Assembly (NCBI GenBank): GCA_902493595.1 | Contig: CABUPU010000004.1 | Coordinates: forward strand, 9,958 to 73,957 | Reading direction: 5' to 3' | Length of the DNA: 64,000 nt | Source of the DNA: an uncultured Mycoplasma sp. | Lineage (GTDB): Bacteria; Bacillota_I; Bacilli_A; RF39; UBA660 | Shown: one piece after another, positions 1-64,000 of the stretch | Layout of the letters: every line of letters starts with the position of its first letter | Numbering within the stretch: position 1 is the stretch's first letter | Program-made: the position numbers and the translations under genes | The notes under the pieces: generated by a model | Seen by the model: only the letters and a program-made list of their open reading frames with translations | Database searches by the model: none | Told to the model about the DNA's origin: nothing

Positions 1-1509
1 CATAGTAAGTTCATACTTAATATTAGATATATCTTGATATTCATCAATAATTATATAATCAAATAATAAATGAGTTTCACTTGTTAATTTTTCAATATAC
101 TTAACTGCATAGTATAATAAATCATCAAAATCAAAGTAATAATATTCTCCACCATAAAGTTTATTTGAATAATAATTATAAAAGTCTAAGAAGTATTTTG
201 CCTCAATCATAACATTTTGTTTTTCTTCACCTTTTAAAGTCATAATATATTTTTTTATAACTGTTTTATCCTCTCTATAAGCAGATGATTTTAAATATTT
301 AATACTTGAGTACATAAAATATTCAAATGGATATACTTGTGAAAGTGGATTTAGACGAAGAATATGTTCATATATTTCTTCATTAGTTCTTTCATTATAT
401 TCAACATTTAACTCTCTTAATTTGTTATCTAAAATTCTAACAATATTTGAAAGTGATGTTCTTTCAATTTCAATAAATTTATTATTATGCTCTTTATGGT
501 ATTTTTCTTTTTCTAATTTTATTTTATTATAGTTTTCATCCTCTAAGCCAAAGTATTCAATATATATTTTTTCACCAGCATAATCAATTGTAAAATCAGG
601 TTTATATATTAAATTATTTTCCATTAGTTCTGGATAAGCTTCTTCATAAGAATATGAAAGACCTCTTTTATAAAGAAAGTTTGCCATTACTGCTTCACCG
701 GCTGATTTAACATAGTCTCCATTTATAGATATAATATTTTCATCTTTCTGAAGTTGCCTTTCAATCCAAGATTTAATTAAATTTATAGTTCCTACAGTTT
801 TGGCTTCATTAAGTTTAACACTTACATAGTATTCTATAAGCTCATCATAAGTATTAAATTTTTGATAGTTATCAATAAAGAATTTGCTAAATACAAAGTT
901 TTTCATTTGTTTAACAGTATCAAAATTATTAATTATTTCAGTAATTTTATTTTTATCTAAATATAAGTTTTTAAAGTACTCTAAAAAGATTTCTCTTTTT
1001 TTATTTCTATCAAGTATAACGCATTTTCGATTATTAAATATTTCTCTAATGTATTCATAACCAAGTGAATGAAATGTTGTTACGTGTGCTGGGATATTAA
1101 AATCTAAGCAAATTCGTTTATCTAGTTCTTCAGTAGCTTTTCTTGTATAACTTAGTACTAATATTTTTTCTGGTAAAATATTTTTCTTTTCCACTAAATA
1201 TTTGACTTTTGATGCCATAGTGGTAGTTTTACCTGTACCTGCCCCAGCAATGATAAGACTATATTTTTCATCACTTAATATGGCTTTACACTGCTCTTTA
1301 TCAAGTTTTATATTAGGATCAATATCTTTATAGAAATTATCAAAGTAATCTTTATTTAACAAATATAACTTTTCTAATACAATGTCATTATAAGTATCAA
1401 TATTAAAGTTAGAGGGCACAGCACCACTATAATTTGCTAACACATTTAAATATAAATCATTTGAAATATATTCATGATTATTATATTTTTTTATAAACTC
1501 CTCTTTCAC
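1..1509 (-). CDS. UvrD/Rep-family DNA helicase, helicase IV-like (N-terminal ~500 aa; 3' end lies beyond the window)
   Basis: Not in the ORF track (edge-truncated; GTG start at 1509 after an AGGTGG RBS). My translation shows Walker A LIIAGAGTGKTTTM, TTFHSLGY, and motif II IIIDEYQDIS at the window edge. An inserted block GEAVMANFLYKRGLSYSYEE..YKPDFTI..IYIEYFG resembles the PD-(D/E)xK-like insert of helicase IV-type enzymes. Extended -10 TGTTATAAT at 1531-1539. Confidence 0.75.
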   Translation of the reverse strand, partial: MKEEFIKKYNNHEYISNDLYLNVLANYSGAVPSNFNIDTYNDIVLEKLYLLNKDYFDNFYKDIDPNIKLDKEQCKAILSDEKYSLIIAGAGTGKTTTMASKVKYLVEKKNILPEKILVLSYTRKATEELDKRICLDFNIPAHVTTFHSLGYEYIREIFNNRKCVILDRNKKREIFLEYFKNLYLDKNKITEIINNFDTVKQMKNFVFSKFFIDNYQKFNTYDELIEYYVSVKLNEAKTVGTINLIKSWIERQLQKDENIISINGDYVKSAGEAVMANFLYKRGLSYSYEEAYPELMENNLIYKPDFTIDYAGEKIYIEYFGLEDENYNKIKLEKEKYHKEHNNKFIEIERTSLSNIVRILDNKLRELNVEYNERTNEEIYEHILRLNPLSQVYPFEYFMYSSIKYLKSSAYREDKTVIKKYIMTLKGEEKQNVMIEAKYFLDFYNYYSNKLYGGEYYYFDFDDLLYYAVKYIEKLTSETHLLFDYIIIDEYQDISNIKYELTM

Positions 1510-1610
1510 ACTGCCACCTACTATAATAGTATTATAACAAAAATTAATTATTTTTTATAGTGAGTTTTATTTAGTTTAAATTTTTTGTAAATATTTTATA
1601 GTATTATATT

Positions 1611-1634
1611 AAAAAAATAGGATATTACTCCTAT
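1611..1634 (-). terminator. Rho-independent terminator after the 151-aa ORF
   Basis: Hairpin ATAGGA-tattac-TCCTAT (1617-1634) followed on the minus strand by a 7-U run (1611-1617). Confidence 0.5.
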
Positions 1635-1642
1635 CTAATAAA

Positions 1643-2098
1643 TTATATAGCAAATACCATCCAAGGAATTATTAACATTAAACTTATTAATAAACACACT
1701 TTATAATCTTTTTTAAATAAGTTAATTATATCTAATGAAGAAAGTATTGAAATAATAACTAATATCATTTGAACAACAGTTATTATAGCGGATATTATAT
1801 GTGAATCATTAAAACCCTCGATGCAAAATATTCCATATATAAAGAATAAAATAATACTAATAATTCTTACTACTTTCTTACTTTTTTCTTCTTTTCTTAT
1901 TAATGATTTACCATTATTTTCAAAATATTTCTCTTCCATTTTGTTTTTATGTTTTAACTCTATTATTTCTTTTTTGTTTTTAGTTTTAGATTCTAATTTT
2001 TCTTTCCAATCATTTTCACGTGCATTTATGCCTTTTTCAATAAGGCTTTCTGCATCAGCCTCAACTTCAACTCCAATTTTTTTAAAATTAACTTTCAT
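1643..2098 (-). CDS. Hypothetical membrane protein (charged N-terminal half, 3 C-terminal TM helices)
   Basis: 151-aa ORF with RBS GAGGTG 8 nt upstream of the ATG and extended -10 TGATATAAT at ~2152-2161. No recognisable motif. Confidence 0.55.
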   Translation of the reverse strand: MKVNFKKIGVEVEADAESLIEKGINARENDWKEKLESKTKNKKEIIELKHKNKMEEKYFENNGKSLIRKEEKSKKVVRIISIILFFIYGIFCIEGFNDSHIISAIITVVQMILVIISILSSLDIINLFKKDYKVCLLISLMLIIPWMVFAI

Positions 2099-2265
2099 AA
2101 ACTATTTCACCTCATTAAATACAATGTTTTTCTCGTAAACTTACATCATATTAATTATATCACGTATAATGTTAAACATAAAGATTTTATAACTATGCTA
2201 AAGGTGTATCAAAAATTGCTTAATAGTTCTAAAGCCCTTTAATATAAACAAAAATGAAAGTTTTA

Positions 2266-2294
2266 GTTCTCTTCAGGGGGCATGCTCTCTTCAG
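2266..2294. repeat. Left copy (internally duplicated) of the CCCCCTGAAGAG(AGCAT) motif
   Basis: Plus strand reads GTTCTCTTCAGGGGG-C-ATGCTCTCTTCAG. It shares TGCTCTCTTCAGGGGG with 14458-14473. Confidence 0.7.
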
Positions 2295-2379
2295 TTAGAA
2301 GAGGCCAAATTGTGTTAAACCCTTTAAATACGGGCCTTTTTATATTGGCATAAACCGTCATTTACCGTGGTTTTTAGTA

Positions 2380-2406
2380 TTTTTTGTACCTAAATTGTAC
2401 CTAAAA
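2380..2406. repeat. 27-bp exact direct repeat, left copy (TTTTTTGTACCTAAATTGTACCTAAAA)
   Basis: Identical 27-mer at 14362-14388 in the same orientation. It is internally a tandem of the 11-bp unit TGTACCTAAAT/TGTACCTAAAA. Confidence 0.85.
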
Positions 2407-2432
2407 AAGACAGTAGTTTTATTTCCACTGCC
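2403..2432 (-). terminator. Terminator of the 886-aa/118-aa operon
   Basis: Minus strand reads GGCAGUGG-aaauaaaa-CUACUGUC (8 bp, two G-U pairs) followed by UUUUUU. The U-run overlaps the end of the 27-bp repeat. Confidence 0.5.
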
Positions 2433-2479
2433 TTCTCGGATAATTTGATTATACCATTTTTATTGATTAATATCAATCG

Positions 2480-2836
2480 TTAAAAAGATCTGCTTCTATT
2501 AAAGATATATCCTACCAATATGCATGAGGCTACATATAAAACTATAAACATAATTATAAATACTGTTATGTTAGATATTAGATATCCTAATATTGTAATT
2601 AGTGCTGTAACATAACAATAACTTATTAAATAGCCAAAGCTTCCAAATGCAGGTTCATCTACTCCTTTGGTGTATCCACATCCAGTTAGTATATATGCAC
2701 AGGAATGCAAGATAGTACCACCAATAAATATGTTAAATAAGTCAGCATATACTTCACTACCTATTATATTTATATAAGGATTTGGTAGAACAAACTGTCT
2801 TATTAATGCACTAATCAAATGAATAAACTTATACAT
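2480..2836 (-). CDS. Small polytopic membrane protein (about 4 TM), partner of the 886-aa protein
   Basis: 118-aa ORF whose ATG lies 2 nt after the stop of the upstream ORF. The RBS GAAGGAGA sits inside the upstream coding end. Hydrophobic throughout. Confidence 0.6.
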   Translation of the reverse strand: MYKFIHLISALIRQFVLPNPYINIIGSEVYADLFNIFIGGTILHSCAYILTGCGYTKGVDEPAFGSFGYLISYCYVTALITILGYLISNITVFIIMFIVLYVASCILVGYIFNRSRSF

Positions 2837-2838
2837 TA

Positions 2839-5499
2839 TTATTCATCTCCTTCTTTTATAACAAACTTGTAGCATTTTGAATTTGGGATTTTTCTTATTG
2901 AAGGAGATATAAATAATTTAAAAACACAATTTCCTTTTAGATATTCTATTTGATCTTCAACACTTCCTTTTTCCTCTAACCATTTAGTGTTCTTTTGTAT
3001 TTCATTTCTTGCACTTGTATTTGTTGAACAGTCTATAAGGTCATAATATACTCCATTTAAATAAGTACCTGACTCTTTTATATCTGGTTCATACATATCA
3101 ACCCTTGGTAAATCTTTTTTCTTAATTAAATAGATATCTCTTGCTTTAGGTATTTTTATTAAATCAATCTTTCTATTATTTATATCGATAGTTTTATCGT
3201 CAAAATTATTTAAGTTTAAAATTCGCCAATTGGATGGGCTTGTAATAATTACATATTTTTCCTTTTCGTTCAAGCCATCTATATATTTTACAAAGTCTTC
3301 CTTAATAACCTCTGCTATACTATCTAATTTTTTTAAATAATCTTTTGAAATTCCAGTAAGTATAGCACGTCCATAATCCTTGGAAATATTATCTAATCCA
3401 TAAACCTCATCAAAAAATAATTCTCTTCCCATTATTTGATTAATTCCAAATAATCTTTTATTTCTTTTATTAATAATTGAATACTTATTATTATCTTTTA
3501 AATATGATGTCAATTCATTTCCATTTTCTATCTCCTTAAAAATAATTTTTTTGAAACTCTCAGTTTTTTCTGAACTTATTTTGTTATTCTTAATATATTC
3601 TGCTTCAGCTTTTTTACATTCTTCCACTATTTTTTCTAAAACACTTATTAAAGATGAATTGTTGAAATTAACATCTAATACTGCCTCTAGCTTACTTTTC
3701 TCATCTGACTTCACTATATCTAATAATCTTTCATAAAAATATTTATTATCCTTTGAAATCAATTCAGAATTTATATCATCTGAATTTGAATATCCTATAC
3801 CAAACACATAAATGAATTCTTTCAAAATAAATATGTCGTCAACATGAATTCCGGACCATGAATTCCTATATTCTTTATTCTCAAATCTAAAATCAAAATG
3901 ATAATATACATCATGGACATTAGAAATAAAATTGTAATATTTTTTAAAATATTCTATAGCTTCATTTTGACTATAAAAATCTACAAAATTACTCTTAACA
4001 TAATTTATTAGCTTCTTTAATTCATCTTTATCTTCTTCATTAAATACATCCTTATTTGATAGAATAATTAACCCATATATAAACCCAAACGAAAATTGAA
4101 TCTTAATAATATCGTATGAATCAGGTTCACCATCAATAAATCCATTATAATCAAAAATAACATTATTAAATAAATCATTAATAGACTTGAATTCTTTTTT
4201 TATTATTAAATCAAACAAGAAATTCATTAAATTTGATAGTAAAACATCATAATATATAGAATCACTATTCTCTTTTATAGAATAGTAATCATACCTAAAT
4301 AATGAATTAGTAAAATCATATGATGTCTTTCTAACATCATCAGTAATTTCTAACTGTTCAGTATAACAATAATAAATATAGTTACTTAAAAACCTGTATC
4401 TTTCATAATCCTCATTAGAATAAGCTAAACTAGCTAACGTGCTTAAAAAATTTGCTAACTCTTTATTTTTATGTATATCTTTATAATATTTAATATATAT
4501 TTTTCTTATATATTCATATGAAATATCTAATAAAGATCTCATATTATTTTTATATAAAAAATTATAAAAATTAAATAATCTACTATCAGAATCAAAATTA
4601 TCATCTATATTAGTTTCTGCTAAAGAAAATAAATCATTAATTATCAAGTTAATTTCATTATCAAGATATGGAATACTATCATTTAATAAACATGAATTTC
4701 TTATACTGTCTTCATAATTTATGATTTCGTTTTTGCAATAAGCAACTGTCACACCTCTATTTATTTTTTCTCCACCTTTTAGTTTAAGAATTATTAAAGG
4801 ATCTATATATACTATAAGTTCTTTTCTTCTTCTGTTTTCTTCTTCTATCTTATCTATTATCGCTTGTAATGATCTACAACTATATGATTTAAAGATTCCA
4901 CTTTTATTTGCTTTTATTGGAATATAATCATCAATATTTTCTACATCAAAAGAAAAATATTTTTTATTGTCTTTCACAAATTTATCTATAGATTCATTTT
5001 TCAATTTCTTTTTTGAATTTTTAATGTTTCTATTATGAATTTCTATAAGTCTTTTTTCAATATATTTATCATATTCAGCAGAAAAATAGTCACTATCAGT
5101 ATTAAGTTTGATAGCTATTCCAAAAAGTTTAATTGTCAACCAAATAGAACGACAAATAAAAATATTTAATAACAATTCTACTACAAAAAATAAAATTTTG
5201 AATAAATCTGCACATTCTTTATTATATGGTATTATCTCTTTTATGATGCATAGTGATAATATAAGGATTGAAAAAGTCATGATACCTTTCATTCTTGTTT
5301 TTTCTAAAACAAATCTTTTGTGTGTTTCAACCTTCTTATCATTCATCGTCTCTGCAATAAATATTATAATTGCTACTAATACTCCGACTATCCCAACAAA
5401 CGCATCTATTCTCACACTTCCATTTAAAGGTTCAAAAATATTTACGTTCATCCAAATAATAAAATTATAAACATTTTTCATAAATTCTTCTATATTCAT
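2839..5499 (-). CDS. Large uncharacterised membrane-anchored protein (3-4 N-terminal TM helices plus ~750 aa soluble region)
   Basis: 886-aa uninterrupted ORF in a very AT-rich context, with RBS GGAGGT 6 nt upstream. TM segments lie at residues ~29-132. I see no Walker A, nuclease, protease, TIR, SIR2 or HEPN motif. The post-TM segment vaguely recalls DUF2254-type proteins (from memory only). Confidence 0.8.
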   Translation of the reverse strand: MNIEEFMKNVYNFIIWMNVNIFEPLNGSVRIDAFVGIVGVLVAIIIFIAETMNDKKVETHKRFVLEKTRMKGIMTFSILILSLCIIKEIIPYNKECADLFKILFFVVELLLNIFICRSIWLTIKLFGIAIKLNTDSDYFSAEYDKYIEKRLIEIHNRNIKNSKKKLKNESIDKFVKDNKKYFSFDVENIDDYIPIKANKSGIFKSYSCRSLQAIIDKIEEENRRRKELIVYIDPLIILKLKGGEKINRGVTVAYCKNEIINYEDSIRNSCLLNDSIPYLDNEINLIINDLFSLAETNIDDNFDSDSRLFNFYNFLYKNNMRSLLDISYEYIRKIYIKYYKDIHKNKELANFLSTLASLAYSNEDYERYRFLSNYIYYCYTEQLEITDDVRKTSYDFTNSLFRYDYYSIKENSDSIYYDVLLSNLMNFLFDLIIKKEFKSINDLFNNVIFDYNGFIDGEPDSYDIIKIQFSFGFIYGLIILSNKDVFNEEDKDELKKLINYVKSNFVDFYSQNEAIEYFKKYYNFISNVHDVYYHFDFRFENKEYRNSWSGIHVDDIFILKEFIYVFGIGYSNSDDINSELISKDNKYFYERLLDIVKSDEKSKLEAVLDVNFNNSSLISVLEKIVEECKKAEAEYIKNNKISSEKTESFKKIIFKEIENGNELTSYLKDNNKYSIINKRNKRLFGINQIMGRELFFDEVYGLDNISKDYGRAILTGISKDYLKKLDSIAEVIKEDFVKYIDGLNEKEKYVIITSPSNWRILNLNNFDDKTIDINNRKIDLIKIPKARDIYLIKKKDLPRVDMYEPDIKESGTYLNGVYYDLIDCSTNTSARNEIQKNTKWLEEKGSVEDQIEYLKGNCVFKLFISPSIRKIPNSKCYKFVIKEGDE

Positions 5500-5569
5500 C
5501 TTTTACCTCCAATCAAAAAAAGAGCATATTCCATCTTAAAAATGAAACACACTCTATTATTTAATATAT

Positions 5570-5578
5570 ATTATAGCA
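5570..5578 (-). promoter_or_regulatory. Extended -10 (TGCTATAAT) for the 886-aa/118-aa operon
   Basis: Sequence match in the 137-nt gap between the hsdS stop and the 886-aa ORF start. Confidence 0.4.
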
Positions 5579-5636
5579 TTTTTTTATAATGTTTTAAATA
5601 ATTTTATATATTATTATGTAGTATATAGTTTTTTTA

Positions 5637-7082
5637 TTAAACTTGATTTATAAGATTAATTAGGCTATTAACTCTATTTAATATTTTTTCTTGTTCTTCA
5701 AATGGAGGCAAAGGAATATACATATTTTTTAAAATATCAAATGGTGGAATATTCTTTATAGCTGTTCCCTTACCTTTTTCATTTGCCTCTTTTTTTAATA
5801 CATAATCAAAATATAATAAGAAGAAGTCTCTATAATTATTATCAAATAAAGTGATTTTCATAAGTGCTTGATTAATAATACCTACTCTAGCTTCTTTTGG
5901 CATTACATATGTTTCGCCAATTGTTCCAGCACATGATACTATTATATCATTTGGTTCTACAGAAAAAGATTTCATAGATTCATATTTTTTTCTAGAAATA
6001 TAATAATCTCCCAATGTGTAATCTTTTTTTATTGCATTTTGCTGCTCATAAACTTTAATTGCATCTTCACTATATGGAATAAACATAGATTTAGTTAAAG
6101 AACTTCCAAAAGGGCCTTTTTTATATATACCTATATTACCCAATCTAACCCATATCCAATTTTGAGGAATAGAATATGGAACATTATTTGAATTTATTTC
6201 CATTACTTTTTTATCTTTCTTTAAATTATGTCCATTTCTAAATTCACTTTCTATTTTAAAAACATCAATTTGTTTATCTAATGGATTATTCTTTATTAAT
6301 TCACCGTGAATAGCTTTATCAAATATAAGTATTTTCAGTTTTTCTTTTAATTTTTGAACTCTACCAATACTCTTTTCCAATTCATTTATTAATTCAAATG
6401 TTTTATCAATCTTTTCACATAATTCTTTTTGATATTCAATATCAGGAATGCAAATTGGAGTATTAATAATTATTTCTCGAGATATATTAGGTTGTGCTCC
6501 TCCAATGCCCGCATTAATAAAATAATCCCTTAATGATAATAAATAATAAAATAAATATTTTGATTCTATACCATAATATATATTACAAGAACAACATGCT
6601 TGATTAGTAGTTAATTCAATTTCTGATATTCCTAGTTTTCCAATTGTTGCACCATACATAGCAATCATAACATCACCGGGATGAACAAATTTTAAAGAAC
6701 ACTCTTTTAATGCTTTTTCAGTAATTTTTTCTTCAGTATTATTTATATATCCATCATTGAGTTCACCAGTTTTAAGCCATGCTATAGTACCATTATTATA
6801 ATATTCTTCATTACTTCTCAATGGAGTTGCACCTGCACCCCAACTTCCAATATTTCCTAGTCTATCCCATACCCAATTTGTTGGAGATTTATATATTTTT
6901 TCATCATCAGTTATATCTTCATCTAATTTATCTTTCTTTATTTTTTTCTGATTAATGAGATCATTTCTTATTCCATCATATTTTTCTTTAATATCTGAAG
7001 ATAGCTGTTTTCCATCATTTGGTAATAATTGACCACTAAAGGCCATCTGAAGAATCTTTTTTCTTAGCTTACTTACATTCAT
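5637..7082 (-). CDS. hsdS: Type I restriction-modification specificity subunit
   Basis: 481 aa with two similar halves (NWVWDRLGNIGSW.. and NWIWVRLGNIGIY..) separated by coiled-coil spacers, typical of the two target-recognition domains (TRDs). Stop and start are coupled to hsdM. Confidence 0.9.
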   Translation of the reverse strand: MNVSKLRKKILQMAFSGQLLPNDGKQLSSDIKEKYDGIRNDLINQKKIKKDKLDEDITDDEKIYKSPTNWVWDRLGNIGSWGAGATPLRSNEEYYNNGTIAWLKTGELNDGYINNTEEKITEKALKECSLKFVHPGDVMIAMYGATIGKLGISEIELTTNQACCSCNIYYGIESKYLFYYLLSLRDYFINAGIGGAQPNISREIIINTPICIPDIEYQKELCEKIDKTFELINELEKSIGRVQKLKEKLKILIFDKAIHGELIKNNPLDKQIDVFKIESEFRNGHNLKKDKKVMEINSNNVPYSIPQNWIWVRLGNIGIYKKGPFGSSLTKSMFIPYSEDAIKVYEQQNAIKKDYTLGDYYISRKKYESMKSFSVEPNDIIVSCAGTIGETYVMPKEARVGIINQALMKITLFDNNYRDFFLLYFDYVLKKEANEKGKGTAIKNIPPFDILKNMYIPLPPFEEQEKILNRVNSLINLINQV

Positions 7083-7084
7083 AT

Positions 7085-8560
7085 TTATTCTCCATTAATC
7101 AACAAATCTAACTTTGATACAATATTTGTAATATTATTTGTTTCTTTTTGTATTTCACTAAATAATTCTTCAATTGTAATATCATCTAAATCATCATCAT
7201 CAGTTATCCATTTTATATCTAAATTAAACTTATTATTCTTAATGTCATCATATGAAAATTTTCTCCATCTTCCATTTGGATTTTCTTCTGACCAAGTTTC
7301 AGTTCTATCATGAATATTGTCTGGATTAAAACACTTAACAAAATCGTCTAAATCTTTATTTTTTATTGGCTTTTTCTTTAAAGTAAAATGCATCCCAGCT
7401 CTTAAATCATATATCCAAACTTCTTTTGTTTGTATTTCTTTAGACGCAGGTTTATTATCAAAAAATACGACATTTGCTTTCACTCCAGGTTTATAAAATA
7501 TGCCTGTTGGCAATCTTAAAATTGTGTGTAAATTGGTTGTTTCCATTAGTTTTTTTCTAATAATCAATCCTCCTGATCCTTCTTCAAATAATACATTATC
7601 AGGTAATACAACAGCTGCTTTTCCATTAATCTTTAACAAAGTATGAATATGTTGAACAAAATTAAATTGTTTATTAGAACTTGTAGTCCAAAAATCTTGT
7701 CTATTATAAACTAAATCCTCATCTTCTTGTTCTCCATCTTCATTTGTTATTGTTAAGGATGCTTTCTTACCAAATGGAGGATTAGTTAAAACATAGTCAA
7801 ATCTTTCACCTGGATCGGATAATAACGCATCATTTCTTGTTATTGGTGATTTACCATCAATGTCACTTATATTATGCATAAATAAATTCATTAAACATAA
7901 TCTATACGTACTTTGAACTATTTCCCATCCTCTAAAGGTACTATATTTTAAGAAATTTTTATCCTTTTCATTTAAATCATAATTATCCTCAATAAACTCT
8001 TTTGATAATAATAGAAAACCACCAGAACCACAACATGGATCTACTATGGTTTTATTTGGTTCAGGTCTTATGCATCTTACCATTGCATCAATAACTGGAC
8101 GAGGTGTGAAGTATTGACCTGCTCCACTTTTTGTATCTTCTGCAATTTTTTGAAGTAATCCTTCATAAATATCACCTTTAACATCTGAAGATAATGCAGT
8201 CCATGTTTCGCCGTCGATCATAGTAATTATTTTAGATAGCATTGCAGGAGTAGATATCTTATTTATTGCTCCTGAATATATTTCCCTTAACATACCATCT
8301 TGTTCTGATAATGACTCTAAAATGCCATTATAATATTTAAATAATTCTGCACCTTTTTTTGATTTTAATTCATCCCAACTGCAATTATCAGGTAACTTAA
8401 TTCCTTTTTCAAATGGTGGTTTATTATATTCATCTATCATTTTTAAAAATAATAAATATGTTAGTTGTTCAAGATAATCTTGATTGGAAACACCATCATT
8501 CATTAGGACAGTTGCCATGCTCCATACTTTTTTATTAATTGTTGAAGTTCCCTCACTCAT
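7085..8560 (-). CDS. hsdM: Type I R-M N6-adenine DNA methyltransferase subunit
   Basis: Motif I DPCCGSGGFL, motif IV LTNPPFG, and an HsdM N-terminal-like region. Confidence 0.95.
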   Translation of the reverse strand: MSEGTSTINKKVWSMATVLMNDGVSNQDYLEQLTYLLFLKMIDEYNKPPFEKGIKLPDNCSWDELKSKKGAELFKYYNGILESLSEQDGMLREIYSGAINKISTPAMLSKIITMIDGETWTALSSDVKGDIYEGLLQKIAEDTKSGAGQYFTPRPVIDAMVRCIRPEPNKTIVDPCCGSGGFLLLSKEFIEDNYDLNEKDKNFLKYSTFRGWEIVQSTYRLCLMNLFMHNISDIDGKSPITRNDALLSDPGERFDYVLTNPPFGKKASLTITNEDGEQEDEDLVYNRQDFWTTSSNKQFNFVQHIHTLLKINGKAAVVLPDNVLFEEGSGGLIIRKKLMETTNLHTILRLPTGIFYKPGVKANVVFFDNKPASKEIQTKEVWIYDLRAGMHFTLKKKPIKNKDLDDFVKCFNPDNIHDRTETWSEENPNGRWRKFSYDDIKNNKFNLDIKWITDDDDLDDITIEELFSEIQKETNNITNIVSKLDLLINGE

Positions 8561-8573
8561 TTTTTAAAACCTC

Positions 8574-11330
8574 CTAAGCTAATAAAGCATAATTTAATTC
8601 AGCTAATATTTCTCTAAATTTTGCACCAAACAATTGGAAAAATTTAGCTAATCCACCCTTATTATTAAAAGGTGTTAATTCTAAATCGCTTTCTTTTATA
8701 TTCATTGAAATAGCAATATGATCTTTTATCATTCTTAACCATTCCATTTGTTCTTCACTGAATTCTCCATATCCTTCGTTTTGTTTAAAGCACCACTCTT
8801 TAAATTTAATATTAACAGTTGTATTAAATGATTTTAATTCAGTTGTTTGCTTTAATTCAAATTTAATTAAAGATATGATATCAGCAAGTTTGTCTTCTAC
8901 TCTTGTAGATACTTTATCACCATAAATAGTTGAATAAGCTTCCCATAATTTAGTATTTGATAGAAAATACGGAGCACTCATCATTTTTTCATATAATTCT
9001 TCAACCATTTTATAAGTTAATGGTCTATTTTTATAACTTTGATTATAAATAATATTTAATGCATCTATTGAATCTTTATTTTCTTCAATAAATTCTGCAA
9101 ATGTTTTAATTATTTCTTTGGCTTTTTCTTCTTTGTTTGTATCCCAGCCAGAAAACTCAATTGAATCTATATTTTCATTATCAATAATTTGATAATGCTT
9201 ATCTCTCGCTTCAAGAATAAATTTTCTAACTTCTGGATTATATATTGGTTTAATAGCTAAATCAATAATCTCTTGTTTTGTTGATTCATATTTACTATTT
9301 TCATCTGAAGATTCAATTTTTAAATTAATATAATCATCATCAAATGCATTTAAAATATTCTTCGCAACATCTATTATTGCTACACCGTCAGTTAATTTTT
9401 TAAATTCTTCTTTATCTTCTGTTTTAAGCACTTTATCCAAATTAATAAATCTATTTGCTATTGATGTCAATGTATCTTCATCTTTAGCACCAAATGCAAC
9501 GCTATTAAGTAAGTTTTTAAGTGATTCACTTGGTTTTCTTTCTAATTGTCTAGAAGTTGTTTTTTGTGATGATGTAACACCTACAGCATCTACAACTATA
9601 AATCCTAATTTTCTTTCTGTTGCTGATGGTGATACTTTTTTTAAATTATCTAGATCTAAAGTTCTTGTAGCTCTACCTAGCATTTGTTCAAAGTAATTCT
9701 TGCTTCTTACATCTCTCATGAAAATTAAACATTCAATAGGTTTAACATCTGTTCCTGTAGCAATCATATCTACTGTAACAGCAATTCTTGGATAATAATC
9801 ATTTCTAAATGCACTTAAAATTGATTTTGGATCTTCATCAGAGCCATAAGTAATTTTTTTACAAAATTCATTACTTTCACCGAATTCTTCTCTTATAATA
9901 TCTACGATATCATTAGCGTGACTATCTGTTTTAGCAAATACTAATGTTTTAGGAACTTCTTTTCTTCCTGGAAACATTTCTGTCAATACCTTTGACTTAA
10001 ATTCTTTAATAACATTTCTAATTTGCGATGGATTAACGATATCATTATCAAGTTGACTTGCTGAATAAACAACATCTTCATCTAATTGAGACCATCTTTT
10101 TTCTTTAGATAATCTTTCTCTTGTTTCAACAACTTGTTTTAATATACAAGCACCATGTTTTGTGATATTTGTTTCTATTAAATATGTTCCCTGTCTTCCA
10201 ACATTAACATCATCTAAAACAGCCTGTTCATGAGAATACTCTGATACGACATTTTCATTAAAGAAAGCAAATGTCCTTTGATCTGGAGTAGCTGTTAATC
10301 CAACTAAAAATGCATCAAAATAGTCTAATACTTGTTGCCATACATTATATATTGATCTATGACATTCATCGATAATTACAACATCAAAGAAATCTATTGG
10401 ATATTTTTTGTTATAAGATACTTCTTTTGGTCTTTCATTTTTAAATGACTTTTCTGATAATGATGATTCTTCATCTCTTTCATCCAATTCAAATCCTCTC
10501 AGAATTGAATACATTCTTTGAATTGTACTAATACATACATGAGTGTCATTTGGAATATATGATGAATTAAGTCTTTTAACATTGTATAATTCTCCAAATA
10601 ATCTACTATCATCATTTGGTCTATATTTTCTAAATTCTTCTTCAGCTTGTTCACCTAAATTTTTAGTATCAACTAAGAAAAGAATTCTTTTTGCCTTTGC
10701 ATATTTTAACAATCTATATACGGAAGTTATAGCAGTAAATGTTTTACCAGCACCTGTTGCCATTTGAATTAAAGCTCTAGGTTTATTTTCAGAGAATGAT
10801 TTTTCCAAATTAACAATAGCATTAACTTGACAATCTCTAAATCCATTTACATCAAGTTCTGGAAATTGTTTCATTCTATTTCTTAAAGTATCATTATCTT
10901 TTAGTAATTGTTCTAATTCTTCTGGTGTATGAAACATAAATATTTCTCTTGATCTTGCCTTTTCATCTTTGTAGTCACAAAATCTAATTATAATGTTTGT
11001 ACATTCATAAGCAAATCTGATTTCAGGTTGTTCTTTTAATCCTCTTAATCCACTTTTAATATATCTTAAAGATTGTTCCGCTACAACACCTAGCGTAGTT
11101 CCTCTTTCTTCTTTTTTAGCTTCAATAACACCAACAGGTTTACCTGCTATAAATATTAAATAATCTACAGGTCCACTATTGGTTTGTGCCTCTCTTAAAA
11201 TAACACCTAAAGATGCTGTAGGATTAAACGAATCAATATTTTGAATTACAAAACCTGCTTCTCTTAATTTTTTATCAATATCTATTCTTGCTTTTGCTTC
11301 GGGATTTAAATTTAAATCTTCTAATTCCAT
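8574..11330 (-). CDS. hsdR: Type I restriction endonuclease subunit R (EcoEI-type C-terminal domain)
   Basis: PD-(D/E)xK region VDYLIF..GVIEAKKE, Walker A QMATGAGKTF, DEAH-like IIDECHRS, and an EcoEI_R_C-like tail. The track ORF starts at 11357, but the ATG at 11330 has RBS AAGAGGT upstream, so I prefer 11330. Confidence 0.93.
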   Translation of the reverse strand: MELEDLNLNPEAKARIDIDKKLREAGFVIQNIDSFNPTASLGVILREAQTNSGPVDYLIFIAGKPVGVIEAKKEERGTTLGVVAEQSLRYIKSGLRGLKEQPEIRFAYECTNIIIRFCDYKDEKARSREIFMFHTPEELEQLLKDNDTLRNRMKQFPELDVNGFRDCQVNAIVNLEKSFSENKPRALIQMATGAGKTFTAITSVYRLLKYAKAKRILFLVDTKNLGEQAEEEFRKYRPNDDSRLFGELYNVKRLNSSYIPNDTHVCISTIQRMYSILRGFELDERDEESSLSEKSFKNERPKEVSYNKKYPIDFFDVVIIDECHRSIYNVWQQVLDYFDAFLVGLTATPDQRTFAFFNENVVSEYSHEQAVLDDVNVGRQGTYLIETNITKHGACILKQVVETRERLSKEKRWSQLDEDVVYSASQLDNDIVNPSQIRNVIKEFKSKVLTEMFPGRKEVPKTLVFAKTDSHANDIVDIIREEFGESNEFCKKITYGSDEDPKSILSAFRNDYYPRIAVTVDMIATGTDVKPIECLIFMRDVRSKNYFEQMLGRATRTLDLDNLKKVSPSATERKLGFIVVDAVGVTSSQKTTSRQLERKPSESLKNLLNSVAFGAKDEDTLTSIANRFINLDKVLKTEDKEEFKKLTDGVAIIDVAKNILNAFDDDYINLKIESSDENSKYESTKQEIIDLAIKPIYNPEVRKFILEARDKHYQIIDNENIDSIEFSGWDTNKEEKAKEIIKTFAEFIEENKDSIDALNIIYNQSYKNRPLTYKMVEELYEKMMSAPYFLSNTKLWEAYSTIYGDKVSTRVEDKLADIISLIKFELKQTTELKSFNTTVNIKFKEWCFKQNEGYGEFSEEQMEWLRMIKDHIAISMNIKESDLELTPFNNKGGLAKFFQLFGAKFREILAELNYALLA

Positions 11331-11504
11331 ACTACTACCTCTTACTTCCCATTTCATCTCACATATTCAATAATAATTATAACATACAATTCGACAAATT
11401 TTGATATTTTTCGACCAATTCGTACCAGAAATTACCAAATTGTATTAATAATCTTGACTATTTTTTAATTTTAAGTGATTAATACAAGGAATTGGAGGAA
11501 TTGT

Positions 11505-11828
11505 ATGATTAGAAAATGTACTGATGAGGATATATCTGATGAAGAATTAGAGAAAGTTATAAATCCTTTTTATGATAATTATAATGAGTATATTATTACT
11601 TATGTATGCCTGAAGTAATTGCATTTTATATAGCTAGTTTTTATAGTAGGAATGCTATGTGGAAGCAACATTTTATCAACATTATAATTCAGCTAAAGAT
11701 ACATTTAATGTTAGTGATGATGAAAATTATGAAAGTATTAAAGCTGAAGTAATTAAGTTATTAAGAATGAAATATTCTTTAGAAATTATTAGTGAAGATC
11801 CATTAGTTCTTAAAAAAATCGAGTATTA
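11505..11828 (+). pseudogene. Frameshifted small ORF of unknown function
   Basis: GGAGG RBS then MIRKCTDEDISDEELEKVINPFYDNYNEYIITYVCLK-stop. The reading continues in two other frames and ends ..EATFYQHYNSAKDTFNVSDDENYESIKAEVIKLLRMKYSLEIISEDPLVLKKIEY-stop. Confidence 0.4.
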
Positions 11829-12413
11829 GTTTTTGTTCTAATATTTTCAATCTTTGCAGTTCCTTCTGCCAAGCATTCAAGATCATAATGAAAATAGTAC
11901 TTATCAGCTCTTCTTTTCGTAGTAAGCGGTATCATTGTCCACAATTTTTTATCGCTTGTTGGCCTCCATAATATTGCTGATCTTAGCTTTCTTAATTCAC
12001 TGCCAATACCTATTCCAAAATCAACCAAGTAAATTGCATTTTGAATTAATTTATCTTCTTCTACATATTTTTTATTAATTATATATTTATCTCTGCACCA
12101 TTTTATATAGCTTATTCCCTCAAAATCACTTTTTACATTCTTGTAATATTAAATTAAAATCCTTTTTAGTTAACTTTAATGGTTTACCATGAACATAAAT
12201 ACATCTATTCATTTTAGATCTATTATAATCAGCAATTTTATTTACATCTACATATTTGTTAATGGAATTGTAATAAATACAGCCTTCTTTTTCTTTAGAT
12301 TATACCGGCATTCCAACATAATGATTTGCTGAAATATCATAGTTAATTAAAACCCATTCCTTATCAACTCTTTCATTAGTTTCATATATTTGTTTAAAAT
12401 TAATTGTTAACAT
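11810..12413 (-). pseudogene. Decayed PemK/MazF-like toxin locus (at least 2 frame disruptions)
   Basis: GAGGTG RBS plus ATG at 12413 gives MLTINFKQIYETNERV.., which stops after 37 codons and resumes in other frames. The last frame (..KWCRDKYIINKKYVEEDKLIQNAIYLVDFGIGIGSELRKLRSAILWRP..MIPLTTKRR) resembles long PemK/MazF-family toxins but has no in-frame ATG. Confidence 0.5.
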
Positions 12414-12430
12414 TTACTACACCTCGCTAA

Positions 12431-13516
12431 CTAATTACTCCATTTGTATCTTTCTCTATATTTAGCCATAAAAGAGTAATCATTAATATCGTTTTGAATT
12501 CGACCTATAACAATACCCGGTTTAACATTTTGAGAATCTGCAAACCTTTTTATTTCAGATAAACTTATATTGCTATTTTTAATAAAGTCTTCATAATCAT
12601 TTTGATTAATTAACATGTTTCTAGCAAACTTATCAGCTTCTTTTTCTTCTTCACTTTCAATAAATTGATAATCTATATATTGATTAGCAAAATCATCATT
12701 TGTTAAGTGGCCAATCTCATGGAACAAAGTAAACCAAAATATATCAGAGAAAGATTGTCTTATAGTCATACATAAAACAACTTTACCATTTCTTTTTTGA
12801 ATGAATCCTTGAACAGGTGCTCCAGTAAAATGTTTTACGACTTCAAATGCTATACCACACTCAGCAAAAATATTTTTCAATTCAACAACCATATCATTTG
12901 CAGGTAGAAACATTGTCCTTTTTATGTCTTCATATTTCGTTTTTAGTTTTTCTATATCATAACTATTAGTAATTTTTATTTTATTTGTAAAATACTCACA
13001 TAATTTTTGCCATGCATATAATACATATACATTTACTTTATTTGCCTTAGAACCTCTAAAAGCAGCTTGTTGAATAGATAAACTTGGTATACTACATAAA
13101 TTGTTTAAATTAAGAAATTTTCTCATATTTAAAACTGTTATTTCTTTTTTAGAATTACATTCAATTATTTCTGCATTTTCACAAAAATTAATAACATCTT
13201 TTAAATCTTTTAATATATTTAATTCTTTTTCTTCAATATTACTTAAACTATTAATTTCAAAAACTTCTTTATCATAGTTACTTTGAAGGTTCATCCAAAA
13301 ACTAGCAGGTATACCTAAAGCATACTCTAATCTATTTGCAAACTCAGATGATATATCCTTCTTTCCCCTCACAACCTCACTAATATGTTTAGGAGAATAT
13401 TCTGTTCTTATAGCTAATTCTTCTTGCGACATCTTCTTTTCTTCCAAAACTTCTTTAATTGTTTCCCCTGGATGAACTAACAAATCAAGGGATAAGCCAT
13501 TCACATTTCCCATCAT
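12431..13516 (-). CDS. higA: HigA-type HTH antitoxin fused to an ImmA/IrrE-family zinc metallopeptidase domain
   Basis: N-terminal XRE/HigA HTH (LVHPGETIKEVLEEKKMSQEELAIRTEYSPKHISEVVRGKK) and a C-terminal HEXXH (LFHEIGHL). Overlaps higB by ~32 nt. Confidence 0.8.
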   Translation of the reverse strand: MMGNVNGLSLDLLVHPGETIKEVLEEKKMSQEELAIRTEYSPKHISEVVRGKKDISSEFANRLEYALGIPASFWMNLQSNYDKEVFEINSLSNIEEKELNILKDLKDVINFCENAEIIECNSKKEITVLNMRKFLNLNNLCSIPSLSIQQAAFRGSKANKVNVYVLYAWQKLCEYFTNKIKITNSYDIEKLKTKYEDIKRTMFLPANDMVVELKNIFAECGIAFEVVKHFTGAPVQGFIQKRNGKVVLCMTIRQSFSDIFWFTLFHEIGHLTNDDFANQYIDYQFIESEEEKEADKFARNMLINQNDYEDFIKNSNISLSEIKRFADSQNVKPGIVIGRIQNDINDYSFMAKYRERYKWSN

Positions 13517-13832
13517 GATAATCTGCCACTCCTTTCAAATTAACTTTCTTACATTTTCTTAACGAATCATCATCTAACATTTCAGATAATGGTTCTACTA
13601 TTAATCTATAATTTCTATTAATTTTAATACCAAAAAGATTATCTAAATTTCCTACAAGAGGATGAGGATCACCCAAGCCGATATCTAAATACTCTTTAAA
13701 ATTATCTGCTGCCCTAAGTTGATCTATTCTCTGTTTTAGTGCTCTTGTCATATCAATACCAATAGTCTTCTTTAAGTTTTCAATATCACTTAATTTCTTT
13801 TCTAACCTTCTGTTATCAGCTTCGATTTGCAA
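13485..13832 (-). CDS. higB: HigB-type (RelE/ParE superfamily) toxin
   Basis: Pattern ..LRAADNFKEY..GDPHPLVGNL..FGIKINRNYRLIVEP...VADYH matches plasmid-maintenance killer HigB proteins. The likely start is TTG at 13832 (AGGAGG 7 nt upstream) rather than the track ATG at 13850. Confidence 0.72.
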   Translation of the reverse strand: MQIEADNRRLEKKLSDIENLKKTIGIDMTRALKQRIDQLRAADNFKEYLDIGLGDPHPLVGNLDNLFGIKINRNYRLIVEPLSEMLDDDSLRKCKKVNLKGVADYHDGKCEWLIP

Positions 13833-13927
13833 CCTCAAACCTCCTCTCATTTCTAAATTACCTAATAGGTAATTTTATTATATGCTATTTTTTTCAAAAA
13901 TACAACCCTTTTTACAAAAAAAGTCAT

Positions 13928-14116
13928 CTATTTTAATTCAGACAACTCTTCATAATTTTCTTCATTACCCATCCTTTTTAAATAATCTTTACCACCATCA
14001 ACAGCAACAGCACCGCAAGAGCACTTTTTATAATCATTTGTACTTTTAGACTCTATGATATCTCCGCATTTTTTACATTTGATTTTATTACTAATTATTT
14101 CTTCTTTCTTTTCCAT
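13928..14116 (-). CDS. Small zinc-ribbon protein (CxxC..CxC)
   Basis: CKKCGD..CSCG motif. The ATG at 14116 is preceded by GAGGAG; the track start at 14131 contains that RBS. Confidence 0.55.
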   Translation of the reverse strand: MEKKEEIISNKIKCKKCGDIIESKSTNDYKKCSCGAVAVDGGKDYLKRMGNEENYEELSELK

Positions 14117-14237
14117 AATCCAACTCCTCATAAGTATTATACCGTGATCTTATACTAATCATATCCTACCGTTTGCGGTATAATATTTTTGTAATCATAC
14201 GGATATTATCAATTTTGTCCGTATTAATGGTAAAAAG

Positions 14238-14343
14238 TCCATTGAGAATTTTTGCCACTTTTGCCACTTTTTCTCAATGAGATTTAAAATAAATAAAAAA
14301 TCCATTGAAGATTTTTGCCACTTTCGGCATTTTTTCTCAATGA
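14238..14343. repeat. Two tandem 43-bp imperfect palindromic units
   Basis: Units at 14238-14280 and 14301-14343. Arms CATTGAGAA/TTCTCAATG surround a ~22-nt spacer carrying TTTTGCCAC twice. On the minus strand each unit is a hairpin followed by a U-run. Confidence 0.75.
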
Positions 14344-14361
14344 ACCATTCTTAATTCAAAT

Positions 14362-14388
14362 TTTTTTGTACCTAAATTGTACCTAAAA
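14362..14388. repeat. 27-bp exact direct repeat, right copy
   Basis: Identical to 2380-2406. Confidence 0.85.
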
Positions 14389-14435
14389 TTATTTTATCAA
14401 CATTAGTGCCTCACAAACCCATATAAAATGGGCAC

Positions 14436-14473
14436 AAAAAATGAGAGCACGGTTAAATGCTCTCTTCAGGGGG
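14436..14473 (-). terminator. Terminator hairpin preceded by a CCCCCUGAA motif
   Basis: Minus strand reads CCCCCUGAA-GAGAGCA-uuuaaccg-UGCUCUC-AUUUUUUG. It may end the NUDIX transcript or a short independent RNA. Confidence 0.55.
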
Positions 14474-14600
14474 AAGAACAACCTACAACACCACCGTGAT
14501 GAGAACAACATCCTCTTTTAGCATAAACACTAATAGGTATTAATAAAATAATTAATAATAAAATCTTTATATTTTTCACTTCAAAAAACCTCATATTAAA

Positions 14601-14996
14601 TTATTCATATCTTTCCATTACATCTTTTGCAAGAGGTATATCTGCAGGAGCTAAATCATAATTTAATAAATCATTTATTTTTACCCAAGCATATTCTGAG
14701 TGTGCATGAAGTTTAAAGTTACCATCAATATATTCACATTCATATAATTTAAGTATTACATTACCATGTGGATAATTAAAAGTGCTTTGTGATATAAAAT
14801 CTTTTGCTTTAACTTTTACATCAAATTCTTCATAAATTTCTCTTTCTATAGCTATTTTTTCATCTTCATTTTCTTCGACTTTACCACCAGGAAATTCCCA
14901 TTTACCTTTTGCATCTTTATCCGTAGATCTTTTTGCAATTAATACTTTATTATCCTTAAAAATTAAAGCCGCTACTACATTTATATCTTTACTCAT
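14601..14996 (-). CDS. NUDIX hydrolase (MutT-like nucleoside triphosphate pyrophosphohydrolase)
   Basis: Nudix box GKWEFPGGKVEENEDEKIAIEREIYEEFDV; 131 aa. Confidence 0.85.
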   Translation of the reverse strand: MSKDINVVAALIFKDNKVLIAKRSTDKDAKGKWEFPGGKVEENEDEKIAIEREIYEEFDVKVKAKDFISQSTFNYPHGNVILKLYECEYIDGNFKLHAHSEYAWVKINDLLNYDLAPADIPLAKDVMERYE

Positions 14997-15074
14997 AATA
15001 CATTTACCTTTCGTTAATCCTATTATACTATATTTTCAATATTAAAAAAACTAAATGTTTCTTGACATTTAGCT

Positions 15075-15746
15075 TTATTTAACTTTCTTTATTAATACAT
15101 GGTAATGAAAAGATGAATATGTTTTATCATTTGATTCATAAAAATCTTCAATATGATTAATAAACTCTATTTTAAAATCTTTGAATAAAACTTTTATTAA
15201 ATCATAATCTGCATAAAAATGTGGTGTTTTATATTCTGGGCCCTCTTCCATTCTAAGTCTTGTATTTTCATCTACTAAAGGCCAAGAAGTTTGTTTAAAT
15301 CCCCATGTAGATTTAGAACCAAGTGTTAAATAGCATTCTCCATTATCCTTTAAAACTCTATAAAGTTCTTTAATTATTTGTTTAACTCCTTCAGTATCTT
15401 GATGTGATATAACATTTCTACATAATATACAATCAAAACTATTATCATCATATGGTAAATGAATCATATCACCTTTTTTTAAGTCTGCTTTTAAGTTAAG
15501 AGAATCTAGCCATTCTTTAGCTCTTGTTAAACCTTCTTCACTAATATCAAATCCATACGTTTTAAAGTCATTACTTGCAAATAATACAGTATGTCTTCCT
15601 AACCCACAACCTAAATCTAGAAAAGATTTAAAGCCTAGTCCTTTCCACCTATCAAGTAAATAATATGACTCAATACTTGGTATTTTCCATACACAGTTTG
15701 AATCATCCTCAACCATTTTCCAATTCCATCCTTTAGATTTAATCAT
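15075..15746 (-). CDS. Class I SAM-dependent methyltransferase (small-molecule type)
   Basis: Motif I LDLGCGLGRH. Preferred start is the ATG at 15746 (GGAGG 6 nt upstream), which gives an ATGATTAA overlap with the upstream ORF. Confidence 0.8.
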   Translation of the reverse strand: MIKSKGWNWKMVEDDSNCVWKIPSIESYYLLDRWKGLGFKSFLDLGCGLGRHTVLFASNDFKTYGFDISEEGLTRAKEWLDSLNLKADLKKGDMIHLPYDDNSFDCILCRNVISHQDTEGVKQIIKELYRVLKDNGECYLTLGSKSTWGFKQTSWPLVDENTRLRMEEGPEYKTPHFYADYDLIKVLFKDFKIEFINHIEDFYESNDKTYSSFHYHVLIKKVK

Positions 15747-15957
15747 TACTTCCTCCTTCAATAATTTTATTTAAATCTTTATTACTTTTAACACAATAAT
15801 ATGATTTAACATCCTCGATAACTTTTCCTATAAACTCATTATCATTAGTTTCTAATACTTTTTTCTTTGTTAATTTTAAATCTATCTTATCATCTCCTGC
15901 TGCATATAATGTTTCTATTACATAAAATTCATCTTTTACCTCAATAAAATATAGCAT
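15739..15957 (-). CDS. Hypothetical 72-aa protein
   Basis: ORF only; translationally coupled to the methyltransferase. Confidence 0.4.
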   Translation of the reverse strand: MLYFIEVKDEFYVIETLYAAGDDKIDLKLTKKKVLETNDNEFIGKVIEDVKSYYCVKSNKDLNKIIEGGSND

Positions 15958-16005
15958 AACTTTAGTAAAATCTAAATTAAAATTGCTATAACTTAAAGTA
16001 ATTCT

Positions 16006-16137
16006 TCATACTATTTCCCTATTACCATTTTTTATTGCATAATCAATTAATTTATCTAAATTTTCTTGTCCTATATTTTTAGGATGCTCTAAAGATAAAC
16101 AACTTTTAAGCTCATTTAAAATAATATCAAAATCCAT
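16006..16137 (-). CDS. Hypothetical 43-aa protein
   Basis: MDFDIILNELKSCLSLEHPKNIGQENLDKLIDYAIKNGNREIV, with RBS GAAAGGA 8 nt upstream. Not in the ORF track (too short). Confidence 0.3.
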   Translation of the reverse strand: MDFDIILNELKSCLSLEHPKNIGQENLDKLIDYAIKNGNREIV

Positions 16138-16220
16138 TTATAATCCTTTCAAAGATAATACTCTGCATAAAAGTTCATGTATATCCTTAGTATACAATAC
16201 AAATTATTATAATTCAATTA

Positions 16221-16326
16221 CAAAGTACGCATTTTTTGAAATATAATTTTGCCTAACTTATGCTAAAAAATCACTATTTTTTAGTGAAAACTGTCAAACA
16301 AAAAAATCTCTTTCGAGATTTTAATT
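16221..16326. repeat. ~106-bp direct repeat, left copy (3' UTR/terminator module)
   Basis: About 95% identical to 18852-18958 (1 indel and ~4 substitutions). Contains the terminator AAATCTC-tttc-GAGATTT and ends exactly at the dpnB stop codon. Confidence 0.85.
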
Positions 16327-17190
16327 TAACACTTGTTTTAAAGTGCCATTTTCCAAATCATTAATGTTATACATTGTTTCAAGTTCATTAAATGTTTCTT
16401 TAAGATTATTCTTTGCATCATGCCAACCTAAGCCATCAGTAATCCATATAAACGTTATTCCATCAATTTCCTTTACTTTTTTTGCTAGCATTTCATAACT
16501 TCTTGCAATTTCATTTAATTTAGAACCACTACTTGCATAAAAATTTGTTTCAATTAAATATATTTGTTTAGGAGTTTTTATAACAAAATCAAATCTTTTT
16601 GTGGAAACATTATTTCCAGATAAAGAACTTAAATCAATATTCCATCTTTTCTCAATATCATTTAAGTACATTTCTTTAAAGTAATTTACATCTTTAACAA
16701 AACCAGATTCCTTAATATATTTTTCTACTAAATCTTCCATTAAATGACCACCACGATTTTTTCTACCATTAGAATCAAGACCAACTTCAATTCCTAAAAC
16801 ATAATCATATAAATTATTTATAATATGATTTTGTAATAAATCAAATAGACCACTTTCTTGCATAAACCTAACATAGTCATCCATTGAATAAACCATTTTT
16901 TTAAAGTCAAATAAATATTCATTAATTTCATCCTTAACAAATATTTCAGTAGAACGAACCGCTAAAAGAAGTGGTATACATTCTAAAGTTTCAGGATATT
17001 TAAGCATTATGTTTTTAAAAGCTTCTTCAATTGTTTTACTACCAATTAATGAATTTAAAATATTAAGTTCTACTTTTACTTTATCAACATTTTTATATAT
17101 TTTTTTAAAATCAGCATAATAACTATAATTAGATATACTAGACTTAAAGTTTTTAATCCATTCATTAAAATCTCTTTTCATTTTCATCAC
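16321..17190 (-). CDS. dpnB: Type II restriction endonuclease, DpnII/MboI family (GATC)
   Basis: YVLGIEVGLDSNGRKNRGG, FDFVIKT..YLIETNFY..GSKLNEIARSY and FIWITDGLGW match my memory of R.DpnII/R.MboI. Confidence 0.9.
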   Translation of the reverse strand: MMKMKRDFNEWIKNFKSSISNYSYYADFKKIYKNVDKVKVELNILNSLIGSKTIEEAFKNIMLKYPETLECIPLLLAVRSTEIFVKDEINEYLFDFKKMVYSMDDYVRFMQESGLFDLLQNHIINNLYDYVLGIEVGLDSNGRKNRGGHLMEDLVEKYIKESGFVKDVNYFKEMYLNDIEKRWNIDLSSLSGNNVSTKRFDFVIKTPKQIYLIETNFYASSGSKLNEIARSYEMLAKKVKEIDGITFIWITDGLGWHDAKNNLKETFNELETMYNINDLENGTLKQVLN

Positions 17191-17938
17191 TTTCCTTTCT
17201 TTTAATTGTTAAATCTAAATATTCTTTTTCTTTTTCAATACCGATATACCTTCTTTTTAATTTGCTGGCAACAATACCAGTTGTGCCACTTCCATTAAAA
17301 GGATCTAATATTAAATCATTTTCATTAGTTGAAGCAAGTATAATTTTTTCTAATAATTCTATTGGTTTTTGAGTGGGATGTTTTCCACACTTTTTTTCAC
17401 TTGGTTTGGTAAGTGAGGTTTCCCAAACATCTTTCATTTGTTTATTATTATTAAGTTTTTTCATAATGTCATAATTAAATTTATATTTAACATTCTTTAT
17501 GTCCTTTTTGGCCCATAAAATAGTTTCTGTCGAATGAACAAAACATTTACAACTTATGTTTGGTGGTGGATTTAATTTTTTCCAAGTAATATTATTAATT
17601 ATTTTAAATCCATTTTCCTCAAGGGCCATACCTATAGAATAAATGTTATGCATAGTTCCACTTATCCAAATTGTTCCATCATCTTTTAAAACATCTTTGC
17701 ATAATTTTATCCATTTTTTGTTAAAATTGTGTTTTTCTTTTAAAGTAATAGATTTATCCCAATCGCCTTTATTAACACTAACTATTTTTCCACCACTACA
17801 TGTAATACCATTACTAGATAAAAAATATGGGGGATCAGCAAATATTACATCAATACTTTTAGGTTCTATATTTTTAAGTATTTTTAAAGAATCACCTTTA
17901 TATAATGTAAAATTATCTTTTTCATAGTATGGTTTCAC
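17165..17938 (-). CDS. dpnA: DNA adenine methyltransferase, DpnA-like (N6_N4 MTase family)
   Basis: IFADPPYF (motif IV) and DPFNGSGTTG (motif I), in beta-class order. Confidence 0.88.
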   Translation of the reverse strand: MKPYYEKDNFTLYKGDSLKILKNIEPKSIDVIFADPPYFLSSNGITCSGGKIVSVNKGDWDKSITLKEKHNFNKKWIKLCKDVLKDDGTIWISGTMHNIYSIGMALEENGFKIINNITWKKLNPPPNISCKCFVHSTETILWAKKDIKNVKYKFNYDIMKKLNNNKQMKDVWETSLTKPSEKKCGKHPTQKPIELLEKIILASTNENDLILDPFNGSGTTGIVASKLKRRYIGIEKEKEYLDLTIKRKESDENEKRF

Positions 17939-17947
17939 TTGGCCTCC

Positions 17948-18778
17948 TTAATAATTTGTAATAATAACTTCCTCTACTTTACCTCTTTTATTTCCATTTG
18001 CGTTAATACTTCTTTTAGCATCGATTACATGTATATTAAAACCTATATATAATTCATTTATTAAAGAAGTATTATGATTTGATAACATTACTTTTACACC
18101 TTTATTATCTAACTTTTTAAATACACTTGCAAGTCTTTTTTGTTCCTCTTTATCAAAACCAGTATCTGTATAACTATTAAATGTATGTGTATCTGAATCA
18201 TATGGAGGATCAATATATACAAAATCTCCTTCTTTAGCACTTTCTAAAGAAGTTTCAAAATCCTCACATAAAACTTTAATATCATTCATACTAAGATAAT
18301 TACTTACAGTTATTAAATTATTTCCATCATAAGTATTAACTTTATCTTTTTTTCCAAAAGGAACATTAAATTCATTTTTGCTATTAACTCTATAAAGTCC
18401 ATTAAAACACGCTTTATTTAAATAAATAGTTCTTGCAGCTCTAGTATAGTCAGATAATCTATTAAATGTTTTTTTATTTCTATCTTTATTTCTCATTTCA
18501 TAATAAAATTCTTCATTATGTTTAGCTTCAAAACTATTTAATGAGGCACATAACTTTTTAAACTTATCTTCATCTTTCAAACAACTATAAACATTCATAA
18601 GTTCTTTATTAGAATCATTTATAACAGCTTTTTTTGGTGATAATTCAAAAAGAAGTGCTCCTCCCCCTACAAAAGGTTCATAATATGTATCAAAACTTTC
18701 TGGAACATATTTTTTTAGTTCATTAATTATTTGTCTTTTTCCACCAGCCCATTTTACAAATGGTTTTCCTTTAATCAT
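17948..18778 (-). CDS. dpnM: Dam-type GATC DNA adenine methyltransferase, DpnM-like
   Basis: FVKWAGGKRQ, FVGGGALLF and YIDPPY motifs. Confidence 0.9.
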   Translation of the reverse strand: MIKGKPFVKWAGGKRQIINELKKYVPESFDTYYEPFVGGGALLFELSPKKAVINDSNKELMNVYSCLKDEDKFKKLCASLNSFEAKHNEEFYYEMRNKDRNKKTFNRLSDYTRAARTIYLNKACFNGLYRVNSKNEFNVPFGKKDKVNTYDGNNLITVSNYLSMNDIKVLCEDFETSLESAKEGDFVYIDPPYDSDTHTFNSYTDTGFDKEEQKRLASVFKKLDNKGVKVMLSNHNTSLINELYIGFNIHVIDAKRSINANGNKRGKVEEVIITNY

Positions 18779-18851
18779 AATTTCATCCTTTTCCTACTTA
18801 TTTAGTATAACATGAATAAGAAATTTCTTAAATAAAAAATAGAAAAATTTG

Positions 18852-18958
18852 CAAAGTACGCATTTTTTGAAATATAATTTTTGCCTAACTTATGCTGAAA
18901 AAACACTATTTTTTAGTGCAAACTGTCAAACAAAAAAATCTCTTTCGAGATTTTAATT
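18852..18958. repeat. ~106-bp direct repeat, right copy
   Basis: See 16221-16326. It ends at the stop codon of the cotD-like gene. Confidence 0.85.
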
Positions 18959-19208
18959 AGCATCTTCTATCGTAAATATTTTCTACAACATTTTCTTCAC
19001 AACACGTATTACATGGAGTAAAAGTATGTTTATAAATATGATGATTAATTATTCTAGTATTACAAGGTTTAATATGAGGTACTTCATAGCAAATATATCT
19101 ATGACACACCCTTTCCTCTGGACACTCATAAACTGGTTCACATGTACATCCCATCATATTTTCTACTTTACCCATATCTTCCATAGCAGGTCTTTTATCA
19201 CAATTCAT
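18957..19208 (-). CDS. Cys/His-rich small protein, spore coat protein CotD-like
   Basis: ..PHIKPCNTRIINHHIYKHTFTP.. resembles the CotD family pattern. Strong RBS AAGGAGG. The neighbourhood (gpsB, rnpB, recU, ponA) matches the B. subtilis cotD region. Confidence 0.5.
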   Translation of the reverse strand: MNCDKRPAMEDMGKVENMMGCTCEPVYECPEERVCHRYICYEVPHIKPCNTRIINHHIYKHTFTPCNTCCEENVVENIYDRRC

Positions 19209-19308
19209 AATAGGTAATTCCTCCTTTTACATTATACTATTCGAAAAAATTATACATGTATGGGCTTTTTATATATATCAAAGCATAAAAAAATGATGCC
19301 TTGCACCA

Positions 19309-19917
19309 TTATTTTAATTTTTTATCATTTTTAGGAATAACAAATTCTCTAGTATTATAATAATATTGACATCCACTTATAACACTAAATATTGTTGCTA
19401 TAATTAAGCATATTTTTGCAAGTGGGAAGTGGAAAAATTCACAAGGAAAATTACTAAAGAAAGTTAGTGTTAATCCAACCATCATAAAGGCAGTTTTAAT
19501 TTTTCCCATTGAGGAAGCCGCTACTACTTTACCTTTATTTCCAGAAATCATTTTACAAGTATCAGTAATAATATCACGAGTAATAATAACAACTGGTACA
19601 ACCAAAGGAATCACTCTATCATATGCAAGAATAATAAGTACACCATTAACTAAGATTTTATCAGCAATAGCATCAGCCATTTTACCGAAGTCAGTAACCA
19701 TATTATATTTTCTTGCTATATGTCCATCAAGTTTATCTGTAAGTGAGGCAATTAGAAATAAAGTTCCTGCAATAATATATTTTAAATTAAATGTAACTCC
19801 ATGATATAAATATACTGGCCATGAAAAGCCTAAAGCATGCCATGGTATACATAACATAATAAGTATAATAAATGCTAAAACAATTCTTGAAATTGTAAGT
19901 TTATTTGGTAAATTCAT
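19309..19917 (-). CDS. pgsA: CDP-diacylglycerol--glycerol-3-phosphate 3-phosphatidyltransferase
   Basis: CDP-alcohol phosphatidyltransferase motif DKLDGHIARKYNMVTDFGKMADAIADK. Confidence 0.9.
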   Translation of the reverse strand: MNLPNKLTISRIVLAFIILIMLCIPWHALGFSWPVYLYHGVTFNLKYIIAGTLFLIASLTDKLDGHIARKYNMVTDFGKMADAIADKILVNGVLIILAYDRVIPLVVPVVIITRDIITDTCKMISGNKGKVVAASSMGKIKTAFMMVGLTLTFFSNFPCEFFHFPLAKICLIIATIFSVISGCQYYYNTREFVIPKNDKKLK

Positions 19918-19920
19918 TTC

Positions 19921-20388
19921 CTACTCCTTATAACTTATCTCACTAGCAACTCTAGTGTTAACAGTAATTTGTTTTACAGCCCAGAAAACTGCAAAAACTG
20001 CTAAAATAACAATTAATACATATACAAGTACATATAAAACATTATTTGGTTTCTTTTCATGTCTTGTATATGGTGAAAATACTTTTTCTTCATTACCTTT
20101 AGTATTTTCCTCGATTTCTTTTTCAATATCTTTTACAGGTATTTTTGATGTTGTTTCAAAAACATATTCATTAAACTCATCTACTATTTTATCAGCATCA
20201 AGTCCTAAATATTTAGCATAATTACTAATATATTTTTTTAATGCAAATATGTCTTGAAATGCACCAGTTTTACCATCTTCGATATTTTCAAGAATTACTT
20301 TTTCAAGATTAAGATCACTACTTACTTCCTCAAGGGAAAGACCAGCAGCCTCTCTAGTATCTAGAAAAAGACTTCCAATATCTTTCAA
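19921..20388 (-). CDS. RodZ-like HTH membrane protein
   Basis: N-terminal HTH (TREAAGLSLEEVSSDLNL) and one C-terminal TM helix. Preferred start is TTG at 20388 (GGAGAG RBS), because the track extension to 20466 runs into rnpB. Confidence 0.6.
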   Translation of the reverse strand: MKDIGSLFLDTREAAGLSLEEVSSDLNLEKVILENIEDGKTGAFQDIFALKKYISNYAKYLGLDADKIVDEFNEYVFETTSKIPVKDIEKEIEENTKGNEEKVFSPYTRHEKKPNNVLYVLVYVLIVILAVFAVFWAVKQITVNTRVASEISYKE

Positions 20389-20454
20389 ACTAAATCTCTC
20401 CTTAATTAAAAAATAAAAATAATATCTTAATAAGCCATGTTCTGTACCATTACT

Positions 20455-20762
20455 GGTGACAAACATTTATCTATGTACAAAGTACATCTAGTCTTAGGTT
20501 CGTTTTCCCTTGACCAGCTCCCCTACCAAAATTTGGGTTTCTCACTCGCGGGGTTTACCACGTTCCACTTCTTTTATTTCTAAAAGACTCGTCTCTTTGG
20601 CACTTTTATACCTAATCATTTCATTTTCAGAAATTTTCGGAGCCGTTAGCATATGCTACCTTAAGTTATTTATTCCTTAAGCACGAACATATTATCCATC
20701 ACAGGATAAGTGAGCATGGACTTTCCTCAATAAAACTAAAAGTCTTACAGCGTTTGTCTAAA
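20455..20762 (-). ncRNA. rnpB: RNase P RNA (bacterial, compact Firmicutes/type B-like)
   Basis: Minus strand contains GAGGAAAGTCCATGCTC (the universally conserved CR-I/P4 strand), GTGGAACGTGGTAAACCCCGCGAGTGAGAAACCC, and ACGAACCTAAGAC (the P4 3' strand). Candidate P1 pairing is GACAAAC (20752-20758) with GTTTGTC (20458-20464). Ends are approximate. Confidence 0.85.
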
Positions 20763-20766
20763 GATA

Positions 20767-21093
20767 TTATTCATTTCTTCCATAAACAATTTTTTCTAAG
20801 TTACTTATTCTTTTTAGTAAATCAATGTTAGTAACTTGTTTGTTAGAACTATCTTCTTGCGTTTCAAGTTTTTCTTTTAACGCACGAATTTCTTGTTTAA
20901 GTGTATAATTATCAGATGTTAAATCATTAATTTGACCTTTAAGATTCTTAATAATATTATTATACTCAGTATAATCTCTTATGATCATATCAAGATATTT
21001 ATCAACCTCTTGAGGCCTATATCCTCTTGCATCAATTTTGAAATCATGCTCTAGTATCTCCCCTGGTGTTAAATAAATCTTTTCATTATACAT
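20767..21093 (-). CDS. gpsB: Cell-cycle protein GpsB (DivIVA-domain)
   Basis: LTPGEILEHDFKIDARGYRPQEVDKYLDMIIRDY plus a coiled coil. The ATG at 21093 has RBS GGAAGGTG. Confidence 0.85.
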   Translation of the reverse strand: MYNEKIYLTPGEILEHDFKIDARGYRPQEVDKYLDMIIRDYTEYNNIIKNLKGQINDLTSDNYTLKQEIRALKEKLETQEDSSNKQVTNIDLLKRISNLEKIVYGRNE

Positions 21094-21342
21094 TTTTACA
21101 CCTTCCAACATAAAAATTATAGCAAATTTCTTACTTATTTGTCAATATCCGTAAGGTTTTCATATTTTATTAAAAGTTTAGCATAATTAGTATCATCAAT
21201 TAATTTACTTATAATAAAATCTATATCCATTAGTATCACCACTATTATAATATGATAAAAGAAAAATGTTATCAACAACTTCGACAAAACATGTCATTTA
21301 TTTTATAAAAAAAGTATGCTATAATTAAAATGGTGAATATAA

Positions 21343-21894
21343 ATGAATTATCCAACTGCAATTAAAAAGACCTATAAAAAACAAATTAATTATGGCAACC
21401 GTGGTATGGATTTAGAAAATTTTATTAACCAAACCAACGAGTACTACTTAGAAAAGGATATTGCTGTAATCTATAAAAAACCTACACCTATTCAAGTAGT
21501 AAAATATAATTATGATAACAAAAGAATAACTGATGCCTTTTATTTAACTCAATCTACCTTAGATTATAATGGAGTTTATAAAGGCTACTACATAGAATTT
21601 GATGCAAAAAATACAAATAAAAATTTTTTACCGCTTAATAACATAGCAGAGCATCAGATTAAACATATGAAAAATATTGTAAAACACAAAGGAATATGCT
21701 TTTTACTTATTGCAATTAATGGTGAATATTATGCTTTACCAGCAAAAATGTTATTTAATTTTATTGATAAAAAAGAAAGAAAAAGTATTCCCTATGATTT
21801 TATAAAAGAAAATGGTTATAAACTTGATTATAATTATTTAAAAGGAATAGATTATATAAAAGCTGTTGATTTAATGATAAAGGAGAATGTATGA
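21343..21894 (+). CDS. recU: Holliday junction resolvase RecU
   Basis: RecU-like sequence (GMDLENFINQTNEYY..KPTPIQVV..DYNGVYKGYYIEFDAKNT). Extended -10 TGCTATAAT upstream. Overlaps ponA as in Bacillus. Confidence 0.9.
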   Translation: MNYPTAIKKTYKKQINYGNRGMDLENFINQTNEYYLEKDIAVIYKKPTPIQVVKYNYDNKRITDAFYLTQSTLDYNGVYKGYYIEFDAKNTNKNFLPLNNIAEHQIKHMKNIVKHKGICFLLIAINGEYYALPAKMLFNFIDKKERKSIPYDFIKENGYKLDYNYLKGIDYIKAVDLMIKENV

Positions 21895-24467
21895 AAAAAT
21901 TAAAAATTCAAAGAAAATTAAAGAATTTTAATAGTAATGTAAAAACAAAAATTAATAATGAAATAAAAAGAAAAGGAAAAAAAGGATTTATTTGGGAAAT
22001 AATATTTAGCTTTTTAATATTTTGTGCAAGTGCTGTTTTAATATTTGTACTTTATATTATAATTAGTGCTCCAAACTTTGAAAAAGATAAACTATATAAA
22101 AAGGAAGCCACAGTTATTTATGATAAAAATGGAATTGAATTTGCAAGGGTTGGACAAGAAGACCGTGAACTTATTGAATATAAAGATCTTCCTCAGGTAT
22201 ATATTGATGCTTTAATAGCTACTGAAGACTCAAGATTTTTTCAACATAATGGACTTGATATTGCCAGATTTTTAAAAGCCTCAGTGGGACAGCTTGTTTC
22301 CTCAAAAGCAGGTGGTGCTTCAACTATTACAATGCAACTTGTTAAAAAGACTTATACAAATGGAGCTTCCGAAGGTATAGCGGGTATTATTCGTAAATTT
22401 ACCGATATATATATGGCTGTATTTAAAATAGAAAGTTCATATACTAAAGAAGAAATACTAGAATTTTATTCAAACTCATTATGGTATGCTAACGGAAGAA
22501 GTATTAATACTACAGGTATCTATGGAATAGAGCAAGCAAGTCAACATTTTTTTGGTAAAAGTGTTAGAGATTTAAACCTTGCTGAGGCATCATTAATTGT
22601 TGGAATGTATCAAAATCCAAGATTATATAATCCATACAATAACCCTGTTGGTTGTCGAAATAGACAAAAAATAGTTTTAAAATTAATGGTTAATCATGGA
22701 TACATAACTGAAGAAGAAATGAATGCTGTACTTGAAATACCAATTGAAAGTATGGTAGCGGATGATAGTGATGCAGTATCTACTAACGATTATCAAGCAA
22801 TAATTGACCATGTAATTGATGAAGTATATGAAAAAACTAAAAAAGATGCTAGACAAGTACCAATGAAAATTTATACTACATTTGATTTAAAAGTACAAGA
22901 TGTTCTTGTTAAACTTGAAAAAGGTGAATTATTTAAATACTATAATGATTATGACCAAGAAGGAACTGCAATTACATCAATCGAGAATGGTTCGATAATT
23001 GCTCTTTCTGGAGGTAGAAAATATGGTGCAAGAGGATTAAATCGTGCAACTGATATTAATCGTCAACCAGGTTCTACTGCAAAACCATTATTTGATTATG
23101 CACCTTATATTGAATATCTAAATGGTTCTCCAGGAGATTATTTCTTCGATGAACCTTATGCATATTCAACAGGTCAATCAATTAATGATGCCGATAGAAG
23201 ATATCAAGGTATGATTACATTAAGAAAAGGTCTTATTGGTTCAAGAAACGTAACTGCCTTACAAGCATTTCAAAAGGTAGCTGCTAAAGATCAAAGTTTA
23301 ATTGAAAATTTTGTCCATAGCGTAGGAATTAATTATGGTTCTACATTATATGAATCTGCCTCAATTGGTGGTTTCAATGGTACTAACCCACTTGAAATGA
23401 GTGCTGCTTATGCTGTATTTGGCAGAGGTGGATATTACATTAAACCTTATTCATTTACAAAAGTTATTTTCGAAGATGGAACAACATATGAAAATAAATA
23501 TACAAAAGAAAAAGTTATTAGTGAAGAAACATCATATATGATTACCAATGTTTTAGTAGACACAGTTAGAGATAGTTGGTCTGGTTCAATAAAAATAAGT
23601 GGTACTGAAGTTGCTGGTAAAACTGGTACAACAAACCTTGATACAGCAACACAAAAAGCACAAAATTTACCTGCAGATTTAATTCCAGACTCTTGGAACA
23701 TTACATATAATCCAGAATATTCAATTGCTTTATGGTATGGATATGATAGACATAGAACTGATTATTATATGAATACTAATACTGGATGGACTGCAAGAAG
23801 TAGAATAATGGAAGCTCTTGCAAGAAATATTTATAGCACGAATAAAACATTTAAAAGACCTTCAGGTGTAATAAGTGTTGAAGTTGAAAAAGAAACAGTA
23901 CCTTTAATGTTAGCAAGTGAATATACTCCTGAAGATATGAGAATGACTGAACTATTTAAGGAAGGAACAGAACCAACTGAAACATCAATAAGATATCAAA
24001 AACTTGAGGCTCCTACAGGAGGAAAAGCAAGTTATAATGGTAATGAAGTAACACTTTCTTGGACAGGTATTAAAACACCAGATGCAATAAATAGTACTTA
24101 TTTACAAAATTATTTTAATGATAATTATGCAGCATTTGCTACAAAATATTATGAAAAAAGAATTGAATATAATAATAGTTATATTGGTAAACAAGGTTAT
24201 GAAGTTTATATGCAAAATGAAGATGGTTCATTAAAGGAATTAACTTTTACTGAAAATGCAAGTTATAAGCAAACTATCGAAGGTGGAAAATCATATAAAT
24301 TTATTATTAAATCAAGTTATTCAATCTTTAAGGCAAATCAATCAGATGGCTTAATTATTAATGTTAATACAAAAACTGATACAACAATCGATGATATAAT
24401 TAATCAAGATAAAGATAAAGATAAGGATAAGGATAAGGACAAGGACAAAGATACTGGATTAAACTAA
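21891..24467 (+). CDS. ponA: Bifunctional class A penicillin-binding protein (PBP1A)
   Basis: Glycosyltransferase motif EDSRFFQHNG. Transpeptidase motifs STAKP, SRN and KTGT. (DK)n low-complexity tail. Confidence 0.9.
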   Translation: MKKLKIQRKLKNFNSNVKTKINNEIKRKGKKGFIWEIIFSFLIFCASAVLIFVLYIIISAPNFEKDKLYKKEATVIYDKNGIEFARVGQEDRELIEYKDLPQVYIDALIATEDSRFFQHNGLDIARFLKASVGQLVSSKAGGASTITMQLVKKTYTNGASEGIAGIIRKFTDIYMAVFKIESSYTKEEILEFYSNSLWYANGRSINTTGIYGIEQASQHFFGKSVRDLNLAEASLIVGMYQNPRLYNPYNNPVGCRNRQKIVLKLMVNHGYITEEEMNAVLEIPIESMVADDSDAVSTNDYQAIIDHVIDEVYEKTKKDARQVPMKIYTTFDLKVQDVLVKLEKGELFKYYNDYDQEGTAITSIENGSIIALSGGRKYGARGLNRATDINRQPGSTAKPLFDYAPYIEYLNGSPGDYFFDEPYAYSTGQSINDADRRYQGMITLRKGLIGSRNVTALQAFQKVAAKDQSLIENFVHSVGINYGSTLYESASIGGFNGTNPLEMSAAYAVFGRGGYYIKPYSFTKVIFEDGTTYENKYTKEKVISEETSYMITNVLVDTVRDSWSGSIKISGTEVAGKTGTTNLDTATQKAQNLPADLIPDSWNITYNPEYSIALWYGYDRHRTDYYMNTNTGWTARSRIMEALARNIYSTNKTFKRPSGVISVEVEKETVPLMLASEYTPEDMRMTELFKEGTEPTETSIRYQKLEAPTGGKASYNGNEVTLSWTGIKTPDAINSTYLQNYFNDNYAAFATKYYEKRIEYNNSYIGKQGYEVYMQNEDGSLKELTFTENASYKQTIEGGKSYKFIIKSSYSIFKANQSDGLIINVNTKTDTTIDDIINQDKDKDKDKDKDKDKDTGLN

Positions 24468-24497
24468 AAACAAGGATTAAATTTTCCTTGTTTTTTT
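24466..24497. terminator. Bidirectional terminator between ponA and nth
   Basis: ACAAGGA-ttaaatttt-TCCTTGT flanked by an A-run and a T-run. It overlaps the last codons of nth. Confidence 0.6.
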
Positions 24498-25094
24498 ATA
24501 TTTGCATTCCATTTTACAGTTTTGACATAATGGATTTTTTGCTTTACAATAATATCTACCAAATAAAAGTAATTGATGATTAATTTTATTATATTCACTT
24601 TTATCAAATATTTTGGATAACTTTTTTTCTATTTTTAAAACATCATCATTTTTATTAGCTAGTCCTAGTCTTTTTGAAACTCTTTCTACGTGTGTATCTA
24701 CCGCCATTGTAGGAATATCAAATAGTTCTGATAAAACCACATTCGTAGTCTTTCTACCTACACCAGGCATTAGTTCTAACTCTTTTCTATTACTTGGAAC
24801 TATTCCATTATATTTTGTTAATAAAATGTTACTAATTTCTTTAATATATAATGCTTTCTTATGATAAGAACCTAAAGGTTTAATAATATCTTCGATTATT
24901 TTAACATCTAAAGAAGCTATTTCATTTAAATTATATTTATATAACTCTTTAGTTACTTCATTAACTCTTTTATCTGTTGTTTGAGCAGAAAGCATCACAG
25001 ATATTAAAAGTTCATAATCTTTATTATAATCTAGTTCACACTTAGGATTAGGTATATAATAATCTAAATTATCTCTTAAATTAGTTATCATCAT
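24477..25094 (-). CDS. nth: Endonuclease III
   Basis: HhH motif MPGVGRKTTNVV and C-terminal Fe-S cluster cysteines CKAKNPLCQNCKMEC. Confidence 0.9.
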   Translation of the reverse strand: MMITNLRDNLDYYIPNPKCELDYNKDYELLISVMLSAQTTDKRVNEVTKELYKYNLNEIASLDVKIIEDIIKPLGSYHKKALYIKEISNILLTKYNGIVPSNRKELELMPGVGRKTTNVVLSELFDIPTMAVDTHVERVSKRLGLANKNDDVLKIEKKLSKIFDKSEYNKINHQLLLFGRYYCKAKNPLCQNCKMECKYKKTRKI

Positions 25095-25716
25095 CTAACC
25101 AATTATATTCAAAAACACTTGTTTCAAAGTTTTTTGTTTCCTTATTTATTTTATTTTCATTAATTTCTTTTTCTAACTCTTCCTTACCCTTATATCCTTT
25201 TTTATTCCATTCAAATAATATTTTATCTATATATCTAAGTGAAGGTGCATCATTTTTAATTGCTTCATCTAAGGCTTCGAGAATAAGCGATTCACTAAAC
25301 CCTTTTGAAAGCCAAGCATTAATTATTTCATAATCCATACCTGATAAACCTTTACCAAACTTTTCTTGAAATTTAAAGAAAATACTATTTTCATTCTTTT
25401 CCTCTTTTTCTAAATCAATAGTTTCTTTTAAGTTATTATAAAAATTTTCTAATGATACTTTATCAATAACTTTTCCACCTTCATTTTTAATTTGATTTAA
25501 TTTAATTAATTTTTTTGTAAGTAAACTATTAAAGGCTATTAAAGTATCATTTTCAGATAAACAAGTTGCTTTAGATATTTTTTTTATATCAAAAGTTAAA
25601 TCATAATCATTATCAAAGTACATTAAAACTATAAACTCTTTTAAAGTTAAACTATATTTTAATGCCTCCTTTAGAAAAAGGGTTTCTATTATAAATTTTT
25701 TGTTGTCTTTATTCAT
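25081..25716 (-). CDS. dnaD: DnaD-domain replication initiation/membrane attachment protein
   Basis: C-terminal DnaD/DnaB_2 domain (DYEIINAWLSKGFSESLILEALDEAI..LRYIDKILFEWNKKG). dnaD-nth adjacency as in Bacillus. Confidence 0.75.
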   Translation of the reverse strand: MNKDNKKFIIETLFLKEALKYSLTLKEFIVLMYFDNDYDLTFDIKKISKATCLSENDTLIAFNSLLTKKLIKLNQIKNEGGKVIDKVSLENFYNNLKETIDLEKEEKNENSIFFKFQEKFGKGLSGMDYEIINAWLSKGFSESLILEALDEAIKNDAPSLRYIDKILFEWNKKGYKGKEELEKEINENKINKETKNFETSVFEYNWLDDDN

Positions 25717-26797
25717 TTTTGTACCTACCTATTATATATTTTTTAATTTCATTTTTTTTATTCTTCAAATTTCCCTTTAAAATTTCAATTTTAACATTAT
25801 TTATTATTTCACTAACCTTTTTTGAGGGTTCAAGATTTAAAAGTGTCATTACTTCTTTACCAGTTATATCAATATCTTTCATACTTTTTATAGGAAGATT
25901 TTTATATATTTTGTTGATAGTTTGTTTGTTTACATGTAAAACATCCCCGGCTACATAAGAAAGATATAATCCATAATTAAATAATGTAAAGTTATTAATT
26001 CTATTTTGATTTATTATTTCCTTTATCTTAGCAATATTATCTTTTTCCTCTTTAGTATATTCAATTTGTTTTACCTCTATTTGAGAAAGCATACCTAAAA
26101 TATCCACAGTAAAAGTTATATCTTCATTATATTTAAGTCCTAAAACTTCACTTATTTTTGTTTCATCTAAAAGCTTTAAACCTTTTTTAAAATTTTTATT
26201 TGATAATATTTTAATTAATTCATCTTTAACTCTTTTAGGGCTTAAAGTACTAACCTTTTCATAATTATTTTTAATTGCATTATAAGTATTTTCTTCGATA
26301 TCAAAATCTAATATACTTGCAAATCTTATTGCCCTAAGCATTCTAAGTGGATCTTCAGTAAATTTATCATTGGCATTACCAAGCGATCTTATAATACCTT
26401 TCTTAAGGTCTTCCTTACCATTTAATAAATCTAATATTTTATCATTTTTATCTAAACATATTGAATTTATAGTAAAATCTCTTCGATTAATATCCTCGAG
26501 TAAATTACTAACATATTCTATTTCAATAGGCTTTCTATTACCATATTTTTTTTCTTTTCTATATGTTGTTATATCAATGTTGTATTTTTTAATTTTCATA
26601 TTAAGTCCACCATAATTATTAAGATTTTGTTTCACATTAAATAAATGAATTAAATCTTTAGGTTTAGCATTTGTACATATATCAACATCATAAGAGTTTT
26701 TTTTAAGTAGATAATCACGAACAAAACCACCTACTATATAGGCTTCATATCCTTCACTTTCAATTTTTTTTAGAATATTTTTTATAATTTTATCCAT
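25709..26797 (-). CDS. cca: CCA-adding tRNA nucleotidyltransferase
   Basis: Pol-beta head domain GGFVRD..DVDI and RRDFTIN. Confidence 0.85.
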   Translation of the reverse strand: MDKIIKNILKKIESEGYEAYIVGGFVRDYLLKKNSYDVDICTNAKPKDLIHLFNVKQNLNNYGGLNMKIKKYNIDITTYRKEKKYGNRKPIEIEYVSNLLEDINRRDFTINSICLDKNDKILDLLNGKEDLKKGIIRSLGNANDKFTEDPLRMLRAIRFASILDFDIEENTYNAIKNNYEKVSTLSPKRVKDELIKILSNKNFKKGLKLLDETKISEVLGLKYNEDITFTVDILGMLSQIEVKQIEYTKEEKDNIAKIKEIINQNRINNFTLFNYGLYLSYVAGDVLHVNKQTINKIYKNLPIKSMKDIDITGKEVMTLLNLEPSKKVSEIINNVKIEILKGNLKNKKNEIKKYIIGRYKNE

Positions 26798-26873
26798 AAT
26801 CTCTCCGTAAATATTTTAACATAATTTTATATTAAAAAAAAGGACATATAGTCCTAGATTGTTTTAAAATAAA

Positions 26874-27569
26874 TTATTTCTTAATATCTTCATTATTTAT
26901 ACTATCTTTAATAGATTCTGCTATTTTACCAACACTTTTAGCTATTGTTGGAGTAGCTTTATCTATCATTTCGTCTGCAATAGGCATAACCTGTTGTGCA
27001 TGAAATGCTGTTATTTTTCTTTTATTTGCTATATAGAATAAATTAATAGATATTCCTAAAGTAATCAATAAAATCATAACTGCAGGCATAAATTCAAATG
27101 TATTAAATATTAAATTTGAAGTTTTATCATTATCTTTTTGCTCTTCAACATTTTTTAATTCTTCTTTTAAAGTACAGTATTTAGAGGTTATTGCATTTGT
27201 TTTATATTCATCAAAATCACAATGAGGAAAACTTGGATCAAGTGCATTAATAATTATATATAAATCATATGCTTCACCACTTTGGTAATCTGGACTATCT
27301 TTAAGTCCTTTTGCTTTCAATTCTTCTTTTTTAGTTTCAAGAATAGTTTTTTCTTCATCGATTTGAGAATTTAAACTATTTATTCTTTCTTGTTTTTTTT
27401 GCTCTGTAAATTCAGTATTATTTGTATTAGATTTTGTTTTCATAAATGCTTTAGCAAATAAATACCCACTACCTAAAATACCCGCAACTAAAATAATTGT
27501 AGCAATAATTGTAATATTTCTTTTTACCTTTTTATACTTCTCTTCGCTTAAATATTCACTATTTCTCAT
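26874..27569 (-). CDS. Hypothetical 2-TM coiled-coil membrane protein
   Basis: ORF. Preferred ATG is at 27569 (AAAGGAG RBS); the track start is 27611. Confidence 0.5.
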   Translation of the reverse strand: MRNSEYLSEEKYKKVKRNITIIATIILVAGILGSGYLFAKAFMKTKSNTNNTEFTEQKKQERINSLNSQIDEEKTILETKKEELKAKGLKDSPDYQSGEAYDLYIIINALDPSFPHCDFDEYKTNAITSKYCTLKEELKNVEEQKDNDKTSNLIFNTFEFMPAVMILLITLGISINLFYIANKRKITAFHAQQVMPIADEMIDKATPTIAKSVGKIAESIKDSINNEDIKK

Positions 27570-27690
27570 AATCAAACTCCTTTCAATATCATTATAACAT
27601 TTAAAATACAAATTTCAAACATAAAATTACCACTTTAAGTAAAAGTTATGTTAAATTTTTTGTTCCATAATATAACTAAAGGTGGTATTT

Positions 27691-27984
27691 ATGATAAATG
27701 ATGAAAAACTAGATTTTAAAAGTATGCAAGTTTTAAGAGAAAGTAAAAAGATAACACAAGTTAAATTAAGTTTAATGGTAGGAGTTTCTCAACAAAGTAT
27801 AACATACTATGAAAGCAATACTCGTATTCCCTCATTGCCTGTAGCATTTAGAATCGCAAAAGCACTTGGAACAAGTGTTGAAGGATTGGTTAATAGCAAT
27901 GACATAATTGCTAAATATTATTCGTTATGTGAAGCAGATAAAGAAACTGTTAATAAAATAATTGAAACATTATATAATAAATAA
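27691..27984 (+). CDS. XRE-family HTH transcriptional regulator
   Basis: HTH ITQVKLSLMVGVSQQSITYYESN. The ATG at 27691 is preceded by AAAGGTGG; the track GTG at 27682 lies inside the RBS. Confidence 0.75.
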   Translation: MINDEKLDFKSMQVLRESKKITQVKLSLMVGVSQQSITYYESNTRIPSLPVAFRIAKALGTSVEGLVNSNDIIAKYYSLCEADKETVNKIIETLYNK

Positions 27985-28314
27985 ATTTTAAAGCAACTTT
28001 AATCATATTTATTTTGACTTAATTAGAAAGGAAAATTAATTGCAAGTTTATAATTACTTATACAAAATAAAACTACTTTCAGTTTAATTTGAAAGTAGTT
28101 TTATTTATGATATATAATAATTGAAACAACATAGTAATAGAAAAAATAACCCTTACGGATTACTTTTCTGCCTAAGGGATCCCGTACTTAACATACGGTT
28201 AGAACATTCGCACATATAATGCTTGGTTCGATACATCTTAAAGGTCTTCTAAAGATATTAGATCATTTCTTTTAGAATTTACAACTAATTCTTCAAAATT
28301 TTTTCTTTTTCCAA

Positions 28315-29253
28315 TTATTTAATACTTTTTGTTAATGAAAGTTTTTGTACATTATTTTTATTATTTTCTAACTGAATACTTGGATTATAGATAAGCTTAT
28401 CATCCTCAAACCAAGAACCACACACAATTCCGCTTCTATGTATTATTGCAACATTAAGATATGTTGGTCTACGATTTTGAATATGAGTTGCTAGTTTATC
28501 ACCTACACAAATACGAACTGGTATGCCTTGATAATTAGCATTTAAGTATACATTTCGTCTTCTTATATCAGTTTCATTTGATATATTTAGTTTTTTTAGT
28601 GTGTAATTAAAAACATCATCTGTTTCTTTATTGCCAGGTAAAAGACGATTTAAATATAGTGGAATTCCTAATCTAGAATATTCATCGATATCAAATGATT
28701 CATCAATTGTAACTCTTAAGCAAAGTTTTTCTCCAAAAAGAATTTTAGCCTGTTCAATAGTCAAAATTGGTTTTGTGGCTTTGAATATTTTTTTGTTTAT
28801 TTCTTCGTTAACAGAATTGCGATGTAAATTTATATGATTAATTTTAGTTATACCACTAAAATAATCTTCGTTAAGTGCTGCACCATTAGTATTCCAGTTT
28901 ATATATGAATCGGGAAAGTAAGCTTTTATTAAATCTATTAAACTATTAAAATCTTTAGAATTAAGTGTCCCACCAGTAATAGCAACATTTTTTATATTAG
29001 GAAACTCCCTTAATACTTTTTCGCATATTTTCAGAAAATTTGCATTATCTATTGAATTTTTTCTAAGATATGTATCAATACAATATTCACAATTTGCATA
29101 ACAAGGTTCTGGTAAATTTATTACTATTGAATTAACAAAATCTAAACAAGGAATGCCAAAAACTTCACGAAAATGTGCATTAAAAGTTTCTATTCCTAGT
29201 TCTTTTTGAGCCGCTAATAATTCTTCATTTGCCTGATAATCTGAATCAATCAT
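28315..29253 (-). CDS. Orphan radical SAM enzyme, subfamily unknown
   Basis: CxxxCxxC cluster CYANCEYC and a GGE-like motif VAITGGTLN. No SPASM-type extra Cys cluster seen. Extended -10 TGATATAAT upstream. Confidence 0.8.
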   Translation of the reverse strand: MIDSDYQANEELLAAQKELGIETFNAHFREVFGIPCLDFVNSIVINLPEPCYANCEYCIDTYLRKNSIDNANFLKICEKVLREFPNIKNVAITGGTLNSKDFNSLIDLIKAYFPDSYINWNTNGAALNEDYFSGITKINHINLHRNSVNEEINKKIFKATKPILTIEQAKILFGEKLCLRVTIDESFDIDEYSRLGIPLYLNRLLPGNKETDDVFNYTLKKLNISNETDIRRRNVYLNANYQGIPVRICVGDKLATHIQNRRPTYLNVAIIHRSGIVCGSWFEDDKLIYNPSIQLENNKNNVQKLSLTKSIK

Positions 29254-29364
29254 AAAAATGCCTACTTTTTATGAGATATTATATCATAATTTTTTATAAA
29301 ATAAATAAATAAATATTTAATCAAAATAAAACTCGAACTAAAAAGTTCGAGTTAGGTATTTTAT

Positions 29365-29452
29365 TGGTGCTTGTAATCGGGGTCGAACCGATACTTTCTT
29401 TTGGAAAAATAGATTTTGAGTCTATCGCGTCTACCAATTCCGCCATACAAGC
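29365..29452 (-). tRNA. tRNA-Leu (anticodon CAA)
   Basis: Manual cloverleaf: acceptor GCTTGTA/TACAAGC, anticodon arm ATAGA-CTCAAAA-TCTAT, long variable arm, T arm ATCGG-TTCGACC-CCGAT, encoded CCA. A terminator hairpin follows. Confidence 0.9.
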
Positions 29453-29479
29453 AACAAACAAATACATTATATCATTTAA

Positions 29480-30838
29480 TTATTGTTTTTTCAAATAATC
29501 TAAAACAATTTCTTTATCATCTAGGTGATGTTTTTCATGTCCTATAATTTGATAATCTTCATGCCCTTTACCAAGAATTAATAAAGTATCATTTTTATTA
29601 AGCATTTCTAACCCTTTATTAATAGCTTCTTTTCTATCAAAGATTATTTCATAATTTGTTTTATGAACACCACTTATTATATTATCCATAATTATTTTAG
29701 GGTCTTCAGTACGAGGATTATCATTAGTAAATATTACATAATCACTTTTTTGGGTAGCAACATTTCCCATAATAGGTCTTTTTTTAGGATCTCTATCTCC
29801 ACCACAACCTACAATAGTAATTATTTTACCTTTTTTATTTTCTAAAAAAGAATTAATTATTTTTTCAACAGCATCTGGTGTATGAGCATAGTCAATAACT
29901 GCCTCAGCATCACGTACTTTAATTTGTTCACATCTTCCCTTCGGAGGAAAAACATCTTTAGTTATATCAAATATTTTTTGAATATCTATTCCATAAGTAT
30001 TAATTATGGCTAGTGCCGTCATATAGTTATAAACATTAAATTTACCCCTTAAATTAGTTGTAACACTTAAATTTTTTTCATGATATTTAAAATTAATTAT
30101 TGTACCACTATCAGTACTTTCATAACTTTTTACTTCATAATCAGATTTAGTAAATCCAATTGTTTTATAATTTTTCTTTTCAAAATACTTACCATATTCA
30201 TCATCATTATTAACAATAATTGTACCAGTGTCCTTTAGGTAATCTAAAATTAAAAGTTTTGCTTTTAAATAATTTTCCATAGTTTTATGATAATCTAAAT
30301 GATCCTCGGTAAGATTTGTAAATGCCTCAATAGTAAAAGATAAACCTTCGACTCTTTTAAAAGATAAAGCATGTGATGAAACCTCCATTACAACAGCTTT
30401 GCAGCCCTTTTCAAGAGCAGTAGTTAGCATTGAATAAATCTCAGTTATCTCAGGAGTTGTATTAGGTAATTCATAAACTTCATTCTCTATATAAAAACCA
30501 ATTGTACCAATATAAGCAGTTTTAATTCCAAGTTTATTAAGCATTTGATAAGTTAAAAAACAAGTAGTTGTTTTACCATTTGTACCAGTTACACCAATAA
30601 TATCAAGTTTATTAACAATATCCTTATAATTATCAACAATATATTTTTGTAAATACTCTTTTGTATCAGGAACAACAATTGTTTCAACGTTATAACTTCC
30701 ATGTTCACATACTATTTTTGATGCACCATTTTCAATTGCTTTTTCAATATAATCGTGTCCATCAACAGTATTTCCCTTTATAGCAATAAAAGTATCACCT
30801 TTTTTAACTTTTCTTGAATCAGTTTTAATATTTATCAT
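29480..30838 (-). CDS. murE: UDP-N-acetylmuramoyl-L-alanyl-D-glutamate ligase MurE (DNPR motif suggests meso-DAP-adding)
   Basis: GVTGTNGKTT P-loop, Mur ligase domains, and TNDNPRTEDP. Confidence 0.9.
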   Translation of the reverse strand: MINIKTDSRKVKKGDTFIAIKGNTVDGHDYIEKAIENGASKIVCEHGSYNVETIVVPDTKEYLQKYIVDNYKDIVNKLDIIGVTGTNGKTTTCFLTYQMLNKLGIKTAYIGTIGFYIENEVYELPNTTPEITEIYSMLTTALEKGCKAVVMEVSSHALSFKRVEGLSFTIEAFTNLTEDHLDYHKTMENYLKAKLLILDYLKDTGTIIVNNDDEYGKYFEKKNYKTIGFTKSDYEVKSYESTDSGTIINFKYHEKNLSVTTNLRGKFNVYNYMTALAIINTYGIDIQKIFDITKDVFPPKGRCEQIKVRDAEAVIDYAHTPDAVEKIINSFLENKKGKIITIVGCGGDRDPKKRPIMGNVATQKSDYVIFTNDNPRTEDPKIIMDNIISGVHKTNYEIIFDRKEAINKGLEMLNKNDTLLILGKGHEDYQIIGHEKHHLDDKEIVLDYLKKQ

Positions 30839-30850
30839 AATTAATCCTTT

Positions 30851-32671
30851 CTATATTTCATTAAAATATATGTCGTACCACACTAAAAATGTGTATATTG
30901 TCCAAACCTTTTTATATGAATCTCTTTTACCATTTTTATGTTCTTCGAGAAGTTTATTAATTTTTTTTGTATCAAAAAATAATTTTGCACTTTCTCCATT
31001 AAATTTTTCTTTAATTATATTATATAACTTATCAGTTTTAATCCACTCTCTCAAAGGAACAGGAAACCCAAGCTTTTTCTTTTTATATGCTTCATTAGGT
31101 ATTACCTTCGAAGCGGCTTTTCTAAGAGCAACCTTTGTAGTTTCTTTATTTATTTTTGCATAAGTAGGTAAAGATTTTGCAACTTCATAAACTTTATTAT
31201 CTAGAAATGGAGTTCTTGCCTCAAGGCCAAACATCATTGTATTTCTATCTACTGCATGTAAAAAATCATTTACTAACCAATAATAATAATCAATCATTTG
31301 TCTTTGAATTAATGTAGAATTATCTTTATATCTATCATAAATATTCTTTACAATATCTTTTGTATTTATTTGATTTGGAATTTTAACAATACTTTGTGCT
31401 TCTTTATCACGAAATACTCTTCCTAAACCAATGTTATAATTTTCTAACTTTTGTCCTCTTCGATAAAGAAAATTAAAACCTCTTATATCTGGAAAAATAC
31501 TCACAATATTTGAGACAATATGTCTTAAAAAATAAGGTAATTTCATATATCCTTGCATAGTAAGTTCCTCTTGGTAAGAGTTATAACCTGCAAAAAATTC
31601 ATCTGCTCCTTCACCAGAAAGAACAACTTTTACCTCTTTCGAAGCTATTTCTGACACAAAATATAAAGCAATTGCTGATGGGTCCGCTAAAGGTTCATCC
31701 ATATAATACATAATTTTAGGAAAAGATTCTATATATTCATCCATAGTAATTTTCTTTGAATAATTTTCAATACCTAACTTATCAGATAAATCTTTTGCAT
31801 AACTAATTTCATCAAATTTTGGATTATCATATCCAACGGTAAACGTTTTATCTGGTTTTGCAAGTGAAACTATATACGAAGAATCTATTCCACTTGATAA
31901 AAATGAACCTACTTCAACATCACTTATTTGATGATATTCAACTGAATTTTTCATTGCTTTATCAATATTATCAACAATTTTATCCATATCATCATTTTTT
32001 TCTTTAAATTCTAGTGTAAAGAAACTTTTTGTTTTAATCTTACCATCTTTATAAATTAAATAGGTTCCTGGGTCAAGTCTATATACCCCTTTGAAAAAGG
32101 TTTCTGATGTTGGAACAGAGTTAAAACATAAATATGCAGATAATATATCAGTATTTAGTTTTTTTTCAAAATCTGGATTTGCTAAAAATGCTTTTGGTTC
32201 TGAGGCAAACATAAATGTATCATTAAATTTTGCATAATAAAGTGGTTTAATACCAAAACCATCTCTTGCCATAAATAATTCATTTTTATTTTTATCCCAT
32301 ATTGCAAAAGAAAACATACCTCTTAAATGATTTGGAAGTTTTTCACCCCACTGTTCATAACCATGAAGTATTACTTCAGTATCAGTTTTTGTTTTAAAAA
32401 CATGTTTCTTTTTTAATAAAGCGTCTTTTAATTCCTTAAAATTATAAACTTCTCCATTATAAATAATAACCTTACTTTTATCTTCATTATATATTGGTTG
32501 TGCACCAGTATTTAAATCAATTATTGCAAGTCTACGATGAGCAAGTGCACAATTATCATCAATATAAAAACCTTCACCATCTGGACCACGATGCTCAATT
32601 TTTTTTGACATATCTTTAATTATTTTCTCTTTGTTTTCTTTATTATTTACAAATCCTACGATTCCACACAT
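30851..32671 (-). CDS. asnB: Asparagine synthase (glutamine-hydrolysing)
   Basis: N-terminal MCGIVGF nucleophile and synthetase-domain SSGIDSS PP-loop. Confidence 0.9.
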   Translation of the reverse strand: MCGIVGFVNNKENKEKIIKDMSKKIEHRGPDGEGFYIDDNCALAHRRLAIIDLNTGAQPIYNEDKSKVIIYNGEVYNFKELKDALLKKKHVFKTKTDTEVILHGYEQWGEKLPNHLRGMFSFAIWDKNKNELFMARDGFGIKPLYYAKFNDTFMFASEPKAFLANPDFEKKLNTDILSAYLCFNSVPTSETFFKGVYRLDPGTYLIYKDGKIKTKSFFTLEFKEKNDDMDKIVDNIDKAMKNSVEYHQISDVEVGSFLSSGIDSSYIVSLAKPDKTFTVGYDNPKFDEISYAKDLSDKLGIENYSKKITMDEYIESFPKIMYYMDEPLADPSAIALYFVSEIASKEVKVVLSGEGADEFFAGYNSYQEELTMQGYMKLPYFLRHIVSNIVSIFPDIRGFNFLYRRGQKLENYNIGLGRVFRDKEAQSIVKIPNQINTKDIVKNIYDRYKDNSTLIQRQMIDYYYWLVNDFLHAVDRNTMMFGLEARTPFLDNKVYEVAKSLPTYAKINKETTKVALRKAASKVIPNEAYKKKKLGFPVPLREWIKTDKLYNIIKEKFNGESAKLFFDTKKINKLLEEHKNGKRDSYKKVWTIYTFLVWYDIYFNEI

Positions 32672-32686
32672 ACTATCACCTTCTTG

Positions 32687-33250
32687 TTAGTTTTCTTTAT
32701 ATGTACTTTTATATAAATCTACTTCTTCATTTGAATTTTCTTTATTAAATTTAATTTCTGGTAAATCACTTAATGATGCAAGTCCAAAATAATCTAAAAA
32801 TTCTCTTGTTGTTTTATATAAATTTGGATGTCCTGGTAAATCAGACTTTCCACATACTTTAATTAAGTCTTTTGCCATTAATTTTTTTATCATAAAAGAT
32901 GAAGAAATTCCTCTTAAATTGTCTACACCAGTTCTAGTAATTGGTTCATTATATGCAATAATTGCAAGTGTTTCAAGTGCTGCTTGAGATAATGTTTCAG
33001 TTCCTGAAGTATCCTTAATTAGTTTTTGATAATACTCAATATGCTCTTTTTTAGTCGTTAATTTAAAAGAGTTAGATAAATAACTTATTCGAATACCTCT
33101 TTCAGCTTTTTCATATTCTTTCTGTAAATCATTTAAAAGTTTTCTAGCTTCTTTTTCATCAATTTCCAAAACTTCACAAATTTTTTCTAAAGTAATACCT
33201 TCATCTCCGACCACAAATAGTATTCCCTCTAAAACTGCTAATTTATTCAT
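32687..33250 (-). CDS. scpB: Segregation and condensation protein B
   Basis: ScpB-like winged-helix repeats. The ATG at 33250 (GAGG RBS) overlaps the scpA stop as ATGAATAA. Confidence 0.85.
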   Translation of the reverse strand: MNKLAVLEGILFVVGDEGITLEKICEVLEIDEKEARKLLNDLQKEYEKAERGIRISYLSNSFKLTTKKEHIEYYQKLIKDTSGTETLSQAALETLAIIAYNEPITRTGVDNLRGISSSFMIKKLMAKDLIKVCGKSDLPGHPNLYKTTREFLDYFGLASLSDLPEIKFNKENSNEEVDLYKSTYKEN

Positions 33251-33959
33251 TATATACCTCAACATATATTTTACTAAAATTTTTGTTTTGTGACAAGGTT
33301 ATCAAATTATCTTTACTCATTTCTAAAATACTTAAAAAAGTAACAACAATTTCCTCTTTTGTACATTCATTAAAAAGCCTAGTAAACTCAACCTTTTTTT
33401 CTCTACTCAAAATATCTTTTATATAATTAATTTTATCTTTAACACTAATTTCTTTTCTAGCAATTTTTGTATTTCTTGGTTTTTTATACTCTAATCTTTC
33501 GGATATTTCAAGCATTGCATTAACAAGATCCTCTAAAGAAACATCATCACTTAAATAAGTTTCATTATTAGCATATTCCTTTAAACTTTCTGGTACTTTT
33601 GTAAAATAATCTTGTCTATTTTTTTCAAGTTCACGAAAATCATTAGTAATAGTTTGATATTTTTCATATTCAATTAATCTATTACGTAAATCTTCTTCAC
33701 TATTAATTTCATAATTATCATCGTCTTCTTCTTCATCAAAACCTAATATAATTTTACTTTTTAAATGTATTAGTTCTGATGCCATAACTAAATACTCACT
33801 TTTATTATCTAAATCATTTTTATCAAGTGAGTTTATAAAGTTGATGTATTCATCTATTATTATCTTTAAATCTATTTCATATATGTCAAGTTCATGTTTT
33901 TTAACCATATGAAGCATTAAATCTAAAGGTCCTGTAAAATCTTTAATATTAAAATTCAT
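33243..33959 (-). CDS. scpA: Segregation and condensation protein A (kleisin)
   Basis: FTGPLDLMLHMVKKHELDIYEIDL N-terminus, typical of ScpA. Confidence 0.85.
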   Translation of the reverse strand: MNFNIKDFTGPLDLMLHMVKKHELDIYEIDLKIIIDEYINFINSLDKNDLDNKSEYLVMASELIHLKSKIILGFDEEEDDDNYEINSEEDLRNRLIEYEKYQTITNDFRELEKNRQDYFTKVPESLKEYANNETYLSDDVSLEDLVNAMLEISERLEYKKPRNTKIARKEISVKDKINYIKDILSREKKVEFTRLFNECTKEEIVVTFLSILEMSKDNLITLSQNKNFSKIYVEVYNE

Positions 33960-33970
33960 TTTTCTCCTTA

Positions 33971-34906
33971 CTAACTACAAGTAAAGAATTCAGCGGTCAT
34001 TTCATAATTAATTTTAATTGGACTTACTCCTTTACTATAGTAATAAATATTATCAATTTTTGTATCACCGGCATTATAATCCATAGTTAATCTATATCTA
34101 AATCCATTAGTTATTTCAGTTACTGTTGCAGTAACACCTGACTTACCTTCAAAAGATGCTGCTAAAGTAGTGTATTCATTAAATAAGTTTGCATAATTTA
34201 CATTATCATTAGTAACTATTATAGTATCTTCATATTTAAATAACTTATCATTTTCAAAAAAATATATAATTGATTCGCCATTATTATTTTTACAAGTCAT
34301 CGCAGATTTATTTTCACTATCAACATCAAGGCTAATTAAATCATAATCACTTTCCTCGAGTTTAGCAATATTATACTTTGTTGGAGTAACACTTAACTGA
34401 TATGAAAAGTTTTTATTAGATTTATTAGTAATAATACCATTAATTTTAATTACAGAAATTTGAGAATTACTGTCATCATATAGTCTAATAAAATATGAAT
34501 CATTTGTTAAATTAAGTTCTTTATCTGCATTATTGTTAACTAAAAAACTTAGTGTTCCAGCATCAAAACTAATATTAGTAAATGTAGTTTCATTTAACTT
34601 TACTTCATTATTTGTAAATGCATAAATAGTATTTTTACTATTTTCGGTAACATTTGTTGTGGTGTTAGTCCCATTTTCAGTACCATTTGTAGTGTTATTA
34701 TTTACTACATAATTATTCGTAAAGGCTTTATTATATAAATAATCACGATATGCTTTTTGAATATCAGGTAAGAAATAAATTACCACAATAAAAATAATAA
34801 ATAAAAAAAGTGTTCCAATCCAACCATATTTTTTTGTATCAGTTCTTCCTATTGTAACTGATTGTAAAGGATTTGTATCTATATTAACTTTTCTTCTTCT
34901 AGCCAA
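33971..34906 (-). CDS. Hypothetical membrane-anchored protein (N/T-rich linker), first gene of the scpAB operon
   Basis: TTG start with AGGAGGG RBS and one N-terminal TM helix. No motif recognised. Confidence 0.6.
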   Translation of the reverse strand: MARRRKVNIDTNPLQSVTIGRTDTKKYGWIGTLFLFIIFIVVIYFLPDIQKAYRDYLYNKAFTNNYVVNNNTTNGTENGTNTTTNVTENSKNTIYAFTNNEVKLNETTFTNISFDAGTLSFLVNNNADKELNLTNDSYFIRLYDDSNSQISVIKINGIITNKSNKNFSYQLSVTPTKYNIAKLEESDYDLISLDVDSENKSAMTCKNNNGESIIYFFENDKLFKYEDTIIVTNDNVNYANLFNEYTTLAASFEGKSGVTATVTEITNGFRYRLTMDYNAGDTKIDNIYYYSKGVSPIKINYEMTAEFFTCS

Positions 34907-34969
34907 GTTATTCCCTCCTACTCTTCATAATAATTATACTATATTTGCAAATATAAAACAAGAAAAGTA

Positions 34970-34998
34970 TTGCACTTTAATTTAATTATTGTTATAAT
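34970..34998 (+). promoter_or_regulatory. Sigma-A-type promoter for tRNA-Met
   Basis: TTGCAC - 17 nt - TATAAT with a TG extension (TGTTATAAT). Confidence 0.55.
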
Positions 34999-35028
34999 AT
35001 ATCTAGTTTTGTTGAAGCAAAACGTTTT

Positions 35029-35105
35029 GGCGGGGTATATCAACTGGCTAGATAGTTCGGTTCATACCCGAAATGTTGGGGGTTCGAGTCCCTCCCCCGC
35101 TACCA
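35029..35105 (+). tRNA. tRNA-Met (anticodon CAT; elongator or Ile2-lysidine type, not initiator-like)
   Basis: Manual cloverleaf: D arm TATC/GATA, anticodon arm TTCGG-TTCATAC-CCGAA, T arm GGGGG-TTCGAGT-CCCTC, encoded CCA, and a G1-U72 wobble. Two terminator hairpins follow. Confidence 0.88.
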
Positions 35106-35233
35106 AATAAATTTATGTCAAACATTAATGTTTGACTTTAATAAATAACTAATTCTAGTAAGGGTTAGTTTTTTTATACTATTAAAACTGTTTAAAAATC
35201 AATTAAGAAAAATAAATTTTTATTTAAAAAGTA

Positions 35234-35262
35234 TTGCATATTGTCAATAAATAGTGTATATT
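35234..35262 (+). promoter_or_regulatory. Promoter upstream of the Abi gene leader
   Basis: TTGCAT - 17 nt - TATATT. Confidence 0.5.
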
Positions 35263-35274
35263 ACTTATTGAGAT

Positions 35275-35314
35275 GTGCCTAGGAAACTTTAGAAGCCCTA
35301 GGTCTTTTTCATTT
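35275..35314 (+). repeat. 40-bp hairpin repeat, left copy (in the Abi leader)
   Basis: GTGCCTAGGAAACTTTAGAAGCCCTAGGTCTTTTTCATTT matches 36250-36289 at 39/40 positions. It forms CCTAGG..CCTAGG stems followed by a U-run. Confidence 0.85.
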
Positions 35315-35328
35315 TATAGGAGGTAAAA

Positions 35329-36216
35329 ATGGCTAAAGAATTTAAATCAACAAATGAATTATTAGAAATAATTAATTCAAAAGGTTTATTAGTAAAAGAT
35401 AATAATAATTTCAGATATCTAATTGGAAAGTACTCATATTATTCAATAGTAAATACTTATAAGCTGATATTTAAAATTGGAAATAACTATAAAAATAACG
35501 CTTCGTTCGAAGAAATATTTGCAATGTATAAGTTTGATAAGAACTTAAAAATAATAATGCTTAAATATATTCTTGAAATTGAAGCTGTTATTAAAACAAA
35601 AATTGCTAATCTATTTGCTGAAAAGTATGGATTAGAAGATTATTTAAATATTAACAATTTTGATTTAAAAGATGATAATTCTAATTTAGAACATATAGAA
35701 AAATTAATTGAAGAAATAAAAAATGAAATTGATAAAGGAAATGGTAAACATGATGCAATAACTCATTATATGAATAAGTATGGATTTGTTCCACCTTGGG
35801 TTGTTACTAAAATATTATCTCTTGGAACTATTAGTAAATTTTATGGTTTAATGAAACAACAAGATAGACAAGAAATAAGTAAGCAATTTCATATAAATGA
35901 TAGAATATTAAAAAATATTCTTGGTAATTTAACATCAGTTCGTAATATAGCAGCTCACGATGATAGATTATATACCTATAGAAGTACTTTCTATATTAGA
36001 TTAGACAAAACTAAAAAATCACCAGATAAAGTATTACATACAAATATGTATATAATAATTAAATCGTTGGAATTATTATTAGAAAACGATCAAGCAATTG
36101 AAATGAAAAACTTAATTATAAAGGAATTAGATATATTAAAAAATAGTTTAACTTCAATAAAAATTGATGAAGTATTAAAGGTAATGGGATTCGATAAGAA
36201 CTATTACACTGCATAA
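35329..36216 (+). CDS. Abi_2 (AbiD/AbiF-like) abortive-infection protein, HEPN-type Rx4H motif
   Basis: 295 aa. The N-terminus is typical of AbiD/F proteins and the RNIAAH motif (SVRNIAAHDDRLY) is present. RBS AGGAGGT. Confidence 0.75.
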   Translation: MAKEFKSTNELLEIINSKGLLVKDNNNFRYLIGKYSYYSIVNTYKLIFKIGNNYKNNASFEEIFAMYKFDKNLKIIMLKYILEIEAVIKTKIANLFAEKYGLEDYLNINNFDLKDDNSNLEHIEKLIEEIKNEIDKGNGKHDAITHYMNKYGFVPPWVVTKILSLGTISKFYGLMKQQDRQEISKQFHINDRILKNILGNLTSVRNIAAHDDRLYTYRSTFYIRLDKTKKSPDKVLHTNMYIIIKSLELLLENDQAIEMKNLIIKELDILKNSLTSIKIDEVLKVMGFDKNYYTA

Positions 36217-36249
36217 ATATTGATTCACAGCATATAATAATAATGAAAA

Positions 36250-36289
36250 GTGCCTAGGAAACTTTAGAAGCCCTAGGCCTTTTTCATTT
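36250..36289 (+). repeat. 40-bp hairpin repeat, right copy (Abi terminator)
   Basis: See 35275-35314. This copy has the fully paired stem (C instead of T). Confidence 0.85.
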
Positions 36290-36590
36290 ATCTCATTATA
36301 AAAGTAATGATAAACATGATGAAAAATGAATACTAATATAAGATTAATTGTTTATGAAATATTTTTGAAGTTTCAAACATACAACGTATTTGTACGGAAT
36401 AAATATTTAATAGATAGAAATATCTATTTTTTTTTAAACAAAATAAAGTGTTCAGTCAAGAACACTTTTTTAGAGGTGATTATTTATAATAAATAATCCA
36501 ATATAATTTTAGCATGTTTTTCTATAAACCTCAACGAACAAGTGAGTATAATTTTACTTAATTAATGAGAAAATAATATTAGAAAGACTG

Positions 36591-36848
36591 GTGAGCATAT
36601 TGCATAATAAAAATGATGAAAATTATATTTATTATTTAGTTGCTCACAACCTAAAATCTATTAGAAAGAAAAAAGGATTTACTCAAGCTAAATTTGCAGA
36701 ACTTTGTAATTATAGTGAAGGATTTATAATGAATATTGAAAGTAATAAATATTTACAAACATTTAGTTTAGGAACACTTTGGAAGTTTGCCCAAGTTTTA
36801 GAAATTGATATACGAGAGTTATTTATACCAATTGATGATAATAAATAA
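36591..36848 (+). CDS. XRE-family HTH protein
   Basis: HTH KKGFTQAKFAELCNYSEGFIMNIESNK. Non-ATG start (GTG 36591 or TTG 36600). Confidence 0.65.
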   Translation: MSILHNKNDENYIYYLVAHNLKSIRKKKGFTQAKFAELCNYSEGFIMNIESNKYLQTFSLGTLWKFAQVLEIDIRELFIPIDDNK

Positions 36849-36938
36849 CTTTTTTTCATTTGTAGACAAAACATAAAATATATGATATAATCTATTTGTT
36901 TTTGAAAAACTTTTAAAAATAAGAAAGAAGGATTTTAT

Positions 36939-38612
36939 ATGAAAAATGAAATAGAGGAAACATCTATAGTTGCTTTAGGTGGCCTTGGAGAAGTTGGAAA
37001 AAACATGTATGTCATTACTCATAAAGATGAAATAATTATAATAGATTGTGGAGTTCTTTTCCCTGAGGATGACTTACTTGGAATAGATTATGTTATACAA
37101 GATTATACATATCTTAAACAAAATGAAAGCAAAATTAAAGCATTAATAATAACACATGGTCATGAAGATCATATTGGAGGAATTCCATTTTTACTTCAAA
37201 GTGTAAATATTCCTGTTATTTATGCTCCGAAAATTGCTACAGATTTAATTAATAAAAAACTTGAGGAAAGAAATATTAATTACAAAAATATTGAACTAAT
37301 AAATAAAGACTTAGTTTTAGAGTATAAATATTTTAAAATTGAATTTGTTAATACTACTCACTCAATACCAGATAGTTTTGCAATATGTATTCATACACCA
37401 AATGGAACGATTTTTGAAACTGGAGATTTTAAATTTGATTTAACCCCAATTGGACCAATGGCAGATATTCATAAAATGGCTAAAATTGGTGCTGAAGGTG
37501 TAACACTACTTTTAAGTGATTCAACCAATGCTCTATCCGAAGGTTATTCAAAAAGTGAATCATCAGTTGATGGAACTTTAAATGATATTATATCAAGACA
37601 TCACGGAAGAGTTATAATTGCAACATTTGCCTCAAATATATTTAGAATTAAACATATAGTTGAAACTTGTAAGCAATACGGAAGAAAAATAATTGTCTTT
37701 GGAAGAAGTATGGAAAATGCAATCGAACTTGCTAGTAATAATGGTCTTATCGAAGATAAAAGTATATTTATAGATGCATATCAAGCAAAAAGTTTAAAAA
37801 GAAATGAAGTATGTATATTATGTACTGGTACTCAAGGAGAACCTCTTGCGGCTTTATCAAGAATAGCTAATGGTGTTCATAAACAAATATCATTATTAAA
37901 TGATGATTTAGTAATATTTTCATCAAGTGCTATACCAGGTAATGCAAATAGTATAAATAAAATTATTAATAAACTTTATTTAAAAGGTGTAAGAGTATTT
38001 ACTAATACTGAATTTAGTGATATACATACATCTGGTCATGCTAAAGAAGAAGAACTTAAATGGATGCTTAGAATTATTAAACCAGCTTATTTTATGCCAA
38101 TGCATGGTGAATACAGAATGCTTAAAAAACATGCTGAAATTGCTAAAATGTGTGATGTTGAAAATTCTTTAATTTGTGAAAATGGTAATGTTGTAAAAAT
38201 GCTTAATGGAAAAGTGTATAAAGATGGTAATGTTATATCTGGCGATGTTTATGTTGATGGATCAAGAGTTGGTGATGTAGGCTCTGTAGTTATAAAGGAT
38301 AGAAAACTTATGAGTCATGACGGTATTTTAATCACTATTTTAAATATTAATACTTTAACAAGAAAATTATTAATAAAACCAAATGTTACTGCGCGTGGAT
38401 TTGTTACAATAAATGAAAATATTGAATTAATTAATAAAATAGAAAATAAAATTTCTGATATTACAAATAATTACCTAGCAAAATCAATTTATAGTTATAC
38501 TGATTTAAAAAATCAAATCATTTTAGAGGTTCTTCCATATATTAATGAACTTACAGGAAGAAGACCAATTATATTACCTGTAATTATGGAAGTTAATCAA
38601 TCTATATATTAA
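36939..38612 (+). CDS. rnj: Ribonuclease J
   Basis: Metallo-beta-lactamase HGHEDHIGG plus beta-CASP and a C-terminal domain; 557 aa. Confidence 0.9.
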   Translation: MKNEIEETSIVALGGLGEVGKNMYVITHKDEIIIIDCGVLFPEDDLLGIDYVIQDYTYLKQNESKIKALIITHGHEDHIGGIPFLLQSVNIPVIYAPKIATDLINKKLEERNINYKNIELINKDLVLEYKYFKIEFVNTTHSIPDSFAICIHTPNGTIFETGDFKFDLTPIGPMADIHKMAKIGAEGVTLLLSDSTNALSEGYSKSESSVDGTLNDIISRHHGRVIIATFASNIFRIKHIVETCKQYGRKIIVFGRSMENAIELASNNGLIEDKSIFIDAYQAKSLKRNEVCILCTGTQGEPLAALSRIANGVHKQISLLNDDLVIFSSSAIPGNANSINKIINKLYLKGVRVFTNTEFSDIHTSGHAKEEELKWMLRIIKPAYFMPMHGEYRMLKKHAEIAKMCDVENSLICENGNVVKMLNGKVYKDGNVISGDVYVDGSRVGDVGSVVIKDRKLMSHDGILITILNINTLTRKLLIKPNVTARGFVTINENIELINKIENKISDITNNYLAKSIYSYTDLKNQIILEVLPYINELTGRRPIILPVIMEVNQSIY

Positions 38613-38644
38613 AAAAACTGCAATAATCATATTGCAATTTTTTT
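38611..38644. terminator. Bidirectional terminator between rnj and the JAB gene
   Basis: TGCAAT-aatcat-ATTGCA flanked by A7 and T7 runs. Confidence 0.6.
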
Positions 38645-39152
38645 ATAGGTATTTTTCTAATTGTTCATTTTGACTATAGAATCTATCAAAGGTTAAATAC
38701 TTTGCTCCATCTTTTATTAATACCTGTGGTTTTTGAACCTCTCTACTTTTAAAAACAGTTTCACAATTTAAAGTAAAATATTTTGGACTAAATATCATAC
38801 AAATTTTATCACTTGCCCAATGTTTTTCTAATACATTTCTATCAGTTTCAGAAAATACACTAGTATATTGTCCATGTGAATGATAACAGCCAATAACTTC
38901 GAGGTTTTTAGATTTAGCAAAATTTAATGCTCTTGACTCATAAAAAAGTGGAAACATAAATTCATTTGCAGAACCAACTAAATCTTTTTCATAATACATT
39001 TGTGTAACATAAAAATATTTAAGCCCATCCTTTTCTATCATACTACCTAAAAGATAACCTCCACATTCGTGAAATTCATCCATAAATGCGTGATTTATAA
39101 TAGCATCAGACACATTTAAATTCATAATAACAATTGATTTTTGTGTTTCCAT
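38643..39152 (-). CDS. Stand-alone JAB/MPN (JAMM) metalloprotease-domain protein
   Basis: Conserved Glu (HECGGYLLG) and JAMM motif HSHGQYTSVFSETD. Sits 26 nt downstream of rny. Confidence 0.7.
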   Translation of the reverse strand: METQKSIVIMNLNVSDAIINHAFMDEFHECGGYLLGSMIEKDGLKYFYVTQMYYEKDLVGSANEFMFPLFYESRALNFAKSKNLEVIGCYHSHGQYTSVFSETDRNVLEKHWASDKICMIFSPKYFTLNCETVFKSREVQKPQVLIKDGAKYLTFDRFYSQNEQLEKYL

Positions 39153-39178
39153 AATATCCTTTCAAAAAGAAGAAGTCA

Positions 39179-40732
39179 TTATTTTGCTTCTTCTTGTGCT
39201 CTTGTTTCCCTAATAACAGTAATTTTAATTGTACCAGGATATTGCATTTCTTTTTCAATTTTATCTTTCATATCTCTAGCAATTTTAAAACTTGTTAAAT
39301 CATCAACTTCATTAGGTTTAACCATAACTCTAACTTCTCTTCCTGCTTGCATTGCATATGTTTTTTCAACACCTTCGAAAGAGTTTCCAATACTTTCTAA
39401 TTGTTCAAGTCTTTTTATATAATTTTCAACTGAATCATTTCTTGCACCAGGTCTTGCAGCACTTAAAGTGTCCGCTACTGCGACAAGGTTGGCAATTACA
39501 GTTTTTGCTTCTTTTGCACCATGATGAGAAACTATTGCATCAAGTACTGTTTCATTTTCATGATATTTTTTAGCAATATCATATCCAATATCAACATGAG
39601 AACCCTCAACTTCAAAATCTATTGCTTTACCAATATCATGTAAAAGTCCCGCTCTTTTAGCAAGTGAAATATTTTCACCAAGTTCTGATGCCATAAGTCC
39701 ACATAGATTAGCAACCTCGATTGAATGCTTTAATGCATTTTGTCCATAACTAGTACGATAATTTAATTTACCAATTAAATGTAATAGTTCTGGATCCATC
39801 TTAGTAAGACCAAGTTCATTCATTGTCTTATTACCAAGTTCAGTTATTTTACTATCAATATCCCTTACAGTTTTATCATATACTTCCTCGATTCTTGCAG
39901 GATGTATACGGCCATCTTTAATAAGTGTCTCAATAGTAATTTTAGCTATTTCTCTACGAAGTGGATCAAATGATGATATAACAATAGCTTCAGGAGTATC
40001 ATCAATTATTAAATCAACTCCAGTAATAGATTCAATTGTACGAATATTTCTTCCTTCACGGCCAATTAAACGACCTTTCATTTCATCATTAGGAAGTTCA
40101 ATTGTACTAACTGTCTGAAGACCTACAACATCATCAGCATATCTTTCCATTGAACCAACAATTAATTGTTTTGCTTTTTCATTTGCCTCAAGTTTTGCTT
40201 TTGCAGTTTCTTCGGAAATATACTCTGCTATTTCCTTACTCATATCAGCCTCAACTCTAGACATAATTTGTTTTCTAGCATTGTCTTTACTTAAGCCAGA
40301 TATTTTTTCTAATTTTTCAATTTCCTCTTTTAAAAGAGTATCCATTTTATCCTCTTTTTCTTGGATAGTTTGATTTCTTAAATTTAGAGAGTTTTCTTTT
40401 GCATCTAAAGACGAATCTCTTTTCTGAAGCATTTCTTCTCTCTTATCAAGATTATTTTCTCTACTAATTAAACGATTTTCAGTTTCTTTAAGTTCTGCTT
40501 TTTTTTCTTTTATTTCAGCATCCGTTTGTTGTTTTAATTTAAAACTTTCTTCTTTAAGTTCCAAAAGAGCATCTCTTTTTTGTTTGTCTGCTTCTTTTTT
40601 AGCTTCATCAATTAGTTTAATAGCTTTATTAGTGCGTTTTTTATTTATAATATAATAAATTACAAATACTATTGCACCACCAATTATTAATCCAATAACT
40701 AGAGTTAAAATGGAAGTTGTAGTTAATTCCAT
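39179..40732 (-). CDS. rny: Ribonuclease Y
   Basis: N-terminal TM helix, coiled coil, KH domain (GREGRNIR) and HD domain (LLHDIGK). The ATG at 40732 has a GTGAGGA RBS; the track GTG start is at 40744. Confidence 0.9.
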   Translation of the reverse strand: MELTTTSILTLVIGLIIGGAIVFVIYYIINKKRTNKAIKLIDEAKKEADKQKRDALLELKEESFKLKQQTDAEIKEKKAELKETENRLISRENNLDKREEMLQKRDSSLDAKENSLNLRNQTIQEKEDKMDTLLKEEIEKLEKISGLSKDNARKQIMSRVEADMSKEIAEYISEETAKAKLEANEKAKQLIVGSMERYADDVVGLQTVSTIELPNDEMKGRLIGREGRNIRTIESITGVDLIIDDTPEAIVISSFDPLRREIAKITIETLIKDGRIHPARIEEVYDKTVRDIDSKITELGNKTMNELGLTKMDPELLHLIGKLNYRTSYGQNALKHSIEVANLCGLMASELGENISLAKRAGLLHDIGKAIDFEVEGSHVDIGYDIAKKYHENETVLDAIVSHHGAKEAKTVIANLVAVADTLSAARPGARNDSVENYIKRLEQLESIGNSFEGVEKTYAMQAGREVRVMVKPNEVDDLTSFKIARDMKDKIEKEMQYPGTIKITVIRETRAQEEAK

Positions 40733-40842
40733 TTTAATCCTCACTTTCCTTTTACATAGAATTTTTTTAATTCCTACAATTTAATTATATATTTTTTTTC
40801 AAACTTAATCAATAGAAAAATAATATAGGTTTACAAAATTAC

Positions 40843-41499
40843 CTATATTACATATAAAAATATTGAAAAAAAGAATAATATACTTGCGGCTAAAACAAAG
40901 AAATGAAATATTGAATGCATATATTTTTTCTTTTTACCTACTGCATAAAATATTGCACCAATAGTATAAATAATTCCTCCACTGAGCATCAAATAAATAC
41001 CTGCTATATCAATGCTATTTAATAGTGTTTTAAAAGTAAATATAATCATCCATCCCATTACTAAATAAAGAAACATTGAAAATTTTTTATACTTATTTAA
41101 ATTAATTGAATTTAAAGTTATACCAAGTATTGCACATCCCCATATAACCCCAAAAACTGTCCATCCTAAAGCCTTGGGAAGTGATACCAATGCATATGGT
41201 GTATAAGTTCCCGCAATAAGTAAAAAAATCGAATCATGATCTAATATTCTAAAAACTCTTTTAGCATTATTAGGTTTAAATGAATGATATAATGTAGACA
41301 TTGTATATAAAATAATTGAGCAACTTCCATAAATAACTGAACTTATTACAGCATAAACATTATGATGAATTGCACTAAAAACAGTACATAAAACAAGAGC
41401 TGCAATTGAAAGAAGACCTCCAACACCATGACTTATCGCAGATAATAATTCCTCACATAAATTATATTTTGGTATTTCAATCTTATCTTTTAATTTCAT
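40843..41499 (-). CDS. Hemolysin III / PAQR-family membrane protein
   Basis: 7-TM pattern with HSFK..RILDH and a HxxxH-like C-terminal segment (HSIFHFFV). Confidence 0.85.
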   Translation of the reverse strand: MKLKDKIEIPKYNLCEELLSAISHGVGGLLSIAALVLCTVFSAIHHNVYAVISSVIYGSCSIILYTMSTLYHSFKPNNAKRVFRILDHDSIFLLIAGTYTPYALVSLPKALGWTVFGVIWGCAILGITLNSINLNKYKKFSMFLYLVMGWMIIFTFKTLLNSIDIAGIYLMLSGGIIYTIGAIFYAVGKKKKYMHSIFHFFVLAASILFFFSIFLYVI

Positions 41500-41587
41500 A
41501 TATAAATCATATCATAAACATAACAATATTTAAAGAGCAAATATTTTAAAATATGTGTTATAATAGTCTTCATAAAGGAGAAAGAAT

Positions 41588-41737
41588 ATGCAAGATAATT
41601 TTATGAAATATATAGAATATTTATATGTAACAGGGCAACTTGATGAAATGGATAATGAACAGATTTCAGAAATTGCCAATGAACTTTTTAATGATGATGA
41701 ATCATTAGATAATGATGATAATAGTTTAAAAAGATAA
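41588..41737 (+). CDS. Small acidic protein (49 aa)
   Basis: Strong RBS AAAGGAGAAAGAAT before the ATG. Product: MQDNFMKYIEYLYVTGQLDEMDNEQISEIANELFNDDESLDNDDNSLKR. Preferred over the antisense 73-aa track ORF. Confidence 0.4.
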   Translation: MQDNFMKYIEYLYVTGQLDEMDNEQISEIANELFNDDESLDNDDNSLKR

Positions 41738-41751
41738 AAAAACAATGCCAC

Positions 41752-42555
41752 TTATGCATTGTTTTCATTTGATGTTAAAGTAATATTTCCAACTCCACCT
41801 TCAATAGTTAAACTAACAAGTCCTTTACCATTTTCATAATTTGAATTTATTTCTTCGCCATTAACTTTAATATTACCTATCCCTTTATTAATCTTAACTT
41901 TATAATCATTTAAACTATTAAATAAGTTAATATTAAATTCTCCTACACCAGTAGTAATTTTATTACTACCTTTGAATAAAGCAGAAATATTTGTTTTACC
42001 AGCTCCCATAGTTAAACTTAAATTATAGATATTTCCATATTCAATATCAAGACTACCTGCTCCACCTAAAACTTTAGTTTCATCTAAAACAGTAAGTCTT
42101 TTAAAATCAATTTTACCTGCTCCTTGTTTTAAATTAAGTTTTTTAGTTACAAGATTTTCAGCTTCAATTTTACCAGCACCTGTAGTAAATTCTATTTCAC
42201 TAAATTCTTTATCTCTAGGAAGATAAAGAATTAAATTACTATCTTTTGTTTCAAAAGAAACATTAATTTTTTCTTCATTGATTTTAATTACACCATTTTT
42301 ATTTTCTAACTTTACATTTTTATTATTTGTTTCTATTTTAAAGTTTTCAGCATCTTTAATAATTAAATTTGTATAAGATAAAGTTACGCTTAACTTAGAA
42401 ATATTATCATTTCCATCATAAATAACTTTATTTTCCTTTAAAAGAGCACCAGTACTAAAAAACTTTTTAAATACATTATATTTGCCTGTATAAAGTCCAT
42501 ATATAACAAATATTATTAATGCAAGAATAATTAATCTAAATAATCTTTTTATCAT
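41752..42555 (-). CDS. DUF4097/LiaG-like beta-repeat protein with N-terminal TM anchor
   Basis: Repeated GAGKI/GAGSL/GVGNI strands. Confidence 0.6.
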   Translation of the reverse strand: MIKRLFRLIILALIIFVIYGLYTGKYNVFKKFFSTGALLKENKVIYDGNDNISKLSVTLSYTNLIIKDAENFKIETNNKNVKLENKNGVIKINEEKINVSFETKDSNLILYLPRDKEFSEIEFTTGAGKIEAENLVTKKLNLKQGAGKIDFKRLTVLDETKVLGGAGSLDIEYGNIYNLSLTMGAGKTNISALFKGSNKITTGVGEFNINLFNSLNDYKVKINKGIGNIKVNGEEINSNYENGKGLVSLTIEGGVGNITLTSNENNA

Positions 42556-43232
42556 TTAACATCTACTCCACCAAAGATGCATACAGAATTTAAATATATA
42601 GTAATTTCTTTTTTACTAGATTGTTTTCCTCTTTTTACTTCAACACCTCCGAAAAATGGAGTCGAAGATACTTTAACTTTTACATCATCAGGCACATATA
42701 TATCTATTCCACCAAAAACTGATAAAGTATTTATAACAATATCTTTTTCAATTTTGGCATCTCTTAAATCAAGTTTTATTCCTCCGAAAAGTGATTTTAA
42801 ATCTAAATTCTCTACTTTTTCATCCTCAAATTTTAAATCTTGAGAACCAAATACTGCAATATAATTATTGCTTTCTTTATTATTTGCATTAATTTTTTTA
42901 ATTTCTTTGCCATTAATACTTAATACATCCTTAAATACTAATAAAAGTCCAATTGAAATTAATATAACTGGCAATAATAATTTAATTAAAAGCTCATATT
43001 CAATTAAATCTCTTTCCGCTAAAAAAAGCCAAACACCAATAATTAAAAATATTAAACTTGAGGTTTTTTCTTTATCATTTATAAGTCCTACTAAAGAAGG
43101 AATTATTATAAATAAAGTCCACCAACCAGAGAAAAATAAATTAATATTAGTAATTCCAAAAGCATTTAAACCAAGTATTAAACCAATAAAAATTAATAAA
43201 AATCCAATAATATATTTTGTATAATCTTTCAT
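42552..43232 (-). CDS. LiaF-like cell-wall stress membrane protein
   Basis: N-terminal TM helices and a C-terminal FGGIKLDL..FGGIDIYVP..FFGGVEV repeat typical of the LiaF C-terminal domain. Confidence 0.6.
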   Translation of the reverse strand: MKDYTKYIIGFLLIFIGLILGLNAFGITNINLFFSGWWTLFIIIPSLVGLINDKEKTSSLIFLIIGVWLFLAERDLIEYELLIKLLLPVILISIGLLLVFKDVLSINGKEIKKINANNKESNNYIAVFGSQDLKFEDEKVENLDLKSLFGGIKLDLRDAKIEKDIVINTLSVFGGIDIYVPDDVKVKVSSTPFFGGVEVKRGKQSSKKEITIYLNSVCIFGGVDVK

Positions 43233-43345
43233 ATCTAACCTACTTTCTATAAAAATTATAACACTTAATAAAGTCTATGTAAAACTATTTTAAATAATAA
43301 TGTCTAATTGTATTTAAGTTTTCAACATTATTTGCCAGCTACATT

Positions 43346-44224
43346 TTAAAGACTCTTTATAAAATCATAGATATATGGGTATATAATTTTATATCCTTCA
43401 TAATTCAAATGAAGATTATCTGGCAAATATGTTTTTGTATTAACTTTTAAGATATTTGAATATTCTTCATTAAATAAATCTAAATATTTTATATTCCATT
43501 TATCAAGAATTTTCTTTGTCATCATAATATATTTATTATAATCATCATAACTCCATTTATGACCTCTTTCTGTATAATTTGGAGTATAATAAGTTATAAT
43601 ATATCCAATTTTTGCATCTTTAAAATATTTTTTTGCGTTATATATATATGATTCAAATCCTCCGGCAAAAGTATTTACATCAAAATCATCTTCACTCTTA
43701 CTATTTGATATTTCTCCTAAAGGTGTGTTATATAAAACATCATTAATACCACCTTGCATAATTACATAATCATATTTTTCATTTGCATGAGAAATAATTG
43801 TATCTGTAAGCCACTTATTTTTATCATCATAGGTTGATACTCTATAATCACTTATTCCAGCATTCATAACGATGTTAAAATCATAATTATCCTTTATAAA
43901 TTCTGCCCAAGAATAACCTTTAGTTAGAAAACCATAAGTTATAGAATCACCGAAAAATATAATATTTTTATTTTTAGTAACCATAGTATAAATAATTTTA
44001 TAAGATACTTCTTTATTATCGAGTTTGCAATTTATAGTATCATTATTTTTTTGACAAACGACTTTTTCATTATTCGAAGATACAATGTTATCTAAATAAT
44101 TATAATTTTCATTTTCTAAGATATGTACTTCTTTAGATTTAACATTTATAAAAGTTTCTTTTTCTTTTACATTATTACAACCACATACAACTACACATAA
44201 CATTATTAAAATAAATTTTTTCAT
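43346..44224 (-). CDS. SGNH/GDSL hydrolase lipoprotein
   Basis: Lipobox-like LCVVVCGC, block I FFGDSITYG, block V DNLHLN. Confidence 0.8.
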   Translation of the reverse strand: MKKFILIMLCVVVCGCNNVKEKETFINVKSKEVHILENENYNYLDNIVSSNNEKVVCQKNNDTINCKLDNKEVSYKIIYTMVTKNKNIIFFGDSITYGFLTKGYSWAEFIKDNYDFNIVMNAGISDYRVSTYDDKNKWLTDTIISHANEKYDYVIMQGGINDVLYNTPLGEISNSKSEDDFDVNTFAGGFESYIYNAKKYFKDAKIGYIITYYTPNYTERGHKWSYDDYNKYIMMTKKILDKWNIKYLDLFNEEYSNILKVNTKTYLPDNLHLNYEGYKIIYPYIYDFIKSL

Positions 44225-44231
44225 AAATTAC

Positions 44232-45290
44232 CTACCTTAACTTTAATATTGACATATCATCATATAAATTGTTTAAATTATATAATATTAATACATTATC
44301 AATATTTTTACTCTTTACAAAATCACTTACACTTTTATTATAATACCTTAAATCAATTACATAAATATTTTTATAATGTGATGTTAAAAAAGGAATAAAT
44401 GAATTTGCATAACTATTTTTTATAACAAGAATTGAGTTTTCATTTTCAAAATTTTCAATTTCTATTAAAGCATGATTATTATCTAAAAATATTGAATACT
44501 TATCTTTTTTATCTAAATAATCATAATTATATAAACTATTAGTTATTTTATTTTCATTAACATAATTTATAGTTAAATTTTCATTTTTTAAAAATAAATA
44601 TATATCATCACTTTTATCATAACTAAGCACTTTTGTTTGACTTGTTCCTTTAAAAGAGTTACTTACTTTAACAATATTATAATAGCTTTCGTCATTTGGA
44701 ATAACGTTTTTACTTTCCATATATTTTTTATATGCATAATATGCACCGAAACTAGTCCAGTGATGATCAGTTTTATAATACATATTTGTTTTTTTATTAT
44801 GATTTTTTAAAGTATCTATTACATTTATATTATTTGAATATTTTAAACTACTATATAAATAATTTATATCAATTTCTTCATTTGTGTTAATACTTCTTTT
44901 TAGTTTATCACTATTAATATAAATAGAATCAGGTACTATCATAACATCTGTTTGAATATTTTTAGCAAAATCATTTATTGTTTCTATTATTAAACTACTT
45001 TTTTTGATTTCAACTTTTTCTGGCAATAAATAATAATCATTTGCAACATAAACTCCATTTACAAGGGTTTTACCACATAATAATTCAATTTTATTTTTTA
45101 GTTTTAAAAGTTTATTTCTAAATGGTGCATTATCAAGTAAATAACTCTCTACATTGTTTAAACTAAATTTTGTTAAATATCTATTTTCAAATTCTGAATA
45201 GCTTTCCTTTTTTTTAAATATAAACATAACTGAATAAATAAAAATCATAATACTTATTATTAAAAATATAATTTTATTTCTTTTTTTCAT
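44232..45290 (-). CDS. DHHW-family protein (AlgJ/AlgX-like acyl-transfer partner of MBOAT)
   Basis: N-terminal TM helix and YKTDHHWTSFGAYYAY. Confidence 0.72.
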   Translation of the reverse strand: MKKRNKIIFLIISIMIFIYSVMFIFKKKESYSEFENRYLTKFSLNNVESYLLDNAPFRNKLLKLKNKIELLCGKTLVNGVYVANDYYLLPEKVEIKKSSLIIETINDFAKNIQTDVMIVPDSIYINSDKLKRSINTNEEIDINYLYSSLKYSNNINVIDTLKNHNKKTNMYYKTDHHWTSFGAYYAYKKYMESKNVIPNDESYYNIVKVSNSFKGTSQTKVLSYDKSDDIYLFLKNENLTINYVNENKITNSLYNYDYLDKKDKYSIFLDNNHALIEIENFENENSILVIKNSYANSFIPFLTSHYKNIYVIDLRYYNKSVSDFVKSKNIDNVLILYNLNNLYDDMSILKLR

Positions 45291-45300
45291 AAACTACCCC

Positions 45301-46614
45301 TTAAAAACTATTATATAAAAATGGTTTAAATGAACCAGATAAAATAAATGAAACTGTAATTATAAATAAACAAACATAAATAATTATTATTACTATATTT
45401 ATAAATTTGTTATTAGAAATTTTATTTTTTATACTTTCTGGAAGTTTTAAAATCATAAGTAAACTTAATATGATTAAAAATAAATTATCCCTTAAATAAA
45501 AGATTACTTCATTATTATAAAGGTTACCTTTAAACATGTTTGATATAAATAAACTTATATCATTTAAACTATTTTGAGTAAATAATATATAACCAAATAA
45601 AACAATAATTATTACATACAAATGCTTAAATATTTTAGGGAGTTTTTCTAAAAAATTATTTAAAACAAACTTTTCTAAAACTATTATTATTCCATAGTAT
45701 AATCCCCATAATAAAAAATTAATTGTATTTCCGTGCCAAATGCCCGTTAAAAGCCAAACTACCATAAGATTTCTTATTGTTATGAGTTTATTTTTCTTAC
45801 TTCCTCCTAAAGGGAAATAAACATACTCTTTAAAAAAATTTGAAAGTGATATATGCCATTTACGCCAAAAAGAAGATATACTATTTGCTAAATATGGATT
45901 ATCAAAATTTTCCTCTAAAGAAATACCACACATTTTACCAAGTCCTAGTGCCATATTTGTATAACCTAAAAAATCAAAATATAAATATAATGCATAAATA
46001 ATTAAAACAAACAAACATGATAAAAATGTTTTATTAGTTATACTATTAAAAGTGTTATATAAAATACTTAAATTATTTGCAAGTAATACCTTTTGAAATA
46101 AACCCGTTAAAAATCTATAAAAGCCTTTTGCTCCTATTTCAAAAGAAATATCTAAATTCCTTATATTTTTTGTTACTTCATTAAACCTTGTAATTGGTCC
46201 CATTAAAACATTACAAAATAATGTAATATAACATAAATAATCTAAAAAACTTTCATTTTTAATTTTATTATGTTTTCTATCAAGTATGTAACTAATATTA
46301 TTAAAAGTATAAAAACTTATCCCTAAAGGAAATATAAAATAGTTTGTATATTTAAAAAAACTTAAAAATAATATATTAATTATTACCAAAACATTATATG
46401 ATCTTTGATATTTTTTCCCTAATAGCTTAATATAAAAATAATTAAATAAAATGGTAAAAATTAATAAACAAAAATTAAATATTCCACTGTAAAGATAAAA
46501 TATTAAATTAAATATTATAAGAACAATATATCTTTTTGACTTTGGAAGTAAAATAAATAATAAATAAAAAATTGGTAAAAAAAAGAAAATAAATAATAAA
46601 CTACTAAAATTCAT
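45301..46614 (-). CDS. MBOAT-family O-acyltransferase (AlgI/DltB-like)
   Basis: Polytopic, with FWRKWHISLSNFFKEYVYFPLGG and TGIWHG histidines. Confidence 0.9.
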   Translation of the reverse strand: MNFSSLLFIFFFLPIFYLLFILLPKSKRYIVLIIFNLIFYLYSGIFNFCLLIFTILFNYFYIKLLGKKYQRSYNVLVIINILFLSFFKYTNYFIFPLGISFYTFNNISYILDRKHNKIKNESFLDYLCYITLFCNVLMGPITRFNEVTKNIRNLDISFEIGAKGFYRFLTGLFQKVLLANNLSILYNTFNSITNKTFLSCLFVLIIYALYLYFDFLGYTNMALGLGKMCGISLEENFDNPYLANSISSFWRKWHISLSNFFKEYVYFPLGGSKKNKLITIRNLMVVWLLTGIWHGNTINFLLWGLYYGIIIVLEKFVLNNFLEKLPKIFKHLYVIIIVLFGYILFTQNSLNDISLFISNMFKGNLYNNEVIFYLRDNLFLIILSLLMILKLPESIKNKISNNKFINIVIIIIYVCLFIITVSFILSGSFKPFLYNSF

Positions 46615-47060
46615 TAATTTATATATTCCTTTACTACATTATACATTTCTTCATTATTTTCAGATACTATATATATTAAATAATCACCTACTGATGTTGC
46701 AAGTTTATTTTTAATTAAATTAACAGCCTCTGGTGAATATAAACTACTTTGATTTTCTAATATAGAAAACATTTCATCCATATTATTTTTAACTTTTTCT
46801 TTGTTTTCAGATTTTACTTTAATTAAAGCATAAAAATTACCATCTTGATTTTCACTTGACTTAATAATATATTCTTCCATTAAAGTTATATCTTGATTAT
46901 AAATACCCTCAAGTTCTTTTTCACTCATAAGAGCCATATTTTGATATTTTTCATCAAGGGAGGTTGATGCTCCTTTCATATCAAGTGTTGATGCACTTTT
47001 GTTACAACCAGCTAAAATAATTGCAAGCCCTATAACCATTATAATTTTTTTTAATTTCAT
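46614..47060 (-). CDS. Small lipoprotein (DUF4358-like, from memory)
   Basis: Signal peptide plus lipobox LAGC. Stop/start overlap with the MBOAT gene. Confidence 0.5.
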   Translation of the reverse strand: MKLKKIIMVIGLAIILAGCNKSASTLDMKGASTSLDEKYQNMALMSEKELEGIYNQDITLMEEYIIKSSENQDGNFYALIKVKSENKEKVKNNMDEMFSILENQSSLYSPEAVNLIKNKLATSVGDYLIYIVSENNEEMYNVVKEYIN

Positions 47061-47061
47061 A

Positions 47062-48315
47062 TTAATTTACCACCTTTCCTAAATCTAAATGTTTTATGTA
47101 GTCTATATATTTATTTCTTCCTTCTTCATTTAAATGAAAATTGCAATTAAGTTCATCAGTACATTCAAATAAACTTACATCAGCATAACCTTCATTATCC
47201 TTTATTTCATTTGTAAAATCAATAAAATTTATATTATTTTCATAACAAAATCTTGCTAAATAATAATTTAAAATATTAATATTTTTTTGACTTGCTTTAT
47301 TTAGTGTACCATCATTTATTGGAAATATTGCTGAAAATATAATTTTTGTATCTTTATAATTTAACTTAATATTATCATAAAATTTTTGAAGTTCTCTTAC
47401 AAATACATCTTTTTGCATATAAAGTCCAGCATTAATTCCAGGACATACAATTAAATATTTTGGTTTATATTTTGTAAGAGCATCATTTAAAACTGTATTT
47501 TGTCTATTTTCATAAGTTTCAAAAGTCGAAGAATTCATTTGAGCAATGTTTAAGTTATTTCTTGCCCAAGTTTGATAAGCCGAAATATGTTTTCCTTTTT
47601 GATACAAAAATGATGTATTTGAGTCTCCTAAAAAGATAGTATCATTAAAATAATTATATTCATTTTCTTCATAAGTTAAAGTCGTTTTAGTAAATAGTCC
47701 TTTTAAAGTAAAATCTTTTATCGAACTTGTTAATGCACTATCATCAAGAACTTCAACAGTTCTTACAACTTTTGCTTTATTTTTAGAACTATCTATGGCC
47801 TCATACACAACCTCATACTTGCCTGCTTTGGTTTCATCAATATTATTTGTTACTTTAATTTTGCTATTAATATCTTTATCATAGTTATCAGTTATTTCAT
47901 AACCAGGTTCTTCATATTTACTATCTTTATTAAGATATATTATATTATCACCATTTAATGTTATTACAGGTTTTTCAATATCAACTACATGAATATTTCT
48001 AATAACACTTTTTTTAAAATTTAATAAGTTTGCTGTATATGTAACTTTATAATCTCCTAAAGAGGTATTATCAATATTATTTTTTACATCAACTTTTAAC
48101 TTTTTACCAAAAAATGTTGCTTTATAACCATTTTCAAAATAAGGACTATTTACATTTAAATAAATGTCTTTATCTCCGATTAAAATAATATTAAAAAGAA
48201 AATTCATACTAAAAAAAGTAACTAAAAATATAGCTATAATTATAAGTAAAAATTTATATTTTGTTTTTAATTTTAACTTCTTTTTCTTCATAACTACCCT
48301 ATAAAATAATACCAT
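47062..48315 (-). CDS. Membrane-anchored Ig-like repeat plus SGNH-type esterase protein
   Basis: Two DUF5011-like repeats (..PGYEITDNYD.., ..KAGKYEVVYEAIDSSKN), FLGDSNT and NFHLNEEG. The start could be M9 (48291). Confidence 0.62.
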   Translation of the reverse strand: MVLFYRVVMKKKKLKLKTKYKFLLIIIAIFLVTFFSMNFLFNIILIGDKDIYLNVNSPYFENGYKATFFGKKLKVDVKNNIDNTSLGDYKVTYTANLLNFKKSVIRNIHVVDIEKPVITLNGDNIIYLNKDSKYEEPGYEITDNYDKDINSKIKVTNNIDETKAGKYEVVYEAIDSSKNKAKVVRTVEVLDDSALTSSIKDFTLKGLFTKTTLTYEENEYNYFNDTIFLGDSNTSFLYQKGKHISAYQTWARNNLNIAQMNSSTFETYENRQNTVLNDALTKYKPKYLIVCPGINAGLYMQKDVFVRELQKFYDNIKLNYKDTKIIFSAIFPINDGTLNKASQKNINILNYYLARFCYENNINFIDFTNEIKDNEGYADVSLFECTDELNCNFHLNEEGRNKYIDYIKHLDLGKVVN

Positions 48316-48334
48316 TTAAATTAATTAATTTCAA

Positions 48335-49189
48335 TTATTTTGAGTTTAAATATTCATTTAATTTATCTTTTATATTATTATAATCTTTTATTCCAATATC
48401 ATATATTCTATCTATTTCTTTTTTATTTACTTTATTAAGACTTATATCAATATTTTCTGAGGGATATATAGCAAATATTTTATTTTCACTACTTAATTTA
48501 TCAATTATTTCTAATGATTCATTATACTGTTTATATCTATTAAGCATTGCTTTAATAAATTTAGGATATTTCTTATACTTAGTTTTTATTCCTATAATTT
48601 CTCCTTTATTAAATGGTTTTTTAATAAAACCTTTTTCCCTTGTTAAAATAACAATAATTCTATCATATTCTAAAGATAAAGCTTTTTTAATTGGAATGCT
48701 ATCACATATTGCTCCATCTAAATAATAATTATTATTAATTTCTACAATATTTGTTAAAAAAGGCATTGCACTACTTGCTCTTAATACTTCAATCTGATTA
48801 TAAACATTATTTACTTCAATATATTCAGGTAGACCAGTTTCAACATTCGATACTGTTGCTAAAAGAAGTTTGTAATTTTTTTCATATTCTTTTTCATCAA
48901 ATACTTCAATATTTTTAGTAACATTATAATAAGCAAAATCTTTATTAACAAAATTACCAGTTTCAATTAATGATTTTTTACCCATATATCTTGAATCTTT
49001 ACAATATTTTCTATTAATATTTAAACATCTTCCTATTTGCCTAGAATAATAATTTGGAGCTATTAAAGCACCTGCAGAAACACCAATTATTGCATCTATA
49101 TTAATATTATCTTCGATAAATTTATCTATTATTGCAGCAGTATATGTACCCCTAAAAGCACCACCCTCTAAAACTAAAAGTGTTTTCAT
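48335..49189 (-). CDS. Patatin-like phospholipase
   Basis: GGAFRG oxyanion motif, GVSAGA nucleophile elbow, and the DGA catalytic Asp motif. Confidence 0.85.
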   Translation of the reverse strand: MKTLLVLEGGAFRGTYTAAIIDKFIEDNINIDAIIGVSAGALIAPNYYSRQIGRCLNINRKYCKDSRYMGKKSLIETGNFVNKDFAYYNVTKNIEVFDEKEYEKNYKLLLATVSNVETGLPEYIEVNNVYNQIEVLRASSAMPFLTNIVEINNNYYLDGAICDSIPIKKALSLEYDRIIVILTREKGFIKKPFNKGEIIGIKTKYKKYPKFIKAMLNRYKQYNESLEIIDKLSSENKIFAIYPSENIDISLNKVNKKEIDRIYDIGIKDYNNIKDKLNEYLNSK

Positions 49190-49337
49190 GTATCCTCCTT
49201 TTCAAAATAATTATATCTTCTTTTTTATTAAAAGTATATATACTTTAGATTAATAATTAATATATCAATAATCTTTTTTACCATTTTTGTGTATTTACAC
49301 ACTTTTGGTAAATTGGTATTCATAATAATTTTATTCT

Positions 49338-49447
49338 AAAAAAATGCGGCCTGTAAAAAGGCCGCTCAGGGGGTTTTGGTTTGACTATTCCTCACATTAT
49401 AATTCGTAAGGTTTTAGTCAGGCATAGGTTTTTATTTGTCCTATGCT
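49338..49447 (-). ncRNA. Candidate small RNA C (C-rich single-stranded seed, family unknown)
   Basis: Own promoter at 49454-49482. Contains hairpins CAUAGG..CCUAUG and CCUUAC..GUGAGG, the unpaired segment AAUAGUCAAACCAAAACCCCCUGA, and the terminator GCGGCC-uuuuuaca-GGCCGC followed by a U-run. Paralogous to 51616-51705. Ends are approximate. Confidence 0.45.
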
Positions 49448-49453
49448 AATTAA

Positions 49454-49482
49454 ATGATAATATGATTTTTTAAAAAAGTCAA
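49454..49482 (-). promoter_or_regulatory. Promoter of sRNA candidate C
   Basis: TTGACT - 17 nt - TATCAT, preceded by AGTGTAAAG (present twice). Confidence 0.5.
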
Positions 49483-49518
49483 TTATTTTCTTTACACTTT
49501 ACTAATGCTTTACACTTT

Positions 49519-51492
49519 TTAATCTGTGATGTTTAAATTTTGAGCTAAGTCTTTATAATATTCATTATTTAAATATTCTTTACTATCAATAAATTTTTTT
49601 GCATCTTCATTAGCAAATAGTAAAATATTATAATCATTTTTTAAATTAGCAAGTTTAAATGACATATCTCCATGTTGTTTAACACCAAATAAATCTCCAT
49701 GACCACGCATTTCAAAATCTTTTTGAGATATATAGAAACCATCATTACTTTCCTCCATTACTTTAAGACGATCATTATCACTATCACTAATTAAATAGCA
49801 ATAACTTTGTAAATCACTTCTTCCTACTCTTCCTCTTAACTGATGAAGTGTTGCAAGTCCAAATCTTTCAGCATTAAATATTACCATCATGGTAGCATTA
49901 GAAACATCTATACCTACTTCAATAACGGTGGTTGCTATTAATATTTTAATCTGATTATTTTTAAAATCATTCATGATACTTTCTTTTTCACTAGTTTTCA
50001 TTTTTCCATGAATTATTTCAATTCTAAATAAATTTTTAAATGCAAGTGATAGTTTTTCCTTTAACAAATTTATACTTGTTAAATTTAATGATTCATCCTC
50101 TTCGACTAAAGGAGACACTACATATATTTGATGGCCTAATTTTATTTGTTCAAGCATAAGTCCAAGCACCTCTTTAATATCACTATTTTTCTTAACCTTT
50201 GTAATAATATCTTTTCTACCAGTTGGTTTAGTTTTAATATATGAAATATCTAAATCACCATAAATAGTCATTGCATAAGTTCTAGGAATAGGTGTTGCTG
50301 ATAAATATAAAATATCAGGGCATTTTGATTTATCTTCCAAAGTAAATCTTTGATGTACTCCAAAACGGTGTTGTTCATCTGTTATAACAAGTCCTAAATT
50401 ATTAAATATAATATTTTCATTTAATAATGAATGTGTTCCAATTAATAAATCTATTTCTTTATTTTGTACCCTTTTATAAATTGCTTCTTTTTCTTTTTTA
50501 GACATTGAACCAGTTATTAACTCAACAGCTACATTAAATTTATCAAGTATTTTTTTAATACTAAAATAGTGTTGAGTAGCAAGTACTTCAGTTGGAGCCA
50601 TTAAAGTAGATTCAAATCCAGCAATAAAATTAGCATAGATTGCTCCCACGGCTACAACAGTTTTACCACTTCCAACATCTCCTAAAAGAAGTCTATTCAT
50701 TTTTTTATTTGAACTCATATCTTGAACAATTTCACTATAAGCATTATCTTGATCAGTAGTTAAAGAAAATGGTAATAATTTTTTAAATTCATTTATTTTA
50801 TTTATATCAATATTTTTAGGTTCTTTATCTTTTCTAATATTTTGATTTTTAAAATAATTCATTTTAAATGAAAAATCAAATAATTCTTCATAAATTAATC
50901 TATTTTTAGCATAATGAACCATTTTTAAATCATTTGCAAAATGAATATTATATAATGCATCTTTTTTAGATAATAAATTATATTTTGAAATAATATTACT
51001 TGGTAAAGAATCTTTAATATATATATTATTAAAATTATCTTTTATTAATTTAGAAACTGTATTATTAGTTATTCCTTTTGTTAAATGATATACTGGTTCT
51101 ATTTGACCATTAGTTACATTAAATTTTATATCCGAAGATGTAAATATATTTTTCTTAAAATCATATTTACCAATAATAGTTATATTTTTTCCAATAGTTA
51201 AATTTGTTTTTAAATAAGCTCTATTAAATATTACTACATTAAAAATTCTTTCATTATACCTTGCTCTAAATGATAATCTATTAAAATTTTTTTTAATATA
51301 TGAAACAATTGGATTAGATTCAATAATTACATTTATTATTAAGGTAGAATTATCTATTAATTTATTTGAAAAATTATAAACATTATATCTATATGGATAA
51401 TAATTTATTAAATCATCATCTGTAAATATTCCTAGTTTATTTAATATTTTTGAAGTTTTTTCACCCACCTGGTGTAAATTTTTTATGTCCAT
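49519..51492 (-). CDS. recG: ATP-dependent DNA helicase RecG
   Basis: Wedge/OB N-terminus, GDVGSGKT, DEQHRFGV, QLRGRVGR. Confidence 0.92.
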   Translation of the reverse strand: MDIKNLHQVGEKTSKILNKLGIFTDDDLINYYPYRYNVYNFSNKLIDNSTLIINVIIESNPIVSYIKKNFNRLSFRARYNERIFNVVIFNRAYLKTNLTIGKNITIIGKYDFKKNIFTSSDIKFNVTNGQIEPVYHLTKGITNNTVSKLIKDNFNNIYIKDSLPSNIISKYNLLSKKDALYNIHFANDLKMVHYAKNRLIYEELFDFSFKMNYFKNQNIRKDKEPKNIDINKINEFKKLLPFSLTTDQDNAYSEIVQDMSSNKKMNRLLLGDVGSGKTVVAVGAIYANFIAGFESTLMAPTEVLATQHYFSIKKILDKFNVAVELITGSMSKKEKEAIYKRVQNKEIDLLIGTHSLLNENIIFNNLGLVITDEQHRFGVHQRFTLEDKSKCPDILYLSATPIPRTYAMTIYGDLDISYIKTKPTGRKDIITKVKKNSDIKEVLGLMLEQIKLGHQIYVVSPLVEEDESLNLTSINLLKEKLSLAFKNLFRIEIIHGKMKTSEKESIMNDFKNNQIKILIATTVIEVGIDVSNATMMVIFNAERFGLATLHQLRGRVGRSDLQSYCYLISDSDNDRLKVMEESNDGFYISQKDFEMRGHGDLFGVKQHGDMSFKLANLKNDYNILLFANEDAKKFIDSKEYLNNEYYKDLAQNLNITD

Positions 51493-51580
51493 TTTACCTC
51501 CAACCTAATTGTATCAAACTTTATAAAAAAAGCAAATATAAAGTTTTTTAAAAAAATATGTAAAATGAGTGTAAAGTTAA

Positions 51581-51609
51581 TTGACTTTTTATCATATATG
51601 CTTTAGTAT
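51581..51609 (+). promoter_or_regulatory. Promoter of sRNA candidate D
   Basis: TTGACT - 17 nt - TAGTAT, preceded by GAGTGTAAAG. Homologous to the promoter at 49454-49500 on the opposite strand. Confidence 0.5.
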
Positions 51610-51615
51610 ATTAAT

Positions 51616-51705
51616 TACCAAATCACTTAAGAAGGCGATTTGGTGCTAGTATCACACTAGTCAACCCCTTTTTATTCTTTGAGGCCCTAAAGGCCTCGTT
51701 TTTTT
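51616..51705 (+). ncRNA. Candidate small RNA D (paralogue of C)
   Basis: Hairpins ACCAAAUC..GAUUUGGU and CUAGU-aucac-ACUAG, the unpaired segment CAACCCCUUUUUAUUCUUU, and the terminator GAGGCC-cuaa-AGGCCUC followed by a U-run, convergent with the PFOR stop. Ends are approximate. Confidence 0.45.
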
Positions 51706-51720
51706 ATGAAAAAAAGAATA

Positions 51721-54700
51721 CTAATCAGTACTCTTTATTTTATTATAATAATTATATCTTTCTTTAGCATTATTAATTTGTATATTAAGAAGTTTATTTG
51801 CTAAAGAATTATCTTTTATTTTTAAAGCATTATATCTTACTTCATTATTTAAAAATTCTTCATACTTATCAAAATTAGGTTCTTTTGAATCAAGATATAG
51901 TTTATTATCTTTATATCTCATTAAAAGTGTATAACCACACTCTACTGCAAGTTTTTCTTCGTTAATTGAGTTACACATTCCACCCTTGATACCATGTTCT
52001 ATACAAGGACAATAACATATTACAATTGAGGGACCATTATGATTTTCTGCTTCAGTTAATGTTTTAATTGCTTGAACATTATTGGCTCCCAAACAAATTG
52101 ATCCAACATATACATTAGGGGCGCACATAGCAATTTTGAATAAATCTTTTTTACTAGTTTTCTTACCAAAATCTGCAAATTCAGCAACAGCACCAACTTT
52201 AGTTGATTTACTTGCTTGTCCTCCAGTATTTGAATAAACCTCTGTATCAAGAACTAAAATATTAATATTTTCATTTGAATGAAGAATATGATCTATTCCA
52301 TTATATCCTATATCATAAGCCCAACCATCACCACCAATAGCCCAAACACTTTTTTTAGGTATATATTCTTTTAAATCATATAATTCTTTTGGTAAAGTTA
52401 AATCATCCATATTTTTTACAAAATTATTTGTAATTTCATAATTATCAAAATTTAAAAGTAAATTTAAACAAGCATCTTTTTCTTTTTCAGAATAAGAATT
52501 AATAGAGTTAGAAATAATATTTTTTATTCTATTTCTTTTTTGCTTATATGATGTATAAATACCATAAGCAAATTCTGCATTATCTTCGAAAAGTGAATTT
52601 GCCCAAGGAACTAAATATGGTGTTGATGGAAAACTACCTCCGTAAATACTTGAACATCCTGTAGCATTAGCAATAACTAATTTTTCTCCAACAATTTGAG
52701 TTAATAATTTAATATATGGAGTTTCCCCACAACCAGCACAAGCGCCAGAAAATTCAAATAAAGGTTTTGTTAATGATATTCCTTTTATAGTGTTTTTTGG
52801 ATATAATGATGGATTTTCATATGTATTAAATAATTCATCCGTTGGAATAACATTTGTTTCTAAAGTAAGAGCTTTAGTAGGACAAACTCCTACGCATAAA
52901 CCACATCCAGTACAATCTTTATTACTAATACCTACAAAATAATTATATTCATCATTTCCTAAAAGAGGTTTACCAAGTGATTTATCTTTAGTAATAAATG
53001 GTCTTATTACACTATGAGGACAAACTATATTACATGCTCCACATTCAATACATTTATCTATATTCCATTTTGGAGTAAGCATAGAAACATCTCTTTTTTC
53101 ATATTTAGATAGTCCACATTTAACTCCACCATTACTAAACATTTTAACTTCACTTGTAGAAAGGTTTTCTCCTTTTCTATTATTTATTAAAGTATAAATA
53201 TCTTTTTCTTCATTTTCCTCTTTTGCAAAACTATCTATTATTTTTACATCTTTTATTTCATTTAATGATGCATTTATAGCATTAATATTATTATTAACAA
53301 CATCTTCACCTTTAGTCATAAAGGCCTTTTTAACGGAATTAACAACCATTTCTTTAGCATTTGGTACATTTAATAGATTAAGTATATTTACTTCCATAAT
53401 TTTGCTTATTTTGCCATTTAAATGATTTTCATAAGCAATCCTTTGTGCATTAATTATTTTTACATTTATATTTTTAGATATAATTTCTTTTTTTATAGAA
53501 CTACTTAAATAATCATTTAATTCTTTTTCATTTTTAATAGTATTTATTAAAAGGATTCCATTATCTTTTATACCAGAAAGCATATCATATCTTTCAAAGT
53601 AAACATCCTTTGTTACAACCACTAAAGTAGGACTAGTTACATAAAAAGGTGCATTAATACTATTATCTCCCATTCTTAAATGAGATATAGTTACTCCACC
53701 ACTTTTTTTAGAATCATATTCAAAATAACCTTCAACATATTTTCCTAAACTTTCATGTAATAATGTAAGCATATTTTTCGAGGCACTTACCATTCCATCT
53801 GAACCAAAACCATATATTTTAAATTCTTCATAATTATTAGATAATTTATAATCAGTTTTTGGTAAACTTAAATGAGTTAAATCATCATTTATACCAATTG
53901 TAAAACTATTTTGAGGTTTACTTTCTAAACTATCATAAACACTTTTTATATCACTAGGACTAGTATTTTTACTAGATAGTCCATATCTTCCTCCGACAAT
54001 CTCAATATTTTTATCTTTTAACGAAGATAATACATCTAAATAAAGTGGTTCACCAATACTTCCAGCTTCTTTAGTCCTATCTAATACAGCAATTTTTTGT
54101 ACGCTTTTAGGAAGTACTTGCTCTAAATATTTTTTACTAAATGGTCTATATAAATGAACCTCAATTAAGCCATAATCATTATTACCATTTTTTATTTCAT
54201 TATCAATTACAAGTTTAATAGTGTCATTTACACTACCCATTGCAATAATTATATATTTAGCATTATCACTTCCATAGTAATTAAATGGTTTATAACTAGT
54301 TCCCATTATTTCATTAATGTTAGTCATATATTCATTAACAATATCTGGCATTTTATCATATAATTCATTTCTACTTTCAGTTATTTGAAAATATACATCC
54401 TCAGTTTGACTTGTTCCATAATTTAAATCTGAAAGTAATGCTCTTTTCTTAAAACTTTCTAAAGCATTTTTATCTACTAAAGGAAGTAGTTTTTCTTCGG
54501 GTAATTCTTTTATTGTATTAAGTTCATGACTTGTTCTAAAACCATCAAAAAAGTGTATAAAAGGAAGACTTCCCTTTATCGCAGACAAATGTGCTACTGC
54601 CGCAAGGTTTTGAGCATCATAAACATTACTACTTGCAAGCATGCAGCATCCTGTCATTCTCGCAGAATATATATCACTATGATCACCAAATATTGAAAGA

Positions 54701-55047
54701 GCATGTGTTGCAATACTTCTAGCAGCAACATGAATTACTCCAGGAAGACATTCACCCGCTATTTTATATAAATTTGGAATCATTAATAGTAATCCTTGAC
54801 TTGCTGTATAAGTAGATGCTAAACTTCCAGATAATAATGCTCCATGAAGTGCACCAGCCGCTCCAAGTTCTGATTCCATTTCTACCACAGTAGGTTTATC
54901 ATTAAATATATTTTTTTTATCAGTATGCGTTAAATAATCAATATTTTCAGCCATCGGTGAGGATGGTGTAATTGGATATATTGAACATATCTCACTAAAC
55001 AAATATGCTACACTACTACACGCTTTATTTCCATCAACTATTTTCAT
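51721..55047 (-). CDS. nifJ: Pyruvate:ferredoxin (flavodoxin) oxidoreductase
   Basis: 1108 aa single-chain PFOR. Ferredoxin-like motifs CIECGACNIVCP and CTGCGLCVGVCP; TPP motif GGDGWAYDIG. Confidence 0.9.
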   Translation of the reverse strand: MKIVDGNKACSSVAYLFSEICSIYPITPSSPMAENIDYLTHTDKKNIFNDKPTVVEMESELGAAGALHGALLSGSLASTYTASQGLLLMIPNLYKIAGECLPGVIHVAARSIATHALSIFGDHSDIYSARMTGCCMLASSNVYDAQNLAAVAHLSAIKGSLPFIHFFDGFRTSHELNTIKELPEEKLLPLVDKNALESFKKRALLSDLNYGTSQTEDVYFQITESRNELYDKMPDIVNEYMTNINEIMGTSYKPFNYYGSDNAKYIIIAMGSVNDTIKLVIDNEIKNGNNDYGLIEVHLYRPFSKKYLEQVLPKSVQKIAVLDRTKEAGSIGEPLYLDVLSSLKDKNIEIVGGRYGLSSKNTSPSDIKSVYDSLESKPQNSFTIGINDDLTHLSLPKTDYKLSNNYEEFKIYGFGSDGMVSASKNMLTLLHESLGKYVEGYFEYDSKKSGGVTISHLRMGDNSINAPFYVTSPTLVVVTKDVYFERYDMLSGIKDNGILLINTIKNEKELNDYLSSSIKKEIISKNINVKIINAQRIAYENHLNGKISKIMEVNILNLLNVPNAKEMVVNSVKKAFMTKGEDVVNNNINAINASLNEIKDVKIIDSFAKEENEEKDIYTLINNRKGENLSTSEVKMFSNGGVKCGLSKYEKRDVSMLTPKWNIDKCIECGACNIVCPHSVIRPFITKDKSLGKPLLGNDEYNYFVGISNKDCTGCGLCVGVCPTKALTLETNVIPTDELFNTYENPSLYPKNTIKGISLTKPLFEFSGACAGCGETPYIKLLTQIVGEKLVIANATGCSSIYGGSFPSTPYLVPWANSLFEDNAEFAYGIYTSYKQKRNRIKNIISNSINSYSEKEKDACLNLLLNFDNYEITNNFVKNMDDLTLPKELYDLKEYIPKKSVWAIGGDGWAYDIGYNGIDHILHSNENINILVLDTEVYSNTGGQASKSTKVGAVAEFADFGKKTSKKDLFKIAMCAPNVYVGSICLGANNVQAIKTLTEAENHNGPSIVICYCPCIEHGIKGGMCNSINEEKLAVECGYTLLMRYKDNKLYLDSKEPNFDKYEEFLNNEVRYNALKIKDNSLANKLLNIQINNAKERYNYYNKIKSTD

Positions 55048-55090
55048 TTTCTATCACCACTTTAATTATATAAAAAAAACTAGCATTTTA

Positions 55091-56308
55091 CTAGTTTAAT
55101 TTATCTTCGATTTCCATAAGTCGATTATATTTACAAATCCTTTCTCCTCTTGAAACAGAACCTGTTTTAATAAAATCAAGATTTAGTCCTACACCTAAGT
55201 CCGCAATAAAGGTATCCATTGTTTCACCACTTCGATGAGAAATAATTGTTTTATACCCATTTTTCTTTGCGGTATAAATAGTATCTAAAAATTCAGTTAC
55301 ACTACCAACTTGATTAGCTTTAAGAAGTATTGCATTTCCAGCACCAAGTTCTATACCTTTTTCTAAATATTTTTTTTGAGATACAAATAAATCATCACCA
55401 ACAATCATTATTTTACCATTAAAATATTTAGTTAATTTACTAAAACTTTCATAATCATTTTCTTCGAAAGGATCTTCAATACTTATAATTGGATATTTTT
55501 TTATTAAATCTACATAATAATCAAATAATTCATCCTTTGATAACTTTTTACCATCGACTAAATAGCTATTTCCATCGTATAGTTCTGATGCTGCAACATC
55601 AAGGGCAAAAAATACATCAGTTCCTGGAGTATAACCACTTTCTGTAATAGCCTTTACTAAAATCATTAAGGCTTCTTCATTATTTTTTAAATCTGGTGCA
55701 AATCCACCTTCATCACCAACACCTGTTGATAAATGATAACCCTTTAAAATAGATTTTAAAGTATTAAATATTTCACTTGCACATCTAATTCTTTCTTTTT
55801 CCTCTTTTTGAACAGGAACAAGCATAAACTCTTGAATATCTAAATTATTATCAGCGTGTTTTCCACCGTTAATAACATTAATCATTGGTACAGGCATATT
55901 AAATTTACCAGTACTAACAAACTCAAATAATTCTTTACCTTCGAGTTTTGCTAAACATTTTAAAGCACATAGTGATACCCCTAAAATGGCATTAGCTCCA
56001 AGTTTAGATTTATTTTCAGTTCCATCAAGTTCAAGCATCTTTTTATCAACATTTTTAATATTTAAATCCATATTATAAAGTGCTGGGAATATTATTTCAT
56101 TAACATTTCTTACAGCCTTTAAAACACCTTTACCATGATATCTTTCATCATTATCACGAAGTTCTAACGCTTCCTTACTTCCTGTTGAGGCTCCAGATGG
56201 AATAGATGATACAGCCTCAACTCCATTTTCTAAGGCCAAAGTTACCTCTAAAGTGGGATTTGATCTACTATCAAGAATTTCTCTTGCTTTTATTTCTTTT
56301 ATCTTCAT
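55091..56308 (-). CDS. eno: Enolase
   Basis: MKIKEIKAREILDSRSNPTLEV.. and SHRSGET. Confidence 0.95.
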   Translation of the reverse strand: MKIKEIKAREILDSRSNPTLEVTLALENGVEAVSSIPSGASTGSKEALELRDNDERYHGKGVLKAVRNVNEIIFPALYNMDLNIKNVDKKMLELDGTENKSKLGANAILGVSLCALKCLAKLEGKELFEFVSTGKFNMPVPMINVINGGKHADNNLDIQEFMLVPVQKEEKERIRCASEIFNTLKSILKGYHLSTGVGDEGGFAPDLKNNEEALMILVKAITESGYTPGTDVFFALDVAASELYDGNSYLVDGKKLSKDELFDYYVDLIKKYPIISIEDPFEENDYESFSKLTKYFNGKIMIVGDDLFVSQKKYLEKGIELGAGNAILLKANQVGSVTEFLDTIYTAKKNGYKTIISHRSGETMDTFIADLGVGLNLDFIKTGSVSRGERICKYNRLMEIEDKLN

Positions 56309-56314
56309 AATTAC

Positions 56315-56893
56315 CTACCAAAATATCTTTGTTATTTCATTTGCTCTTTTCTTAAGAAGTATTAAATCTGTTATATCAAGAATACTTGAAAGCACTAAAA
56401 ATGTTCCAATTACTTGAGTAACCGTAAGTGCGGAAAATGGATTTGATAATACTAATATTCCAAATACCATAAGCATTACTCCAATTACAAAAGTAATTAA
56501 CCAAGATGAATCATCACCTATTTTAAACCATACACCATAAGTTACTTTATTTGCTCCGAATACAATTAAATATAATCCTAAACAAATTGTTAAAAATGAT
56601 GTAACTGAAAATGGAACTAATATAATAATTGCTCCGATTAAAACAAGTATTATTCCAAAAAGCAAATTAAGTGAATAAAGTTTTGCACCATTTCTTGATA
56701 TAAACTTATAAATTGTATTAATACCTGAAAGTGCAAATAAAGCTCCAGTTATAACACCAATTAACTTATTAGACATTTCTGGCATAAATATAAGTACTGC
56801 TCCAATTAAAGCAATAACAATTGAAGTTACTATAGACATCATAATAAATTTATTAAATCTATCACTTATTGTCTCTCTAACTATTCTTCCCAT
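56315..56893 (-). CDS. HdeD/DUF308-family membrane protein
   Basis: Six TM helices in repeating pairs. The track TTG start (56947) spans a TATAAT-like box, so I prefer the ATG at 56893. Confidence 0.55.
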   Translation of the reverse strand: MGRIVRETISDRFNKFIMMSIVTSIVIALIGAVLIFMPEMSNKLIGVITGALFALSGINTIYKFISRNGAKLYSLNLLFGIILVLIGAIIILVPFSVTSFLTICLGLYLIVFGANKVTYGVWFKIGDDSSWLITFVIGVMLMVFGILVLSNPFSALTVTQVIGTFLVLSSILDITDLILLKKRANEITKIFW

Positions 56894-56996
56894 ATTTTTT
56901 TCACATCCTAACATATATATTATAATAATTTTTTTTACTAATTGCAATTATTTATTTTTAATGATATAATATTCTCTTTAAAAAAGGAGGATAAAT

Positions 56997-58235
56997 ATGC
57001 AAATAAGAACAATTACTTTAAAAGAATTTCAAGATTTTTCTGAAAACTGGGAACATCAAAATTTTCATCAAAGTATTAGTTATGCTCTTTTAAAAAGTGA
57101 AGAGGGCTATGAATATGAAATGATTGGCTATTTTGATGGTGATTCAATAGTTGCTAGTGCTCTTGTACTTGTTCAAATGATTAATAGTTATCTATATGCA
57201 TATGTTCCCGAAGGCTTTTTAATTGATTATAAAAATGAAAACTTACTAAATAATTTTACTAAAGATTTAATAAACTTCTATAAAAAAGAGGGTATTGCTT
57301 TTATAAGAATAAATCCTACAATACCTATTGCTAAAATAGATAATAAAACAAAAAATCCTATATATAATGATAACTACCGTATAATAGAAATATTAAATAG
57401 ATGCGGTTATATAAAAATAGATACCTCTAAAGTATTTACTTCAATACTACCTACTTATGAAGCAATTGTAAATTTAGATAGTTTTAATATAAATAATTTA
57501 AATAAAAATGTTAGAAATAAAATTAGAAAATGTGAAAGAAAAGGTTTAATTATAGAAAAATCTGATGCACTAAGTATGGATAAATTATATAAATTTATTA
57601 AAAATAAAATACATAAAGATATGTTTCATTATAGTGATTATTATAATATTTTTAATAAAGAAAATGCTATTGATTACTTTTTAGTTAAAATAGATAATGA
57701 AAGTTTAGCAATAAATAGTCAAAAAGCTTATGAAGAAGAAAAAGAAAAAAATGAACTTTTAAGTAAAAAACTTCTTAAAGTACCAAGTGAAAAAAATATT
57801 AATAAAAAGATGAATTCTGATAAAGCACTTCTTTGTTTAAAAGAGGATATACTTCTTTCAAATAAATATCTTGCTAATAATGAAGATAATTATATAGCGG
57901 GAGCTCTTGTTATAAAATGCAAAGATAAAATATCTATTTTAGTAAGTGGTTATGATAAAAAATATCAATCATTTTCACCAAATTATTTCTTATTTTATAA
58001 AATATTAATGAACTATAAAAATAATTATAAATTTGCCTCTTTAGGGGGTGTCTCTGGTAACTTTTCAAAAGATAGTAAATATTATGGTCTTGACAATTTT
58101 AAAATGGGATTTAAACCAGATATATATGAATATATTGGAGAATTTGATTTAATATTAAATAAAATAAATTATTATTTCTTAAATAAAAAGAATTTAGTAG
58201 AAAAAGAATTTCAAAAAAATAAGTATCTAAAATAA
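56997..58235 (+). CDS. FemAB-family peptidoglycan interpeptide-bridge aminoacyltransferase
   Basis: 412 aa with the two-GNAT-halves-plus-coiled-coil-insert layout typical of FemX/MurM. Strong RBS AAGGAGG. Confidence 0.72.
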   Translation: MQIRTITLKEFQDFSENWEHQNFHQSISYALLKSEEGYEYEMIGYFDGDSIVASALVLVQMINSYLYAYVPEGFLIDYKNENLLNNFTKDLINFYKKEGIAFIRINPTIPIAKIDNKTKNPIYNDNYRIIEILNRCGYIKIDTSKVFTSILPTYEAIVNLDSFNINNLNKNVRNKIRKCERKGLIIEKSDALSMDKLYKFIKNKIHKDMFHYSDYYNIFNKENAIDYFLVKIDNESLAINSQKAYEEEKEKNELLSKKLLKVPSEKNINKKMNSDKALLCLKEDILLSNKYLANNEDNYIAGALVIKCKDKISILVSGYDKKYQSFSPNYFLFYKILMNYKNNYKFASLGGVSGNFSKDSKYYGLDNFKMGFKPDIYEYIGEFDLILNKINYYFLNKKNLVEKEFQKNKYLK

Positions 58236-58242
58236 CAGATAC

Positions 58243-58446
58243 TTATTTTTGTAATAATAAATAAAGTTTTAAATATATAGAAATATCTTCATTATTATTT
58301 AATAAAATATTATATAAATCTATAGTCCTAATTCCCATTTTATATGCAATATCTACCATATTTATTTTATTACTAGCAATTAGTTTTAAACATCTATTAG
58401 ATATATTAGTTATAAAATCATTTTTTTCTTTCATTAGTTTCTCCAT
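58243..58446 (-). CDS. Small hypothetical protein with a possible HTH
   Basis: 67-aa ORF. INMVDIAYKMGIRTIDLYNIL looks HTH-like. Confidence 0.4.
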   Translation of the reverse strand: MEKLMKEKNDFITNISNRCLKLIASNKINMVDIAYKMGIRTIDLYNILLNNNEDISIYLKLYLLLQK

Positions 58447-58527
58447 AAATTACTTCATTTATTAATTTTTTATTTTTATTTATAAAATTAAAAGTTAAAT
58501 CAATTATATTATTTTTATTACCAAAGG

Positions 58528-59556
58528 CTAATATATAAATATTATTATTATATTCAATGTTAGTGCTTGCTCACCCAAAGTATTAACTCTTATTATATAA
58601 TTACTATCTATATTAACCTTTACTGGTTCAATACCTTTTTTATAGTCTAAATTACCCATCTGGAGTTTATTTAATAGTTCTATTGGTATATTTATATCTG
58701 TTAAGTTAATAACTTCATTAGGCATCTCAAATACGTTTTCTTTAGGGATAATTTTTTTACATTCTTCATAAATATCATACATACTATCAAGTAATTTAGT
58801 TATTTCTTCATCCGAGGATATATTAGAGTTAATCATTATATCTAACTTTCTTTCGAGTGTTTGTAAAACAGTTAATAAAGTAATAAAATTAACTTCAGGG
58901 TACATAGCATTATCAAAATCTAAATATGGTTTTGCAAGTGATAATATACTTACTACTGCTTCATTATTTAAATAATCTTTATATAATAATTCATTACTTT
59001 TAAGAAATGCTATTATAGAAATATATTTTTCATTATGAAAAAAGTTCTCTTTTACTTTGTTATCTCTTTTTGGAAGTTCAACTTTAGAAAGAGATGCATC
59101 AAAATTATTCTCAACAGGTTTTCTTTTATTAGGTTTATAATTAGATAAAACTATATTTATTTCACTAATAGAAAATTTATGTTTCATCATAAATTTAGTT
59201 ATAAATGAATAATCAAGTGATCCATTATCAAAATCCTCTTTTAGATCAGATAGTTCATAATATCTTTTATCAACATTTTCAAAAATAGAATTATTTAATA
59301 TTGTTGATATAATAGAATCATATAGTGAAAATTCATAATAATCTTTTTCTGTTAAATTTTTACCCTCTATAATTAAATTTCTAAAATCATTTTTAAAGTA
59401 TTTATTATTTTCAGGGTAGTCTAAAAGAGGATATAATTTTTTTATATCCATCGAAGAAGTAAACTTTTTTAATATACCTAAAAAATTTAATTCGGATAAA
59501 ATCTCTTTATAATACTCTAATAAATAATTATTAAATTTGTCCATTGTATTTGTCAT
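58528..59556 (-). CDS. Hypothetical 342-aa protein
   Basis: ORF with an upstream TTGCAA-N17-TAAAAT promoter module. No recognisable motif. Confidence 0.6.
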   Translation of the reverse strand: MTNTMDKFNNYLLEYYKEILSELNFLGILKKFTSSMDIKKLYPLLDYPENNKYFKNDFRNLIIEGKNLTEKDYYEFSLYDSIISTILNNSIFENVDKRYYELSDLKEDFDNGSLDYSFITKFMMKHKFSISEINIVLSNYKPNKRKPVENNFDASLSKVELPKRDNKVKENFFHNEKYISIIAFLKSNELLYKDYLNNEAVVSILSLAKPYLDFDNAMYPEVNFITLLTVLQTLERKLDIMINSNISSDEEITKLLDSMYDIYEECKKIIPKENVFEMPNEVINLTDINIPIELLNKLQMGNLDYKKGIEPVKVNIDSNYIIRVNTLGEQALTLNIIIIFIY

Positions 59557-59576
59557 ATACTACTCTACCCTAGATA

Positions 59577-59640
59577 ATTTTAACATAATATAATTAAAGT
59601 TGCAAATAAAAAAACCACGAAATTACTTCAGTGATTTTTA
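59577..59640 (-). repeat. Terminator-plus-promoter module, distal copy
   Basis: Shares AGTTGCAAATAAAAAAACCACGAAATTA..GTGATTTTTA and TTTTAACATA with 60270-60331. Contains a hairpin plus U-run followed by TTGCAA (59600-59605) - 17 nt - TAAAAT (59577-59582). Confidence 0.8.
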
Positions 59641-59674
59641 AAATTTATTATACTTTTATATTTTTTAAATATGT

Positions 59675-60244
59675 TTAGTACCATTTTTGTAATTCGGGGT
59701 TTTCCCTATTTAATACTAATTTTTTTCCTTCCATTTTTGATGATTCATAGTACACATCACAAATACAGTCAAACTTTAACTCGTTATTACTACGACTTAT
59801 TTTAACACCTCTTTTTTGAAACTCATTATATATTTTTCTTAAATTAAAACCAACAAATTTGTTTAAAACTTCTTCCCATATATTATTTTTATATAAAATA
59901 CTTCCTCTTACATCATGTTCTAAAGAATATTCCTTGTTAAGAATAGAAAAAAATCTTGTTTTATCATTTTGTAAATTTGTAATTTTTAAAACATTATCAA
60001 TCCCTTTAAAAGTTGATAAATATTTAATTCTATATACCTTTGGAATAGGATTTCCAGCATTTTTATAAAACCATTTTTGTAATTGCTTTATGTTATCAAA
60101 AAATAATGGGCTTTTTTTATAAGTACTTGTATGTGCTGGAATATAAACATCACTATTTATTTCATCACTATAATAATACTCACCACCATCGTAAGATATT
60201 TCATAAGGAACAATATATAATAGTTCTATATCATTTTCATTCAT
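59675..60244 (-). CDS. Hypothetical 189-aa protein
   Basis: ORF bracketed by the duplicated terminator/promoter module. No motif recognised. Confidence 0.6.
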   Translation of the reverse strand: MNENDIELLYIVPYEISYDGGEYYYSDEINSDVYIPAHTSTYKKSPLFFDNIKQLQKWFYKNAGNPIPKVYRIKYLSTFKGIDNVLKITNLQNDKTRFFSILNKEYSLEHDVRGSILYKNNIWEEVLNKFVGFNLRKIYNEFQKRGVKISRSNNELKFDCICDVYYESSKMEGKKLVLNRENPELQKWY

Positions 60245-60269
60245 ACCAAAACCTTCTTTCTTGCACTAT

Positions 60270-60331
60270 ATTTTAACATATAATGGGTTGAGTTGCAAAT
60301 AAAAAAACCACGAAATTAATCGTGATTTTTA
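60270..60331 (-). repeat. tuf terminator plus promoter module, proximal copy
   Basis: Minus strand reads AAAAAUCACGA-uuaauu-UCGUGGUUUUUUU, then TTGCAA (60293-60298) - 17 nt - TAAAAT (60270-60275). Confidence 0.8.
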
Positions 60332-60339
60332 GTTATTCC

Positions 60340-61506
60340 TTATTTTAAAATTTCAGAAATAACACCAGCACCAACAGTTCTTCCACCTTCACGGATAGAG
60401 AATTTAGTACCTTTTTCAAGAGCTACTGGAGCAATTAGTTCAACAGTCATGTCAACTTTATCGCCAGGCATAACCATTTCAACACCAGCAGGTAGTTCAA
60501 TAACACCTGTTACGTCAGTAGTTCTGAAATAGAATTGTGGTCTATAATTTGAGAAGAATGGAGTATGTCTTCCGCCTTCTTCTTTAGATAGAACATAAAC
60601 ACTTGCAGTGAATTTTGTATGAGGTGTAACGCTTCCTGGTTTAGCTAAAACTTGTCCACGTTCAACATCATCTCTAGAAATACCACGAAGTAAAACTCCA
60701 GCGTTATCTCCAGCTTCAGCAAAGTCTAATGTTTTTCTAAACATTTCAATACCAGTTACAACTGATTTTTGAGTAGGTCTTAAACCAACGATTTCAACTT
60801 CGTCATTAAGTTTAAGAATACCTCTTTCAACACGACCAGTAACAACTGTACCACGTCCTGAAATAGTAAATACATCTTCAATACTCATTAAGAATGGTTT
60901 ATCAGTATCTCTTACTGGTGATGGAATATATTCATCAACAGCAGCCATAAGGTCACGGATACTCTTTTCAGCTTCAGGATCTCCTTCAAGAGCCTTAAGA
61001 GCTGAACCTCTTATGATAGGACATTCAGTGTCATAACCATATTCTCCTAATAATTCTCTGATTTCCATTTCTACTAAATCAAGTAATTCTGGATCATCAA
61101 CTTGATCACATTTGTTCATGAAAACAACAATTTTAGGTACTCCAACTTGTCTAGCAAGTAAGATATGCTCTCTTGTTTGAGGCATAGGACCATCTGCAGC
61201 TGATACTACTAGAATAGCACCATCCATTTGAGCTGCACCAGTAATCATGTTTTTTACGTAGTCAGCATGTCCTGGACAGTCAACGTGAGCATAGTGACGT
61301 TTTGCAGTCTCATACTCAACGTGTGCAGTATTAATAGTAATACCTCTTTCTCTTTCTTCTGGAGCTTTATCGATATCTGCATAATCAACAAATTTTCCAA
61401 AGTATTTAGTGATCGCAGCAGTTAATGTAGTTTTACCATGGTCTACGTGTCCAATAGTACCAATATTAACGTGTTCTTTTGAACGATCAAATTTTTCTCT
61501 TGCCAT
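60340..61506 (-). CDS. tuf: Elongation factor Tu
   Basis: [19 protein letters not shown]; essentially full-length EF-Tu. Confidence 0.98.
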
Positions 61507-61535
61507 ATAATATTTTCCTCCTTTTCTACTATTAT

Positions 61536-61564
61536 ATTTTATCTAATGCTTGAAAAAATTTCAA
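61536..61564 (-). promoter_or_regulatory. Internal promoter for tuf in the fusA-tuf spacer
   Basis: TTGAAA - 17 nt - TAAAAT. It overlaps a short hairpin CTTGAAA-tttt-TTCAAG. Confidence 0.4.
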
Positions 61565-61573
61565 GTATTATTC

Positions 61574-63646
61574 TTAATTAACGCTGTTTTTCTTAATAAT
61601 ATCTTCAGCGATTGATTTTGGAACCTCTTCATAGTGGTCCATAAACATTGTAAATGTTCCTCTACCTTGAGTATTACTTCTTAAAGAAGTTGCATAACCA
61701 AACATTTCAGCAAGTGGAACCATTGCAACTATTGAAAGTGCATTTCCTCTTGATTCATTACCCATTGGTTTACCTCTTCTTGAAGTTAAGTCACCCATAA
61801 CATTTCCTAAATATTCTTCAGGAACTACTACTTCAACCTTCATTATAGGTTCAAGAAGTACAGGTTTACATTTATTTTTTGCTTCTTTTAAAGCTAGTGA
61901 TGCAGCAACTTTGAAAGCCATTTCTGATGAGTCTACATCATGGTATGAACCATCAAATAATGTTGCCTTAACATCTACCATTGGATAACCAGCAAGGATA
62001 CCACCAGCCATGGCCTCTTGTAATCCTTTATCTGTAACTGGAATATATTCTCTTGGAACTACTCCACCAACGATAGCATCAACAAATTCATAACCTTTAC
62101 CAGGATTTGGTTCAAATCTAACCCAAACATGTCCATATTGTCCACGTCCACCTGATTGTTTAATGTATTTACCTTCACATTCACCCATTTGAGTAAGTGT
62201 TTCACGATAAGCAACTTGTGGTTTGCCAACATTACAATCAACGTTAAATTCTCTTCTCATTCTTTCAACAAGAACGTCTAAGTGAAGTTCACCCATTCCT
62301 GAAATAACTGTTTGACCAGTTTCATGATCAGTATGATATTTAAATGATGGATCTTCACCAGCAAGTTTAGATAGCGCAGTTGCCATCTTATCTTGATCTG
62401 CTTTACTCTTAGGTTCAATAGCAAGGTCAATAACTGGTTCTGGAATTTCCATACCTTTTAAAATAACTGGATTTTTTTCATCACATAGAGTGTCTGCAGT
62501 AGTAGTATCTTTTAAACCTACAGCAGCGGCAATTTCACCTGCATAAACACAATCAATTTCTTTTCTTGTATTTGCATGCATTTGTAAAATACGACCAACT
62601 CTTTCTTTTTCACCTTTTGTTGAATTTAGTACATAACTACCACTTGAAAGTTTACCAGAATAAACTCTAAAGAAAGTTAGTGTTCCAACAAATGGATCTG
62701 TCATAACTTTAAATGCTAAAGCAGTAAATGGTTCATTATCATCTGCTTTTCTTAATACATCGTTACCATTTTTATCTACACATTCAGCTGCACCAATATC
62801 AAGTGGGCTTGGTAAATAATCAATAACAGCATCAAGAGCAAATTTAATACCCATATTAGCTTTTGCACTACCTACAGTAACAGGGAAGAATTTAACTGCT
62901 AAAGTTCCTTTTCTTATTGCTCTTTTTACAAGATCAACAGATACTTCTTCACCCTCTAGGTATTTTTCCATTAATTCATCGTCAAATTCAGCAACTGCTT
63001 CAATAAGGTCAGTTCTTTTTTCTTCGATGAAATCTTTCATATCTTCAGGAACATCTGTTTCAGTATAATTTTCATCTGCTGAACCATCATACATTAATGC
63101 CTTACGATTTAAAATATCAATAATACCTTTAAAATTAGATTCTGCTCCAATTGGCCATGCAATAGGTTTTGCATTAACACCAAGTCTTTTCTTAATTGTT
63201 TCAAGACTATATTCATAGTCAGCACCTAATTTATCCATCTTGTTAGCAAAAACAAGACGAGGTACATTAAATTCAGTAGCTTGTCTCCAAACTGTTTCAG
63301 TTTGAGGTTCTACACCATTTTGAGCATCAAGTACAGTAACTGCACCATCAAGTACTCTTAAACTTCTTTCAACTTCAATTGTGAAGTCTACGTGACCTGG
63401 AGTATCAATAATATTAAGTCTATAACCTTTCCAATGTGCTGTTGTTGCAGCGGAAGTAATTGTTATACCTCTTTCTTTTTCTTGATCCATCCAGTCCATT
63501 TGGCTCTCACCATCGTGAGTTTCACCAATTTTATGAATTTTACCAGTATGATATAAAACTCTTTCTGTAAATGTTGTTTTACCAGCATCTATGTGAGCCA
63601 TTATACCAATATTTCTAGTTTTATCTAATGAAACATCTCTTGCCAT
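61574..63646 (-). CDS. fusA: Elongation factor G
   Basis: [21 protein letters not shown]; 690 aa. Confidence 0.98.
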
Positions 63647-63652
63647 AAATGC

Positions 63653-64000
63653 CTACCATCTATAGTGAGCAAATGCTTTATTAGCCTCTGCCATCTTATG
63701 AGTATCTTCTCTTTTTTTAACGGCTCCACCAACACCTTTTGCAGCGTCCATGATTTCATTAGCTAAATTTACAGCCATGCCCTTTCCGTTTCTAAGTTTT
63801 GCATAATTAACAAGCCAACGAAGTGCTAACGCTTGACTTCTATCGTCAGAAATTTCGATTGGAACTTGGTAATTACTTCCACCAACTCTTCTTGATTTAA
63901 CTTCAAGAGCTGGTCTAATATTTTCTAATGCTTTGTTATATACTTCAATTGGTTCTTCTTTAGTAGTTTTCTTAATTATATCAAATGCATCATATACAAT
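63653..64000 (-). CDS. rpsG: 30S ribosomal protein S7 (C-terminal part; 5' end beyond the window)
   Basis: Not in the ORF track (edge-truncated). My translation ends ..NKAFAHYRW-stop. Sits at the str operon position upstream of fusA. Confidence 0.9.

Follow-up and report, generated by a model that had tools for sequence, protein, structure and literature searches.

Two short C-rich elements flank recG in inverted orientation in the genome of the uncultured gut bacterium 'Mycoplasma sp. CAG:472' (GC ~25%), and they raise the question of whether they are RNA genes in their own right or appendages of the genes around them. In the 64,000-nucleotide stretch of this genome that was analysed (the window), RecG is encoded at 49519–51492 and pyruvate:ferredoxin oxidoreductase (PFOR) at 51721–55047, both on the minus strand and both gene calls upheld. 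One small RNA lies on each side of recG, both are C-rich, and no ORF of at least 40 aa overlapping either RNA was found. It is confirmed that these elements exist and are conserved, structured, assignable to a strand and independent of the neighbouring genes. The reading preferred here, to which we give a probability of roughly 0.55, is that they are two independently transcribed trans-acting sRNAs that work by anti-Shine-Dalgarno pairing under OmpR-family control and are specific to a clade of AT-rich uncultured gut Bacilli, their actual transcription, base-pairing mechanism, targets and regulator being what we infer.

The right small RNA (~90 nt, 51616–51705, plus strand) was delimited by covariance model, conservation and fold; covariance model R2 matches 51616–51707 at 114.8 bits, right-RNA orthologues score 68–118 bits, and the RNA folds more stably than its shuffled versions (z = −4.4). 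It begins with the 5' hairpin H1 (51617–51644), in which 98.8% of cells are paired, with compensatory changes in two pairs (AU to UA, CG to AU/UA), and whose loop sequence differs in lineages L035, L038 and L054. The following hairpin H2 (51645–51661, GCUAGU AUCAC ACUAGU) is invariant in sequence, with 100% of cells paired and a sole change of G-U to G-C in two sequences. Between H2 and the terminator lies the C/U-rich stretch CAACCCCUUUUUAUUCUU (51662–51679), a putative seed, which is unpaired in the predicted folds and invariant in 15 of 15 distinct sequences; the RNA has a single CCCC run and no internal repeat. The terminator scan places an intrinsic terminator, GAGGCC..GGCCUC followed by seven U, at 51680–51705 (stem 51680–51698), and its stem varies among species in sequence and length with pairing kept, four of six pairs covarying. 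The promoter, hairpins, unpaired stretch and terminator given for this element by the preliminary description are all present where it had located them.

The left small RNA (~110 nt, 49338–49448, minus strand) extends from a predicted start at 49448/49447 to the end of the U-run at 49338; it is matched by covariance model R1 at 145.8 bits, is again more stable than shuffled versions (z = −6.9), and has orthologues at 11 other GTDB loci as well as at metagenome loci. Its 5' hairpin H1 (49422–49446, GCAUAGG/CCUAUGC) shows 100% of cells paired and compensatory changes in three of seven pairs (AU to GC, GC to AU/CG/UA). The second hairpin (49382–49420) has the conserved loop ACGAAUUAUAAUGUG and is built from P2 (UGACUA/UAGUCA) and P3 (CCUUACG/UGUGAGG); helices 2 and 3 are paired in 93.5% and 94.4% of cells, with compensatory changes, and P2 and P3 are fused into a single long helix of different sequence in L018, L019, L021 and L054. 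Every element listed earlier for the left RNA is present, except that in place of the two 6-bp hairpins there is one of 7 bp at the 5' end and a second one composed of 6+7 bp. Because AAUAGUC is part of the second stem, the unpaired stretch is AACCAAAACCCCCUGA (49366–49381), a putative seed that is unpaired in both the minimum-free-energy and the consensus structures, and its CAACCAAAACCCCCU is invariant in all lineages, save that the window clade has an additional A. Besides a CC, the left RNA has only one run of C, CCCCC, again with no internal repeat, and the terminator scan assigns it an intrinsic terminator at 49338–49365 (stem 49365–49346), GCGGCCU..AGGCCGC followed by seven U, in whose stem (helix 4) seven of seven pairs covary between species.

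Both RNAs adjoin recG in relatives at 54–100% RecG identity, about a dozen related species, and gut metagenomes contributed 26 copies of the right RNA, 19 of the left RNA and three of a divergent right RNA. The right RNA is also better conserved than recG beside it, its first 66 nt being identical between species with 71–74% recG DNA identity. Both alignments were fitted to a covariance model, which favours structure, and slid controls (27–48% paired) counter such an artefact: in the left RNA, 96.7% of cells are paired as against 27–40% in its slid controls, with both-sided changes in 13 of 27 pairs and the observed values reached by 0 of 500 shuffles, and in the right RNA 99.4% of cells are paired, with both-sided changes in 6 of 23 pairs, most of them terminator pairs. 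The hairpins of both RNAs are in this way upheld by compensatory changes in aligned orthologous recG flanks. The strand is fixed by conserved G-U pairs, which would read A-C on the opposite strand and which include those in the second hairpin of the left RNA, by the one-sidedness of the U-runs and by promoters kept at a fixed distance from the RNA. Of the features by which sRNA genes are recognised, an own promoter and Rho-independent terminator conserved together, a noncoding sequence and a structure supported by compensatory changes are found in both RNAs.

Their position could be taken to mean that the elements are passive transcript ends, the left one a structured 3' UTR and terminator of recG and the right one a terminator or insulator separating PFOR from recG, neither with an independent transcript. 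The left RNA lies directly 3' of recG on the same strand, and no other terminator was found between the recG stop (49519) and the left-RNA terminator, so the left RNA is also the 3' end of recG; the right RNA is placed between two genes. A terminator scan of 49100–51900 returned exactly two sites, those of the two RNAs, against 0.6 expected. However, the −35 and −10 hexamers of both RNAs are conserved at correct spacing and distance, and the unpaired stretches are invariant while the terminator stems vary freely. The right RNA carries its U-run on the opposite strand from PFOR and recG, and PFOR has a terminator of its own (51709–51733, minus strand), a hairpin that takes in the PFOR stop codon and has seven U after it; this terminator lies outside the right RNA and stands back-to-back with the terminator of the latter, and an equivalent second hairpin is located 3' of the right-RNA terminator in other species too. 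The elements also outlast the replacement of their neighbours: the gene downstream of the left RNA varies across strains and species (patatin gene, Abi_2 gene and others), as does the gene adjoining the right RNA (PFOR, RmuC or inserted ORFans), inserted genes in L024 separate the right RNA from recG, the left RNA is duplicated together with its promoter around an ORFan in L054, and the right RNA is absent in L013. These variable neighbours, the duplication and the loss show that the RNAs behave as independent genes, and an explanation by passive ends is very improbable.

The same material bears on cis-acting leaders, that is, a riboswitch or attenuator of the patatin gene on the left and of a 3' ORF of the right RNA in some lineages, for which the observation that in L016 and L054 a same-strand ORF begins 20–30 nt past the terminator could be cited. 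Against it, the downstream gene varies, the ORF of L054 carries its own extended −10, and neither an alternative anti-terminator fold nor an Rfam leader match was found for these RNAs. What follows the right RNA in the window is the tail end of PFOR, and the earlier statement that this RNA cannot be a leader holds, PFOR having a separate terminator; a leader role deserves almost no weight. Still less credible are tiny peptides, encoded by GUG-CUA-GUA-UCA-CAC-UAG in the right RNA and by short AUG frames in the left RNA. A Shine-Dalgarno-like AAGAAGG does stand 7 nt ahead of the GUG, but the frames of the left RNA vary in length and phase by species (3, 9 or 19 codons), and in the right RNA the third codon positions are all invariant and L035, L038 and L054 lose the Shine-Dalgarno-like loop yet keep an identical 'ORF', so the constraint acts on the RNA and not on coding. 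With conservation, compensatory stems and persistence when neighbours change, the two elements are genuine small-RNA genes and not leaders or borrowed terminators, and the proposal of free-standing genes with their own promoter and terminator, conserved in about a dozen species and in metagenomes, is borne out.

Both promoters are of the sigma-70 type. On the left (49454–49482, minus strand), the −35 TTGACT (49482–49477) is separated by a 17-nt spacer from the −10 TATCAT (49459–49454), and hexamers and spacing are conserved in all orthologues; on the right (51581–51609, plus strand), TTGACT (51581–51586) and TAGTAT (51604–51609) are likewise separated by 17 nt, and ATTGACTTTT and TA(G/A)TAT are invariant in nine lineages with a variable spacer. 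The upstream box AGTGTAAAG occurs on the left at 49516–49508 and 49498–49490 (minus strand) and on the right at 51568–51576 (plus strand), and GTGTAAAG at most 25 nt from TTGAC is found twice in 64 kb against 0.04 expected. By conservation, the left upstream boxes (49498–49514, minus strand) are TGTAAA (49514–49509, at −32) and AGTAAA (49503–49498, at −21), with 11 bp from one to the other; nearly all lineages have a [T/A]GTAAA box at −21 to −23, most of them having one box (L035, L038 and L054 one each, L021 none). A third left box, TGTAAA at 49496–49491 and nearest to the −35, is unconstrained, since it is mutated in strains L001 and L008 of the same species. On the right, motif match and conservation point to a direct repeat TGTAAA-N5-TGTAAA (51559–51575, plus strand), ending 5 nt before the −35, as a candidate response-regulator site.

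It has been reported that the WalR-type consensus is TGTWAH-N5-TGTWAH (PMC9210968). The right repeat matches this consensus exactly and is kept in 19 of 22 promoter variants, with an N4 spacing in two (L024, L050); in L024 it remains with the RNA when the RNA is separated from recG. Its box bases are conserved equally to the −35 and −10 hexamers with variable intervening spacers, giving the footprint tGTAAAt...gTGTAAAt..aATTGACTTTT. The left promoter of the window species, TGTAAA-N5-AGTAAA, is one mismatch off the consensus. In the window, three matches to the WalR-type motif against 1.7 expected by chance in such AT-rich DNA are not a significant enrichment, and a scan of the ten window proteins with the size of a response regulator revealed no receiver domain. 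Of the upstream box at first described as shared, the TGTAAA core is conserved, while the rest of the box is not and the left version is partial; the 'TTAATTA start region' listed as a further shared feature is restricted to the window species. The right repeat fits a WalR-type regulator site, complete on the right and partial on the left, and transcription would probably be controlled by an OmpR-family response regulator bound to the TGTAAA direct repeats, which are phased by 10–11 bp and abut the −35.

The two RNAs had been called paralogous, with homologous promoters. Likeness between the promoters is indeed beyond chance, being matched by only 3 of 1000 shuffles and by 0.16% of genomic windows, and it spans only ~26 nt of promoter. 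Between the RNA bodies the likeness does not exceed that of shuffled sequences, of which 187 in 1000 reach the same score, and the right-RNA covariance model gives only 11.9 bits (E ~1.6) on the left RNA, so paralogy is unproven despite the promoters. The two promoters match each other in a lineage-specific manner, by TTGACTTTTT or, in L021, by TTGACAAAATAAT, and judging from this pattern gene conversion could be the cause. Such conversion, together with the loss of strain collinearity 13 nt past the left-RNA terminator and the duplication around an ORFan in L054, might be read as the mark of DNA-level recombination or integration sites formed by inverted repeats around recG, with no RNA involved. 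G-U pairs, one-sided U-runs and compensatory changes, however, indicate selection on an RNA fold, no integrase was found near the recG locus, and the left/right similarity is confined to the promoter; any function as an integration hot spot would be a secondary one, as with tRNA genes, and purely DNA-level sites are a scarcely tenable explanation.

For the two sRNAs, the following mechanism is proposed. Each RNA would be transcribed from its own promoter, starting 1–2 nt ahead of a protective 5' hairpin, and would end at its own intrinsic terminator, the left RNA doubling as the 3' end of the recG transcript. From the second hairpin to the terminator, an invariant pyrimidine stretch would be exposed, CAACC(AAAA)CCCCCU in the left RNA and CAACCCCUUUUUAUUCUUU in the right RNA, and by analogy this stretch most likely pairs with purine-rich Shine-Dalgarno regions and blocks translation initiation, as C-rich sRNAs of low-GC Gram-positives do. 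Binding of Shine-Dalgarno regions by unpaired C-rich motifs is established for RsaE/RoxS, LhrC, RNAIII, SprD and FsrA (PMC4409812, PMC4132741). The conserved stretches of both RNAs are the unpaired ones, and no convincing target of the C-rich seeds was found in the window or in the orthologues examined. One best match in the window is an ORFan that few strains possess. A gene for a membrane protein is the other; its complementarity of −17.4/−17.8 kcal/mol in the window drops to −9 to −12 kcal/mol in orthologues of 48–55% identity, with the seed invariant.

This empty target search can also be taken to favour RNAs that bind proteins or serve housekeeping, above all on the right, where H2 and the pyrimidine tract would form a surface recognised by a protein such as a chaperone, RNase or translational regulator. 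Over its 66-nt body the right RNA is 100% identical across species whose recG DNA is 71–74% and whose RecG protein is 63–70% identical, with H2 free of any covariation, and the stems of the left RNA drift freely by comparison; invariance over 66 nt, including a never-covarying stem, goes beyond the needs of a simple seed and may point to a partner protein or to several surfaces of interaction. On the other side, repeated protein-binding motifs such as GGA are absent, no Rfam family, 6S, SRP, tmRNA and Y RNA included, gave a match, at least one related genome (L013) does without the right RNA, and the divergent lineage keeps the pyrimidine tract and not the H1 loop, a pattern that fits a seed. 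A protein-binding or housekeeping role is on balance unlikely.

Post-transcriptional regulation is almost unexplored in the uncultured, genome-reduced Bacilli that commonly inhabit human and animal guts, and the two RNAs are among the most conserved noncoding sequences around recG in the clade. Their clear promoters and terminators and exposed seeds make them ready entry points for study; they open the way to a new Rfam family or pair, to comparative target prediction in about a dozen species and to identifying which regulator recognises the TGTAAA repeat. Should it be WalR-like, essential cell-envelope signalling would be tied to sRNA control.

The absence of a match to any described RNA family, as first stated, was sustained by an Rfam search of both RNAs, in which none reached threshold and the best matches, LhrC (15.9 bits) and ncr1241 (19.8 bits), stayed below their thresholds of 110 and 60 bits. 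With the RsaE model (RF01820), there was no match at the gathering threshold across the whole window and none at E ≤ 10 on 2.6 kb or on 111- and 131-nt stretches; the 15.9 bits of the LhrC model (RF00616, gathering score 110) belong to the left RNA (E = 2.9), and the right RNA gave none. Both RNAs nevertheless resemble RsaE/RoxS of Staphylococcus and Bacillus in their length of ~100 nt, 5' hairpin, unpaired C-runs ahead of an intrinsic terminator and low-GC Bacilli host, and a putative seed role like that of RsaE/RoxS is plausible. Transcription of RsaE/RoxS is also Rex-dependent, and its targets lie in central metabolism. It is activated by the OmpR-family response regulator ResD/SrrA, and the RNA contains three or four C-rich regions including a duplicated CCCCUUUGUU, with which CCCCUUUUUA of the right RNA agrees at 8 of 10 positions (PMC4409812). 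In contrast, each RNA here has one C-run and no internal motif duplication, and its box is distinct and abuts the −35, the RsaE/RoxS box being near −65.

LhrC1–5 of Listeria monocytogenes are multicopy sRNAs of ~110 nt with similar promoters under the envelope-stress two-component system LisRK, and bind G-rich ribosome-binding sites through unpaired UCCC in loop A, a single-stranded linker and the terminator loop (PMC4132741). Sibling C-rich sRNAs with similar promoters are found here too, and among Rfam models that of LhrC comes closest to the left RNA; however, there are two copies (three in L054) instead of five, only the linker has a C-run, the loops read ACAAAUAAAAA, AAUUAUAA and UUUUAC, and those of the terminators vary by species. 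The csRNAs of Streptococcus consist of a stem-loop, an unpaired anti-ribosome-binding-site stretch and a terminator, vary in genomic location and copy number, carry the repeat NTTAAG/TTTAAG-N5-TTTAAG of the OmpR-family regulator CiaR 10 bp upstream of the −10, and combine anti-Shine-Dalgarno and anti-start-codon (CAU) sequences in the unpaired region between two stem-loops (PMC3091779). The sibling-sRNA layout and a promoter hexamer direct repeat spaced N5 are alike. A pyrimidine-rich unpaired region stands in the equivalent place, and CAU is absent from both linkers. Where csRNA promoters have TTTAAG 10 bp from the −10, those here have TGTAAA ahead of a canonical −35, and csRNAs share no sequence similarity with either RNA.

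The direct repeat of WalR (YycF/VicR) regulon promoters is found in the right promoter only, conserved across lineages; the left promoter is off consensus, the right repeat has N4 in L024 and L050, and the motif occurs at about the chance rate in AT-rich DNA. To our knowledge, no WalR-dependent sRNA has been described. Type I 3'-UTR-derived sRNAs of enterobacteria, such as DapZ and MicL, have their own promoter at the end of the upstream coding sequence and share the terminator of the mRNA. The left RNA is similar, with its promoter at the very end of recG and a terminator shared with recG, except that this promoter is just past the stop codon and not inside the coding sequence and that the host is of Gram-positive type. 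The kind of element, a C-rich anti-Shine-Dalgarno sRNA of low-GC Gram-positives, is already well established, which makes these two RNAs useful rather than surprising to a specialist, and they match no catalogued family. A tentative and bolder reading, which we think doubtful, is that both are the output of a WalR-like or other OmpR-family envelope-sensing system of a genome-reduced clade, that the inverted copies swap promoter sequence by gene conversion and that the right RNA has an extra partner beyond mRNA seed pairing; this would make them a third independently evolved module of sibling C-rich sRNAs and response regulator, beside csRNA/CiaRH and LhrC/LisRK.

Two predicted small RNAs flank recG (49519–51492, minus strand): a left RNA of ~110 nt (49448–49338, minus strand) and a right RNA of ~90 nt (51616–51705, plus strand). 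That both are real, conserved small-RNA genes, uncatalogued in Rfam, is well supported. Beyond them lie, both on the minus strand, a patatin-like gene (48335–49189) and the gene for pyruvate:ferredoxin oxidoreductase (PFOR; 51721–55047). The GC content of the window is ~25%. Assemblies from human and animal gut contain proteins that are identical or near-identical to its RecG and are labelled 'uncultured Bacilli bacterium' or 'Mycoplasma sp. CAG:472'. The window also carries a class-B RNase P RNA (20426–20765, minus strand; 261.9 bits), two tRNA genes (29368–29452, minus strand; 35029–35102, plus strand) and a gene for HsdM, a type I restriction-modification methylase (7085–8560, minus strand). 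Immediately 3' of the patatin gene, 43346–48315 (minus strand) holds two GDSL/SGNH lipase-like genes together with DHHW, MBOAT O-acyltransferase and DUF4358 genes, and looks like a surface-polymer acylation module.

A consensus scan of 49100–51900 found two intrinsic terminators against 0.6 expected, one at 49365–49346 on the minus strand (left RNA) and one at 51680–51698 on the plus strand (right RNA). They are the two named in the preliminary description, and all the elements which that description had assigned to the two RNAs were recovered in place. A promoter, TTGACT-17-TATCAT or TTGACT-17-TAGTAT, lies ~90–110 nt upstream of each terminator. Compared with shuffled versions, the two predicted RNAs fold with z = -6.9 and -4.4, and the folding of their opposite strands is less exceptional; the strands originally proposed also agree with the conserved G-U pairs, the one-sided U-runs and the conserved promoters. 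In each RNA, a 5' hairpin begins 1–2 nt past the predicted start, and an invariant unpaired stretch lies between the second hairpin and the terminator, reading CAACC(AAAA)CCCCCU on the left and CAACCCCUUUUUAUUCUUU on the right. The left RNA does have two hairpins, as described, but the 5' one has 7 bp and the second is a 13-bp composite, inside which the AAUAGUC taken as unpaired actually lies. The loop of the first hairpin of the right RNA (51626–51636) reads UUAAGAAGG, which is Shine-Dalgarno-like and complementary to the RNA's own putative seed, CCUUUUUA (51666–51673); because of this complementarity, seed masking or a pseudoknot by the loop is possible. The loop sequence is not conserved in the related loci L035, L038 and L054.

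A scan for RecG, taking one genome per species, gave 15 loci with RecG identities of 34% to 100%. Both RNAs keep their positions in loci with RecG identity as low as 54% (locus L021), and both are absent from the two most distant of the 15 loci. The first 66 nt of the right RNA, comprising both hairpins and the unpaired stretch, are identical where the recG DNA is only 71–74% identical to that of the window. Its changes are confined to the stem of the terminator, except that the first hairpin also differs in L021 and in three lineages from metagenomes. They preserve pairing, with 99.4% of cells paired and both sides changed in 6 of 23 pairs. The left RNA is far more divergent (52–82% overall identity), with 96.7% of cells paired, compared with 27–40% when the partners are slid by 1–3 columns; both sides changed in 13 of its 27 pairs, and the observed pairing values were reached by none of 500 shuffles. 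Both alignments were fitted to the models, which biases the pairing figures somewhat towards the structure. The compensatory changes can nevertheless be read directly from the unaligned sequences, where GCAUAGG/CCUAUGC becomes GCAUGAU/AUCAUGC and GACUA/UAGUC becomes GACCA/UGGUC or GAUCU/AGAUC. Judged from these alignments, the divergence of the left RNA has the pattern of a structured RNA.

Both RNAs might instead be leaders, or merely terminators of other genes. The left RNA lies directly 3' of recG on the same strand, and since a terminator between the two is absent, it doubles as the recG 3' end. On the right, PFOR has its own terminator hairpin (~51709–51733, minus strand), which encloses the PFOR stop codon and precedes a run of seven U; it is separate from the right-RNA terminator, the two standing back-to-back, and an equivalent second hairpin is present in other species. 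Strains of the same species are collinear to 13 nt beyond the left-RNA terminator and then wholly different, with the patatin gene in the window versus an Abi_2 abortive-infection-type gene in another strain. In L054, a divergent metagenome lineage, two copies of the left RNA (25–128 and 1190–1293, minus strand), including ~45 nt of promoter, flank a 296-aa ORFan with no Pfam match, and the neighbour of the right RNA is RmuC, not PFOR. In locus L024, an insertion of two ORFans separates recG from the right RNA, which retains its promoter and upstream boxes, and the right RNA is missing from L013, a MAG with 86% RecG identity. Because the RNAs persist and vary independently of their neighbours in these four cases, neither is a leader nor merely another gene's terminator, and the leader reading is ruled out on conservation grounds. 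Small open reading frames fare no better: the frames are not conserved, and the invariant right RNA has invariant 'synonymous' positions too, which argues against peptide coding by either RNA and makes it unlikely.

The break in collinearity falls at 49325–49338 of the window and at 5155–5170 in L001 and L002, strains with identical RecG, so that the 3' end of the left-RNA gene is a strain-variable boundary, much like tRNA genes. At 2730–3000 of L013, TTACATAAAGTTAATAGAATATTT upstream of recG resembles a degraded right promoter. No integrase was found near the duplicated or variable regions.

The two window promoters have AGTGTAAAG and TAATTGACTTTTT in common, and their likeness was noticed at the outset; no more than 3 of 1000 shuffles, and 20 of the 12,696 genomic windows compared, reach its score. 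Across nine lineages, the footprint of the right promoter is tGTAAAt...gTGTAAAt..aATTGACTTTT.........Tg..TTAgTATA.tAA.TACCA, in which two TGTAAA boxes are conserved like the -35 and -10 hexamers while the intervening spacers vary. From box to box the distance is 11 bp, shortened to 10 bp in L024 and L050, with 5 nt between the last box and the -35 hexamer. The arrangement has the geometry of an OmpR-family response-regulator site, and the repeat is an exact match to the B. subtilis WalR consensus, TGTWAH-N5-TGTWAH (PMC9210968); taken by itself, the WalR-type motif is found 3 times in the window, where chance predicts 1.7. On the left, the promoter keeps just [T/A]GTAAA at about -21, joined in the window species by TGTAAA at -32, and the second box once placed at -14 carries mutations in conspecific strains. 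The upstream box proposed for both promoters is real for the right one and only partial for the left; GTGTAAAG within 25 nt of TTGAC occurs only at the two promoters (0.04 expected). Further AGTGTAAAG sites at 1284 and 32013 lie within genes and were set aside as chance matches, as was a WalR-like triple site in locus L027, which is antisense within coding sequence. The L035/L038/L054 lineage has one box and L021 none. In L021, the most distant lineage having both RNAs, both promoters (~2862–2935 and 4990–5037) carry TTGACAAAATAAT in place of TTGACTTTTT and lack the TGTAAA boxes, so the pair has changed in concert. The sharing between left and right promoters is consistent with co-regulation or sequence exchange between the loci. 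Ten ORFs of suitable size in the window were examined for a response regulator, and none was found. At 41752–43232 (minus strand), the gene for a LiaF-like membrane protein adjoins that for a DUF4097 'toastrack' protein, with no histidine kinase or response regulator beside the pair.

The preliminary description had also called the RNAs paralogous. For the RNA bodies support for this is weak, as their local alignment score is equalled by 187 of 1000 shuffles; with R2, the covariance model of the right RNA, the left RNA reaches 11.9 bits (E ~1.6), and a search with R1, the model of the left RNA, did not find the right one. The two have in common their layout, a 5' UA(G/C)CA and, where hairpin 2 closes, (A/G)(U/C)CAACC with a C-run after it; they may have a common origin. 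R1 and R2 detected nothing beyond the known pair in the 64-kb window, and most loci likewise had no additional copy, the sole extra one being the tandem left RNA of L054. A metagenome scan for the shared promoter and 5' end recovered the left and right types plus ~22 unrelated chance promoters and no third family member; its pattern is restrictive, so paralogues with another promoter or 5' end would escape it.

It has been reported that RsaE/RoxS, LhrC, FsrA and the csRNAs pair unpaired C-rich motifs with G-rich ribosome-binding sites (PMC4409812, PMC4132741, PMC3091779). By analogy, both RNAs would act as anti-Shine-Dalgarno riboregulators, a functional reading that we infer and consider plausible. 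A duplex scan of 53 translation-initiation regions gave candidates but no convincing target, and no seed complements were found in the window outside the RNAs themselves. The best candidate for the left RNA, an ORFan at 59675–60244 (minus strand) lying 3' of tuf, which encodes EF-Tu, pairs through its start region, GGUUUUGGUAUG, over 9 bp with left-RNA ACCAAAACC; it forms one protein cluster on 4 contigs, is strain-specific and remains a lead only. For the right RNA, the best candidate is a conserved membrane protein with no Pfam match (33971–34906, minus strand, in the window; also in loci L082–L086), encoded between an RNase J gene and scpA, upstream of the latter, whose purine-rich 5' UTR (GAAGAGUAGGAGGG) is complementary to the seed. 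The predicted duplexes reach -17.4 and -17.8 kcal/mol in two close species and -9 to -12 in 48–55%-identical orthologues; outside the two closest species the complementarity is no longer strong, and this too remains a lead. A seed alone would need less constraint than the 66 invariant nucleotides of the right RNA, so that for this RNA a protein partner, or more than one interaction surface, is a live alternative.

As the preliminary description had proposed, the RNAs were compared with Rfam (release 15), at the gathering threshold over the whole window and at E <= 10 for a 2.6-kb stretch and for the individual RNAs. No family matched either RNA, and only sub-threshold noise was obtained, with best scores of 19.8 bits (ncr1241), 16.5 (sRNA71) and 15.9 (LhrC). 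Judged by the defining features of RsaE/RoxS, LhrC and the csRNAs, neither RNA could be assigned to any of the three, and literature searches for the seed sequences or 'CAG-472' returned nothing. The kind of element is known and conceptually unsurprising, and it offers a useful entry to regulation in an uncultured gut clade. For the riboregulator reading, RsaE/RoxS, LhrC and the csRNAs appear to be the closest functional analogues, and both RNAs likewise belong to a low-GC Bacilli host. Of 10 positions, 8 agree between the right-RNA CCCCUUUUUA and the RoxS repeat CCCCUUUGUU, and the left RNA is placed like a 3'-UTR sRNA that has a promoter of its own. The best parallels are LhrC and the csRNAs, since each is a set of sibling sRNAs whose matching promoters are controlled by a two-component system.
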